NCBI GenBank assembly: GCA_050084515.1 | Contig: CM114271.1 | Location: forward strand, 25,234,001-25,298,000 | From: Blasia pusilla | Lineage: Eukaryota | Direction of reading: 5' to 3' | DNA length: 64,000 nt | Shown: positions 1 through 64,000 of the stretch, piece after piece | Numbering within the stretch: the first letter of the stretch is position 1 | How the letters are laid out: every line of letters starts with the position of its first letter | The notes under the pieces: model-generated | The model's database searches: none | Seen by the model: the letters and a program-made list of their open reading frames with translations, nothing else | What the model was told of the DNA's origin: nothing | Made by a program: the position numbers and the translations under genes

Positions 1-1315
1 GAGAATTTTATGGATTCCAGATTTAATGTAACGTATTTCTCTTACTTACTTTATCGCTGCGCGTGCCTTGGTGTTCCGGAAACTCCACAGGAATAATAAA
101 CCCATTAGAGATACAAAGGAGGGGGGAGACCATAAACTCGGAGGCCGCCTTAAACCGGCCCTGAGGAGAGTAGATCTGCTTCGTATGCTCGACTGGTATT
201 TCGGTGAGGACTTCCGTCCCAGACGTGGATGCGATTCACGTGGTAGATTTGATTGTGTTTTGCCTCCTTACTTTGGAGGTGTTTCTCAAATATGTTCTGA
301 ATCGGTGTTTAACACGTTGCACATGTGAGAGCTTGGCTCAGTGGCGGGTGAGTACTTGCTCGTGTATTTGGAGGTGTTCCACATGCCATGCAAACCAGTA
401 CTTTACACATTGTACTTGATCCGATTCGGACATCGAGTGAGTACTTGCAGGCTTCTCTATCACATGTCCTGTCGCTTCAGACTTCAGACATTGTACTTAT
501 CAGTACTGTACCTAAAAGAGTGAGGACTTACATGTTCCGAGATGTGTTTCGGTATTCACTCAATCTGTACATCACACGCTTTCGAAGTGGACGTACTTAA
601 TCTAGTCCCAGTTAATTGGCAATTTTCGAGGTAATGTTAGGGCTTCTGTCGATTTGTCGCAGGCTCTTCCAGTACTTCCCATTGCTTTTATGAAATGTAG
701 CCCTGAGAGTCAAGCTAGATTCACAGTGCCGACATATAATTCTTGAAAGATCTGGCATGAGATGTTGGACAGAGTCACCACAGATTATGCCCATTGAAAA
801 TGTGGCAATGAGTTTCACAGATTTCCATCCCTTCACACACTCTGAAGATGTTGCAATAAGCTAGAGAATGATTAATGATGTTCTGTAGTGCAAGGTGATT
901 CACCGCATGGTCAAGGTTTCCATGGAGAACCTTTGAATCGGTGATGTTGAGAGCAAGCCTTTATCGAGAACTACACCTTTTATATTAAATGTTTCGCAAG
1001 CCATATGGTTCAAGCCGAAGAAAATCTGATCTTCATCAACTGACTATTCTCCAGAAAATGATATTAGTAGCCCAATTGTGAAAGTGTATTGCAATTCATG
1101 CATAAGCCCATTGACATCACTTCCATAGGATCTGACAAAAGTTTCAAGCAAGTTCAGAAAGAAAAAATCATCAACCTTGACTAAGTAATATGTAATGAGC
1201 CTAACCGTGATGTATCTTGTGAGTCAGCCATAAGCCCTCGAATAACATATTTTCAAAAGATTTGATGCATTTGCATGGCCAACTTCTAGTTAGGATGTGC
1301 ATACCAATCCATTAC

Positions 1316-4300
1316 CTACGTCCTGCTCTCATTCAAGATGGTCCTAACCTGTTCTGTCAGAGAGGGATGATCCCCAGCCTTTTTCAGAGATCTTGCTTCA
1401 CTTAATCCTTCCGCAAAAATCTCCCCAAGTTGCCATCTAGGTCGAAGGTCAAGCTGCCATTGTAAGAAATTCACCAGAGAACTCTCATTAGGGTCCAGAG
1501 ATCAAGAGAGGCATAGCAGTGTCTACCAAGTCCTAAAATAGAAAACCCTGTGAAATATTATAAATGGCTCATGAAACTTCTGCAAACCTATCCCACTTGG
1601 AACACCCTGGAACTGCATCAATGTCTCTCCCTCTCACTCATGCTGAACAGGGCTTGGGGTCTATGGTCACAAGGCTATAACTTAATGAATCCAGCCCCTC
1701 AAGCATGCGGAACAGTGAAGGTTGGTATGAGACCCAAATGTGGAGTGAATCCACAGGGAGACGAGCAGGGCTTGCCAACCTGCAATTGCTAATGCAGGTC
1801 CAGGTAACGGATCACCATCTCTACCCTAAAGCTTGCTAGTAAGGACCACTTGACCCACAGGAGGCCAGTCAGGCAGGCCAAAATCTTGGATCAAACTGGC
1901 CCAAGAGATTGTCAATGGAATTGCCTGAACTATTGAGAGTGCGAGGAGAGTCTTCCTACTGTACTACCCTACCGGGAGAACTCTCGCAGCAGCAATGCAC
2001 TGAGAAAGCGATAAAACAGTCGCACCTATCTCAGTTGAATATATAACCTTGATGAGTAAAACTCAACAACTATTGGCCAGAGATTCTTTCTTAGGGAACT
2101 TGACCCAAATTCAAGTTGGCACATGATTCCTTGTTAAGGAACTCGGTTCAAATTCAAGTTGGGGACAGGGGAAGCTTTCTAAAACCAAAAAAGAAAAGGA
2201 TCCAATAACTAATGGCCAGGGCTTCTTTCTTTGGGAACTTGGCTCAAATTCAAGTTGGTGCATGATTCCTTGTTATGGATCTTAGTTCAAATTCAAGTTG
2301 GGGACAGGGGCAGCTTTCTCAAACCAAAGAGGAAAAGGATGCGAGCATAATTGAAGTCCTGTGCAGTGAGGATTTGGGGATGAAGCTTCCACTACTATTT
2401 TACTAATTTTACAATTTTTTTGGCAGAAGGAGAGACAAACTATGCTGAAATTGCTGAGTTGGTTACCACCAGAGCTGTTAGTCATGCTCGGTAACCTGAA
2501 TGCACTGCCCAACTGGCTGCACTGCTATGTAATGTAATTTGGGATAAAAAATGACATAATGAAAGTAGTGCTGTAAGGAGTTTCTCGACTGGTCTGTCCA
2601 CACTAACAGGATGCATGATAAAAACTCCACAATATGGGATTCTCCCTCCTCTCATACAATCCTTTTTTAACTTACTCCACCTTCTGCACCCCATCCCAGT
2701 CACTAGCATCATCCAACCAGTGCGCACAAGGCTAAAACAGGCACTCTTCGACACTAGATAATGTCAAGCTCGAGGCTATGACAGTCACTACATTAAAGAT
2801 ACAGTCGGGTCTCAAGTACGGAAACTAGCACCATAAAATCTGGGCACAGTGTCTATGGTTGTGAAAGTAGGACAGGCCCTACTGGATGACTAGAGTCTGG
2901 ATAATGTTTAGTCCCTGATCCAGATAACTAACACTCCAGATTAATGTTTCATTGTATATGTTTTTGCAGGGCACATGGACAAGAGAAGGTGCAGAATACC
3001 CGAATATCGTCGGACTCATCAACTGGGGGTGGGTCCTCAAACATCCCCAGTCTGAAGTGCTCTATGCCAGCCCATGCAACCATTACTCCTGTGAATCCAC
3101 AAGATTCAGCAAAAAGCCAACTCTGAGTTTCCTGTTCGATAAAAAATAATCCTGCCTGAGAATAGCAACGATGGAAATGCAGGGAAAATTCTACTGATGA
3201 ATGACTAGACCAGGAACCTTTCATCCATAGAGAACCGACAAGAAAATATCCATGGATGGAAAAACGGACAGGAAATTCCGGAAATGGGAAAAAAACCAAA
3301 AAAAGTCCAAGGAAATTTTCCTGCACATGAAAAAAAAAACATAAACAAATCTAGCACCAGGAAAAAGAGATATGGCACTCATAGTGATCAAGTTCACATC
3401 CTTGAGAGCTAACACTGATATTATTCTAGTTTGTACCTGAGATGTAAGCAAGAGGAATTAAAAGTACTGTGTATTAGAAATGTCTGTTCTTTCCGATACA
3501 TAGCCAGCCCAGTCCTCGCAAGTATGAACTATCATTAAGCTCTTGCCAAAAAAGGAAATTCTGATGCTGCTACTGCTTTGAACAGTCAGAGGTGGGCAGT
3601 AACATGAATAAGATGGAAAGAATGAACAGACCATTGTCCGTGCACAATCGTGGTGGTGGGCAAACAAGCTGAAGGCCAAGATCGGTAGCAAGTACACCAA
3701 GCTTCCCTCGAACTGTTTGATTGGATGCAACACCTCCTGAAACCACCTACATTGCACACTTGCAAAAGTAAGAAAATAAGTGATAGGCTCCTTTGCTTTA
3801 GCATTATGGACCACAGGAATAAAATGAAGAAGGAATCGGATGCTCACAAGGCAGGTCAACGATGGTGCCAATTTGCGACCCCATTCAACTGCTCTGCGAC
3901 ATTTTTCCTCCAAATGTCGGACTGCAACCATCTGAAGGAAAAGAACAAAATAACATCAAAATGGGATGGCAGTATTCTACGCAACATTCCTTGCTTCACT
4001 CTCAGATATATGGAAAGTATGAAGACCTCTACTTGCAACATAAGGGAAAAAGCATCCAAAACAGAAAGAGGGTTGTGAAAAGCCCATAAAGAAAGAAACA
4101 AGGGGCACTCAAGCTCAGGGAGTCGAGCACTAGCATGGTTACAATAAGCCAAGAATGACCTCATTCTCAAATCTAAAATTGCAAAATCCCAAAATAATGT
4201 CAGCTGAACAGAAGAAGACACCCAATAGTCATTTCTCTCTGAAGGACTTTCACTTTAACCGGGAGCATGTCAGTCTATTTGAGGGGATGAAACTTTCAAA

Positions 4301-7300
4301 TTCCGTTCTCAAAATGGAAACTTTCATGAGGCGTTGGGAGATATGATAATTTCCTACTTGGAAAGAAGCAGCAATATCTGCACGAAGCTGTCGATCTTCA
4401 GTGCTTGCAGCTGCTAATGGCACAGCATCCCCATCACTGAATAATCACAACACAGCTATCAGATTGAATTCTCCAGATCATTTTTAATAGTTCCCGGGGC
4501 TCATGATTTGGTGCAGCTGAAGGCAGAAAGAGGTGGATGCAAACAATGAACTATGAACTCCTCTTGTGCCTACATTTACGCATACATACTCTAGTTTTAC
4601 TGGAGCATTTTATGTATGAAGTCGGTCTTAAAGGCATCTAAGACATGCTGTTGCAAGAGTAGATTTTTATCACTTCTGGGACAAGGGTGAATGAGGAAAG
4701 GACTTAAGGGGTGCAAGGACAACAGAGAAGGTATTTTTCTCTTCATGACATTCTAAATTGAAGGACCCTCTTGCTATAAACCCTGAACCCTTAGTGCAGA
4801 AAAAAAATGAAGAGCCAGAGAGTGCTTCTGCTTAGGGTTACACAAGATACCAAACACACCCTGATACCTAAGGAATGTAATATAGATTATGGCTAATGTC
4901 AGTGATCATCCACTCTGCAACCCAGGCAAGTCAAACAAATCAGAATACAAGAACTGGCACAGCTGCACATCTGTAGGGTTCATGTTCAATCAATATAGTA
5001 AACCCATCAAACCAGGTACCCTAAAGCAGCTGAAGACTCACATGTTTCTTGACTCAATAGCCATCCGCACTTGGTTTTTCAACCCTGCATAAGAGAAGTT
5101 GCAATCTTTGTATTTGACACCACTCATTGGCACCTGTAAAAATGCTCACAAGAATTCAGTAATGCACGCATGTACGATAATATATCCTTATTGATCAAGA
5201 ATTTGGGACCATTCAACTACCAATAAAACTACCGGTGCTGAAGCAACATTAGTGACGATAAATGGAGGAGGGATATGTCTTCATACAATCATTATTACTG
5301 TTTACAATGGGTAAACCTAGCCAAAAAAATCACCTTCTTCCTTCATTTTCTACTTTCAACACCTTCTTACCGAGAATTTAATAGCTTTGGCGTCACCTTC
5401 AAGTGCAAGCTCTTCCAGAGCAGGACCCCCTCCTCTTCTCAAGTCAAGCCCCAACAACCTTGCTGTTTTGTCGTATGCCTGGATATTGACACCTTGCCAC
5501 GATAAATAACAAAGTCACAATGATTGAAACACCCAAGTAAAGCAGGTACTTTGTGAGGAATCTAGTTACTCTCCAACCACGATCCCAAAAAAAAAGCACT
5601 GCTCTTAGCAGCTGGTAGATAAAGGAAAAGGAGCCGACACACAACACACCATTGTCTTCCCTCCTCAATTTCTTCATTCCAGATTTTTTTTCATGACTGC
5701 CAGACAAGTGCAAGTCTTACAAAACAGTCATCCTTAGGGTTTCTCCTGAACCTTGAGGATCCATTGGACAAATTGCCACTCAACTGCCATTACCTCTCCT
5801 ATAGCATCATCGATAGTTGTGCCCAGTTGCACATATTGCCCAACATTTTGCGCTAACAATAAAAGATTGTGTCCTCCTGAGCCCAGTAAACACTACCACA
5901 TTAAAAACCTGGTCAATGATGCATACTGTGGCAGTGCATTTTCAAGTTTACTTAAGTACTATAATAAAGCAATTCCAAAACTGCGCAGTGTCTTTGGGTA
6001 CTACTAACTTCCATGGCTTCTGGCTGCATGCTCTTCCTTGATCTGACCTGTCTAGGTAGTTTTCCACTCACATGGTCCTCTTTAGTCTAAATAAATGAGA
6101 AGTCCCTCCATATATCTGCATTCCCAAAGTTCTTGTGCATATATGCACTGGGGAAGAGAGTGGCATTAAGTCAGTCCTCACACTAATGTTGAAACCTCGA
6201 AACTCGACTCTGTACGCTTCGTCGTGCACAGGTACAACAATGATGGTAAGCAATCAAGCCGCCACTCAGAACACCTATAGCTTGCTGATCAACCCTAAAT
6301 TTCTTAACTTGTTAAAGGTGAGATGGCCAAAATCCTTTATCACCTGCACTTTGTCAAATAAGAATTGTCACAAGCTTCCAAATTCCATGCAAGGTTGACA
6401 AATTTCATGTCATATTAAGAGCTGGATCATAACCTAGTAAACCCTTACCAGAAACAAGGAGGACCAAAAACGGAAACTGCACTTGTTGCTCTGTGAGTCT
6501 ACAAAATACCAAACCAGAAATCATCGAACTCTGTCAGCCTGCCTGTGCGCACTAATACCACACCTGAAAAATCATGGTGAGTTAAATAGATTTGGGTTTC
6601 ACATAGTACAAAGTTCTGAGGCATCCTTATAGGTATAGTCGAGAATCCTTCCACCACACACGTATCTCCTGTGAAATATATGAAGTGGGTCCTAAATCGT
6701 TACGTCATCAACTTTCCTTCAGTAAATTTAACAAGGAGAAAACCCTGCAGTTCACAACAAACCTATCCTCCACTCCAGTTTCTCAAATTAACTTCTACAA
6801 ATCCAATCAGTTACATGCAAGCCTTTAAATTATACACACCTGACAACCAAAGCATGAGCCTCCATGTGATGAACCCCAACCATTGGCAATCTATGAGTCC
6901 TAGCAATTTCGCGGGCCTTCCTTACGCCAACTGCACTAAATCCAGGTAAAAGTTAGAAAACACTAGAACTGATGTACACTCTAACACACAAAACTACACT
7001 AGTAGACATCTTGCTCAGTTTACCTCTCATGTCGCTAGGTGTAGACCTACACTGTATGTCTTTCAAAAACTATTTGTGTTAAGGCATTGCCAGAAGTATG
7101 AGAGCAAGACCTGTTCTTACCGCGCAAACAAAGGCTCAAACCAGGCCCAATTGTGACAGCTACAGCAGAGAGATCTCTCTCTTTGACTCCAGCATTTTCA
7201 AGGGCATCTGCCACCACCTACTCATCTTTCCAACACAACAAGTTTGATGCACTGAGCTGGATTGAAAGCAGAACCAGCAAAACAGATGGCAAATGCAAGC

Positions 7301-9320
7301 CAGAAGTACATCCTAAACTAACACTGCAATCGCAACATCCTTAATAGATTTCAATGAACAAGTTATTTAAATGGGAAGAGAGAGATATAAAAGTGGTCCC
7401 AGGAAAGAAAGAAGACAGCCAGAAAGGAATGGAAGGAGAACCGCTGAGGTACGAGTCGAAGAGATTTCTAGGAAACTGTAGCATCCAATGAGAAGATTCT
7501 AAAACCTCCATAGAGGTTACATGCAGTAAGGAATATGTGAAAGACCTAATTCAAACCCTAAATTGGAGGAAAAAGCCAGAAGGAAACCATCCATGGCCAG
7601 CTAAATGGTGGGACACAGCATATGTTATATGTAGATTGACATATCTGCAAGCCGAATAATAAGCTAATACCAGAGTTCTCCCTGTGAATTCATTGTCTTT
7701 TGAAAGTGGTAATTGGCGTAAGTCTGCACTAAGGCTGTAGAGGCCGAGCATGTGAAATATACATTAAACCCCTGAACTGAGGGATAAAAACCTGAGAACA
7801 AAAAAAATTTTTGGTACTGTCCATAACCTGCTAACCAACTGACAACTGATCATTTTCCTAGATGTAAGACATACATCTAGGAAAATGATCAAAATCCCTG
7901 GTAAGAAGCTTAAACTATGACATTCCCAGTGACTTCCTCAAGTCACAGATGGTAGTGTCCATTAGTGCTTAAACCTCACCAGCATACTAAGTTCTGTGAC
8001 AAGAAGTAGAACTAACAGTTTATCAAAACATGAAATTCCAATTTTCTCTCTGGCTTCTTGATTTTGAGAAGAGTCCACAATTAACACACCTTGTCAATGA
8101 ACCTCTGGTGCTCTTCCTGTGCAAGTTTGGGTACCACACCACCCCATTTTGCTAGCAGTTCTGCCTTACCACAATCACAGCCACCATCACACCACACGTC
8201 AGCTCAATCATGGACACTTATTTGTTAGTACACAATATCTACACGACTCACTGATACAACTGGAGAAATTGACTTTCATTTTCTAGACCATGGGAAGGTT
8301 ATTGGTTTTTTCCTTATGAGACTCCTTGTACTAGTGTGCAGTTCAGCATCACATCCATCGAGCAACTTCTACGACCAGTTTTTAAGCTTTTAGGCTTTGA
8401 CTTCCCATGAATGAGATTTGTTTCAGTGAAAGTTCTCCTCAAGTATTCACCGAGGAGCACAGCCAAAATTCCCACGCAAGTTAGGCACAACTGAGAGACA
8501 AACACACCTGCGGAGAACCACAGAAACGAGGAACTGAAGGACTGAGTTTCTAGACAGCAACTCATGACTTGAGAGACATCACAGACCTCTCGATTGCTCA
8601 TGCAGAGCAATTCCTAAACTTTACGCACCTGCGAAGCAATGGCTTCACCAAGAATTCTCCCGTCTGTTGAAACCTGAGCAAAGACCAATGTTCATCAGGC
8701 ACTGTATCATACAATAATTCTAAGGCTGCAAGTAGCAACGACATCTTCAGCCAGACAAGAATGCTGGAGACCAATTTCACCCTGCTGACTCTACGACTCA
8801 TAACAAATTCATATGCGCAATATATCAAAGGTCAGTTCCATAACCCTCCCGGATTCCCGTGGAACATAAACCAATTCATTCAGTCATGATGCGATACTGT
8901 AACTGGCATGGAGGAGCAGAGGAGATTGCACGGCTCAAAGCTTACCACGGCTGCTCCTGTGTCATCACAACTAGTCTCAATTCCCAACACGAGCGTCTCC
9001 ACCACAGTTCTACTCTGCCCATACTCAACTGCTGGAACTTCTCGGCTAAGAGCAACATCACGCATTGATGTGACATCTGCTTTTGCAACCCGAGGACCCC
9101 CTTGCTCGGCGGCTTGCTCAAGAACTGAGCAAACGTGGAACCTGCACAAACTCTTGGCTGCATTCTTCCTACCAAACACGCCATGAAACCCCGCAAGGTC
9201 ACGCCCAAGAGCGGCGGGCGTCGAAGAAAAGCACGACCTCGCAGCTCGACACCTAAGAAGGCGACCGAACACCAACGCAGGAGCTGGAGCCGGCATTCGA
9301 ATTGTCGTCAAACCTGCCAT
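1316..9320 (-). CDS. GCP1: tRNA N6-adenosine threonylcarbamoyltransferase, organellar (TsaD/Qri7/GCP1 family), 14 exons
   Basis: GT-AG exons at about 9320-8946 (transit-like N-terminus, [15 protein letters not shown]), 8673-8629 ([15 protein letters not shown]), 8164-8090 ([13 protein letters not shown]), 7217-7121 ([14 protein letters not shown]), 6930-6839 (metal-binding HHMEAH), 6498-6448 ([10 protein letters not shown]), 5877-5794 (GGHN...[11 protein letters not shown]), 5478-5370 ([18 protein letters not shown]), 5133-5042 (CNFSYAGLK), 4437-4358 (DIAASFQ), 3931-3848, 3746-3632 (VVSGGVASN...LCTDNG), 3089-2999 (VMVAWAGIE) and 1453-1316 ([11 protein letters not shown]...stop TAG). Confidence 0.93.
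2067..2340. repeat. Tandem duplication of a ~137-bp unit (2 copies) in the last GCP1 intron
   Basis: ggccag..ttctttctt.gggaactt..caaattcaagttgg..catgattccttgtta...ttcaaattcaagttggggacagggg occurs at about 2074-2200 and again at about 2214-2340. Each unit also repeats caaattcaagttgg internally. Confidence 0.85.
7847..7891. repeat. Perfect 20-bp inverted repeat (5-nt loop) in a GCP1 intron
   Basis: tgatcattttcctagatgta-agaca-tacatctaggaaaatgatca. Confidence 0.95.
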
Positions 9321-12300
9321 CTTCTTCCTCCTGCTCACAGCGCTGAACCACCGAATCACCGCGATTAGTCCTCAGTGTGCGCACACCAGGTAAATCATCC
9401 CCTCATGCCTCTTTGGATAGGAAGGAGAGCCACACATGCTCGAGGCGCTCAGTCTACGATGAACCCTAAACAAGACCAGCATCAGTGGGCCATCTGGAGC
9501 AATTTGGAGCACTAGCCGAAGTAGATGGACGGGTACTCGGTCCCAAATTCGCTCCCCGCGGAATCTACGGGACACTTTGTTGAGGACGGCAGTGGAATCC
9601 TAAAATTGAGTGTTCGATTTCGAGGGAACACTACTCCATCTCGGAACGAATGGCAGCACCGCGGTCCTTTCAAAGATCAATCTCCCCTCCGAATAATTAT
9701 CACCCTCCACAGAAAACAATGTGATGGACCCGGTTCTCGCGCTCCAGACTTCCGTCGTCCTCTTGAGTGCATGAACTCGCGCGGACCTGCTACAATTTTC
9801 AGTCCGCGAAGTCGCAGCAAATCCTCCAGATCTCTTTCATTCAATGTTCCGTCCGTCTCCACGTCTTCTTTCTTCTATTTCCTTCCTGCCTCCCGGGAAG
9901 GGACGATGGGAAAAAGATGAGAGAATGATGAGGGGATTTTTCTTTCTTTCATAATGTGAAATCCATATTACTAGTAAGGTGCAGTGGATTCACGTCTACG
10001 AAGATATAATAAGAAGAGAAAATTTTCAATGAAATTTTATAAGGTGTTTTTTTCATTTGAAAATTTATTTATTTTTGAATTAATTGTATTTTTGTTTAGA
10101 CAAAAATGCACTTATTTAAGAATTTTATCGGATAGATATACCTCATTTTTTCATTTGGAATGGAATCAGCATTAAGGTATGTACGTTCATGCATAAAACA
10201 AACATATGTTAAGCCGAAGATGATTTTAGTTTTGATGCCTAATATAATTGAAGAACTTGTGAGGAGGATCACATGAAGGGTATTTGAAAACTAATATTAC
10301 CTCTCCATAGAATCGAAACATGACTTCTGCATTGAAGTCATCAACATCTCGATTTTTCGGTGTAAGAATTGTTGTATCTCTTAAAAAGTTGATGTCACAA
10401 AAATTTTCATAATCATTTCCATAGATAACCTCAATAAGATCACTTATTTTCTTACTCTTGGTCACCATATCATTAGGCAATCGTATAAACTCCTCTCCCA
10501 AGTGATATTCCACAAGCACACGACCCTCTCCAACCTCTAATAACCAATCTGCAAAAGCTTGTTGTTGTACACGCATGTTCACTTCCAAATTTTAAACTCT
10601 CATATTCATCGTAAGCTTTATTACCCGCACATGAGATCATAAAGTTGACCATTTTAATGTAGCTTGAATAATTCTTTGAAAGTCTCGATGACGAAAAATA
10701 GGCAAGACTTGGCGAAAAATCCCACCAAAGATTATTAATTTGCCACCAAACAGAACATTCCTCAAGTCTTCCGATACCATTCCCATGATATCTTTAAGGG
10801 ATTGATTTAGAGCCTCAAATGCATGGCGATGAGTTATAGGTGCCTCATCCCATATGATAAGCTAAGCCCTTTGAATAAAGCGTGCAACTTCACTATTAAT
10901 CGGTAAATTACAAATAAACAGTCAAAGATATTAGTATTTTGGGCGAGATATCTCTTTACCATATTAAAAGAGTTGCAAATTTATTAAATTTTTCAGATTT
11001 ACTTGCAAGTAGAATTTTCATCTATATTGATTGGAATCTTGAATCATGAATGCATCCTGCGTCCTCCATTTAACAACAAAGCAGCTATCCCCCATGAAGC
11101 AAAAACTAAAGCTATGCCTCCAACACCTCGCACACTTGCAAGAAGAAAATTGTATAAGAAAGTTTTTCCAATACCGCCAGGGCCATCAATGAAGACAAAT
11201 TTTGAACTAGAAGTATTATCATCGGCAATGATGGTGTCGAGTTTATCGTGTATAGCATCCCAAATCAACAGTTATTCATCATTCAAAGTTTCCTCTCCTA
11301 ACCTAGCTTGTTCAAGTAAGTCATTTTGATCATATTGAAGCTCTTCCAAATACAAATGTAAAGATGAAGCTTGAAAATTCGCTTGAGGCATACATGGAAA
11401 ATCAGATAATCGTTTCCCTTGATCTTGCAAATAGTAGTGGACTTCCAAGAATGCAGTGTTAATAATTAAAGGATATGGGGCAAGATCAGGAATATCCATT
11501 TTTTGTATAAAGGCAACGATTTTAACGATAAGTTTAGAAGCAAAAGCAAGAAATAAGAATTGATATCATGGAAGTAGGAATAGGAATTACCTCACATCGT
11601 TCATATAAGATATCCTCTATGAGTGGGATCAAAAATTGACTCCATAGTTGAATGGTTTGAGTTGGTGTGTTGTAAGCAAGTATAATAGCAAAGAGTCGAC
11701 GGAGCGTACGACCAATGCAGATTTTCAATGCTTCTTCAAAGCATGAGAACGCTTCCTTGTCATCCTCTAGAAGCCCCATTTGAATAGCAACCTCCTTAAA
11801 CATTGGATAGATCACTCCGTACACAGTTCTCAAGTATTCATACGTAGTTGTGCCTCGAATGTGATGAAGTAGCAATCGCAACCAATGTTGTTCTCTTTCA
11901 CCTATCAAAACATGAATGTGTTTGCTTAATAAACCAAACATTGCAATGATCAAGAGGATTCATGAAATTTTAAGTAATTTGTAAATACATTCTTGAAATT
12001 ATAAACAGATTTACCTAGGTGAGTAAGATATAAGCAACCAATTGGATTACCCCAACCATTTATCCTTTGAATTCTACGAATCCATTTTTTTTGCTCCAAC
12101 GATAATAGGAAGGAAACTCGATATATAGATATTTTTTAGCCTCCAAATCTAAAGGATTAGTTGCAAGCCATTGTGTAAGAGTTGTCTACCTATTCCTTTG
12201 TAGCATCTCCTCGAGATTGTCATGATCATTGAAGAAAATGGTTTGTAACTCTGAGAGATGAATTGTTAATCTTACAATACTTGCTGATCTTACAATACTT

Positions 12301-13369
12301 GGATGTTCCGTATGTAAGCTAAATTTGAACAATCACCAACATGCTTCAGAAGAAGAGATATATCTACATATCATATACAATAATGAGGATAAACATAAAT
12401 TAGTAAGGTATCGTATTTTCTCGAATGCATGGACATGTTGAAGGAAGAAAAAGAAGAAGAAGACTAAAAGAGACATTATCTTGTATCAAGATAATGTGAT
12501 ATTTCATCGGTTACCTCCCTTGTTGTTTCAATAGTTGCACCATCTGGAATCTTAAATGATATCGCATCAAATCCCTTATATACGTATTTATATCAATATT
12601 TCACAACATAAATGGTATTCGTGATCTCCAAATTGATATGAGAATCAAGAGAGTTCATAAGAAAGAATTGTAAGGAACAACCCAATGATTGTCCAAACTT
12701 TGGTCACGATTCATAACCTTAATTCCATTATTGTTGCAACCTGTATCATAAGAAGGGAAAAATATTAACAAATATATACTGTAATAAATTAAAAGATTTT
12801 GATTTTTTTGCAAGGAGCGTGATTATCTAAAGATGCAAACTTATGTCATAGATTGCATACCTTTGATAAATTGGATATCCGTCCTCCCTCTCCGTAGTTA
12901 TGTTTGGATTAAGTTGTCCACATGGGTCATGAACCATGCAATTAGCTACAATAGAATGAAGTCTAGGATGCGTGTTTGGATTAGGGATCTCAGCTGATAT
13001 TATATCATCTTAATCGGATGTAGAGCTTGGTTTATCCTCTTGACGAAGAATAATTAAAATATGTACATGTGGTAAATCTATTTTTGGGAATTCAACCACA
13101 TGAATGCAACTTATAATCCTACCCAAGATTTTCCTCTCCATAAGAAGCCTTAACAACTCTCTTTTTTTTCCTCAAAAAACTCGCACAATCAAATCTGATC
13201 TATCAATAGGTTGTTGACCAAGTAATAGTGCAGATGTGATCTCCTCCCATTTAGTATTGCACGTCATTGTAAGAAAGTAATATGGTTTTCCGAGTTGCCT
13301 GACAATGGCCATTGGGTCTTGATAAAGTTGATGCATGTGTCGTGGACCCCATCTAAAAGAAGACGCAAT

Positions 13370-14229
13370 TATCGTGCGCCTACTCTCCATGAATGTTAAT
13401 CTTTGTTGTTGCGGAAGCCCGCTGATTGATCCAGACCGGACTAACCAGAGTGCGTGTAAATAAGGTCAAAAAAAGAAAATTGAAACAGTAGGTCACGCTC
13501 TCAATGGTGATCTGCATCCAAACACGCACTCTGGTTAGTCCGGTCTGGATCAATCAACGGGCTAACTTTCCAAGTTCTCGTCTCGGTCTCACATCAAGCT
13601 CAACTTTCCCAGTTTCGCAGTTCACAACACAGCCAAGTCTCGAAAGATTTGGGACAAACTTTATGGTCGGTTCAGGAACCTCAAACGGAATTTTTCGCCA
13701 GGCGGTTCCAACTTTCTGATGGACATCTAATGAGTCCCTAACCAAGACTCACAAAAAATGAATCACGGGTCGGAAATCCAAGTGTAGCGTACAGAGTCCA
13801 CTCCCTTAGATCAAGTTTGGGTTTCGAGTTCCAACACCAAACTCCCGTTCCATCCCGGGCCCTTGAGACGTCATTTGGTGCTCAAAGTGGGGATTTGTGT
13901 TCCAAGACATCTTGGAAAGACTCCTCCCTTACAAGTACTTCTGGAGATCTTTGGGGTCCCCCTAACTTTGGTTCTCACCTCTTTGGCAACCAACCTTCCA
14001 AGACTCAACTCATCTCAAGTCTTGGTTCGCGCTTGGTCTGGGTTTCCTAGTTACGACCACTAATGCATGAAATGCACAACTCTGTTTCGCGTTTCGTCTC
14101 TTGGACTTTTCCAATAGACCTTCCAAAAGCCTCTCTATAGCACAATCATCGCAGCGTGAGTCCACTTGAGTTATGATGTTCCGCTTGGCGCCTATTTGAT
14201 GTTCGTTTGGTTATGAGGGTCAATACAAT
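13370..14229 (-). mobile_element. Solo LTR of the Ty3/gypsy family at 20058-25679, inserted in the Helitron Rep domain
   Basis: Reverse-complement match to the LTR at 20058-21086, with an internal deletion of about 230 bp. Apparent 5-bp TSD GCAAT (13365-13369 / 14230-14234). It splits the GRRIVL-(P)SSF motif. Confidence 0.85.
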
Positions 14230-15399
14230 GCAATACAATGCGCCTTCCAAACCTTGCATCATCTCGGTCACTCTGACACATGACATTCTTTAGACCTTAA
14301 TATAATTCCACTCGCAACTCCTTTCGATTTTAAGCAAACCCAAGATAGTCGTTGCATCTATACTTTGGAGTAAATATCAACCATATAATCTTGAGTAAGA
14401 CGACCAACTCAAAGCAAATGATTATCATCTTCGGCACCAACATGGATTTGAAGTTGAAAAGGGTTTAGGGTTTAGTTGTAGACGCGAATTGTAGTGTAGT
14501 TACAATATTCCTCCTTCCTTCATATGCATGGGGAATCTCATCATCGATTCTTTCTTCCTCTATGCAATCATCCAATTCTTCCATGTGTCCATCCACGGTA
14601 GTAGGCATATTGGCGATTGTGGTTTCTTGAAATCTCCCAAGAGATATTCCTAGATGCCAACCTGCTTCACCATAAACAAATAATATAACAAAACACAATG
14701 GAATATATACTTCATTTAGATTTGAAATACAAATAACTCCTCCACCTTGTAATTGGACAATAATATCACAACGGTCAATATGCTCACTACCATCACTAGG
14801 TAAGATTGCATCAACCTCAGATGCGATTGATAAGCTATTACGTTTGGAATCCATTCCTCGATTATGCGCCTTTAGAATGATGCGAAGATTAGGTCCACTT
14901 GCCTCGTTTGCTATGTGTCAAAATATCCTCACATAGGGACTATGTTCATGTAACATATATTGCAACCCTCTTAAGATTTCTTGTCGGAGATCATCAAACA
15001 TAACTCTTCCTCGATTTTCCAATTCATTTTCGGTATCGTAAATGTGTACCAAAAATGCATAGTTGAGGAAATTGGGGATTACTCCCCTCATTAGGATGCA
15101 ATGGACTGATGCAATGATAAATTCCACCTTGAATACAAAAGTGTTTGGTGCCACTAGCTTGCTCCTTGACTTGAGCTCCAATATATGCTAATTGCATAGC
15201 ACAATTCTAAGCTCGAGCGTGTTAAAGAAAATGAAGACATTTAGCTCCAACACAAAAAATCAACGATTTCAAGAATAGAGGACAACACCTTAATAATGGG
15301 AGTTGCATGTTTCCATGATTACAACACATTTCCAAAAGGTGAGTTTATCAGTTTCGATACCTTTTACTCTTCACCTTTTCACACTTCCAATGTAGGGCA

Positions 15400-16140
15400 T
15401 GGCATGAAGGGCATATTTTTGTCATGGAACCAATGGTATGGCGACCAATTACTTGGTTGATACTTCCTCCTAATCTTAACTTCATTATATCGCTAGCATG
15501 ACGACATTATCAACAATGTCCCCACACTTCATACATTTGAGACATCCACTCATGTAACGCCTATAGTCGTCGAGCAAGTATCTTCTATGAAGAATGTATG
15601 TGTACCTCAAGATGGTCAACCTATGAATAATGGTACGGCTATCATGGAAGACATATCTATTCAACATGATAACGACATTATCAACAATATCCATTCACTT
15701 CATACATTTGAGGTATCCACTAATGTAATGCTTAAAGTGGTTGAGCAATTATCTTTTGCATATCATGGATTAAATCTCCCAATTGAGAGTGCTCACTCAC
15801 CCATTCATAATGTTAAACGAGCTTCAAGGGTCAGCATGTCACTCAATGTTGCACGAAATCGAAACTTCCAAGAGGCCGATATAATGAATTTAAGATTAGG
15901 AGGAAGTATCAACCAAGTAATTGGTGGTCGTACTATTGGTTCCATGATAGAAATATGGCCTTCATGCCATGCCAATGATATAATGAAGTAAAGATTAGGA
16001 GGAAGTATCAACCAAGTAATTGGTCGTGATACTATTGGCTCCATGAGAGAAACACTGTTGAATAGATATGTCTTCCATAATAGCCGTAGCATTATTCATA
16101 AGTTGACCATCTTGAGATACACATATATCCTCCATAGTAG
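15400..16140. repeat. Rearranged inverted and tandem duplications in the Helitron 5' coding region
   Basis: 15400-15492 is the reverse complement of ~15878-15975, with a further partial copy at ~15975-16047. 15585-15665 is the reverse complement of ~16057-16138. Confidence 0.8.
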
Positions 16141-19100
16141 GAATTTTACATGTTACATTTGGAAATATTCATAATCCCATCTTGAGTTACACGCCTGCAA
16201 ACAAAAAAATTGAATTTTATCATCTAAGGAGGAAACATTCGAAGACACCCTCCTCAAGTGTCTTCTAAGAATTCTTTCGTTGTTGACACATGAGAAAATT
16301 AAATGGAGAAGGAAAAAGATTATCTTTGGCTTTTTAATATTTGAAGATCATCTATGCATAGCATGTGAAACCCTCTCGTAGAGAATATGTGAGAAACTAC
16401 ATACCTTGTAATACTATAAATCATGGAGGAAGAAATTTGGTAAAATAAAAGAGAAGAGATATTTTAAAATATGGGGAAATTTTTAAAAAAAATTAAGAAA
16501 GGAAAAAAAGGGAAAATTAAATAAAAGAAGAAGGAGGGGAAAAGAGATAAAATTTTGGAAAAGGAAAAAATGAGGACATAGGAGTTTTGGAACGTTGGAT
16601 TCATTTGAATCTGCACCGTCTGATCTAGGTTATCCAAATCCGACGTATGAAGGATGTCACACCGTAGGATATAGGATTGCAAGATGGGACGGTCCGATCT
16701 TTCCCAAGGTGATGCGCCCTGGCACCGTTGGATCTAGGGTAGCAATCTTAACTTCATTATATCATATGTAAAAATATGGGATCATGCTTGTTTGTGTGTC
16801 TGTTCGGTGACAACGATGTATGTTGTATAGCGATGTGTATGTGCACGAAAACCTCACCTTTATATATGGTCTTGGTAGCGACGATGGAAATGTAAAAATC
16901 TTCATCCCAAGGCCAACCGAATCGCTTTTCGTCTCTCCTCGTACTTCCGTAAGGTGCAACCTTCAAATTTGCAACCTTTTGATTGAGTGTATCAAACTAT
17001 GTTGCCACATCATCCATGATTACTATAACGTGTGTAGATAAGAGATACTCCAAGAAAGATGAAGCCCTATACACCAACTTCTTCCATGTAGTATGGGAGT
17101 AGATGGCACCAACATATGGGAATATGAAAGGATAGTCATCCTCGTTACATTAGTATTCCTAGTCAACGACTATCCTCCCTCGCACAAATATCCCAAGACC
17201 CATGCGAAGAGCTAAACTTGAGTCTTTCATTATGTACATCCTACCTCATGTCTATGTGAGCCCACCAATAAGGATTGAGTTAGGAAGATGGTGATTTGCA
17301 TAACAAGCATGGATGATCGGGGCAGCCCAGATCCCTCTCATTTCCGCTCTCCCGCCTCCTAGCGCCCTCCTCTCATGGCACTCTCTGCTCTGCTCTAACC
17401 GCCCTCTCAAGTGCCCCACTTGGGCGCCGGTCAAACTCTGCTCCACTCTCGCCTCTCTTAGTGCCCTCCTCTCGTAACCCTCCCAGGCACACTCGTCTCG
17501 CGGCCCTCTCCGCAGTGCTCCACTTGCGGCCCTCTCCTCGTCCGCCCTTGGAGCTGCGTCGCCAGCCCTCGCGTTGCCGATCTGTGTTTTTTCCGTCCAC
17601 TCGGCTGTGACTCATCCCCGCCCTCATGGCTATGCCTCGTAGCCTCTCTCGCATTTTAGTGCCCTGAGGGCAACCTTTCGAGGTTGCATTTGCGTTCCCC
17701 CTCTCTAACCCTCGTGCCTTTTGGGCACCCTCACAACGCCGCTCTTCCAGCCCCCTCTCGACGTTGTCCTTGGTCTCAAGGTCTGAGACTGACTCATTGC
17801 AGCCCTCATGGCTCCCTCTCAACGTCGACTCGTAATCCCTTCTCCACAAAGCCCTCGCAACTCCTCCCGGCCTCTCTACCATGTTTTGTGTCTTGCTGCT
17901 CTCTTGAATTGAAACTCCTGCCTTTTACTTTCGATTTGCATTCATTGATGGTTTCATTTTCTAGCTATGGGCTTCTACTTTCATAGATCTCTCGTTACGC
18001 TGTTCACCAGGGCCATCTGCCGAGTCAAGACTACTCGTGAGTGATAAGGTGGATTGGTAAGATTAGGGCGCTTGAGTGAAGTTATCTCTGCAGATTGGGA
18101 CGATGTTTGAGAGAGTACACAACCTAAGGTTGGGGATATATTCGTGAGTGTTTGGATTCGGCTTTGGAGCGCTCTCGGCGCATGGTTGACAAATGCAATG
18201 CGCTCTCATCCGAGCCGGTCTTGGGATGGGGATCGTTGTGAGATTGAGGATCGCTGGTAGATTGAGAGAGTATTATCTCTACACGCAACTACTTCAGAAT
18301 GTAGAGAGGATATATCACAAGAAAGTAGATAGATTAAACACAGTTCTACCTTTACATGATCTATCTCTACACTGTAATTTTGAAGGAAACGCTCACTTCC
18401 ATTGATCTCTTTCTCTTTCTTGCTAGCCAGGGAGGGAAGTTTTGTCTACTCCTACTTGAACTTCTAGATGATTCCTCTCGACCATGCTTGTAACCTTGCA
18501 TCTGCTCGTCATCTCGAATCTTGATATCTTCCCGGCTTTTGACAGGCTTTGGGATGTACTCTTCTAAGCTCATAGTGTGAATTCTTTTGCTTGGATTTGG
18601 ATCATCATTCAAAAAACATTCTGATTTTGGCCCTCCGTTGATACTGAATAGAGTGGATAGGGATCTTCAGTCCGTTGTCGTGTCGAGAGCATTTCTTCGA
18701 GTAAGGGCGGACCTTCTAGCTGCAACAGAAGTGGTTGATGCAAGTCAAACTCTATAAGAATTTCTCCTTTTTTGATACAGAATTATTATGTAAACTCTCC
18801 ATTCTGTCACGATAGGAATCACAAATGGTAGTGTCGAGGCGATCACTTCTTCATAACATGGAATCCCAAAATTCCTAACTATGAAATCCCTGTAAACTAA
18901 TTTACGTTTGTACACAAGGAAAATAGCACAACTAGTGTTAAATCTTACTCGAGCAGGCCTATTGACATCCATTGATAGCTATATAAGGACATACAAAGTG
19001 CAATCCCATGCCCTTCTGTACGTGACTATAGGAAAAATCACCAGAGTTAGAGATTGCATGATTTGGTTCATGAACACATTCCCAAAGTGATAAACTAGAT

Positions 19101-20057
19101 AGCGAGTGAACCACTGCCTATCTACAAAGAGAATCTTGATGTGGTACGGGTTAAAGAAAGGAAAATCCGACATAACTCGTGCTCCATCCCTATCCATACT
19201 TGACAAACATTCTCATCTCTCCTCTAGAATGGGATTTGGCACAGTTGTTCTCCCAAGAAGGGTAATCCACTCTCATTAGGAAAATAAGAAGCCAAACCAT
19301 CCTCTTCTTCTAGTGTGACTAAATTCATCTAAGATGACAAGTCTCTCATCTCCATACATACCATACTCTAGAAAACTTTCAAAGACCAAGGTCAAATTAC
19401 TCTCCCAAGAGAGGTAATCCACTCTCATTGGAAGAGCAAGCAATCCCAAAGCCATATATTCAAGAAACACGAGAAACTCAAGATGTGAAGTAGAAGGTGA
19501 TGAACCCTTGAAGGTCCCTCCTCTTTATATACTCACAAGGGATATACAAGAATACAAAATATGGCTAATCTTATCTTGTACCACATGGCTTCCTCTCAAG
19601 GCTTAGCCAATCACATTTTGACACAAGTATATTATCTCTTATCTATTCCAAAATATCCTATTTTACTCTCTTCATATCTTCCAAACTATCCTATAACCCT
19701 AGTCACCAACCAAGACTACTTTTGCTTTTGTTTTATTAAACCATCAATCCCACTACTTTACTTTTCTAATCTCATCTTTTATTTATTATCTTTTTTCCTA
19801 AAGTTGGGCCCGTGCAAATGAGTCACCATAAAAAGATTTAAACATGGTAATTTCATTTTCCTAAGCTAATTTACCTTATACTAATAAAACTCCTTAACAC
19901 TTAATGATAGAGAAGTTTACATAGCGGGTGATTTTACTATACGACACGGTTATCATGCTCAGTTAAGGGATGGCAATGAGGTTCCAAAATCCCTTTTGGC
20001 ATGCCTAAAATTTGGCTTGCTATGGTAACCCAATTTGGTCCCCGATTTTGGGTTGAT

Positions 20058-23000
20058 AGTCACGACCCTCATAACCAAACAAACACCAAATAGGTGCCAA
20101 GCGGAACATCAAAACTCAAGTGGACTCACGCTGCGATAATCACGCTTTGGAGAGGCTTTTGGGAAGATCTCTTGGAAAAGTCCAAGAGACGAAACGCATA
20201 ATAAAGTTGTGCATTTCATGCATTAGTGGTCGCGACCAGGAAATCTAGACCAAACACGAACCAAGACTTGAGATAAGTTGAGTCTTGGGAGGTTGGTTGC
20301 CAAAGAGGTGAGAACCAATTTTGAAACGCGACTAGCATTTGGGGAAGTTGATTGTATTTTGGACCATAACATTTAGCCTCTAGATGCGTTCAAGACAAGC
20401 AAGGGCACATTGGAAAACTTATCCTATGGCACTTATAACACACAAAGATCTCAGAAAACACATAAGTAGAGGCTGAGATATTGGTCGAAAACAATTGTAA
20501 GAGCAATCGGGTTGAGGGCCACTTTGAGGGGCCCGACTGTCCTTCCCTAAAGTTTGGGGGACCTCGGAGATCTCCAGAAGTACTTGTAAGGGAGGAGTCT
20601 CTCCAAGATATCTTGGAACACAAATTCCCACTTTGAGCACCAAAAGGCGTCTCAAGGGTACAGGATGGAACGGGAGTTTGGCATTGGAACTGAAATCCAA
20701 GCCTAATCCAAGGGAATCGACTTTGTACGCCACGCTTAGATTGTGATACGTGATTCATTTTGTGTGAGTCTCGGTTTGGGACTCATTGGATGTCCATCGG
20801 ACCATTAGAACCGTCGGGCGCGCAAGGCCGTTTGAGATCCCTGAATCAACCAAAAAGTCTGTCCCAAGAATTTCCAGACTTGCATGTATTGTAAACCGCG
20901 AAACTAAGAAGGTTGAGTTTGATGAAAGACCGAGACCACAACTTGGAAAGCTAGCCCGCTGATTGATCCAGACCCGACTAACCAGAGTGTGTGTTTGCAT
21001 GCAGATCAACGTTGAGAGCATGATCTACTGAACGCATGCTTACGCAATAAAAAAGATTAACGTTCAAGGAGAGAAGACGCACGACACGTGGTATCAGAGC
21101 TAATCCTTGATGAGCGTGAACTTGGGCCGTAGAAGATCTGGACGTTTGAGAAGAACTCAAGGTAGCTAGAAGACTGCGACGCTCAAGGAGGAACGCAAGA
21201 GACGAGGAGGAGATCTGAGAAAGCTAGGACTCGCAAATGGCAACCAAGGGCGAAGAACCAAGGAAGCCGTGAGTCAAATAAAAAAATCCGAGAGACAAAT
21301 CAATGACAGACGGTGAGCCAAAGGAGGAGATAGCAACTCCCAAAGTGCCGAGTCCCAGATATAAGGATGTCCCAAACACGAATCTTTCCGCGGGATCTTC
21401 AGCTCCAAACTCAAACAACCCGGACTTTTATATCCAAATGATGGACTTTATGAAGGTGATGGCGGACCAGATGGCCGAACAGAGCAAGGTGATTGTAGAA
21501 CTCAAGTCAAATGGAGCCTCTAGTTCCAGCAAGAAGTTTTACAAGACAAACTTTCCAATGCCATTCACAGAAATGGAGCGTTCTCGGAAAGTGAGCGAGT
21601 TCGAACGGAACTCAAACTTTACTTCGAAGCGCAAAGGGCATATGAGCAAGACAAGATGACTGTAGCGGTCACGTTTCTGAAGGATCACGCTATCCACTGA
21701 TGGATGGCTCACCGCAAAGAACATGTGGGCCGTGGAAGAACTTTGAGTTGGGAAGAGTCCAAGGGGTTGATTCCATCCAGAATATTAGGAGTATCGCGAT
21801 GGCATGGAGTTTTTGAGATTGCGCCAAAGCGGATCCCTTAGCGCTTATGTGCGAGAGTTGAGTGCACAAATGAGCTCACTTTCCACATATGAGTTTACAA
21901 AGAAGGTGATCTTGTTAAGTGGACTCAAACCGAGCGCCAAAAAGGCCCTCTTTTGCATGCCTCACATTCTAGAGACGTGCACGGAGCTTTTGAGGCTAGC
22001 GGAGCAGATAGGGGACAATGAAGTCCAAAACCAGAAACCCTTTAAGCCGAATTTTCTTTGTAAGTTACTTAAATCCAAAGGGGCGTCCAAGAGGGTTTGG
22101 AATGGGGGTGAATGCAACCACGGAGGATCTCTTGCCCCTAACAACGAAACAAGTGGAACTCAATGCGAAGCCAAGAGGGTCGCCGTTCCCAAAGTCAAAA
22201 AATGCCAAAGTGATTTGCTACAATTGTGGCGAACACATGAATATGGCTAAGGAATATGTGAGGCCCAAGGTTAGCAAACCGAGTATGATTGCGTTTGCTG
22301 CTAAGCACTAATCGGCGAGAGATCTAGATACATCTCTCCAAGTCACCAAGAGAACTCCCAATTTGGTTTACCTAGGAGCCAAGATCACTAATCGCGATGT
22401 GATGTTGCTCGTTGATACAGGTGTTTTGCACTCATTCTTAAGCCCAATAATCGTGACGGCATTGGGATTGCCAACCACTAAGGCGGATAAACCCATTAGG
22501 GTAGGATTCGCGGGAGGCAAGTCCCACCAGACCTTAGAGCTGATTTTAGGGCTAGTTGTGGGATGCAGAGTATTTGAGTTGAAGGAGAAATTCACATTTT
22601 GCGACATGGAAGGAATCGATGGAGTCTTGGGGAACACATTCTTCGTGAGGTTCCTAGAAAGACAAAGTTGCTGAATGCCATCATGAGGACAAGTTTGACC
22701 GAGTTAGAGGAAGGATTCCTTTGCTTGATGAGACAAGTAGAGGATGATGCAAAAGCAAGATGCAGAGATCATAGCTCAGCTTCAAGGGGAATCCCTAAAA
22801 CACTCAAGAGAGTTGTGAAAGAATTTGGAGATGTGTTGACTAAGGAGCTTCGGACTGAGTTGCCACCACATAGGGCGGTTGATCATAAGATAGAGGTGAT
22901 ACCCGGATCTCAACCACCTTCAAAGGCGCCATATATGTTGAATCAAGAAGAACTTGTTGAGTTGAAGAGTAGGTTGAAGAATCAGTTGGATGAACTCCTA

Positions 23001-25679
23001 TAGAGGGGTTACATCTGAACTGTTAAGTCACCTTGTGGAGCGCCCGTCCTCTTTGTGAAGAAGAAGGATGAAAATTTGAGACTCTGTGTTGATTATTGGG
23101 TGTTGAATAAAGTGACGGTAAGGAGCAACTATCCTCTTCCAAGGATGGATGACCTCTTTGATTGATTTTCAGGTGCCAAGTATTTCAACCCGATTGACCT
23201 AAAATCAGGATATTATCACATTCGAATTGTCGAAGCGGATGTAGAGAAGACTGCGTGTAGGATGAGATACGGTTCGTTCGAGTTTGTGGTAATGCCTTTT
23301 GGTCTTTGTAATGCACCTACGACATTCACCACTTTGTTGAACTCCATCTTTCATAAGGAGACAGATGAGTTTGTGATCATCCACATAGATGACATACTCA
23401 TCTATTCGAACACACTAGAGGAGCACGCTTGACATTTGAAGACCGTGTTTGAGAAACTCTAGGCGAACAAGCTATATGCGAATGCGGATAAGAGTGAGTT
23501 CGGTTTGACAAAGATCAAGTTCTTGGGGCATGTGGTAAGTGCAGATTGAGTCCAGACATGGAGAAGGTAAGCGTGATTGCCGAATGGGAACCGCCTTCCA
23601 CAATGAAGGAGATGAGGAGGTTCATCGGAGCGGTCCAATTTTATCGGACATACGTGAAGAACTTTTTGGGAATAGTGGATCCTCTCACACATTGGACCGC
23701 CAAGTTTTCCAATATAACATGGACCAAGAAAGTGGATAAAGCGTTCAACCGAGTCAAGGAGATCCTCTCGCAGGAACAAGTTCTGAAGCTGGCAGAGTTT
23801 GACCAACCATTCGAGGTGCACAATGATGCTAGTGATCTTGCGATTGCAAGAATTTTGGTGCAAAAAGGGAGACATGTAGCATACGAGAGCAAGAAGCTTA
23901 GCGACATCGAAAGGAGATGGCCCACTCATCAAAAATAGTTGTTCGCAGCGGTTCATTCCTTGAAGAAGTGGCGTCACTATCTAGGACTTCACAAGCCTCG
24001 AGTATTCACTCATAATATATCGCTCAAGTTTATTGAGACCCAGGATCATGTAACATCGAAGCAACTTTGATAGTATGATACCTTGGCATTGACGAATGTG
24101 GAGCTAATCCACAAGCCGGGGAAAGACAATGTCATTCCATATGCGTTAAGTCGCAGGGATGAGCATATGCCATCGACGACACAAGTCTTGAGAGCAATGC
24201 TCCCTAATGAAACAAACCTGGAAAGAAGGATTCGTGAAGGATACATGAAGGATATGCAAGCGAGTGAGTACCTTGGGAAGTTGAAGCGAGGTGAGAAGGT
24301 GGCCAATCTAAGTTTGAGGCACTGCTTGCTAAGGTTTAAGCAAAACAAGATCTATGTAGGCCAAGGCAAGCTACGGACCAAAGTTTTTTTGGAATTTCAT
24401 GATGGACTTTTGGCATGACACAAAGGGGAGAAATCCACTCTGGCTGTTTTGGCCAAGAGGTTCTTTTGGCCCAACATGAAGGAAGATGTAGCTCAATATG
24501 TGAAGACCTGCGTAACCTGTTAGGCAAACAGAGTTTCTTATGCAAAGAAGCAAGGCTTACTTCGTCCTTTGCCAAGCCCGGAGGCACCCTTGCAAAGCAT
24601 TAGCATGGATTTCATTACGAGTCTTATGGAATCTGAGGGATACAACGCTATACTTGTGATAGTTGATCGTGCCGACGAGATATTCTACGACGGCCTACAC
24701 GACTTCCCGACTATTCTTGGATGGTTGGTGGCGAACTCACGGATTGCCTATGAGCATTATGTCCGATCGAGATCCAAAGTTTACCAGTGCCTTTTGAAAT
24801 CATCCATTCAGGAGGTTCAAGACCAAACTCAACTTTAGTACGGCCTTCCATCCTCGAACGGATGGGAAAACGGAAAAATAAAACTCAATCGTGAACCAAT
24901 ACTTAAGGAATTACGTGAGTGCGGACCAAAGAGATTGGGCAAAGTGGTTGAGTATTTTTACAATTGGACCAAGCATTCTACAAGTGAAGAATCTCTGTTT
25001 CTTCTGGCGTATTCCAAAGGAATTGTCCATGAAATTGTCAGCCAAGTATGCTGGACCGTAGAGGCTGAGATATTGGTCGCAAATAATTGTGAGAGCAATC
25101 AGGTTGAGGGCCACTTTGAGGGGCCCGGGTGTCCTTCCCTAAAGTTAGGGGGACCTCGGAGATCTCCGGAAGTACTTGTAAGGGAGGAGTCTCTCCAAGA
25201 TGTCTTGGAACACAAATCCCCACTTTGAACACCAAATGGCATTTCAAGGGCACGGGATGGAACGGGAGTTTGGCGTTGGAATTTGAAACCCAAACCTGAT
25301 CCAAAGGAGTGGACTTTGTGCGCCATGCTTGGATTCTGACCCATGATTCATTTTGTGTGAGTCTCGGTTAGGGACTCATTGGATGTCCATTGGACAATTG
25401 GAACCGCCATGCGTGAAACGCCGTTTGAGGTTTTTGAACCGACCATAAAGTCTGTCCCAAGTATTTTGAGACTTTCCTGTGTTGTAAATCGTGAAACTAG
25501 GAAGGTTGAGTTTGATGAAAGACCAAGATGAGAACTCGGAAAGTTAGCCCGCTGATTGATCCAGACCCGACTAACCAAAGTGTGTGTTTGGATGCAGATC
25601 AACATTGAGAGCGTAGCCTCTTGAATGCATGCTTCCGCAACAACAAATATTAATTTTCAAGGAGAGTAGACACACGACA
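20058..25679 (+). mobile_element. Ty3/gypsy LTR retrotransposon, decayed
   Basis: 5' LTR 20058-21086, then PBS TGGTATCAGAGC (tRNA-iMet) at 21089-21100. Internal domains in Ty3 order: gag with degenerate knuckle CYNCGEH, protease LLVDTG, RT (LCVDY, MPFGLCNAP, IHIDDILIY), RNase H (FEVHNDASD..AYESKKL) and integrase (ISMDFIT, FHPRTDG). The 3' LTR is 5'-truncated (~25056-25679). Flanks TTGAT/TCGAC are consistent with a TSD altered by C>T. Many stops and frameshifts. Confidence 0.93.
21089..21100 (+). promoter_or_regulatory. Primer-binding site complementary to the tRNA-iMet 3' end
   Basis: TGGTATCAGAGC two nt after the LTR end ...CGACA. Confidence 0.9.
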
Positions 25680-28600
25680 TCGACCTTGCAAGCAACTTTC
25701 GTACTCCACTCCAACATGATCCATTCGTTCTGTGAAATTGGAGACCACGATGGTGCCTTGAAGGTGGAGTATCTGCATGCTTAACTCCATAGAATTTTTT
25801 GAGCTACACGGGTGAGTTGCTTTCTTTCCTTTGTCTTGTGTCAATCTCATAGTTGCACGCCTTACAGTCATATCTCACGTGTCTTACAGCCAACTCTGTA
25901 CAATGAAGCAAGTCATTAGTTATATTTTACTTACCACACAATGTCTCTTTTGCAGATTTTTAGATTCATAAAAGCTGAAGGAGAGTGTCAAGAGTACAAA
26001 ATAAAAAGAAGGGCCACGGTAGATCAGATTTTACTATGTTGAATGAAAGTCCAATCCTTTCCTTCAATGTGCAAACACATGTAAAGCTCTGTGAGCACTG
26101 AGCAAACTGGTTGTGTAACCCTACTCACACTTAGGAAGTTATATAGAGCATAAAGTATAGAGTTGCGAATTGGATTGCACCAAGTAGTTTGAGGTGTCAT
26201 AGCAGAAAGCAAGAAAGTTCATGATGGCATAGCATTTAGTAGTATGAAGTCTCAAAGCAGCACACCACTGCATGTATGTCTGCAAAATTTACACTCTAAT
26301 CCAAACATGCAAATCCACGCAACTACCTTTTCGCAATTTGAATACTATTTGGATGCGACAACATATTGACAATGGCAAGACTATAAATACTAAACTTGCA
26401 AAGACCCTCAAGTGGCTATTAAACCTTACATTCAATAAGATTCGGTGGCGATGAAACCGTAGCTATCATCCACAACTCCACGATCTCATCTTTAATGGTA
26501 AAACGGCCACTTAAGGGTTAAGTGGGAAAATGGCTACTTAAGGTTAGTGGGAGAATGGCTAGTGCAAAAGCAATATACGCGTATAATAATTAAAATCCCA
26601 AGATCCGATCAACGGAAAATGTATTTGCAAATGACACTATCGTAGAGTTGGCTTCTGTTTGGGGATACGTGTCATGAGGTGGGCATCTTTTGAGGCACAC
26701 GTGTCATGCCGCAGAGCCCCCCTGCCTTAGAGCCCATCATCTTTTAATAAACACGTGCACATTTTTTCCTCCTAAAATGTGTAGTGTTTAACGGGTGACT
26801 TAACGGGTGATTTTCCCTTCCACCCATGAATAGCACAAGCACTATTCTAGTTATGATGATAAACACTTCGACCATGGCGGTAAGATAAGATTACCGGGTT
26901 TAAACAAATGTGCGGCTATACATGTGAATAATATGTTCCACTATATTAGTTGGTGCTCGTGGAATTATAATTTTGAATTACCCTTCCTATAATTGATAAC
27001 TAAGGATTCTATTGGCTAAAATGGACATGTGTCAAAATGATAGCTAGGTGATCTCGAAATGAAGAGGCATTCTCCAATAATAATACAAAGGCAAGGTTAC
27101 ATCGCAGATGGCAAGTTAGGTTAGGATATGATACATTGAGGTGTGAAATAGCGAAAAGAATATGTATTGTGGAAATTGAGAACAAGAATATTATGTAAAA
27201 AGTTTTTATTTAAAGTGAAGAAGATCAACAATATTTATTGATAATGTTAGCGAGGTGAACTTTTACAATTTGACGAGTGCATGAATTTGAAACATGTAGC
27301 AGAATTGGTGTAGATGTGGTACATGAGTGGGAAATTTGCTAAAGGATAATGGAGGAAATACAATTTACATCATAAAGTAAAGAGAAACCTATTCAACTCT
27401 ATTTTCAATGTGATGTCCAAAATTTAGTTTCATTGCGTTTTTGCCAATAGTTTTATTCAACTTGGCCCTACCAGTGTGTGACCAAAGTAATTCTTCATGC
27501 TTACATTTCACTAATCCCATGCATGGTAACTACTTATAAGTTTAATGTGTTGTATTTTGTGTGCAAGTTAGGTACCCATCCCACTCTGAAAGTAGCGACT
27601 ATTGCACTCCAGAGAAAATCTTGTCCTGCCCCCACACTATAGATCGAAAAGGAAAACCTACACCAAAGCGCGAGACTAAGAAGCAACATGTTGCAGGTCC
27701 AAGTGAACCAGCTGCATCTGTTCCATTTTCTATTTTATTGCTGCTCTCAGAGATATAGAGAGTATGCAAAAAAAGGTTGTTACGCTTAAGAATCATTACG
27801 AAATTCTTAAGAAAGTAGTACTTTAAGTTGATTAGGACAAGGACCATCAGGTAGAGACTATCATAAATTTGAGTGAGTACTTTGATAACATCTTTGGTGA
27901 TCTTAACCACCTGAAGATATACTGCTCTACTACGTATCCTCACGACAAGGAGCTAGTTGAGTACCCGAATCACATAAGCTCAATATTTCATGTAGTGAAG
28001 TAGTACCACACTACTAGAGCTGTTCCTTATGTTATATTGATGGTTGTTTTCATCAAGTTGCCACCAATGATTTTGCTGTTATCACACTATCGACAACTAT
28101 TTACTAAGTGTCGCATTGCTATTAGTGCCTTTTTTTTCTGCTGTGCTACAATTAGCAACTTCAATTGCTACAATTTGTGTATGTTGACGACTATTAATGT
28201 GCAAAAGTGTTCATGTGCATTTTTCAAGCTTTTGATCCCTTCAAAATACGATCTTCCATATTGGCTTTGTTTTGTATACGCTCTACATGGTTACTACTTA
28301 CAATGAAGTCTTTGTATGGTTGCATTCACACTGGCCTAGAATGGGCCTAAATTACCCTTATAATTTTGGACGTGTACACACACTTACTCAACGTTTAATT
28401 TGTTATCTCCTTGTTTATGCATTATAGTCGTCCATACAATTGAGTTTATGTTTTCATCGAAAATTTCATACTAACCTACTGTTAACATTTACAACCACAG
28501 ATCCGCTATTTATGTGACTTGATCTGAATCCACTTGCCTCTACATGAACTCGTCTAACTTCCATGTGATAAGTAGTCTATTGTTCCATTAATAATCAACT

Positions 28601-30007
28601 TAATGCTTTACTCGACCATGTCCAATTCAAAAAAATTCATTAACATGTATATACATTAGAAAGTGCCATTCACCAAGAAGTGGAAATGCTAATGCATATA
28701 CGTTGTAATCGCTATTATGGCTTCGTTCGTGGAGCCACGCCTAGTCGTACGTCTTAGTTGAGAGTCTCCCTTTTCCAATCCAATACCTTTCACTTCCACC
28801 GGCCACCTCCTTTGGCTGCGCATTGGCTGAGCATTTTGTTTGCATTGTGACTGTGAAGTACAGATTTCTACCATCACGTTACAACGACCTCTTATTGGCA
28901 TTTAGTTGGCATAGTAGCAAGGATTAAATTGTATTCCAGATAATTATTTTTTTACCATCAACTTAATATAATTTTTTTTCATCATGTCTTGCAGCAAAAT
29001 TTACCTTTTGAACACCCATTCACATGATACAATTCATAAACAGTAAACAATATAAAGGTGACGAAACTATAATATACTGCGCGATTATTTGCCATAACTA
29101 AAACATATTCTCCCTCCTCATACTATAATTACAACCAAGTCCCGTCACACATAGCTCGTCCTTCCTAAACATCCGCCAACGGATCGGCACTCAAGGGCCG
29201 CATGATTGTTTGGGAAGGGAGAATGAATTTGAACGGAAGAGGGAAATGATTTCATTAATTCAAATCAATGAATGTTATTTTGGTGGGAGGAGCAAATATT
29301 ATTTAAGCTTTATGGAAGGATAAAATTATTTAAAGGAGTGTGATATTATTTAAATTTCAATTGAGGAGTGGAATTTTATCACTCTTTTAACATTTAAGAA
29401 AGTTGAAAATATATGTAAATTTTGAAATGAATTAAAAAAATCATTTTCGTGCATGCTAACTAGTATATGATTTTAATAGCGCACAAAGACGAGTACCTTT
29501 TAAGTGAAGAAAAAAGAGCGATGGAGAGAACTCACTCCATCCGCTCACGAACGAAGGGAGAAGCGAACCTTCCCACGGGGGTGCCGAGCAAAAGCACGGC
29601 GGAAGGAAGGGGTACCCAACGGGGGACGGACGGCCCCTGAAGCTTCTAGCAGCGCCCACGCCACAGCCACGAACAGCGGCAGCTTTGACACGGACAGCGG
29701 CCGCAGGACTTAACCTCCCTCCCAAGGCAACCCTCGACTACTCACTCCACCTCCCTCCCTAACTAATAAATCGGATGGATCCCTCGCTTTCCCCGTTTAA
29801 GAACCAGTCAAGACCGACCGACGGACGGACGGACGGACGGGCTGAGTGGGTCGTTGTTTGTTGATTAGAGAGGTGCACCTCCAGAAGTCGGCTGTCAGTG
29901 GAGCGCGTGCTCACAAGTCTCCAGGCACTCGACCGCTCTTTGACTCCGTTGTTTCCTGGCTCTGCGCCACTGGTGGTGGGCGAGGCGAGCCCGCTGGTCT
30001 GAAAGAA

Positions 30008-30040
30008 AGGAGAGAGAGAGAGAGAGAGAGGAGAGGAGAG
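30008..30040. repeat. GA microsatellite upstream of CDC48; also (GACG)n at ~29818-29839 and (GGAA)n at ~30296-30325
   Basis: Read directly from the sequence. Confidence 0.85.
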
Positions 30041-30189
30041 CGGTTGACGATCCCCATCGCCGCCTGCTCCTTCTGCCCCGCGTGCGACTGAGAGAGGCCG
30101 GGGCAGTGCCCTGCTCGTTTCTTCTGTGCGTGCAGCTTCTTCAGCAATTCGCAGCGGATCGCTTCTGCCGGGGCGCTCGCTTTCCAGCA

Positions 30190-34448
<4,259 letters not shown>

Positions 34449-36080
34449 CAGTCCTCTAGAACAAAAATGATTCATGGAGATCTATCAAATTTGTAGTTGT
34501 AGCCACCAGCCTAATTGCGGCAAGCAAGATTTGTACAATTGACATACAGTCACGCAGTGGGTAGCAGAGACCACCCATGACATAAAGAGATCGCTCTTTC
34601 GAACCCAGTCCCTTCTGTTCCGAGTGGTCTGTCGTCCTTACATTGCTTTTGTATCGTCATTTCAACATGTCGTCGAGTCGCGCTACATTTGGAGTTTCAC
34701 CATTCCCATCCTCACTCCAAATTTTATGAAAGGCAATGCTTTTGCTCCCAGTCAATCGAATACCGGTGCCAACTCTTTGAACTACGAATCTCAAATTCCC
34801 ATAATGAAGGGTTGATTAAATGGCCACACACCCCGCCAATGGGTCTTGCAAGTCCGCGATTTGTTCATCACCTGGAGTGGTTCGTCGGATTGCAGCAGAT
34901 CTGAGGAACATATCCTTGCATCTCGAACATCTGTTGATCACTTTGGCCTTGCGTTGGGGATTCCTCCGGAAATCGCAAACAAGGTTTGCACCCAACCCGC
35001 GGTTTACGGAATGCAAAAGCGAAATGAGCAAAGGTTGAGAAACTTCTGCAATCAAGGGACTGCATCCTCGGAAGTCAAAGCGTGAGACGAGAATCTGGCT
35101 GGACGCGGAAACTGATGTGTGGGATCGAATGATCATGCTTTCTTGGAAACAGAGCAGGGCTGAGAACTCTGTCGGTGAGGCTAAGTGTGTGAAGCTTGTC
35201 TGGAAAGAGCGCGACAGATAGTTGGGAATGTGTAATGAAGTAATTGCACCTCCATACAGCAGAGCTGGGAAGTAGTGTGTGAAGAAGAGGGTGACGATCA
35301 GGTTAGCGGCAGCGCGGAAAGTGACTGCAGTGTGTGACCAAGTGACAGTGCATCTGAGAAAATACTCCTGGGAAGCCTATGGAGTCTGCCTGCAGGGGGA
35401 ACATGACTAAGAGTTTGGAATGTGCGACGAAGTGATCGAGCATCCAATAAACAGGCCGCGGAAGTCCCGCCTGTCAGGCAAAGCGCAAGATTAGGGTAGC
35501 CGGGTCGCGGAGAGTTAGTGCCATCTATGATCTTCCGCGATTCTTCGAAGTATAGTCAGCCTTCCTTGTCCAGGCAAATTGATTTGTGCAGGCAGCATAC
35601 TAGTATGTTGAAAGTGTGCGACGTTGAGCCTGCCGTCTGGTGTGTGTCTTCTCCATTCACGGCGTTCATTCATTCACAAAGATAACGCATGCTGGAATGG
35701 AAGTGACGAAGACTGTCCGGCGAGATCAAACCCGGGAAGTCTGCCGTGTAGCGGCGCAAGCTCGAGGTAAGACACGGTCGCAATCGATCCGATGGTTGCT
35801 GCAATCATAACCTACGAAAGCCAATCTATTCCTCTTGCCCAAGCATTCAAAACGTGGAGAGAGTCTCTTTTATCCAAATCCTCTGAATCTGGACTCTTCA
35901 CAAATGTATGAGGGTCTCAAGATCATGAAGCTTCTATTGCACCGACGACTTTCAAGTAGTTGGAAGTTTTCAAATCGTGGAGATGAGAAAGCATGTCACA
36001 CTTACATAAATCGTAGTTTGTTTGCGCAGGTGTTGGCCAAGAAGAAGAGAGGACGGAAGCTGTGCGGGGAGACGAGAACA

Positions 36081-39000
36081 ATGAGGCAGCGGATCAGAGA
36101 GGCGGTCGTCTGTATAGCGAAAACCGATTTGAAACATGTCAATGCTCTGCCTATTCTTGAAAGATCACTGCTCCCGATTTTATCATGCGCTTCTGTAGTT
36201 TATCGAGCAGCGTCATTCGTGCGCCGGGTGCTCTACAGCTATGGCTTCTTGAATCCGACTAGGTAAGGGTGCCCTCGCCGCACCGCTCGGAGGTGCATCT
36301 CATCTATACTGCCAGTTTAAAAGAGTTTGAAACTTTTATTTTTCCATGAAGTCATTTTGCAAGAAAGTCTATTTTAGCTCTACAAAAGGTATATGACTAA
36401 AATGTGACAAAATTAGTTGAAAAAGTTTTTGGTATCCTTAGAAGTATATTATATGTCTAAACCCCTAACTTCGATAATAGTATGATTAAAAGTACCGCAC
36501 AAAATTGGGATTAACATTGCTTGGGTGAAAATTGTTTCATGGGCGTGAGAATAAATATTAGCCGGGTAGATCCAAATAAGAAACGACTAATTATGTTGTA
36601 CACAAGTTCAATTTTTTCATAATATGGAAAATATTTTCTCGTATGTATGTTTGATGATACGCATCTTTTACTATGTTTGAATAGTAAAAGATATCGTAAT
36701 AAACCATCCAAGTATTCATCCACGCTTATCACGCTAATTCATCCAACATCCGGAGGGTGAATAGTAATAGATATCGTAATAAATCATCCAAATAATACAT
36801 GACCTTATCTCGCTAATTCATCCAACATTGGAAGTACTCAACATCGAATGTTCATTTTCTCAGTTTCGAGAGGGCAAGTTTTGATTTCTGGTTTTATTTT
36901 TTACTTTTGGGGGAAACGGATGTTTTCTTGAAAATTTGCATTTTTAACCTCTATTGAGATGGTAAAAATAGGACTAGTATGAGTTTCCTAAAGTCTTTGT
37001 TTTTCCTTCATAAATAATTTTGATGAGAAGAAAAAAATTCCAACCGGAAACATTCATGATTTGTTGACGAAGAAGCATTATTAAATAAATAAAAATATAT
37101 ATAGAGACAATTATTTGCTTTTTGATTCGCTAATGCTTTTTGATCTACATATAACAATGGGGCCATGTAAACATGAATAAAATATTTTGATGATAAGGGC
37201 AATCATTTTTTAGTTTCAAAAAACATGATTATTGACTGGCACGTTAGTTTTACATATCTTAGTAATTAACATTGTAAATAATGTTTTTAGATACGACTTT
37301 CATTTGTCTAGATTGAGAATGAATGGTCAACATGTGTTGTTTTCTGATTTCCAAACTATTTTCATGGCACTTGTTTTTTATTGGAGAGAATTTGTTTTTT
37401 TTTCGTATCAAGTCTTTATGAGCACACACAAATTGTTCATAGGCTTTTTTCCAATCAGGGAGAAAATTGGCGCCGGAGATGGTTAAACTTAAAAGTAGAC
37501 AATTGTTATTTGAAGTCATCAATCCGTAGTGAAATATCTACATCCATAAAGACAGCATTTTGTAATGTGCTTTACCAGGAGTCGTGGTAATAGGAAAATC
37601 CATAGCATGGGCAGATCAATAGTTATTTATTGACCCATGACTTTCCTGGGTAACTTCATGCATCGTTTGTACTTTGACTACTAAGAGAAGAATGAAGTCC
37701 AAGAATCTTGTACCAAGAAGTTAAAGCAGTGGTCAGATAATCTGACTAGCTTCATTTTCTTCCAGGATTTGAGGCTAACCTCAACAAATTTTCATGAGTT
37801 TGTTGGTGTGTTTTCCTGCTTTGGATGGATCTCCTCATCATGTAAACGAGCTATGGCTCACACATTCCATGCGATGATTCGCAAAATGCAGTTTGACTGA
37901 TTGCATCTGAACCTGAATTTTTGATTTGATTGGGGCCTAGGACTTTCTCACAGCCGTTGGACTCTTGTGCATGAAGAAAAGAGGACCATTTGGATCTTCA
38001 CTTTGCCGGTCTGGATGTAGTTATCTGCAGGTTGCAAGTGCCTGTGGTGAGTGTCGGAAACATCACATGGGGAGGCAATGGGAAAACTCCGATGGTGGAG
38101 TTTTTATCTGGCTGTTTTCTTGGTGCTGGAGTATCTCCCCTCATTCTCACCAGGGTGAGTGTGTTCAGGATGGGCAGTAGCTGTGCCTGCCATAAGCTGA
38201 TGTGACACTTTTGCTTTATTCTCATTTGGACCACTGCTGATTTCTGCCTGTGCAAAGTTATCTCGTTCGTTCCAAAGGTCTTATTTTGAGACAGAAAGTT
38301 CTGTTGCAAACGCTCTCGTCTGATCCTTCCTATGACAACTGGGCTGTGTTGGTTTCTAGGGTTACGCTGGTGGAGATGAGGCCCAGTTGTTGCAGAGGCA
38401 TTTACAAGGCTCGTCTGCAAAAGTTGGAGTGGGTCCTGATCGAGCCAAAGTTGCACAATCTCTATTACAACAATACGGTATCATGTCCCCACTGCACAGG
38501 AAGGAGAGGGCGGAATTTCTTCAAATTTGGAATGAAAACAAGTTGTCTGATAGTTGGCAGAAAGGAGATGGAAAGGTTGGGGTCGTGATTCTCGATGATG
38601 GTATGCAGGTACTGGTTGTTGATTTGTCTTTCTGGTGGATGTCCTAGCTGACATCTCAATGATTGTGCTACTCCTATTGGTTTCATTTTCTCTGTAGCCA
38701 TCTTCATCTTTTCAGCTCATTAATCTTCAACCCAAAACGTATCTGTTAATGACCAGTACTAATACTTCGATGGTCACTGCTCCAGCACTTGCGGCTGGTG
38801 AGAGATCTAGAAATTGTGATGGTTAATCTTATCACTTTATGGGGAAACCAGAACATGGTTCCCCTTGGCCCTCTAAGAGAATCTTTTCATGGACTAAGGC
38901 GAGCTGATGTAGTAGTTCTACACCATGCAGATCTGGTATGTGGATTGGTGTCTGGATCACAGCAATTTTTTGATTTGATTTTCTGCATGTAGATGGATCT

Positions 39001-40608
39001 TGAGATCTTTTGTCCTTCTCCTAGATCCAGTAGGTAGCGTTTTCGAACTTGATTGACGAATTGATTACTTCACTGTTGACAAGTAGACTTTCAACTTTCT
39101 GCTTACCAGCGAAACCAATGACATATGACAATCTTGACTCAGGATATCTTGTGGAATTCTGGAATGGTTTTGGTGATCAGGTCTCTGAAGAGAGGATTGC
39201 AAGCGTTAGAGATATGCTTGAACAGCTGCTTAGGGATGAATGTGTTGTGATCTGCTCACGCATGATGCCACGCTGTCTCTTCAAAGTACCAGCAGTTGGT
39301 GTTAAGGCATGGAAGACACAAGGAAGACTGGACGATGCCAAGCTACTTGTACCTCTTGAAGCATTACAAGGAACAGTTGTTCTGTGTGTCTCTGGTATAG
39401 GCTGTCCAGAGTCCCTCTCCTTGGTTTGTGAACGGGTATGTGTTCATCTGTAAAACTCATCACTTGAGGTCCTTTCCCAACAGAGCCTTATCGTGTCATG
39501 AGTTTTAGCTGTGACTCATTTCATGTTGAGATGTTCATATCCCTAGTAAGTGTTTCAATCAGCTGGGGTCTTTTCTTTTACAAAATCTTGATTATCTACC
39601 TTGATCATTAGAAGACCCTGACATATGATTAGCGAAAGGTTATTGACTATGGTTATATTTCAGCTTGGCTCCTACTATGTTGAACGAATGGACTATCTTG
39701 ATCACCACAAGTTCCAAAGAAAGGTAATTTTCTCTTTCAATGCTCTTGCAGACAGTGAAATTGTGGTTTCTTGTCTATCATCTGTTGTGGAGATTGGAGT
39801 GGTCAAGTTACATGTTTTGTGGCTTGTTCCAGGATTTACAAGATATCCAGCTGAAGTACGTACAACTTCAGGAGAAGTTCAAAGATAAGACTGTTGTGGT
39901 TGTCCTCACAGAAAAGGTATAAATGATCTTCCCTTGCTGTAACCTGAGAAAGAAATCCTATAAGAGAGCCTGTGGTCATGGAGTGTTGTATATGGAATAG
40001 GCCGTTCATAGTTGCACTCAAACAAAGAGAATGCAGATAATGGCATCAAGAATTCTGTGAATACGCTCTGCATATAATCATGTACTAGTGCAAAACCCAT
40101 GCTCTGCACGGAGTGAAAATTCGACTCCATTTAGTAGTCACAAGTACCTGCTCTAAAAAGGTTTTTTGTTGTCTGTTTTGTTTTGGTTGTGAAAGTAGTT
40201 TTTTGCTGCCCAACTGACATGTGTGAGCCTAGGGGCCATTGACAAAGAAAGAATCTGTACTTGTTAATAGTATCGATTTACGCTTGAACCTTAACAAAGC
40301 GAACAAAGATGAGGGCATAGTTGGGTGGATGCTATATGAAAGGATGTTTATGTTCCAACTTGTGATGATACTGATTGTATTAGTTGTGGATTGGCTTCTC
40401 TCAGGATTACATCAGAGATGTATCAATCTGGAGACAAGTGAAAGGTGCAGAATTGCTTATTCTTCATTCTTCGCTTGGACTTATGTCGACGGGGAAATCC
40501 TTGGAAGTGTTCAAAGGGATGCTTGCTGGTGTAGCTAGCAGTTCTCCGCATGAGTACACTCAGCTAGGTAGGTTCTTTTGGCATCAAGTACTCATCTTCT
40601 ACTCTTGA
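36081..40608 (+). CDS. LPXK: Tetraacyldisaccharide 4'-kinase (lipid A 4'-kinase), 8 exons
   Basis: Exons at about 36081-36262, 38031-38153 (VPVVSVGNITWGGNGKTPMV P-loop, LILTRG), 38360-38608 (GYAGGDE, VGPDR, VVILDDGMQ), 38786-38935 (RDLEIV..PLGPLRE), 39181-39435 (VSGIGCP), 39664-39723 (DHH), 39833-39916 (VLTEK) and 40405-40608 (DY...stop). Confidence 0.92.
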
Positions 40609-40749
40609 TGCGTGTTTGTGAAAATTTAACCATCACATAAATTGTCAATCATTATTTAGAAACCAATTTGGATGAAAGGACCTAGATATCAAATTCACAA
40701 GCATTACTAAACTCCAAGAAATGGTTGGGATAATCTACATTAAAGAAGA

Positions 40750-41517
40750 TGTCGTACGCATACACATCGGTACACAACATACATTGTTGTCACTGAATAT
40801 ACGCATAAATATACACGATCTCATACGAACTCATAAAATATACACAACGAGACGAGAAGTACCAAAATATCTCTAATAAATCAATGAAATCTTTCCATCG
40901 TAACATCAAGGTCTCACATCAAGCTCTCCATGGTGTGCATTTTTTATTATGTCATACCAAACCGAGTCTCCTAATGAGAGGTTTGGGTTAGATACACCAG
41001 GCAAGGAAGACCATAGTTCTCCGTCTCATGAGAAGAGGTTCAACAAAAAGAGAAAGAGCTTTTTAAACTTTCTCTCTTGGAGATATATCCCCTTCATTCT
41101 CCCAAACTCTCTTCTCGGTAACCTATGCTTGAAGGTCACCTCCTTGGCTCTAGAGTTGCTGTAATGGATCAAGGGTCATTTTCGAATTGGAAAGTCAATC
41201 ACCAAATACGATAATTTACCCTAAATAGTAAGTTTCTCAATATGACTCCAAGTGGGCCGAAACGAAAGAGAAACATGCTCTCGCAGTTTACCTGTGGCCC
41301 CAACAGGTCATCCTCAACCTTTTAAGGCTGTCCTTCAATATCTCAGAAGACACTCTACTAAGTATCATCGATCTATTCTAAACGACGGATAATTGTCGCG
41401 CGTATATACATTGCTATAAAATATACATCGTTGTTATCGAACATACACACAAACATGTACGATCCCATGCTAACTCATGAAATTCACATGACGAGACGAG
41501 AAGTACCAAAATATCTA
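40750..41517. repeat. LTR-like segment (TGTCG...~GTGACA, ~640 bp) followed by a ~125-bp partial second copy; candidate 3' LTR of the DNMT-bearing element
   Basis: 40750-40873 directly repeats at 41394-41516. 41000-41391 is a diverged direct repeat of 57080-57474, which ends GACGTGACA. A purine run AGGGGG lies on the minus strand at ~41522-41528. Confidence 0.55.
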
Positions 41518-41698
41518 ATCGCCCCCTAGTTGGTGGGTAGGTCCCTATAACTCGAGATAGCCATCTATCCCTACCTACCATGACATACATCTCTCGAACG
41601 CTAAGTTCAAAAAGGCCAGATGCTCATGCGGCTCCATCGTTAGTCACCTTCTTGTTATCCATGTCACATATACAAGTCAGAATCTAGAACTATCTATT

Positions 41699-41835
41699 CT
41701 ATTTACATCTGAGAGACATCCATCGTCCTCGAGGAACTCTAGTGAGAGGTACTGCTATATGCCATTCTCTCGAACATCCATCATAGATTAGCATCGTGAC
41801 TGCACCACGCGCGAAACCACACAATATACATCGCA
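41699..41835 (-). pseudogene. Degenerate PHD finger at the integrase C-terminus
   Basis: CILCGFARGAVTMLIYDGCSREWHI-AVPLTRVPRGRWMSLRCK fits the PHD pattern CxxC..(L)CDxC...H..(C)..PL..VP.G.W.C..C. Two Cys are substituted and the Cys after the His is deleted. Confidence 0.75.
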
Positions 41836-44800
41836 AGCCTTCAAGACCTATTGCTAAGCTTGGATCAATTGTACCATCAATGTTAGGAAGGTGATATGGC
41901 GCATATTTACGCACATGGTCCTTCCAAACCATACCATCGCGTCCCTCCAATAAGAGAACACCAGATGGCAAAACCTCACGCACTCTCAAGATAGTGCCTA
42001 CCTAGTGATTTCCAATGCCTACACATGAAATTAATGAAGTAGGTTTTATCAGATCCAAGAAAACCTTGTAGTATTAGTAGGCATGAGGTAAGGTCTCTAA
42101 TCTTACAAATGAGTTCCTATTGTAAAACTTCAAAACGCTTATGTATGGTCTATCATGTTTATGAATTGGTAGTGTTTAAGCAAGGGCTTGGCCACACTCT
42201 TTCTTGTGTAGTAGGTAAAGTAGATCATCTTGGATGCGTGGCTTGAGATTTTCTTATGTTTAGGAGAGAATCTCTACACTATGTATTTTGCTCCTTAAGT
42301 GTTGTGCAACATGGTTCTTGATTAATTTTTCTACCAAATCCAGATTAGAGTTAATATTGGGTAGCATGCAGAGTCACTATCGTGCGTATACACATCACTA
42401 CACAACATAGTCTCCCTGATGAAACCTACGGATAGTCAGTCGATAACCACCTCCATGAATAGTCGCATATCTAAACGTATCCCAATGCTGTGCAATCGCC
42501 AAGTTCTCAAACACCATGGGCATCACTCTCGGAAATAACTCAACCCTCTGAGAAGATGCTTGCATCCATACATCAGGGTTATTAAGTTTTAACACCTCAC
42601 CAACACCTCGACGAATGGTCGTACGTAAATTTGGCTTTTGTCCATAAAGGAGCAAGTACGGTGAGAAAGACGCTAAGAATGCATGCTTGGTGAATCTGTA
42701 TCCCATCGCCAACCACGGCAACTAGAGGTCCCAATCTCCTAGGTAACCTCTCTGCAAGCCAGACTTGCGCAATCCTCTAATCACCGTCTGCACAATCCTC
42801 TGTGCTAGTCTATCCACCTCAGGATGATCTCGCGAAGTGGTGTGGTGGTCGATCAACGCTTGATCATACAAGGCTTGAAACTCCCTGTGAAACTCTGTAT
42901 CATGGTCTGTCAACACCTCCACTGGTGTGACGTAATGACTCAACACTCGATCTAGGAAGGCATACGCTACTCCCTCACTCGCTTTGTTAGGCAACGCAAC
43001 CAACTCTATCCACTTTGAGAAGTGCTCGACCATCACCAACACATAACAACTATGGCGCTACGGCAAAGGTAAAGGTCCTGCAAAATTCAAACTCCATCTA
43101 TAACCTAAACCCATGATCGGAAGTGGATGCAAATGTGGAGTCGAAGCATTGAATGATGCCCCGACCCCATCACAAACCATGCACATGGCAACAAACTGCT
43201 GAACGTCAGTCTGCATGCCTCGCCACCAACACTATATTTGGACCAAGCTGTACATCCGCTTCACTCCGAAATGATCCAACTCCTCGTGGGCATGACGCAC
43301 CTGTGTGTCCCCTCCTACCGTAACTGTCTGGCTCGTTGTAGGATTCGATCGCGCTCTCTAGCGCTATCGGAGTAACACCAATTTCGCCAATTTTGGTGAA
43401 TTAAAACATTGTTGGGTTTCCTAAACCCTTCATGATTCTGATTTCCTTGAAGCTGTGCTTCAAGATAAAATTAGGACTTAAGTTTATTTTATCTGGATCA
43501 CAATCTTGGAAATAACATGTCCACTCATCTTTTTTTTTTTGCAATTGAGTCTCTTATTCCACTAAGGATTAATTTAGGAAGATAAAATTTTCTTGATGTT
43601 TATTTCAGTGTTTTTCTCAATATCTCTAGCGTGCGATGGCTTAAGATTGATTAACTTACACTCAACTTCGGAAATTGGGCCAAATTTATTTCTAAAGACG
43701 TTATTGTAGTCAGACATTCAAATATTGTCTCAAATGTACTTGCTTTAACTGACTGAAAAAAAGTTTCATTCTTGATTTGTAGGAAAAATATTGCGAGCTG
43801 GGCAATCGTCCCTTGGAAAATTGTAGATAATGAAATCCTCGCGAGCATGGGGGTCATTAATTAGACCTTTTGCGATGAACATATGGACGTATGATAGTCA
43901 GAGTATGGAATTATATGATGTCGTCGTGACATGCCGTGCTTGGTCACCTATATGTGGGAAAGTAAAGAACAAGTTTTCCTTCACCTCAACGACATTCAAA
44001 TGCAAACTGAAGATTATGCTTTTAGGTTTAGAATTTGCGAAAATGGAACTTAAGTTCTGATTATGTCTAATGTCTTTTTCCTCCAATCTTGGTGTCCTAA
44101 GGCCTTGATCTCTCTAAGGAGTAATATTGTGTGGTTAGTTATAAGAACTAAAGTGCTCATATGGGTGAAGTCCTCGTGATCGTGAGAACGCAAAATTTTT
44201 GGATTCTGAAACTAAATTATTCTACAACCTATATACAATGGTAGAGGTAGAATCTTGAATGAGCCTCCATGGATAGGTTAGAGAAAGGAAAAACTTTGCA
44301 AAGGTTCATTAGTTGGGTCGAGAATAAAGAATAGAAACATGAACTGTTTAAGCAAGGAATAAGTACAAGTACAATCCGTTTGTTGGGAGGCCACTTGTTT
44401 GGTGGGTCTCTTTCTTCAATGTGGTTGTAGGAAGTAGGAACGAGTAATCAAAACTTAAGTCCCAAATCTTCCTCTCTCCTAAGAAACATAGGAAAAAACA
44501 AACCAGTTCAATAACAAGTGGAACATGTCTGCAGAAGGACTTGTTCCGGCTATGGATCAGCTCCATTCCGTGGAAGGATCTCTTCCCGTTACGACACAAC
44601 TCATACCGATGGAACCAGATTTTAGGAGCGAGTTGAAAGGCATTCAAAACTCTAGTTCCAAATGAGCTCCCATCCACCCCCTATCCTCCAAGTATTTGGA
44701 ACGTCCTCTTGGCTGTAGCCCTATAGTTGCCCACAAAAGAAGTTGGTTAAATTGTGGAGGTAATCCTACCACTAGAATTGGATCTCAAGAGCCAATTCAA

Positions 44801-45111
44801 GGGCATTTGGAACTATAGTTCCAATGGGATGTTATATTCCAACGATAGAACGCTTTGTGCCATCACAACTGGACCTCAAGATCCAATTCAAAAGCATTGA
44901 AGAATTAGTATGGTTCCCCGCGCGGCTGTTAGGGACATAATCAAAACTTAGGTTCCGATTCTCCCATATTTTTCCAATAAATGTTAGAGATCCCTTCCAC
45001 TGCTAAGTCACGTGAACTTCACAACTGAACTTATGGTTGTACTAAGTGCTAATTGTGAGAGTTAACTTCCATTCCCCCAAGATAACCGACTAGCTTAATA
45101 TGTAGTATAGA

Positions 45112-47661
45112 TGTCACGACCCTCATGACCAAACGAGTGCCAAGCGGAACATCGGAACATTAGCGGGCTCACGCTAAGATGGTTTGCGCGTTGGAGTAGT
45201 CTCAAAGAGGAGACAAGAGACGAGACGCGAGCGAGGCGTCGCGTTTCAGATGTTGTGGTCGTGACCGAGAAACCTGGACCAAACGCGGAATGAGACTTGA
45301 AAGAAGTCGAGTCTAGGAAGTGGGTTGCCAAAGGAGGAATCCGGATTTGGAATGCCACTAGCGTTTGAGAGTTTCCGACTGTATTTATGGCCATAACTTT
45401 TAGCGCCAAGATGCGTTTGGATTAAATAAGGGTGCGTTAGAAAGCTTATGGAAAGCCGGTTCAAACACATTAAGGATCTTTGCAAACGCTTTAGCAGCGG
45501 CTGAGAAACAATCCGGAAACGACTATAAGTAAAGCCGGGTTGAGGGCCACAATGAAGGGTCCGACCCTCCTTTTCCAAAGGGGGGGGGGGGGAGGTGGTT
45601 ATTGGAGAACCCCAAAAGTACTACTAAAGGGGGAAGGTCTCCGAGAGTGCTTGGAACCCGAACCCCACTTTGGGCGCCGTAGGGCGGCTCAAGGGCATGG
45701 AACAGAACGCGAGTTTGGGGGTTGGGTTGGAAAACCTTCACCAAGTCTAATGAGGCGATTTTAGACATCCCTCTTGGATTTCACCCCGCGACTCAATTAA
45801 TTGGGTCTAGGTTTGGAACTCACACGAGGAACGTTGAACAGTTGGGATCGCTAGGCGCGCGGGTGCTGTTTCACATCCCTGGACTAACATGGAAGTCTGT
45901 TCCAAGTCTTGAAGGACTTGCCATGTTTTGGAAACTAGGAACTAAGGAAGGTTGAGCTTGATGAGACGCCGAGTTGAGAACTCGGTGGGTTGGAACGCTG
46001 GTTGGCCCAGACCCGACTAACGAGAGTGCGTGTTTGGATGCAGATCGGCGATGAGATCGTGACCCACTGAACGTACGCTTCCGCAACACTAAAGATTGAC
46101 GTTCAAGGAGAGTAGGGGCGTGACAAGTGGTATCAGGGCAAATCCTTGGTGAACGAGAACTTGGGGTCATGGGATCAACCGGACGCTTGGGAAAACTCAA
46201 GGTAGCGGCTAGACTCAGACGCTCGAGGAGGGACGCAAGAAACGAGGAGGAGATTTGAGTGAGTTGGCTTGAAAATGGCGATCGAGGGAGAACAACCCAA
46301 GAAGCGCCGAATCAAGCGACGTGAACCAAGAGAGGAACCAATGCCGGACCGTGAAGCTATGGAGGAGACGGAGACTCCCGAAGAGCTGAACGCCAGTCGT
46401 GAGGACGTCCCACAGGCGAATCCTTCCGCGGGGCCATTGGGCCCAAACTCAGGGGAACCTCCAATGTCTGGCTCGACCGAGTCGAGCCAGACATTGGACT
46501 TGTTGAAGCTGTTGGTGGAGCAGATGTCCCAGCAAAGCAAGCGGATTGCAAAGTTAGAGGCCACTCGAACTCTGGGTGCGGGCAAAAAGCTCTGTAAGAC
46601 AAACCTGCCCACGCCATTCACTGGGGTGGGGCGCTCGCGGAAAGTGAAGGATTTCCTTACGGAATCGAATCGCATTTCGAGGCGCAGAGGGGCGAAAGCG
46701 GGACAAGGTGACAGTAGTCGTTACTTTCTTGAAGGATCATGCGCTACAATGGTGGACAGCTCAACGAGAGGAATATCTGGGCGGCAAGTCACCTCTGAGT
46801 TGGGAGGAGTTCGAGGTGTTGATTGGGGATCGATTCACTCCGGAGGACCAAGGGTTGCGCGACACCGTGGAATGCGTGCGGATGCGGCAGAGTGGTTCCT
46901 TAAGCGCGTATGTGAGGGAGTTTAGTGCGAAACTGACTTCTATTCCAAAGATGGATGAGCACGCCGAAGAAGGCTATCTTCATTAGTGGACTCAAGCCGA
47001 GCGCTGAAAAGGCCCTTTACCGAATGCCGGCGTTGCGGATACTGCGCGGATCTTCTGAAGCGGGCGGAGAGGATTGGGGACGATGAGGTCCAAACCCAAA
47101 ACCCTTTGAGCCAAAAGGTTTTTCGAAGAAGTCGAAAAATAAGGAGGCGTTCAAAAGAGTTCGGAGTGGGGACCAAAGACGATCCAGAGAATTATCGCCC
47201 GCAGAAGCAAAACGAGTGGAACTTCATGCGGCGTTTAAAGGAGGACAAAGACTCGAAGTCAGGGAACGGCAAGGTCATATGCTACAACTGTGGCGAACCG
47301 GGGCACCTGGCGAAAGTGTGTTCGAAACCGAAGGTTAGTAATGGGAGTATGATTGCATTTGCTGCTAAGCATCTGTTGGCGGGCGATCTCGAGACGTCCC
47401 TTGAGGTCACCAAGAGGACGCACAATTTGGTGTACCTAAGATCCAAGATTGCTGATCGCGATGTGTTGTTGCTCGTGGATACAGGTGCTTCGCACTCCTT
47501 CCTAAGCCCGAGAATTGTGAACAAACTGGGGTTGTCTACCTCTAAGGCGGATGAGCCCATTCGAGTAGGATTTGCAGGAGGCAAGTCTCATCGGACTTCT
47601 GATTTGGTCTTGGGTTTGACCGTAGGATGCGGGGTATTCGAGTTGAAGGAGAATTTTACTA
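45112..47661 (+). mobile_element. Nested, 3'-truncated Ty3/gypsy element (5' LTR, gag, protease), related to the 20058 element
   Basis: LTR TGTCACGAC...GGCGTGACA at 45112-46125, PBS TGGTATCAGGGC at 46128-46139, gag (FLKDHALQWW, intact knuckle CYNCGEPGHLAKVC) and protease LLVDTGASHSF. It breaks off at ~47661, head-to-head with the RNase H region of the minus-strand element. Confidence 0.9.
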
Positions 47662-49699
47662 TGCTCGCGACGTTGCTAGTACACACGTACACCAAGATTA
47701 CTCCATCATCGTGAATATCTCGGCCACTTGTCCTCTCTTCACCGGCCTCTAGATCTAAGGACTCTCCATTAGACCTCGCCATCGAATACTCAGCAATCTG
47801 GCTCTCCATAGCCAACAAGCCCAAATAGGCTAACGCGTGCCATCGTGGCACGAACTCCTCATCACTCTCACCATGCCAACGAGTTCTAATTGCATCTCGC
47901 TGACTCAGGCAAGGGTTACGGCTCAAACCATTGACATCCTGGTCGAGCATCCTAGGCCTATGTACCACATGGAAGTCATACTCCTGCAACAAAAAAGCCC
48001 ACCTTGCAAGCTTCCCTTTAAGCTTGTCGGACTCCATCAACCACATAAGTAGTTGATAATCAATAATAATGGTAAAGGGATTGCCAAATAAACAACACCT
48101 CAAATGCTTGACAATCCATACTACAACCAAGCACTCACCCTCATACGAGCTATACTTCGCCTCTGCAGCGTTGTTCGAGCGACTAGCGTAAGCCCCCACA
48201 AACTCTCTACCCTCATCGTCATGTTGGGTGAGCACGGATCCAAGCCCCAACATGCTCCAATCGATATACAACTGGAAAGGATGCCCCCTGATCGGTCTAC
48301 TCAAAATGGGTACGGACGTCAACTTGTCCTTGGGCAGCTGAAATGATCTCTCCTACTCATCCCCTAGTGCCACTCGTAATCCACCTTGGTCAACAAGATT
48401 AGCGGCTTCGAAATCGAATTGAAACCCTTGACGTATCGTCGATAGAATTTCGCCAATCCCATGAATGCACAAACCCAACTCATATCTGTAAGGCGTGGAA
48501 TCCGTGAAATAGCCTCTACCTTCCTTTGTTGCACATCAAGGTCACCTAGGTATATGATATGACCCTGGTACTCAATCTGCTTGTAGAAGAACTTGCACTT
48601 GCTTGGATATAGCTCCAACCTATGTAACTGCAATCGTCTAAACATCTCTTTTAGATGTCGCTCATGCTCCTCAACTGTGGCGCTAAAGACTACGATGTCA
48701 TCAATATACAACCTAGCAAAATCCAGACCATCCAAGATCCTATCCATGAACCTTTGAAATTGAGCCGAGGCGTTCTTTAACCCAAATGGTAAGAATTGCC
48801 ACTGGTATAAGAAATCCTTCCCATGAGGATCTATGCCCCAAAATGCCATCTTCTGCCTGTCCTCCAATCTGATAGGCAGCTGATGTTATCTAGCTCGAAG
48901 ATCTAACAAAGTGAAGACCTTTGCATGCCCAATAACATCAAAGATCTCCTCAAGGGTGGGCATGGCATACCTATCGCACTTCGTCTGCCGATTGATAGGT
49001 CGGTAATCTCCACACATCCGCCTATCTAGCCAATTACCATGAACATCCTTCTTGGCGGGCATGAGTGGCAGATGCATACGCTCCATGCAACATCTCCACT
49101 AGTCCTGGTCCAACCAAGTCTTGGCTCCAACTCTGAATCAGAGCCCTCTCCATATCATTGTATCTATGGGGCGTCGAAAGATTTTCGTGTCACTCGAAAA
49201 CTAAATGCGCATCTCTAGATCCTTCAGCCTACCCAAATCATGCATGCTTAATGCAAAAAAACGCCTATAACTCATAAGGAACTAATGTATCATGCGCCGC
49301 TCTCCTCCTGTCAACTTATCTGGCTCCCAAGTATCCATCGTGACTACAGTAGGACTCTCTGGCGCGGGTATCGGTGGTTGCTATGGTGCAACCCGACTTG
49401 AATAGTAGAACTAGGTTGCTCTCCTGCAGCCAAATGCAAAACTTTGATCTCCTCCACGTGCAGTACCCGAGACCACACTCGATGCTATGACTATCATCTC
49501 CGGGCGTACCTACAAAACATCCCAAGAAGCCCAAGGGTGTCTCTCCCGATCACCCATGGTATGTCGATCTCCTTGGGTCTTGCCCTTAGCCACTGCCTCA
49601 ACCGTCTCGGTAGGCAGGGGGCTCACCAACCCAAGAGCTGTAATATGTCGCAACCTCAACCGACGCTGCTCAGCTATTCCTAAGCTGAAAATCCATGTC

Positions 49700-50625
49700 A
49701 AGGAGTTCAGGTCCATCGCCTCACCCAAGATATGATGTCGTGATGCCCTCTGATAGTGATGGTACTACCGTCACTCCTGTGGGGAATCCCATTGCTCGCT
49801 CTCGCTCATCGGCGTTGGGCTGCACCAACTGCTGTACCTAGTCAACCCAAATCAAGCCAGGTCCGGTCTCCTTGAATGCATAGGAAGCGGAAAAACTCAA
49901 AATATGGGAAAAGTTGCTTGTGGCATGCCAACCCAGTTGAACAAAGTCAACAAAGGTCAATCATCGTACCGTACTACCTGTGACTGATGACGTGGATCCA
50001 AAATAGAATCTACCAAAAAAGGGAGGGGCGCTCCACTCTCGCATATGCCCTACCTAAAACCTAATTTGGCACCAAGTTGGTCCACCAAAGACGCGGACGA
50101 TGTGCTCGTGAACCTACACTCGCCGTATCCAACAAAACTGCTAGGCCGATCCATGCGCGTACTTGATGTGCACTCATCACCACTAGGGACCTCGAATCGG
50201 CACATTTTCCAGAATGTAGCTGGAGAACGGGATTGATGGTCGTGCAAGTGTCGCAAGATCTGCATCATCTCCCAAAATAACATGGATCGAGTATAAAGTA
50301 ATCCGCTACCTCGTCCAACACTTGATTTGCCTTGACACGGCCAACCAGCAATGGCCAAATCTATGGTCCTTACCCGCTCCACGTTATGAGCCCCCAACAA
50401 TAAAACGTCCCTCGGTAGGGAATTCTGGTGACCCTCGATGGTGGACGCAGACAACAAGTCGGGAAATCCGAGGCGTAAATGCGTCACATGGTGAAGTGAA
50501 GCGCGCCTTGCAACATCATCAATCTCAACGTATAGGTACTATTGCACACGCATTCCAACCTGCAAAATAGCAGCTAAGCCAGTGCTGATCCCTCCAAAGA
50601 GATCCAACACGCGAATACCCTCATG
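49700..50625 (-). pseudogene. Retrotransposon-encoded cytosine-5 DNA methyltransferase domain, DNMT3-like (disrupted)
   Basis: Motif I IRVLDLFGGIST (50617-50581), II YLYVEID, IV IDLAIAGWPCQG (PCQ ~50340-50332), VI YILENV (ENV 50209-50201, after a frameshift), VIII LLDTASVGSRAHRPRLWWTNL (~50135-50073), IX ERERAMGFP (~49810-49782) and X RHHILGEAMDL (~49745-49712). There is one in-frame stop at 50539-50541 plus further stops and frameshifts. Confidence 0.9.
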
Positions 50626-52594
50626 TGGAATGCACCACATAATCGGGGTGGTGTCTAAAGGGATCATAGTAGCACTCTTGGCTACCTCAAGTTCCTTTGA
50701 CCCGTCACGCTCTGGTGCAAATGCCTCACTCCAAGCGGTCTGCATGTGCTCATCAGATAAACGTCGGAGCTCCTCACTCGAGCCCCACAACGGCACCTCT
50801 CCTCCACGGAATGATGCGACTACCATAACACTCATCTCCCTAGAAGTGTCAGGCGCGGGGATGTCCTCTGCATGGACATGCCCCTCAATCAAATCAGAAG
50901 GCCTCGTGATGGCGCTGCTAAATGCTGCGAATGTCGCCATCTCTCGTAGCTATCGCTCAATCACTCCACCCGTGAATCGAACGGGTAATGAGCTAAGTCA
51001 CCCATCACCGGACTGTCATCTTGGTCTGTAGGACGCTGACTCCTCCCAATAATCCATGGAAAACTCCATCGAGAACAACATTTGCTCCACCAACCACGAT
51101 GTCGTAGGACTATGTATCGGTCACTATCGCCTTGGCTTGCACAATGGACTTATCTGTAGGATGTCTTGGGCGAATCCTCATCACGACCGCCTATCGGGTG
51201 ATAAACTATGTGGTACTCGGTGCATCCAAGGATGTTTGTATCATGAATGGACAATGCTCCACATCGGCCCTCGTCAGACCCAAACCCGAGAATGCCGCCT
51301 TTCCCAACATCAGGGGTTGCGCTCATGAATCTAACAAGACTTGTTGCGGAAAAAAAATCTACCTCTTGGACTTACCAACTGGAAGATCTCTTCCGGATTA
51401 TCTAGCAACACAACACCTGGAGCAACCGTGGCACGCTCTATCGCGGGTCTAGCGGGCATCTCCGCCATCCTTGCTGTCGCAACCTGCCATGAATCTGACA
51501 TGGACGGCCCGAGCATCATCTCCAAGGGCAGTTCCATCACTTCATGTGCAAATCACCTCTGAACGTGATGCAGGAACACCATCTCCACGCTCACATAGCG
51601 TAGCCGACAGCTGGAAAATATCGGCAAGCTTACCTCCCATCGTCATAACATCGGAAGCAAAAGATAGCGGAGCACGGTAGACCATCGTGGCCGCCCGCAA
51701 CATTGTACTCGACACATGCTCCTCCCGAGCATCAACAATAGAAATCTTCACACTCGCTTCTCCCATCGCTCTCCGTGCCTGCACACCAACACCATAAACT
51801 CTCTGGGAACTTTCATCAGGATCCATCGATGGGTTCCTCATCGCCTCGGACAACGTGAAAGATTGAGGAAGCCACGTCTGTTTCGTGGCTTCTCTTCTTT
51901 GTGGATCCAACCTTGCGACAGTTCCAAGTGGAACAACTACGGCTGCCTCCAACTAGAAAGTCGACATTTCCAGTGAGGATCCTCCATATCTTTGGCTGCT
52001 CCATAAGACGTCGATGCCATGGCTCCGGCATCGGGTAACCTCAATGCCATAGCAACAATCTGCTGCTGTATCTAAGCAACCATCCGAGCGTCACGCTCGA
52101 GGTCTCCCTCGACGTGTCTAGGTGGTGGGAATCTACCTCCTCCACGGGAAACTCCATCACCCCGTCAGGAAAATCTAGCTCCTCGTTCCCCAACAGGACC
52201 ACCACGTACACGACCTCTAAGCCCACCCGGACTTGCTCTGGTGACTCTCTTTGGCCCTCGGTCCGAACGTAACTTAGGGTATAGGTTGAAACACTTGGTG
52301 CGTATGTGACCGTACCTTTGAGAATAGTCACATTGATAACCCTATCATCCCCTGAGTGACGCTAATCAACCGGCGCAAGCGAGTGTAGGGCTTACGCAAA
52401 CTCTCACCCGGGCGCCTATGGAAGTCGTTGATGCTCTGCAACTTCTCAATCCGTATCCCCTGGTATCTCGTCCTCAACTCTGCAAAGAACTCAACCATGG
52501 GGTTGAACCTAGGACGAACCCGACTGGACGATGCAAGTTCGAGTAATCCCTCCTAAAACATCATTGGTGGAAGAGGAATTAGCCTCTCATTCGT

Positions 52595-55500
52595 CATGGA
52601 GTATTCCTCAACATCAATCACAGGCGAGAAGCTAGATAAGCAGAATTACAATGTCTGGAAGTTTCGCATGAAACAATTTCTCATGGGTCAAGAACTATGG
52701 TAGCTTGTCACAAGTGATGAGGCCAAGCCACAAGGTGATTCAACAGACTTGAATGTTCACGCTTGGAACAAACACGCGAGGCAAGTAATCCACTTCATTT
52801 CAATAACGATCAGTTCGCCAATGATAAGTCACATTCAAGATGTTGATATTATGAAGGAGACTTGGGATGCATTGGAAAAGCTGTTTTAGATATCTACAAA
52901 GGCTAGAAAGCTTCAAGTGAAACAAAAATTGAACGAAGTGAGGAAAGGATCATAGAGCATCAATGATTATATTTTGAGTATCAGACATATTGTTGATTAG
53001 TTGAATAGCATTGGAGAGACAATAGAAGATGATGATGTTATTTTGTTCACTCTTCAAGGCCTTCTAAAGGATTATAAGTCCTTTGAGACCTCTATCTCTG
53101 TGAGAGAGAAGTATCCAACCTTTCAAGAGTTAGTCCCATTGTTAATCAGTGAAGAGATGCGCCTAGTAGGCTGCGATAGCTCGTCTAGTCTACAAAAGAG
53201 TGTGCTATTTGCAGATTATGGATCAAACAGAGGCACGGGTCGTGGCAGAAGCTTCCGTGGTCGTGGTGGATATCAAGCATATGGAGGAAAAGACACTCAA
53301 TATAACGTCACTCAATCAACTACGAACCAATATGTGACACAATCACAAAGTGGTGATGGTGGAAACCGTTGGGGTCGAGGTCAACAACAGAGGGTCCCTT
53401 GATCTTGCAATCACTGTGGGATAAAGGGTCATTATGAAAATTTTTGCTTCAAGAAGAAGATAGATATGAGAATAAGAGCCTTACTGCAAAAAAACTATTT
53501 GGAGCAACAATACCAAGGGCAATATCAAGAACAACAAGATTCACAAATAGAGCATCTCTTGGTCATGACTCATCATATGGGAGCCATGGTCAAGAAAGAC
53601 TCGACAGCATATTGGTACATTGATTCTCGTGCATCAAATCACATGACCTCACAAGCTAAATGGTTCTTTAGTTTGGAGTCGGTGAAAGATCTTGCAATCG
53701 TGCTCACAGGAGATGACACTCAACATCATATCACGTATACCGGTAAAGTTCCAATAGCATCAGATGGTCTTGTGCTCTTGGAAATGTTCTCTATGTTCCT
53801 ACCATTGCAAGAAACTTGATCTCTGTAGAACACATAGTAGAACACGATTATCAAGTGAAGTTTAACGTAGATGGTTGTTTATTGAAATAATGGATGACCA
53901 GACTACGATAGCCAAATGAACTAGATCTGGCAGAATGTTCAAATTAGATGTTTCTATGCTAGAGATTCAAACAACAATGTATGATCAAACCGGCCAACAA
54001 ATCACAGATCTAAATGTTTGGCATAAAAGAATTGGACATATGAATCTTCAAAGATTATAGAGTCTTTCATCATCTAATATAGTAATAGGACTCCCTAAAT
54101 TAGAAAATATTGCTCCGTTAGATGTATGTCCTGTTTGCCAATTTGGAAAACAAGCTAGATTTCTTTTTCCAAAGCAAGATAGAAGAGTATCTAGGATATT
54201 GGAATTGATCCACAGTGATGTGTGGACAACATCACAACATAGCCTTTGTGGTTGCCAATATTTTGTTTCCTTTATTGATGACTTCTCTAGGTATATATGG
54301 GTATATTTTTTGAAAGCCAAGTTAGAGGTATTCTCAGTGTTCCAAACATTCAGAGTTCTAGTAGAAAAGCAGATTGGATAACACATTCTGAAATTGCATT
54401 GTGATGGAGGAGGAGAGTATCTTTCAACAGAGTTTGATGACTATTTATGTCACAATGGCATCCAACGTCAAGTGACTTGCCGTTACACTCCACTACAAAA
54501 TGGAGTGGTTGAGAGGAAGAATCGACATATTGCTGAAGCGGCACGAGCTATGCTGAATGAGAAGAAAATGCCTAAGGTGTATTGGGTAGAGGGTGTAGCA
54601 TGTGGAGTCTTCTTAATCAACCAAACTCTAACAACAAGAGTTCATGATAAGACTCCATTCGAAGTCTTCACAGGAAGTAAACTTGATTTTTCCTTCTTGA
54701 AAGTATTTGGTTCTATTTATTTTGCTCATGTTCCTTCTGAAAGACATCACAAATTAGACCCCAAATCTGAAAGATGTATATTCATAGGCTACGCTGATGG
54801 AAGTAAGGGATATAAGTGCTACATTCCATCCTCTAGGCAGCTTATTATTAGTCGCGATGTTGTCTTTGATGAGCTAAAGTCATGGTATGCTCAATCTGAG
54901 CCTATTCCACTTCTAAACTCGTCTATTGAAGGGGAGAATATGATTGTAAATCAACAGACATTGCCTTCAACTTCCCCAAGTACTAGTGCAACATTAGGAG
55001 AGGTCCTATATTCATCAGTTAAATGTGTGAGTCCATGGACGGGAAGAGTACGTATTCAGTCTATTGACACTAGTCAAAGCTCGAGTCAGGTGTCAAAGGC
55101 ATCTACCTTTGAACAACAACTTCGTCGATCAAGTAGAGTTACACATCCAGTTCATAAATTCATAAATGAAGGTTTCCTTGCGACGCATCATGCATATATG
55201 ATGACTACCCTTCAAGAACAAGAGCCGAGTTTTTTTTGAAGAAGCTGCAAGTAAAGTCAAATGGATTGAAGCTATGGAGGAAGAGCTTGCTACATTAAGA
55301 CATCAACAAACATGGGAGCAGGTTCATATACCTTCTAGTAAGGAAGCTATTGGTTGCAAATGGGTTTATAGAATCAAGTGCAATCAAGATGATATAATTA
55401 ATAGATACAAAGCAAGATTGGTGGCTAAGGGCTATGCACAACAATATGGTATCGATTATAAGGAAAAATTTACCCCTATTGCAAAGATGGCGACTACGAG

Positions 55501-57060
55501 AACAGTGGTTGCAGTTGTAGTAAGTAAGAAGTGGAGATTATATCACATGGACGTCAAGAATGCCTTCTTGAATGGAGATCTATAGGAGGAGGTATATATG
55601 ACTCAACCACCTGGATACACGCATCCCAAGTTTCCATTTTGCGTATGCAGGTTAGAGAAAGCTCTATACGGGCTCAAACAAACTCCAAAAGCTTGGTATG
55701 GCAAGATTACATACCTCCTACAAGAGTTGGGTTTAAGGATATGTGATTCTAACTCCTCGTCATATGTCTTGAGAGGACAAGATCATATGGTTCTCATTGT
55801 GTTATATGTTGACAATTTCCTGATTACTGGGAGTACTAAAGAAATTGTACAACAAGTCAAGCTGAAGTTACAAGCAGAATTTGATATGAAGGACATAGGA
55901 GAACTCAAGCACTTCCTTGATATTGAGTTTATCAAGGTTGGAGAGAGTATGTGGTGACTACAACGACAATATGCTCTTAATATGCTTTCAAAATATGGTA
56001 TAACGGCTTGTAAGCCAATCTCTACACCGTTGGACCAGAGTGTGAAGCTAAGAATGGATGAATGAGAGTTGCTTGTAGATTCTAATATGTACAGGTGTAT
56101 TGTTGGAATTTTGATCTATCTAACTATAACCAGACTAGATTTGAGCCATGCCGTTGGCCTAGTGAGCCAGTTTATGCAAGCACCTCGAAAACCTCACCTT
56201 GATGCTATGAGGAGGAATATGCGGTATGTGAAATTCTCTATTCAATTCTCGCTTCAATTTCAACCTTTTTTGAGTTTTCAATTACATGGATTTACAGATG
56301 CTGATTGGTCAAGAAACGTGTCTGATCGATACTCCACATCTGGTTATTCATTTACTTTCGAAAGCCCAACTTATAGTTGGGCTTCAAAGAAGCAACCTAC
56401 AATTGCTTTATCTTCAATAGAGGCTGAGTATAGAGGAGCAACCAATGCATCATGTGAGGCGGTGTGGCTTCATTGATTACTTGTTGAGATTGGTGTTAGT
56501 AACTTAGGACCTAGTGTAATATATTCAGACAATATTAGTCGCAACAAGCTTGCTAATAACCTTGTGTTTCATGCTCGTACAAAGCATGTTGAGGTGCACT
56601 ATCATTTTATCAGAAGGAAGTTCTTGCAGGAGAAATTAATCTTGTGTATATAGATGGAGATAACCAAATTGCTAACATCTTTACAAAGGCATTATCTAGA
56701 GATAAGTTTGAGATGTTTAGAAATGATTTAGGCATTAGAGCAATCGATATGAGCTTAAGGGGGAATATTGAAGATTGAGTTACAATCAAGCTCATGAGAG
56801 ACCTGAACTGCTACATTTCGTACTCATACGAAGTGGGGAAGCTTAATCTTAGTTAGTCAGTTAAGCGCGATTATCATAACTAGGGTTAGTTAATCACTGC
56901 TAGTCTAACTCGAGACTATGGTTAAGATTAGGGTTAGGGTTTCTTGTACATACCCTATATAATTGAGAAGGGGACCAGCTTCCACTCATTCTCTCATTGC
57001 AAATTTCATTCTCCATGGTGGTATGTGAGTGTGAGAGCCGTTTGCCACCAGTTATGCCTC
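52595..57060 (+). mobile_element. Ty1/copia LTR retrotransposon, decayed, 5' LTR not found
   Basis: Copia domain order: gag (KLDKQNYNVWKFRMK, knuckle CNHCGIKGHYENFC), protease WYIDSRASNHMT, WHKRIGH, integrase (LIHSDVW, CDGGGEY, QNGVVERKNRHI), RT ([33 protein letters not shown]) and RNase H (FTDADW, ALSSIEAEY, RTKHVEVHYHF). PPT AAGGGGGAA at ~56757-56765. The 3' LTR starts at ~56766 and its end is uncertain. Confidence 0.93.
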
Positions 57061-57079
57061 TTTAGAAGTTTTCCACAAA

Positions 57080-57474
57080 GGCAAGGACGACCAAAGCTCT
57101 GCCGCCTCATGCCAAGACGTTCAACAAAGAGAGAATGAGCTCTCAAGCTCTCTCTCTTGGAGGTATACCCCCTTCCCTCTCCCAAGCTCTCTCCTCGGTA
57201 ACCAATGCTCGTAGGTGAACTCCTTGGCTCTTGACCTGTTGTAGGAGGTCAAGGTCCACTTCCCAAAGTGGAAAGTCACCTATACCAAAATGGCAACTTA
57301 CCCAAAATATTATTTTTCTCAGTATGGCTCCAAATGAGCCGAAACGAAGGGGAAACATGCTCTCGTAGGTTACCCGTGGCTTGAGCAGGTCATCCTCGAC
57401 TTCATGAGGTTGTCCTTCAGTGTCCCCGAAGGCGCTCTACTAGATCTCGCCGATCTATCCTAAAAGACGTGACA
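57080..57474. repeat. LTR remnant homologous to 41000-41391; candidate 5' LTR of the DNMT-bearing element
   Basis: Diverged direct repeat (gcaagga.gacca..., ttcaacaaa..gaga, ctcggtaacc, gccgaaacgaa..g.aaacatgctctcg, caggtcatcctc). It ends in GACGTGACA. Confidence 0.7.
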
Positions 57475-59787
57475 AAGGATTCAAAGGAAAATCATGGATG
57501 GATTAACCTTCAACATTCTATGACGGAAAAGCATGCAGATGCACGAATGTGCTTGAACAACTGTTGTGGACGACAAATACAAGTTGTTGCATCCGAGTTC
57601 TTTCCAAAATCTCATCTATCATTCTAACCCTAAATGCAATAGATATAATATACTTAAATTTTCAAGTCATTTAAATTGAAGCCATATAAGGATCAAAGTT
57701 ACATTCAAAGAGTCCAAGTCAAGATTATTCTATTTGAAAAGATTATTTTAATTAAATAAAATAATAAGAATATGTAGGTAAGTCTTAATCATAAAAATGA
57801 TCAAAACTCATATTTTGATGAAAATTGTAACAAGTGAATAATTTTAGGGAAAAGAAATTTTCTTGAACCTCTTACTTGAGTAATTAGAGAAATGTCTATA
57901 CTATTGACAAAGGATTACAACATACTTTCGTAGGATGTTGTAACCTTATGACTTATGTCCAACCTATCGTGTGGTCAATGGTTTCAAACTAACTCCTCAC
58001 ATATTAGTAATTAAGAAGAGGTAGAAGGAGGGAGCAAAATTATTTCTTTTAGAAATGATAAAAGTGAAGGGGATGATATCGCAATTAACTAAGTCTATGG
58101 CGCCCACACTAGCAACGGACCTGAAAAGAGAGTCTTGATCGTTGTTCAAAGGAGGAAAGATTTTGGTGTGACCCACCAAAGTTGTAACCTAGAGTAGCTA
58201 GTCTCGAGACTAGAAAGGGCGAAGGAATTACCCGCGGGAGTAACACTAGGCGAGACACGCACATGTCTTGTCAGTAGCGTTAGGTGAGAAAGGGGTGTAG
58301 GTACTAGTGGGGACAAAACCAAGAAAATCAAGGTTTGAGATCTTGGAACCAAGGGCCAAGTCAAGGGCTAGAAGCAAGGAACACCGAAGTAGTAAAGAAG
58401 GGTGAGACACCATAAGACACAAAGGTCGGCAAGACAACCATGAGATGTGAAACGGGGAGTCAAGACGGGCACTAGCAATGAGACATACGAACGCGGGTCC
58501 GAGCTCCAAGATGCCTTTGGGGAGCGGAGAATTGCAAGAAGCCTCTACCAAGCCATCTTGATGGATAACTAGTCAAACATTTATCAACGAGTCCCTAACC
58601 ATGTTTGGGTTGAGGGCCAAAATCAAGGGCCGGAGGAGGACAATAGGGAAGGTGGGGTTGCTCCAGAGAAGCCTAGAAGTACTTATAGAGTGGGGGGGAC
58701 ACTCTCCCTCTTAACATGATGAAGCCCTTGAACCAGGAACTAACTATGATGCGTGTTTGGTTATGTTTCAGATTTGAGCTAAGAGGCACACCTCGAGGAA
58801 TTAACTAACGCGCTCTAGTTTAGGCAAGTAATTTGGGGAGATTGGTCAAGGCTAAGGGAAGAGGCTTTCGAGGGAGATGCTACGTAGTTGGGAAGACTTG
58901 ACCTGATTAGCGCTTGGCGGCTACTTGGCTATCTACAAAACGTACAACCGGTTGAGTTTTTGGGAATCCAACTAAGTCTTTGAGGTGAAGCTAGGGGAAG
59001 TAGAGATCGGACTCTAGAGCGATGAGGATGTATTTTACTTTTATTAACAAGAGTTTACATTTTAAGAAAAAGATGCGCATGGGGCTATTTTGAATGAAAA
59101 AAAAAGCAAGACATAGATCATGTGGGGAGAATAAGAATTTAAAATAAAATGGAGGAATGCATAAATGAAAGAAGGAGATTTCCATTTTTTCACTAATATT
59201 TATTACTACGAACGTACATACATAAGTATAAGATGAATTAAGAAACCTTTGACCTTTAAGGTTCTCAATACTAAAGCCTCGACACAAATTCAATTTTTTT
59301 TTCTCATTTTGCCTGTAATATTTGAATTTTTTTCTTACGTCCGATTATCACGTGTCAAATATAAAAGATGTTTGCACTCTCCCATATGGTTCCGAATCTT
59401 TTATCGACATCAAGAAACTGATCCACGCACCACGAAACCGTCCGTCTCCGTGGGTCGCCGCATAGTTTGTTTTCCGCGCTGAGGAGGAGTTGGGATGGGG
59501 CGCGCTATGGCGCTGCAGAAACACGCGGTCTAATTGGAGGGAATAGGATAATGCGTTGAGTCCGACGACGTGGCAGTTCCTGTCGATCGGTCCCCACGCA
59601 GCGTTCGCTGCCTCTCGTCACCTATCGAGCCCAAGCGGTGGAGCGGAGGAGTCGAGTGGGAGCAGTGGGACGGAGCGGAGGAGTCGTGTGGGAGCAGTGA
59701 GAGGGAGAGGAGGAGAGATAGGGGGAGGCGGAAGGAATCTGGGAGAGAGGAGACGGCGAGTTGGTTGATTGAGGAAAGCGCGAGGTT

Positions 59788-60114
59788 ATGGCAGCGATCG
59801 CAGCAGCAGGAGCTCTGGGAGCTGCCGCTGCGGTGTGTATCTCTGCGGAGCAGCGACAGTTTGCGAGGGAATTCGAGGGATTGAGCCTGAGACGTGGAGG
59901 GGGCGGTGGTGTTGAGGAACTGGGCTTGAAATGCGGGGCCGGTTTCAGGAGGCGGTGTGGGATTCAGGCCCTGGCAGCGGAAACGGCCGTGGAGGAGGTG
60001 GTGAGCGGAAATGCCCCTAAGCCTCAGCCCAGGTTGAAGAAAATTTACTTAGAGAAGGTGGTACCTGCTCTGAGAGAGGAATTCAAGTATGGCAACGCTC
60101 AAGAGGTGAGCTCG

Positions 60115-60164
<50 letters not shown>

Positions 60165-62075
60165 CCGACTGGGAGTACAAAATCAGTACCTGGTCTTTCG
60201 TCGATCCAGCCACGCTCCGTGCTCCCGCCAATACGTGTGCAACGCGATTGGATGTTCCTCAAAAGGACTTCCTGCGAGAATGCCTGGGGTTTAGGGAAAC
60301 ATCTGCTTGTGCTTGTTGTTTCCAAAATTCGAAGAGGTACCAATGGAGATTCATGCTGTCAACATGGAGATTCATCCTTTCGACTGATGACATTCCTATA
60401 GCACGTCAAGGATATCACTAGTGAATATCCTAGTCGCCTATCTGCAAGAACTTTGAAACCTTAGATAAAGATGTGGAGAGTGAAAAGGCAGTATCACGAC
60501 TTCAAACTAAAGTAAACAGGAACGACTTAATCATTGCAGTTCAACCTGGAAAAATGCCGACCTTTCTCTTCTGAATGTTCATCCTGAATCAGCAGAGCTG
60601 AAGAACTACCTGAGGGGGATTAAATTAACGTCAGGACAGGATCAGGATGGGAACCAAAATCAAAGCAGAGTCCTACACAGTGTGCGAGGAGGGGAATGAT
60701 ACTTCCAGTCACTATCTGGTCCTTTGTGAGAATAATCTTTTAATGCGGGAAGAGTAACAGCCTATTCTGAGATTGTTAAGCTGTTATCACCAAAGCTGTT
60801 TGTCATGTTCAGTAACCTAGTTTCACTGCCCAAATCGACTGCACTAGTAAGTAATGCATTTTTGTGTCCCAATCAGGTAATGTAGAAAGTGTTGTTAAGA
60901 GTTTCTTGTCTGAAACCTGGAAGCTCTCCCAACAGTCTCAATGGTAATTACCCGAACATATAACATGCGAGAGGATCTCTCCTCTCTTTTGGTACTTTCT
61001 TCACTTCTTCCACCTGCACCAATCCCACTGACACTATCTGGAGATGCTATTCACCGAGTGTGGTCTCCAGTTCAAGCCAAAGAACCACTCCACATCATAC
61101 TGACTGTTGCCCCTTAGACGCCGATGCTTGGAGAAATCGCTTCATCCCTACTTCTTTGATCTCCGTCTCTCAGGTTTTTGTGGATAATAATGAGTTTGCT
61201 CATTCATCCTCTCTTCCAAAGGCATTTTTTCCTTCATTTGATGAGGTCGTGCTTGTGATGGAATCGAAATATTGTCCTAGGCTATCTAAACCTCTCATCC
61301 AGGTCATTCAGTTGAAATCCAAGTGTAACCTCAGTCTCAGGGGTTTTGAAACCAAGGATTTTTCAGCGGACCGAAGCTTAGAAACAACACTGCTGGTTGT
61401 GTGACCTGTTGTGGCGGATGTCGCAGGTGCCATTTTTGAAGAAGGTTGTCGTGAACTGCGGTGTTGGAGAAGCGGCCCAAAATGCCAAGTCCTTGGAATC
61501 AACTATTAGGGATTTGGGTCTAATTACAGGTCAAAGACCTGTGACCACGAGAGCTAGGAAGGCTATTGCTGGATTCAAGCTTCGTGAAGGTGTTCCGGTA
61601 GGCGTCAGCCTCACTTTGCGTGGAGAGGTACGCCTGGCTGACCGATTCATGCATCCATTCTTTCATTCTGGAAACTTCTTCGCATGTGCATGTCGTAATC
61701 TCATTGCATCTCTGCTGTCGTTATCTCTCTGTGTAGGTCATGTACTCCTTCATGGACAGGTTGATGAACCTGGCTCTTCCCCGGACACGAGATTTCCAGG
61801 GAGTCAATCCCTACAGCTTCGATGGTAAGGGTAATTACACTCTAGGAATGTCAGAACAGAGTGTTTTCCCGGAGATTCGATTCGAAAACATAGACAGGGA
61901 GCGTGGCATGGACGTGTGCATTATGACGTCGGCCAAGAATGATGTGGAGGGTCAAAAGCTTTTGTCACTGCTCGGAATGCCATTCAAGGAAAGCGTCGGA
62001 GGCAGATCGGCATCTTCTGTCAAAAAGAGCGTTAAGTCGCAGTATAAATCAGGCAAAGGAGGCAGGAGAAGATAG
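59788..62075 (+). CDS. RPL5: 50S ribosomal protein L5 (uL5c), plastid-targeted, 3 exons
   Basis: Exons 59788-60105 (Ala-rich transit peptide, [20 protein letters not shown]), 61427-61627 ([36 protein letters not shown]) and 61737-62075 ([29 protein letters not shown]). Confidence 0.96.
60119..60160. repeat. (CT)~21 microsatellite in RPL5 intron 1
   Basis: Read directly from the sequence. Confidence 0.97.
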
Positions 62076-62846
62076 AACCTCCTATGCTTAGAATTTGCCT
62101 TTGGCTATTGCCTCACTACCGTGGAGCCAAGATACTCGAGGTCCTGACGGTTCTGTACGTCTCCTTACGATTTAACACAACTTCTCGTTCCCGCATTGTG
62201 GAGGTGGACAACGAGAAACATCTGTCTCTGCATCGGTACTGGCGCATGTGATTTTTTTGGGATCATGGTAGAGTTTTCAAGTCTCGGGCGCATGTGCAGG
62301 GACATAACTGAAATTTGTGAAAGCAGGCACGAAGTTCTACTGATTTGTCACCTAACTGATAAAGTCAGGAAAGACTTCTCGCGCAGGAGTGTTAATGAAG
62401 AATGTTTCATTCCATACGCCCCAGTAGTCTACTTCATTTTCATGCTTGCTTTCTTTGCTCTCATCTCAAGAACATTCATTTTCGGGTGCGGCTTACATGG
62501 AAACCCTATGCACGGGATCAGGTTAATAGGTCTGGATTCTGCATCTTTTGTATGTTAAATTTCCAATCTGTGTACTACCGTACTCTAGACATAATCTTCT
62601 GGAGTTCAATTCGCCTCCCAGTCTTGTATATATGAGCATTTTGGTCGACTGAAGGATGATCAACATTCCTATTACTCTCTAACCTTCCATACAGGGAGAA
62701 ACCCTCCAAAAGTCCCTGCACAGTTGTACGAATCGGGTGGGAAGCTATCGGTATTCTATCCCAGATTCTAAATCTTGGTAGAATGAGGCGTGAAATAGTG
62801 TAATCACAATCTTCACATGATGTAGGAATGTGTTTCTACGCCGCCG

Positions 62847-62965
62847 GGACCTTGACTCTGAGCGCATAAATAGTTTGTGTCTGGACGTTCGGATTATTTA
62901 ATCCCAGGACCTTGACTCTGATCGTAGAAGTAGCTTGTGTCTGGACGTTCGGATTATTTAATCCC
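62847..62965. repeat. 60-bp tandem duplication (2 copies); a 25-bp doublet also lies at ~63578-63628
   Basis: ggaccttgactctga.cg...aa.tag.ttgtgtctggacgttcggattatttaatccc x2; tacggattgtgc.catcatctccag x2. Confidence 0.9.
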
Positions 62966-64000
62966 TATGACGAAACGGACATTGAATTTCTGTTCATAGG
63001 AGGCGAGATTACAATTCTTAAATTGAAGCCTAGAGGTCTCACAGGAATGGTAGCGCAATCCAATCTCTTATCACAGCCTAGTTCTCGAATGTAAGGCGCC
63101 CTTTGAAGATTCTCTTAGGCCATACTCTCCCTACGCAAACAGCCTCCAGCAGACCATATAATTTCTCTCTGTAGAATCGGACAGTTTGGGAATGTATGCA
63201 TGCCTCGGAATTCTCTTAGGCAAGGAGTTGAATACTCTAGCTGGTGAAATCCAGCTAGAGTATTCAATTCCGCTCCAATTCCGCTCGCCGTTGGCAGTAC
63301 TCGTGTTGGATGTCCTAATCCGAGTTGAGCCTCATATGACATGAGGGGTTCAGGTGTACTGAGTTGTATGTGACACGAGAGGTTCAAGTGGTGCACAAGG
63401 ATATTGTAATGAGGTTGTGCAAATCCAAATGGTGGCACAAGGGAGATTGCTACAAGGAGGAGATGGAGCAGTGGCGAAGAAGACCCATCTCTAACGTCAA
63501 TTTCATGAAGGATGCCAACTTGTCCTCGTTGCCACAGAGATGTGTGGGGCTATAGGGAAGAGGATTGACTAGTTCCTTACGGATTGTGCCCATCATCTCC
63601 AGTACGGATTGTGCTCATCATCTCCAGTCGAGAAATGAGTTATCACTACCTCATGTTTTTATTGTAGGCAACGAGTCTCCATAGCTTTGCAGCGTGCCCA
63701 AGCTAATGGTCTTTTGCGGCGGGCTCAGGCTATGGGAGACCTTGACGCTAGAGAGGCCCACTTAGTGGTGGTCACGTCTCTCTAGGTGTTGTTGATATTG
63801 TCTCTGCCGTTGGTGAGTTTAGCCGATAGGGGGATGTTCCTTTTTCTTTTTCGTGGCCAGTTGTGGCCTTCACTTACTTGACTCTTTGAGTGCCTCCTTT
63901 TGTTTTATTGTGGGTGGGTTTTCCATTACCCACTTTTATTGAGACTTCTCACCCAGCCGGGATGCATAAATATGTCCACATATGACCACGGTGAAAGAAC

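Follow-up and report, generated by a model that had tools for sequence, protein, structure and literature searches.

A decayed Ty3/Gypsy copy with a DNMT3-like methyltransferase and an integrase that probably once ended in a PHD finger

Gypsy elements that bear a PHD finger and Gypsy elements that bear a DNA methyltransferase (DNMT) have each been published already, the latter as KnitGypsy-Dnmt3. As given in the text of PMC5890265, this element of Klebsormidium nitens carries a Dnmt3-like DNMT within a Pol of Gypsy type and has repeats in an 'A-coding-B-A-B' arrangement; the main text of that paper, figures and supplements aside, holds no mention of a PHD finger. In Chlamydomonas, Gypsy-7a_cRei is reported to carry a PHD (text of PMC9940879), and REM1 (Perez-Alegre et al. 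2005) is described as a PHD-bearing Gypsy in the texts that cite it (PMC6673714, PMC8557442 and PMC9940879). Among animal enzymes, DNMT3A and DNMT3L are placed with the readers of H3K4 in the text of PMC3241642. The pairing of a DNMT with a PHD finger in one element is absent from the literature texts searched, which for de Mendoza et al. 2018 means the main text.

Here we describe a locus in a window of Blasia pusilla DNA, the window being the whole stretch of 64,000 nucleotides that was analyzed. We read the integrase tail found there, with good confidence, as the decayed C-terminal PHD of an old, dead Ty3/Gypsy copy of the order gag-PR-DNMT-RT-RH-INT-PHD (protease, methyltransferase, reverse transcriptase, RNase H, integrase), which carries split repeats and falls in a green-lineage group with DNMT3-like enzymes. 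As annotation this is an ordinary result: a dead DNMT-carrying Gypsy copy whose integrase formerly ended in a PHD. The literature that we found is extended slightly by the wider distribution of such elements, the near-constant pairing with a PHD, the two positions of the DNMT in Pol, and a family that is abundant in the host and has strand-biased RNA.

Layout of the element and the probable linking of its two fragments

The Ty3/Gypsy set of protease, reverse transcriptase, RNase H and DDE integrase lies on one strand of the window, and DIRS-like 'A-coding-B-A-B' repeats are present in place of plain LTRs (Table 1). A1 and A2 align over 394 columns at an offset of ~16.08 kb, with 52 transitions and 26 transversions between them, and B1 and B2 differ by 23 transitions and 4 transversions; no B copy adjoins A1. 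The layout suggests that these repeats belong to the DNMT-PHD element and not to the neighbouring copia-type element, which is recognized by Pol_BBD on 53403-53819 and SH3_retrovirus on 54382-55239 (Pfam) and for which no 5' LTR is detectable.

Table 1. Parts of the element and of the insertions within it, listed along the minus strand
Feature	Positions	Strand	Evidence
Split direct repeat A1, 5' terminal repeat of element	57079..57469	-	78% identity to A2
Nested copia-type element between A1 and gag	52557..56800 (end approximate, estimated from ORFs)	+	ORFs, Pfam
Gag remnant, N-terminal part missing	52041..52552	-	ORFs, tblastn
Protease region	51089..51946	-	P0174 residues 96-358 and P0176 residues 753-853 map there
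DNMT3-like C5 cytosine methyltransferase, decayed	49663..50664	-	PF00145; tblastn of P0062, P0071, P0091, P0174, P0201
Reverse transcriptase, contiguous with DNMT	48334..49329	-	RVT_1, 77 bits
RNase H and start of linker to integrase	47732..48460	-	RT_RNaseH, 97 bits
Foreign block splitting the element	43415..47700 (boundaries approximate)	+	Repeat comparison, Pfam
LTR-gag-protease fragment of a different Ty3 family, inside the foreign block	45113-47714	+	Similarity to 20059-22595
Integrase: H2C2 finger, DDE core, C-terminal part	42404..43414	-	Pfam, tblastn of relatives
Stretch skipped by reads from the family's other copies	41998..42403	.	Read joint and depth
Integrase tail: SH3-like segment, then decayed PHD finger	41699..42064	-	Translation, phmmer, PF00628 in relatives, family profile
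PHD first Cys codon; last Cys codon; stop	41830-41828; 41707-41705; 41701-41699	-	
Split direct repeat B1	41394..41516	-	78% identity to B2 over 123 nt
Split direct repeat A2	40999..41387	-	78% identity to A1
Split direct repeat B2, 3' end of element	40750..40872	-	Repeat alignment with B1

The coding parts can be followed through their relatives. Residues 224-275 of P0176 and P0178 match the gag remnant at 52513-52370 (tblastn, E ~5e-5), where a zinc-knuckle-like string is also visible by eye only, and the protease of P0176 itself occupies residues 768-857 (Pfam). The DNMT reaches 26 bits with PF00145 (cut-off 22) on 50050-50538; it has an in-frame stop at the 50538/50539 ORF boundary and a readable catalytic PCQ motif, and the solved structures nearest to the DNMT of P0174 are DNMT3A/3B/3C (E 3e-9). 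A single HSP of P0201 at 50025-48340 covers the DNMT C-terminus through the reverse transcriptase. Compared with P0198, the reverse transcriptase is 49.7% identical over 336 aa, the RNase H 49.6% over 244 aa (reliable homology stops near 47810) and the integrase 59.9% over 299 aa. In the integrase, to which residues 1917-2273 of P0212 map at 43414-42404, the rve core at 42722-43057 scores 40.3 bits (cut-off 32.6), and the Integrase_H2C2 piece at 43058-43231 stays under its cut-off, at 22.4 bits versus 25.5 (Pfam). Every aligned piece contains stops, and the copy is dead. On the neighbouring ORFs 39034-39453, 8880-9371, 11534-11959, 56066-56476 and 52328-52552 Pfam reports nothing.

Reads from the host show the state of the family as a whole. 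In ~1% of one WGS run the family reaches a depth of ~2500-4400, compared with ~0-1.4 for the copy-specific insertion; it is very abundant, with thousands of copies, and 24868 of the 30107 aligned reads are less than 90% like the window. A joint from 41997 to 42405 occurs in 271 WGS reads and also in RNA reads, with a WGS depth of at most ~1.4 in the bins of 42027-42331, ~21 in the bin 42332-42392 and thousands on either side. Since the bins of 42027-42392 are essentially uncovered by family reads, 41998..42403 is an insertion or replacement specific to this copy. RNA reads of the family give a depth of ~100-270, and nearly all of their first mates fall on the + strand, which is consistent with sense transcription, given a standard stranded library.

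Whether the PHD and the DNMT belong together depends on the two fragments at either side of the foreign block. The preliminary description had assigned both domains to one element, and their assignment to one type of element stands. The RT-RH and the integrase fragments of the window both fall in the clade of P0198, P0005 and P0210, with a support of 100/98 in the RT-RH tree and an SH-aLRT of 94 in a quick integrase tree, and P0198 is nearest to the window in both trees (54% identity for RT-RH, 60% for the integrase). Uninterrupted proteins that join DNMT and PHD occur among the relatives: P0201 is an uninterrupted PR-DNMT-RT-RH-INT-PHD protein and P0210 an uninterrupted DNMT-RT-RH-INT-PHD protein, and both map collinearly on the window in the order DNMT, RT, RH, INT and PHD. 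Neither of the two outcomes named beforehand as contradicting the assignment appeared on testing, as intact relatives do have the C4HC3 pattern and the fragments are not of different families. By their place in these trees, the DNMT-RT-RH and INT-PHD fragments are of one family.

They are probably also of one copy. The fragment ends are complementary across a variable linker, in which the protein alignments meet, and they do not overlap, because aligning their DNA locally yields a score of 27, the level of shuffled sequence (mean 27.7). An overlap between the RNase H side and the integrase side, which a frame reading by eye had suggested and which would mean two copies, is supported neither by this alignment nor by the protein alignments; a long P0184 HSP reaching 47609 was not reproduced on protein realignment. 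The two halves could instead be separate insertions of the same family, juxtaposed by other insertions or deletions, since the 4.3-kb block between RNase H and integrase is no clean nested element: its + strand Ty3 fragment (68% identical to 20059-22595 over 2596 columns, with zf-CCHC and aspartyl protease on 46959-47714 by Pfam) is truncated in the protease at ~47.7 kb, and 43415-45112 has no assigned family. The linker at the break is too variable to align, and the region is crowded with nested and truncated elements. Yet both fragments are on one strand and in the correct order, no conserved part is missing between their complementary ends, they share the same small clade and the same nearest relative, and a single set of A1...B1-A2-B2 repeats brackets both of them. 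We regard two insertions as unlikely.

The integrase tail and its PHD finger

The tail is encoded by a minus-strand ORF that extends from stop to stop over 41699..42001 (100 aa in the window translation); the start at 41989 given in the preliminary description falls within this ORF, and the true stop-to-stop limit is 42001. Its translation contains the peptide pieces CILC..., MLIYDGCSREWH and PLTRVPRGRWMSLRC, in which that description saw a degenerate PHD. Pfam reports no family on the tail at E<=1, and the gathering score of PF00628 is not reached; PF00628 thus fails to recognize the window copy, and the PHD call for the tail rests on homology. When the 100-aa tail is compared by phmmer with 1.84 billion representatives, 539 matches have E<=0.001 and 125 of them E<=1e-10, the best being at 1.1e-25. 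The PF00628 model (cut-off 24 bits), silent on the window ORF, does match all nine relatives scanned, at 35.1-41.6 bits and at the very place to which the window tail aligns; P0201, P0194, P0198 and P0210 have it as well. Against a family profile built from 92 intact relatives, the PHD part of the window alone (43 residues) scores 40.9 bits, compared with a maximum of 11.2 among 1000 shuffles (959 with any score). A degenerate PHD at the end of the ORF is thereby borne out.

The C4HC3 zinc-ligand pattern with canonical spacing, which intact relatives have, is broken in the window copy. It is intact at the aligned place in 92 of the best 150 of the 539 tail matches, and in 108 of 120 relatives. 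The window keeps five of the eight ligands (Cys1, Cys2, Cys4, His5 and Cys8); Cys3 is replaced by Tyr, Cys6 is gone in a 3-residue gap and Cys7 is replaced by Ser. Most family reads have extra bases at this gap. As its residues read, the window PHD is a decayed remnant and no functional member of PF00628. Its position is that expected from the preliminary description, which had put it after the integrase core in the place of a chromodomain: the finger follows the C-terminal SH3-like segment of the integrase, where chromoviruses have their chromodomain, and Pfam scans of the window tail and of its relatives report no chromodomain.

The fingers of known structure nearest to the family are those of PHF12, CHD4 (PHD2), KDM5A/B (PHD1), PHF21A (BHC80), DPF2/3, UHRF1 and AIRE. 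BHC80, AIRE, CHD4 and DPF3 are given as readers of unmodified H3K4 in the text of PMC3241642, and the first PHD of KDM5B in that of PMC4225485. Among 202 distinct intact family fingers, the residue preceding Cys3 is hydrophobic in 198, and 146 have at least one acidic residue among the 8 that precede Cys1. Two residues before the His, where the cage Trp of PHD fingers canonically sits, 178 of the 202 have Gly and none has Trp. From the nearest solved relatives and these few positions we infer that the family PHD has features that fit a reader of unmodified H3K4. That the nearest solved fingers are such readers is compatible with an analogy to DNMT3 and is no test of it.

Pairing of methyltransferase and PHD finger

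The two domains occur together far beyond the window. Within 120 relatives surveyed, 73 of the 81 that bear a DNMT also have an intact PHD, as do all 16 DNMT-bearing proteins among the best 150 of the 539 tail matches; 35 of the 120 have a PHD with no DNMT detected, some of these being perhaps second ORFs, and P0183 and P0184 have a DNMT and a tail without a PHD. On this survey, DNMT-bearing Gypsy elements almost always carry an integrase PHD finger. Two domain orders are seen, PR-DNMT-RT-RH-INT-PHD and RT-RH-DNMT-INT-PHD, which form separate clades divided by a 100/100 branch. The window order with a PHD is found in P0201, P0204, P0205 and P0210; in P0201 the DNMT occupies residues 953-1137 and the PHD residues 2300-2344, so that reverse transcriptase, RNase H and integrase stand between them and the distance exceeds 1000 residues. 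The second architecture, with the DNMT immediately followed by INT-PHD, is seen in single ORFs of ~2000 aa at 7 of 21 metagenome loci; all 21 loci have this architecture or are partial, and none has the window order. In the extension that follows the PHD of the RH-DNMT-INT-PHD proteins there is no credible Pfam family at E<=1, the only match being MIase in P0187, at 20.3 bits under a cut-off of 26.7.

PHD-bearing Ty3/Gypsy integrases in green algae, which the preliminary description had taken as established, are confirmed by named relatives of the tail in Scenedesmus, Haematococcus, Tetrabaena, Pleodorina and Volvox, alongside the report on Gypsy-7a_cRei (text of PMC9940879). Chlorophyte relatives of the window integrase tail are numerous. 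As the matched proteins indicate, Gypsy elements with a DNMT extend beyond Klebsormidium and are widespread both in chlorophytes, among them Scenedesmus and Haematococcus, and in metagenomes.

A function can be proposed for the intact members, in which the PHD stands after the integrase SH3-like domain, at the place of the chromoviral chromodomain. Most likely, judged from its sequence, the finger would bind the N-terminal tail of histone H3 and so tether the integration complex to it, and such tethering would bias the landing sites of new copies. The DNMT would be a separate module, probably freed by the protease. Retrotransposon DNMTs were assayed in yeast by de Mendoza et al. 2018, and by analogy with these the enzyme may add CG methylation de novo, perhaps to newly made DNA of the element itself.

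A closer coupling of the two modules has been considered in two forms. One, which we advance as a tentative and rather doubtful proposal, takes the DNMT3-like domain and the integrase PHD as a writer-reader pair kept in Chlorophyta and Streptophyta in two orders: the PHD would steer the integrase, or in the second order perhaps a DNMT-INT-PHD product, to chromatin without H3K4 methylation, and there the newly inserted copy would be methylated by the element itself. The other, taken up from the preliminary description, would have the PHD read unmethylated H3K4 and so direct or license the element's DNMT, a role that the ADD domain has in DNMT3, one mark guiding both integration and methylation; this we hold to be improbable. 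It draws on the pairing just described, in the surveyed DNMT-bearing relatives and among the best 150 tail matches alike, which is kept in both orders across the 100/100 branch, and on a finger whose nearest solved relatives read H3K4me0 beside a DNMT that is DNMT3-like. The second architecture adds to this, since single ORFs in which INT-PHD comes right after the DNMT make a DNMT-INT-PHD fusion product conceivable. In the subtype of the window, however, where P0201 has RT, RH and INT between the two domains and a protease is present, the DNMT and the PHD are probably on different mature proteins for that very reason. Moreover, P0183 and P0184 keep the DNMT without a PHD tail, 35 of the 120 relatives show the PHD with no DNMT detected, and other transposons of Chlamydomonas commonly have PHD fingers as accessory domains (texts of PMC8557442 and PMC9940879). 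If the modules do work together, such elements would be a natural test case for how a mobile element both chooses chromatin and writes DNA methylation, which would bear on why transposons carry an enzyme that usually silences them.

The PHD could also serve a purpose other than the choice of integration site, for example the recruitment of chromatin factors for the element's own transcription or the binding of a non-histone partner. According to the text of PMC3241642, non-histone proteins are the partners of a small number of PHD fingers, and what a finger brings about downstream depends on the host complex; the Chlamydomonas papers propose no more than a possible role in 'chromatin remodeling' (texts of PMC8557442 and PMC9940879), and the RNA reads of the present family are strongly strand-biased. 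Against this, the finger is fused at the integrase C-terminus, where a chromodomain targets chromoviruses (texts of PMC6673714 and bioRxiv 10.64898/2026.05.21.726589), and its sequence features match readers of the histone H3 tail, which makes another purpose quite unlikely. Finally, that the Cys/His pattern of the tail is a chance resemblance and no PHD remnant, as the lack of a PF00628 match on the window and the five of eight ligands might suggest, has next to no probability and is refuted by the tail matches (best E 1.1e-25), by PF00628 at the aligned place in the relatives and by the 40.9 bits of the PHD part versus at most 11.2 for its 1000 shuffles.

Comparison with described elements

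Structural comparison with KnitGypsy-Dnmt3 reveals the closest likeness. The window too has a Dnmt3-like DNMT in a Gypsy Pol and A-coding-B-A-B repeats (legend of Fig. 4c in PMC5890265), the K. nitens protein P0186 has the order PR-DNMT-RT-RH-INT as in the window, and in both trees the window and the K. nitens proteins are in the same major group, with the DNMT upstream of the reverse transcriptase. The window family is nevertheless not the same as KnitGypsy-Dnmt3, because it is 34-47% identical to P0186 and lies in a clade that is sister to P0186, P0194 and P0196. The read depths and run sizes also suggest a large host genome, which would not fit that of K. nitens. Both K. nitens proteins found, P0186 and P0196, stop short of where a PHD would be, and of the three only P0194 (79% identical in the integrase) has one.

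Gypsy-7a_cRei and REM1 share with the window a Ty3/Gypsy polyprotein with an accessory PHD that is proposed to influence the place of insertion, but no DNMT is reported for them in the texts named above; in Gypsy-7a_cRei the legend puts the PHD before INT (PMC9940879), whereas the window PHD is after the integrase. Chromoviruses, including the algal Chlamyvir clade, likewise have a Ty3/Gypsy integrase that ends in an accessory histone reader, thought to steer integration (texts of PMC6317226 and PMC3350952); their reader is a chromodomain, while that of the window is a PHD, with no chromodomain in the tail or in the scanned relatives. An identity of the window family with Chlamyvir was rejected because the Chlamyvir elements have chromodomains, as the same two texts describe. 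The EpiLTRs are LTR retrotransposons that also join histone-reader and DNA methyltransferase domains in one element (text of bioRxiv 10.64898/2026.05.21.726589). In contrast to the window, their reader is a chromodomain and their writers are an adenine methyltransferase and a DNMT4-related DNMT, and the text of the same preprint mentions no PHD finger. With the EpiLTRs, the idea of a retrotransposon 'epigenetic toolkit' is already in print.

Animal DNMT3A/3L combine a reader of PHD type for unmodified H3K4 with a catalytic domain of DNMT3 type, and so, with its predicted reader, does the element, whose own DNMT is nearest to DNMT3A. In DNMT3 the ADD and the methyltransferase sit side by side on the same chain, and each regulates the other. 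The window subtype, by contrast, splits the two domains by reverse transcriptase, RNase H and integrase, and its reader is a plain PHD, not an ADD.

A decayed PHD finger at the integrase end

The preliminary description of the window reported a degenerate PHD finger at the end of the integrase of the DNMT-bearing Ty3/Gypsy element. The peptide strings that it quoted are present in the translation of a stop-to-stop ORF of 100 aa (41699..42001, minus strand). An rve core (42722-43057; 40.3 bits vs the Pfam cut-off of 32.6) and a piece of an H2C2 finger (43058-43231; 22.4 bits, below the cut-off of 25.5) lie upstream on the same strand. A Pfam search of the tail at E<=1 gave no family. With the whole 100 aa of the tail as query, exhaustive phmmer retrieved 539 proteins at E<=0.001, with 125 of them at E<=1e-10 and the top one at 1.1e-25. 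PF00628 is found in all nine relatives scanned (35.1-41.6 bits; cut-off 24), precisely at the place where the tail aligns. Taken alone, the 43-residue PHD part reaches 40.9 bits with a profile made from 92 intact relatives; the top of 1000 shuffles attained 11.2. The alignment and the family profile indicate that the zinc ligands Cys1, Cys2, Cys4, His5 and Cys8 are kept; Cys3 is changed to Tyr, Cys7 to Ser, and Cys6 is gone in a 3-residue gap. The tail is thus confirmed as a genuine PHD finger that has decayed.

Contrary to the lack of a C4HC3 pattern that the preliminary description had allowed for, intact relatives do carry it: of the 150 best hits of the tail, 92 show the pattern. Among 120 relatives of the integrase region from Klebsormidium nitens, C4HC3 is present by pattern in 108 and PF00628 in 111 (hand count of precomputed lists).

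The element in the window and its assignment to one family

Features of the DNMT-bearing element and of the split direct repeats that bracket it (window coordinates).
Feature	Position	Strand	Remark
Repeat A1	57079-57469		brackets element
Gag remnant	52552-52041	minus	
Protease region	51946-51089	minus	
DNMT	50664-49663	minus	PF00145, 26 bits
RT	49329-48334	minus	
RNase H	48460-47732	minus	
Foreign block	between RNase H and integrase		~4.3 kb
Integrase	43414-42404	minus	
Segment skipped by the family's reads	between integrase and tail		~400 bp
Tail with PHD	42064-41699	minus	
Repeat B1	41394-41516		past stop codon
Repeat A2	40999-41387		past stop codon
Repeat B2	40750-40872		past stop codon

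The window copy of the element is dead. Its four aligned coding pieces contain 1, 3, 1 and 6 stops. The repeats of the A1/A2 and B1/B2 pairs are each 78% identical, and the ~20% difference shows an excess of transitions (52:26 for the A pair and 23:4 for the B pair). No B repeat was found beside A1. An inverted copy of the first ~75 nt of the B repeat (16775-16848, 80-82% identical), far from the element, may be left over from another copy.

We asked of the two separated fragments, DNMT-RT-RH and INT-PHD, whether they come from different families, and they do not. The trees computed separately for RT-RH and INT are concordant: the window fragments fall within the clade of the relatives P0198, P0005 and P0210 with support of 100/98 in the former and an SH-aLRT of 94 in the latter (a quick tree only), and P0198 is their nearest neighbor in both (54% and 60% identity, respectively). 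Two uninterrupted relatives are collinear with the window. P0210, from within the above clade, is a single protein DNMT-RT-RH-INT-PHD, and P0201 (2358 aa) is PR-DNMT-RT-RH-INT-PHD, an order that probes indicate also for P0204 and P0205. These observations support the assignment of the PHD and the DNMT to one element type.

The juxtaposition of two copies of this same family, rather than two halves of one copy, is kept as an alternative because the ~4.3-kb foreign block does not form a clean nested element. It holds a plus-strand LTR-gag-protease fragment of another Ty3 family, with zf-CCHC and protease domains and 68% identity to window 20059-22595. Dependable homology stops in the linker past RNase H and restarts ahead of the H2C2 finger. 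The RH-side and INT-side fragments are complementary at the break, and their ends do not overlap in DNA (alignment score of 27 vs a shuffled mean of 27.7), which makes two copies improbable. We favor the two halves of a single copy.

Other features surround the element. The other Ty3 family occupies 20059-25679 (+), 13486-14221 (-) and 45113-47714 (+); it comprises one element in which a short internal region is combined with LTR-like repeats (20466-21086 vs 25058-25679, 87%), a further LTR in inverted orientation, and the piece that interrupts the DNMT element. From 52557 to ~56800, the plus strand carries a copia-type element, located between A1 and the remnant gag of the DNMT element. It opens right at its own gag, has no detectable 5' LTR, and abuts that remnant. 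A host gene with introns for a CDC48-type AAA ATPase (31269-34448, plus strand; AAA at 165.7 bits, and CDC48_2, by Pfam) sits beside the transposon cluster. The ORF at 61382-61828 (+; Ribosomal_L5, 83.6 bits by Pfam) probably represents one exon of a gene for ribosomal protein L5. Small tandem duplications are seen at 62844-62963 (60-nt unit, 90% identity) and 2064-2340 (138-nt unit, 88%).

DNMT and PHD modules among the relatives

Sensitive probes disclosed a DNMT in 81 of 120 relatives, and 73 of these 81 have an intact PHD; five of the other eight end too early to contain one. The named hosts of the pairing with catalytic-type DNMT motifs are Scenedesmus and Haematococcus. Proteins from Tetrabaena, Pleodorina and Volvox reticuliferus (P0195, P0274, P0287 and P0299) have a DNMT-like region by homology in which the patterns of catalytic motifs IV and VI were unmatched, and these regions may be inactive remnants of DNMTs. 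P0183 and P0184 (gag-PR-DNMT-RT-RH-INT) retain an SH3-like segment, after which their tail is unrelated sequence without a PHD; the PHD is lost or replaced in their lineage. A PHD without a detected DNMT is seen in 35 of the 120, some of which may be the second ORF of an element that has two. As these proteins read, the DNMT and the PHD are separable modules and need not occur together. P0178 (gag-PR-DNMT, 1451 aa) and P0198 (RT-RH-INT-PHD, 1039 aa), the latter the closest such relative of the window, have a common source, in which the longest contig has an identical length for both (8955), and may be the two ORFs of one element.

Two architectures are divided by a branch that the RT-RH tree supports at 100/100 and the INT tree at 97. 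In type A (including the window, P0201, P0210, P0212, P0183, P0184 and P0186 of K. nitens) the DNMT lies between protease and RT. In type B (including P0062, P0071, P0078 and P0091, the last the 'pol' of Scenedesmus sp. PABB004) it lies between RNase H and integrase. The type B order RT-RH, DNMT, INT recurs in 13 of 21 metagenome loci, seven of which (L004, L005, L007, L008, L010, L014 and L015) have it in single ORFs of 2006-2041 aa. The two places of the DNMT in Pol suggest either that the domain moved or that it was acquired twice. In type B proteins P0078, P0111, P0124, P0187, P0190 and P0191, some 300-400 residues beyond the PHD form a conserved-looking extension; Pfam at E<=1 gave no credible family for the type B extension, with a sub-threshold MIase in P0187 as the sole match.

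The solved structures nearest to the DNMT of P0174, a close relative, are DNMT3A/3B/3C (E 3e-9), in agreement with the name 'Dnmt3' used by de Mendoza et al. 2018 (PMC5890265). The intact finger of the relative P0002 is nearest to those of PHF12, CHD4 (PHD2), KDM5B and KDM5A (PHD1), WSTF, PHF21A (BHC80), DPF2/3, ATXR5, UHRF1 and AIRE. In 198 of 202 distinct intact PHD fingers from the family, Cys3 is preceded by L, I, F, V or M, and in 146 at least one acidic residue stands within eight residues ahead of Cys1. The residue two ahead of His, the position of Trp in cage-type PHD fingers, is Gly in 178 and Trp in none. A review counts BHC80, AIRE, CHD4, DPF3, DNMT3A and DNMT3L among the readers of unmodified H3K4, and describes fingers of this kind as devoid of an aromatic cage, with acidic residues on the N-terminal side of Cys1 and a hydrophobic one ahead of Cys3 (PMC3241642); KDM5B PHD1 binds H3K4me0 (PMC4225485). 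Nearest structures and residue features together suggest that the family's finger would read the H3 tail in its unmodified state.

Most likely, the PHD of intact members would hold on to the H3 tail, tethering the integrase to nucleosomes and biasing the sites of insertion, as chromodomains do in chromoviruses (PMC6673714; bioRxiv 10.64898/2026.05.21.726589). The DNMT would be a module separate from the PHD; de novo CG methylation has been shown for other retrotransposon DNMTs (PMC5890265). The coupling of the two as reader and writer in one polyprotein, as first proposed, is hypothetical and the less probable reading; the modules are separable. It is more conceivable in type B, since the DNMT abuts INT-PHD there.

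The family in its host and its published counterparts

Reads at 80% likeness to window 41600-43400 were collected from one WGS run (~1% read), two RNA-seq runs and one contig set. The WGS depth was ~2500-4400 over integrase and tail vs ~0-1.4 over the copy-specific bins at 42027-42331, which suggests thousands of related copies in the host. Of 30107 reads, 24868 are less than 90% like the window, which marks this copy as an old member of the family. Family reads skip 41998-42404, with the main joint in 271 WGS reads. Most of them have extra bases at the 3-residue gap of the PHD, seen as 752 loose ends and as insertions at 41750-41752; therefore the gap and the loss of the sixth ligand are particular to the window copy or its near kin. 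RNA depth was ~100-270, and the first mates were nearly all on the plus strand, consistent with minus-strand RNA, the sense strand of the element, given the usual stranded library. A likeness to the window of at least 99% is reached by just 2 of 1674 and 0 of 1970 RNA reads, so the transcripts stem from other copies.

The interest of the finding lies mainly in the breadth of the DNMT-PHD pairing, in its two architectures, and in how abundant the family is in the host, where its RNA reads are strand-biased. None of the literature searched places a PHD and a C5 DNMT together in a single Gypsy Pol; the main text of PMC5890265 has no occurrence of 'PHD', and its figures or supplements may show the pairing. 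PHD fingers of retrotransposons are known, for example from Gypsy-7a_cRei and REM1 of Chlamydomonas (PMC9940879, PMC6673714, PMC8557442), and the combination of reader and writer from chromodomain elements, the EpiLTRs (bioRxiv 10.64898/2026.05.21.726589). A DNMT-bearing Gypsy is known as KnitGypsy-Dnmt3 of K. nitens (PMC5890265), a type named streptophyte 'Gypsy-DNMT3' in a preprint (bioRxiv 10.64898/2026.05.21.726589). Read on the minus strand, the repeats of the window element have the order A-coding-B-A-B, and KnitGypsy-Dnmt3 has the equal arrangement, with DIRS-like repeats and Gypsy-like domains (Fig. 4c legend, PMC5890265).

What the first reader, a model, noticed from the sequence alone, without database searches (positions are those of the whole stretch)
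49700..50625. A Ty3/gypsy retrotransposon in a land-plant genome carries its own DNMT3-like cytosine methyltransferase between protease and RT
Seen: on the minus strand, directly downstream of the aspartic protease (VLLDS*AQ, ~51330) and upstream of RT (~49100), C5-MTase motifs I, II, IV, VI, VIII, IX and X are in linear order. They read LDLFGGI, YVEID, AGWPCQ (catalytic Cys intact), ENV, AHRPRLWWTNL, ERAMGFP and HILGEAM. There are no obvious introns and the strand matches pol. Established: motifs VIII-X resemble DNMT3 (AHRARYFWGNL, ERVFGFP, RLLGRSW), and the order is not the circularly permuted DRM type. DNMT-carrying retrotransposons have been described from dinoflagellates and the charophyte alga Klebsormidium; I know of no characterised land-plant family. 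Inference: the MTase was part of the pol polyprotein, could be packaged, and could methylate the element's own cDNA or integration site. This copy is dead.
Basis: partly seen in the sequence, partly recalled or inferred. Interest (0 to 1): 0.95.

Follow-up and report, generated by a model that had tools for sequence, protein, structure and literature searches.

The report
Dead retrotransposon carrying a DNMT3-like methyltransferase
This is a broken, old copy of a plant jumping gene that carries its own DNA-methylating enzyme, belonging to a lineage described so far only from an alga but evidently also common in mosses and liverworts.

Summary
On the minus strand, 50640-49700 encodes a C5 cytosine methyltransferase (Pfam PF00145 above its cut-off). 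Motifs I-X are in linear order and the catalytic Cys codon is present. The domain lies between a retropepsin (DSG at about 51330) and RT/RNase H. The copy is dead: it has at least four frameshifts and several stops, plus two nested insertions.

It is not a one-off capture. Intact relatives encode gag-PR-DNMT in one ORF. The nearest named ones are 15 Marchantia polymorpha proteins, one Sphagnum fallax protein, Closterium and Mesostigma proteins, and Klebsormidium nitens GAQ93235.1, which has the same gag-PR-DNMT order. Sequence and fold searches put the domain nearest DNMT3A/B/C, not DRM.

The window's CDC48 gene groups with bryophytes, so "land plant" holds. DNA runs of the coded host organism hold thousands of contigs of this family.

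New details:
- An in-frame TAG followed by CAA CCA (the plant-virus leaky-stop context) separates DNMT from RT.
- The terminal repeats read A-coding-B-A-B.

I file it as a new land-plant member of the known streptophyte Gypsy-DNMT3 kind. Activity and function remain untested.

The parts
57079..57469 (-). Terminal repeat A1, the 5' end of the element in its own orientation
   Evidence: 389/394 nt direct repeat, 78% identical to 40999-41387.
52704..56476 (+). Nested Ty1/copia-type element lying between repeat A1 and the gag remnant. It is not part of the DNMT element.
   Evidence: ORFs on the + strand. 54382-55239 hits SH3_retrovirus (E 1e-30) and rve.
52255..52552 (-). gag remnant
   Evidence: tblastn of gag-PR-DNMT relatives P0153 and P0158, 54-59% identity over 56-63 aa. 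Pfam finds nothing on 52328-52552.
51083..51952 (-). Retropepsin region. The D-S-G active-site motif lies at about 51331-51323, with a stop in place of the G codon.
   Evidence: tblastn to P0153/P0158 residues about 450-758. VLLDS*AQ corresponds to VLLDSGAQ in P0001. Pfam finds nothing on this degenerate copy.
49700..50640 (-). DNMT3-like C5 cytosine methyltransferase domain, motifs I-X in linear order, broken by stops and frameshifts
   Evidence: PF00145 at 26 bits against a cut-off of 22. Motifs read. All seven motif blocks align to 160 relatives.
49375..49383 (-). In-frame TAG followed by CAA CCA. Candidate leaky stop between the gag-PR-DNMT and RT-RH-INT reading frames.
   Evidence: Same nonamer at the same junction in L001 4509-4517. 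It forms an 11-nt island of identity in an otherwise poorly conserved stretch. It matches the CAR YYA context (PMC2754532 passage).
48364..49098 (-). Reverse transcriptase
   Evidence: RVT_1 E 2.1e-21 on 48364-48885. tblastn to P0020 RT at 44% identity over 49065-48370.
47666..48352 (-). RNase H and the start of the RH-INT linker
   Evidence: RT_RNaseH E 8.7e-28. The linker is cut at about 47665.
43471..47665 (+). Foreign insertion splitting the element between RNase H and integrase. It includes a gag-PR fragment of another gypsy element on the + strand (45113-47659).
   Evidence: 45113-47659 is 68% identical to 20059-22595. zf-CCHC and Asp_protease hit 46959-47714(+). The element's own linker resumes at about 43470.
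42398..43470 (-). Integrase (H2C2 zinc finger and DDE core)
   Evidence: rve E 4e-10 on 42722-43057 and Integrase_H2C2 E 1e-4 on 43058-43231. tblastn to P0020/P0014 INT at 39-42% identity.
41699..42001 (-). Integrase C-terminal region, PHD-like and degenerate
   Evidence: tblastn to P0014 residues 1435-1535, which hold its Pfam PHD finger: 41.6% identity, E 3e-15. No Pfam hit on the window piece itself.
41394..41516 (-). Repeat B1
   Evidence: 123 nt, 78% identical to 40750-40872.
40999..41387 (-). Repeat A2
   Evidence: 78% identical to A1. Lies 6 nt after B1.
40750..40872 (-). Repeat B2, 126 nt after A2

Best explanation
The finding is an old, dead, twice-interrupted copy of a Ty3/gypsy-type retrotransposon. 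It spans about 57469 to 40750 on the minus strand. Its family carries a DNMT3-like C5 cytosine methyltransferase between protease and reverse transcriptase.

The family is a streptophyte lineage. It is found in Mesostigma, Klebsormidium (where it is published as KnitGypsy-Dnmt3), Closterium, Marchantia, Sphagnum and this window's bryophyte-like host.

Shown here:
- The domain order.
- The DNMT3-like sequence and fold.
- Retention of catalytic residues across the family.
- Many copies in the host.
- A conserved in-frame TAG CAA CCA between DNMT and RT.

Inferred working model for intact members:
1. Translation of the genomic RNA mostly ends at the TAG and yields gag-PR-DNMT.
2. Occasional readthrough adds RT-RH-INT.
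3. The methyltransferase is therefore made in the same amount as Gag and is built into the particle as part of the Gag precursor, then released by the protease.
4. It methylates the element's newly made cDNA, or DNA at the integration site.

What that methylation achieves is not known. It could disguise the cDNA as host-like DNA, protect it, or set the chromatin state. The window copy itself can do none of this.
For: - Domain and order in the window.
- Intact relatives with gag(zf-CCHC)-PR-DNMT in one ORF: P0158 (1332 aa) and P0153 (1280 aa). Locus L001 has gag-PR-DNMT, an in-frame TAG, then RT-RH-INT.
- Family size: 4175 representatives at E<=1e-3 and 202 at E<=1e-30.
- Architecture: of 227 collected proteins, 70 have DNMT after PR and/or before RT, 89 have RH-DNMT-INT and 68 cannot be classified.
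- Named relatives: 15 of 57 rows are Marchantia polymorpha, 1 Sphagnum fallax and 1 Cymbomonas. Closterium is named. Mesostigma and Klebsormidium nitens GAQ93235.1 are named.
- GAQ93235.1 has zf-CCHC, Asp_protease and DNA_methylase in that order. It is colinear with P0158 over 574 columns, E 8e-52.
- Tree of 42 DNMT domains: the window lies in a 9-row clade with Marchantia and Sphagnum, support 100/100. The 89-row tree gives the same placement.
- DNMT3 likeness: the best PDB sequence hits are DNMT3A (5e-11), then 3B and 3C, ahead of DRM (1e-4), M.HaeIII and M.HhaI. In the AlphaFold model residues 5-354 are confident. All Foldseek ranks shown (1-47) are DNMT3A/B/C, TM 0.80-0.83 by target length.
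- Catalytic residues across 160 full-length domains: Cys 156, ENV Glu 159, motif VIII Arg 156 and 158.
- Stop: an identical TAG CAA CCA in the window and in L001. Marchantia ORF1 proteins end at the equivalent place, and gene models that include RT skip it.
- Copy number: 7606 to 11381 contigs per DNA run of the host organism lie on the 5-kb stretch at 80% identity or more.
Against: - No activity has been shown for this lineage. In yeast the Klebsormidium DNMT domain gave no methylation, which the authors call inconclusive (PMC5890265, section 10).
- dN/dS between near-identical copies was 0.89 and 0.40. That does not show purifying selection. These copies differ by only 3% and the test is weak.
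- I built no tree with named DNMT3, DRM or bacterial references, so 'DNMT3-like' rests on PDB sequence and fold ranking alone.
- The stop is not universal. P0020, P0174 and P0352 carry gag-PR-DNMT-RT-RH-INT in one uninterrupted ORF.
- Only two DNA sequences cover the stop junction.
- The A-coding-B-A-B reading rests on one degenerate copy and has a 126-nt spacer before the last B.
- Host placement among bryophytes has support of 89/90, not more.
- Packaging and cDNA methylation are inference.
Confidence: 0.85

Rival explanations
1. The methyltransferase segment is a one-off capture of a host DNMT3 gene, or a host pseudogene lying next to a transposon by chance, and is not a feature of the element family.
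For: The window copy is fragmented and nested with other elements, so chance juxtaposition had to be excluded.
Against: Relatives carry PR and DNMT in one uninterrupted ORF, colinear with the window from gag to the end of DNMT. The arrangement recurs in Marchantia, Sphagnum, Closterium, Mesostigma and Klebsormidium. Thousands of contigs from the host organism cover the DNMT part as well as the PR and RT parts; all 30 bins have depth.
Confidence: 0.02
2. The family is real, but the domain no longer acts as a DNA methyltransferase. It could methylate RNA or serve only as a DNA- or chromatin-binding module, for example to steer integration together with the PHD-like integrase tail.
For: The Klebsormidium domain gave no DNA methylation in yeast (PMC5890265, section 10). 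The same paper raises RNA methylation for another class (section 11). Relatives with the other domain order carry a PHD finger after the integrase.
Against: Catalytic Cys, ENV and the motif VIII arginines are kept in 152-159 of 160 diverged domains. A pure binding module would not need them. RNA methylation by a C5-MTase fold would need the same residues, so this does not exclude RNA as substrate. The fold matches DNA-bound DNMT3 structures best.
Confidence: 0.12
3. The stop between DNMT and RT is not a programmed leaky stop. RT-RH-INT might instead be expressed by splicing, reinitiation or from a subgenomic RNA, or the stop might mark decay in the sampled copies.
For: Annotators' gene models in Marchantia and Sphagnum bridge the junction with predicted introns. 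Some relatives have no stop. Only two DNA sequences cover the junction.
Against: The stop codon and the six following bases are identical in two copies whose DNMT domains are far apart in the tree (path 0.84), inside an otherwise poorly conserved stretch. They fit the CAR YYA consensus. Many independent clusters of ORF1 proteins end 95-226 residues after motif IX, on contigs that run on well past the ORF.
Confidence: 0.25

Closest known systems
KnitGypsy-Dnmt3 of Klebsormidium nitens (de Mendoza et al. 2018, PMC5890265)
   Same: A Gypsy-type LTR element with a non-rearranged Dnmt3-type domain inside its polyprotein. K. nitens protein GAQ93235.1 has the same zf-CCHC, protease, DNMT order and is colinear with the bryophyte-clade protein P0158. 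The paper's Fig. 4c legend says the repeats are arranged as in DIRS elements, and its Fig. 1e legend gives that arrangement as A-coding region-B-A-B. The window shows this pattern.
   Different: The host is a land plant of bryophyte affinity rather than a charophyte alga. The DNMT domains are only about 29% identical over PR and DNMT and lie on separate deep branches. The host holds very many copies, whereas the paper speaks of few copies in K. nitens. I could not check whether GAQ93235.1 is one of the published copies, because supplements are closed. The passages I read do not mention a stop between DNMT and RT.
Animal DNMT3A/3B/3C catalytic domains
   Same: Linear motif order I-X, a short region between motifs VIII and IX, best sequence hits and best fold hits.
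   Different: About 20% identity. Pfam finds no PWWP or ADD domain on the ORF. The domain is embedded in a retroelement polyprotein.
Plant DRM methyltransferases
   Same: Related catalytic fold. Tobacco DRM 4onj is hit at E 1e-4.
   Different: DRM is circularly permuted. In the hit, query 23-146 aligns to chain residues 229-346. The window's motifs run in the ordinary order.
Green-algal gypsy elements with DNMT between RNase H and integrase (for example 'pol' KAF8056149.1 of Scenedesmus sp. PABB004)
   Same: A related DNMT domain (36-45% identity to P0001) inside a gypsy polyprotein.
   Different: The domain sits after RNase H, often with a PHD finger after the integrase. These form one clade in the DNMT tree, support 100/99.
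Type I leaky UAG of tobamoviruses (UAG CAR YYA)
   Same: The same stop codon and six-base context.
   Different: It sits in a retrotransposon, between a methyltransferase and RT. Readthrough has not been tested.

Membership tests
C5 cytosine methyltransferase (Pfam PF00145) | Profile match above the curated cut-off | tested here: met
   26 bits against 22 on window 50050-50538(-). 49 bits on the intact relative L001 3195-4508.
C5 cytosine methyltransferase (Pfam PF00145) | Motif IV Pro-Cys and motif VI Glu-Asn-Val present | tested here: met
   GWPCQ and ENV are readable in the window. They align to the same columns in 160 relatives. The gene as a whole is broken.
DNMT3 family | Ordinary (non-permuted) motif order | tested here: met
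   Motifs run I to X along the strand. The relative is colinear with DNMT3A in the printed alignment.
DNMT3 family | Closest to DNMT3 among solved methyltransferases by sequence and by fold | tested here: met
   Tested on relative L001, not on the broken window copy. DNMT3A E 5e-11 against DRM 1e-4 and HhaI 2e-3. Foldseek ranks 1-47 as shown are all DNMT3A/B/C.
DNMT3 family | Placement inside the DNMT3 clade in a tree with named DNMT1, DNMT3, DRM, DNMT4/5/6 and bacterial references | not tested
   No named reference sequences could be obtained as stored proteins.
DNMT3 family | Companion reader domains (PWWP and ADD in animals, DUF in land plants) | tested here: not met
   Pfam finds only zf-CCHC and DNA_methylase on L001 ORF1. 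PMC12344493 (passage) notes that DNMT3 shows little domain conservation across eukaryotes, so this is not decisive.
DRM (domains rearranged methyltransferase) | Circularly permuted motif order | tested here: not met
Ty3/gypsy LTR retrotransposon | PR, RT, RNase H, INT order with a DDE integrase | tested here: met
   for the window. for L001.
Ty3/gypsy LTR retrotransposon | Two simple long terminal repeats with PBS and PPT | tested here: inconclusive
   The repeats read A ... B A (126 nt) B rather than LTR ... LTR. There is no B before A1. A purine run lies just before B1. No clear PBS follows A1.
Streptophyte Gypsy-DNMT3 (KnitGypsy-Dnmt3 kind) | Dnmt3-type domain inside the polyprotein of a Gypsy-type element | tested here: met
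Streptophyte Gypsy-DNMT3 (KnitGypsy-Dnmt3 kind) | Homology and colinearity with a Klebsormidium nitens DNMT-bearing polyprotein | tested here: met
   GAQ93235.1 against P0158: E 8e-52 over PR and DNMT, with gag also matched at E 6e-6. Shown for the window's relative; the window is linked to it.
Streptophyte Gypsy-DNMT3 (KnitGypsy-Dnmt3 kind) | DIRS-like split direct repeats | tested here: met
   A1 57469-57079, B1 41516-41394, A2 41387-40999, B2 40872-40750, both pairs at 78% identity. One degenerate copy only.
Streptophyte Gypsy-DNMT3 (KnitGypsy-Dnmt3 kind) | Identity of GAQ93235.1 with a published KnitGypsy-Dnmt3 copy | not testable with these tools
   The paper's copy lists are in supplements, which are closed.

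The most novel reading that the evidence does not exclude
Bryophyte genomes harbour a high-copy, recently active family of retroelements that make a DNMT3-type enzyme at Gag stoichiometry, upstream of a leaky stop, and package it. The elements would methylate their own cDNA before or at integration. Part of the de novo methylation seen on land-plant transposons would then be written by the transposons themselves rather than by the host.
Probability: 0.2. Interest if true: 0.85.

Novelty: new member of a known kind. Interest (0 to 1): 0.6.

Why it matters
Retrotransposons that carry the very enzyme hosts use to silence them have been characterised only in dinoflagellates and one charophyte alga. 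The evidence here is that the charophyte lineage also lives in land plants. It is found in Marchantia, Sphagnum and this window's host, and the host holds very many copies.

That moves the open question of what the enzyme does for the element into organisms with genetics, methylomes and transformation, Marchantia above all.

The stop placement suggests the enzyme is made in Gag amounts, which bears on whether it is packaged. It also matters for annotation: Marchantia proteins such as Mp_8g17980, which a database labels as a DNA (cytosine-5) enzyme, are transposon ORFs and not host methyltransferase genes.

Tried and rejected
- No whole genome is held for the window, so no host-wide census was possible.
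- Rfam found nothing in the window.
- The protein atlas gave no usable hit for P0001.
- Sequencing runs: organisms are coded and no listed holder is on record as RNA. The best DNA holder has a word share of 0.15.
- Possible RNA: a run guessed to be RNA (X7) laid 201 of 635,354 contigs on the stretch, none at 99% or more. It may contain DNA, and I had no second call for a silent control, so I draw nothing on expression from it.
- dN/dS on the only DNA pairs available (L001 against L002, L003 and L004; 88-97% identical) gave 0.89, 0.40 and 0.99. This says nothing about selection on the active lineage.
- The CDC48 homologue search was too conserved to name a species. The tree built from it gives only 'bryophyte-like'.
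- Pfam does not see the protease or gag in the window copy, nor a PHD finger in 41699-42001.
- A simple-LTR model (LTR = B+A) was considered. I set it aside because no B precedes A1 and the A1/A2 alignment begins exactly at the B1/A2 border. It is not excluded.
- Papers PMC11982613 and PMC5784723 were checked by passage search and hold nothing on transposon DNMTs.
- I did not run complex prediction, because the report claims no binding.
Full report
**1. The observation**

Motif I (LDLFGGIS) begins near 50610. It is followed by YVEID, GWPCQ (Cys codon at 50337-50335), ENV, AHRPRLWW, ERERAMGFP and ILGEAMD, ending near 49700, in the ordinary order.

Pfam DNA_methylase (PF00145) matches ORF 50050-50538(-) at E 7.9e-6, 26 bits against a curated cut-off of 22. 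The other three DNMT-region pieces scanned gave no hit on their own.

Upstream, VLLDS*AQ at about 51331-51320 corresponds to VLLDSGAQ of intact relatives. Downstream lie RVT_1 (48364-48885, E 2e-21) and RT_RNaseH (47588-48352, E 9e-28).

The copy is broken. The chain of tblastn segments to its best relative changes frame at least four times. The read with X at each break has 7 X in 353 residues.

**2. Extent of the element in the window**

tblastn with intact relatives places further parts of the element:
- gag remnants at 52552-52255
- the protease region at 51952-51083
- the integrase at 43300-42400
- a region like the PHD-bearing tail of relative P0014 at 41995-41702

Pfam confirms rve (E 4e-10) and the H2C2 finger. 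It does not confirm a PHD finger.

Two insertions split the element:
- About 4.2 kb (43471-47665) lies between RNase H and integrase. It includes a gag-PR fragment of a different gypsy element on the + strand.
- A copia-type element on the + strand (52704-56476) lies upstream of gag.

**3. Terminal repeats**

A 389-nt repeat A occurs at 57079-57469 and 40999-41387. A 123-nt repeat B occurs at 41394-41516 and 40750-40872. Both pairs are 78% identical.

In the element's orientation this reads A, coding, B, A, 126 nt, B. No B precedes the first A.

De Mendoza et al. (PMC5890265, figure legends read) describe 'A-coding region-B-A-B' for DIRS elements. They say the Klebsormidium DNMT element has the repeat structure of a DIRS element with Gypsy domains. 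The window fits that description. It rests on one degenerate copy, and a plain-LTR reading with a lost 5' B is not excluded.

The 78% identity of both pairs marks an old insertion.

**4. A family, not a one-off**

A word-based search with the window's ORF found P0001 (782 aa), with PR and DNMT in one ORF, 53% identical.

An exhaustive search with P0001 found 4175 cluster representatives at E<=1e-3 and 202 at E<=1e-30.

Cluster members P0153 (1280 aa) and P0158 (1332 aa) carry zf-CCHC, protease region and DNMT in one ORF. P0020, P0174 and P0352 carry gag-PR-DNMT-RT-RH-INT in one ORF.

I counted domain order in the 227 proteins held at that point. They are a mixed set of representatives and cluster members, so the counts are not independent:

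| Domain order | Proteins (of 227) |
|---|---|
| DNMT after PR and/or before RT | 70 |
| DNMT between RNase H and integrase | 89 |
| Too short to classify | 68 |

In DNMT-domain trees the two orders fall on either side of one branch. Support is SH-aLRT 98 with 89 rows and 100/99 with 42 rows.

**5. Who carries it**

Named relatives of the P0158 DNMT region are 15 Marchantia polymorpha proteins of 57 rows (for example Mp_4g09160, 64% identity), one Sphagnum fallax protein and one Cymbomonas protein.

Look-ups named further carriers:
- Closterium spp.
- Mesostigma viride, another Marchantia protein, and Klebsormidium nitens GAQ93235.1
- Scenedesmus 'pol' proteins, for the other domain order

GAQ93235.1 has zf-CCHC, Asp_protease and DNA_methylase in that order. 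It aligns colinearly with P0158 over 574 columns, E 8e-52, with gag matched as well. So the published charophyte element and the bryophyte elements share one architecture.

In the 42-row tree the window's domain lies in a 9-row clade with Marchantia, Sphagnum, P0158, P0153 and P0299, support 100/100. It lies outside the tight Marchantia subclade. Its highest identity is 62% over 237 columns, to the Sphagnum protein.

**6. The host**

No genome is held and run organisms are coded.

The window holds a CDC48 gene at 30545-34400(+), in seven exon-like pieces. In a 21-row tree it groups with Riccia and Physcomitrium (support 89/90) and is sister to Physcomitrium (89/71). Identity to Riccia is 94%. 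I read this as a land plant of bryophyte affinity, at moderate strength.

I laid three DNA runs of the coded host organism on 47600-52600 at 80% likeness. They gave 10,662 of 1,962,404, 7,606 of 1,144,012 and 11,381 of 1,777,731 contigs. In the first run the identity bands were 429 at 99% or more, 1822 at 95-99%, 4538 at 90-95% and 3873 below 90%. All 30 bins were covered, the DNMT part included. The family is therefore highly repeated in the host.

At several of the places where the window copy is broken, most other copies read otherwise. Those breaks are therefore private to this copy. I give no letters for them.

**7. DNMT3 likeness**

I tested this on the intact relative L001 3195-4508.

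| Solved methyltransferase | Best E-value |
|---|---|
| DNMT3A | 4.8e-11 |
| DNMT3B | 1.6e-8 |
| DNMT3C | 5.8e-8 |
| Tobacco DRM (4onj) | 9.7e-5 |
| M.HaeIII | 3.4e-4 |
| M.HhaI | 1.6e-3 |

These are among 43 distinct sequences at E<=0.01.

An AlphaFold model built on a 40-row alignment has mean pLDDT 81.6. Residues 5-354 are confident, and the tail up to the stop codon (355-438) is disordered.

Every Foldseek rank shown (1 to 47) is a DNMT3A, 3B or 3C catalytic domain. The best is 6f57_D at E 9e-20, TM 0.83 by target length.

Pfam sees no PWWP or ADD domain. I could not build a tree with named DNMT references.

**8. Conservation of catalytic residues**

Across 160 full-length domains:
- catalytic Cys: 156
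- ENV Glu: 159
- ENV Asn: 152
- the two motif VIII Arg: 156 and 158
- motif IX Glu and Gly: 157 and 159

The window copy keeps all seven motif blocks. This argues for long-term constraint on catalysis. The only codon-level test I could run, on copies 88-97% identical, gave dN/dS of 0.89, 0.40 and 0.99 and is uninformative.

**9. The stop between DNMT and RT**

In L001 (a JGI metagenome contig) three stop-to-stop frames abut in one reading frame:
- gag-PR, 321-3194
- DNMT, 3195-4511
- RT-RH-INT, 4512-6809

The stop that ends the first frame (3192-3194) is private to that copy, since P0158 reads through it. The stop at 4509-4511 is where P0158 and its cluster mates end.

The second stop is TAG followed by CAA CCA. 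The window has TAG CAA CCA at 49383-49375, in frame with the flanking homologous residues on both sides. In the alignment of the two junctions, an 11-nt island of identity holds this nonamer within a poorly conserved stretch.

CAR YYA after UAG is the consensus needed for readthrough in tobacco mosaic virus (PMC2754532, introduction passage).

Marchantia ORF1 proteins end at the equivalent place. The Marchantia and Sphagnum gene models that reach RT skip the junction, as if by predicted introns.

I infer a leaky stop, untested. If so, gag-PR-DNMT is the main product and the RT-RH-INT fusion the minor one. Some relatives have no stop.

**10. Mechanism**

Shown:
- the architecture
- the kinship
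- the DNMT3-like fold
- retained catalytic residues
- the conserved stop context
- high copy number

Inferred: the enzyme is made with Gag, enters the particle as part of the precursor, and methylates the element's cDNA or its landing site.

De Mendoza et al. discuss cDNA methylation as disguise or protection, effects on insertion-site chromatin, and self-restraint (section 11). Their yeast assay gave no methylation for the Klebsormidium domain, which they call inconclusive (section 10).

**11. Literature**

Seven searches were run. Searches looked specifically for a land-plant description, and none turned one up.

- PMC12344493 (passages) and a 2026 preprint (10.64898/2026.05.21.726589, passages) refer only to the 2018 report, as 'streptophytes (Gypsy-DNMT3)'.
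- Subscription papers and supplements were not searchable. A mention there, for example in the Marchantia genome paper, cannot be excluded.

**12. Verdict**

The feature is real and correctly read. It is a land-plant member of a known kind. The leaky-stop placement and the copy number are new points worth testing.

Noticed in passing
window 30545-34400 (+): A CDC48/p97 AAA-ATPase host gene in seven exon-like pieces with short gaps. It is GC-rich, with open frames on both strands. Identity to Riccia CDC48 is 94%.
   Followed up: partly
window 52704-56476 (+): A Ty1/copia-type element (gag, integrase with SH3_retrovirus, RT) nested between the DNMT element's first repeat and its gag. I did not find its LTRs.
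   Followed up: no
window 20059-25679 (+), 13486-14221 (-), 45113-47659 (+): A different gypsy family with no room for a DNMT between PR and RT. It has LTR-like repeats at 20466-21086 and 25058-25679 (87% identical), an inverted copy of the repeat at 13486-14221, and a 68%-identical gag-PR fragment inside the DNMT element.
   Followed up: partly
L001, L002, L003; L004 1-9000: The near-intact metagenome copies are strongly CpG-depleted (observed/expected 0.24-0.30, with TpG+CpA at 1.4). Their 34% GC flank is also depleted (0.39). The window's copy is not (0.80, against 0.69 for the whole window). These copies come from a different host genome with a different methylation history.
   Followed up: partly
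proteins P0014, P0040, P0177 and others: A second, larger set of gypsy polyproteins has the related DNMT between RNase H and integrase, often with a PHD finger at the end. It includes 'pol' proteins of Scenedesmus sp. PABB004. They form one clade in the DNMT tree.
   Followed up: partly
window 15396-16140 and 2064-2340: A cluster of short direct and inverted repeats (85-97 nt, 84-92% identical), and a 138-nt tandem duplication (88% identical).
   Followed up: no
window 16776-16848: A lone 73-nt fragment, 82% identical to repeat B of the DNMT element, in the opposite orientation and with no repeat A nearby.
   Followed up: no
Marchantia proteins P0301, P0306, P0304, P0322; Sphagnum P0331: Annotated gene models join the DNMT and RT parts of these elements by skipping the stop region, so they are probably mis-modelled transposon ORFs. 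One Marchantia entry (Mp_8g17980) carries a UniRef name beginning 'DNA (cytosine-5'.
   Followed up: partly
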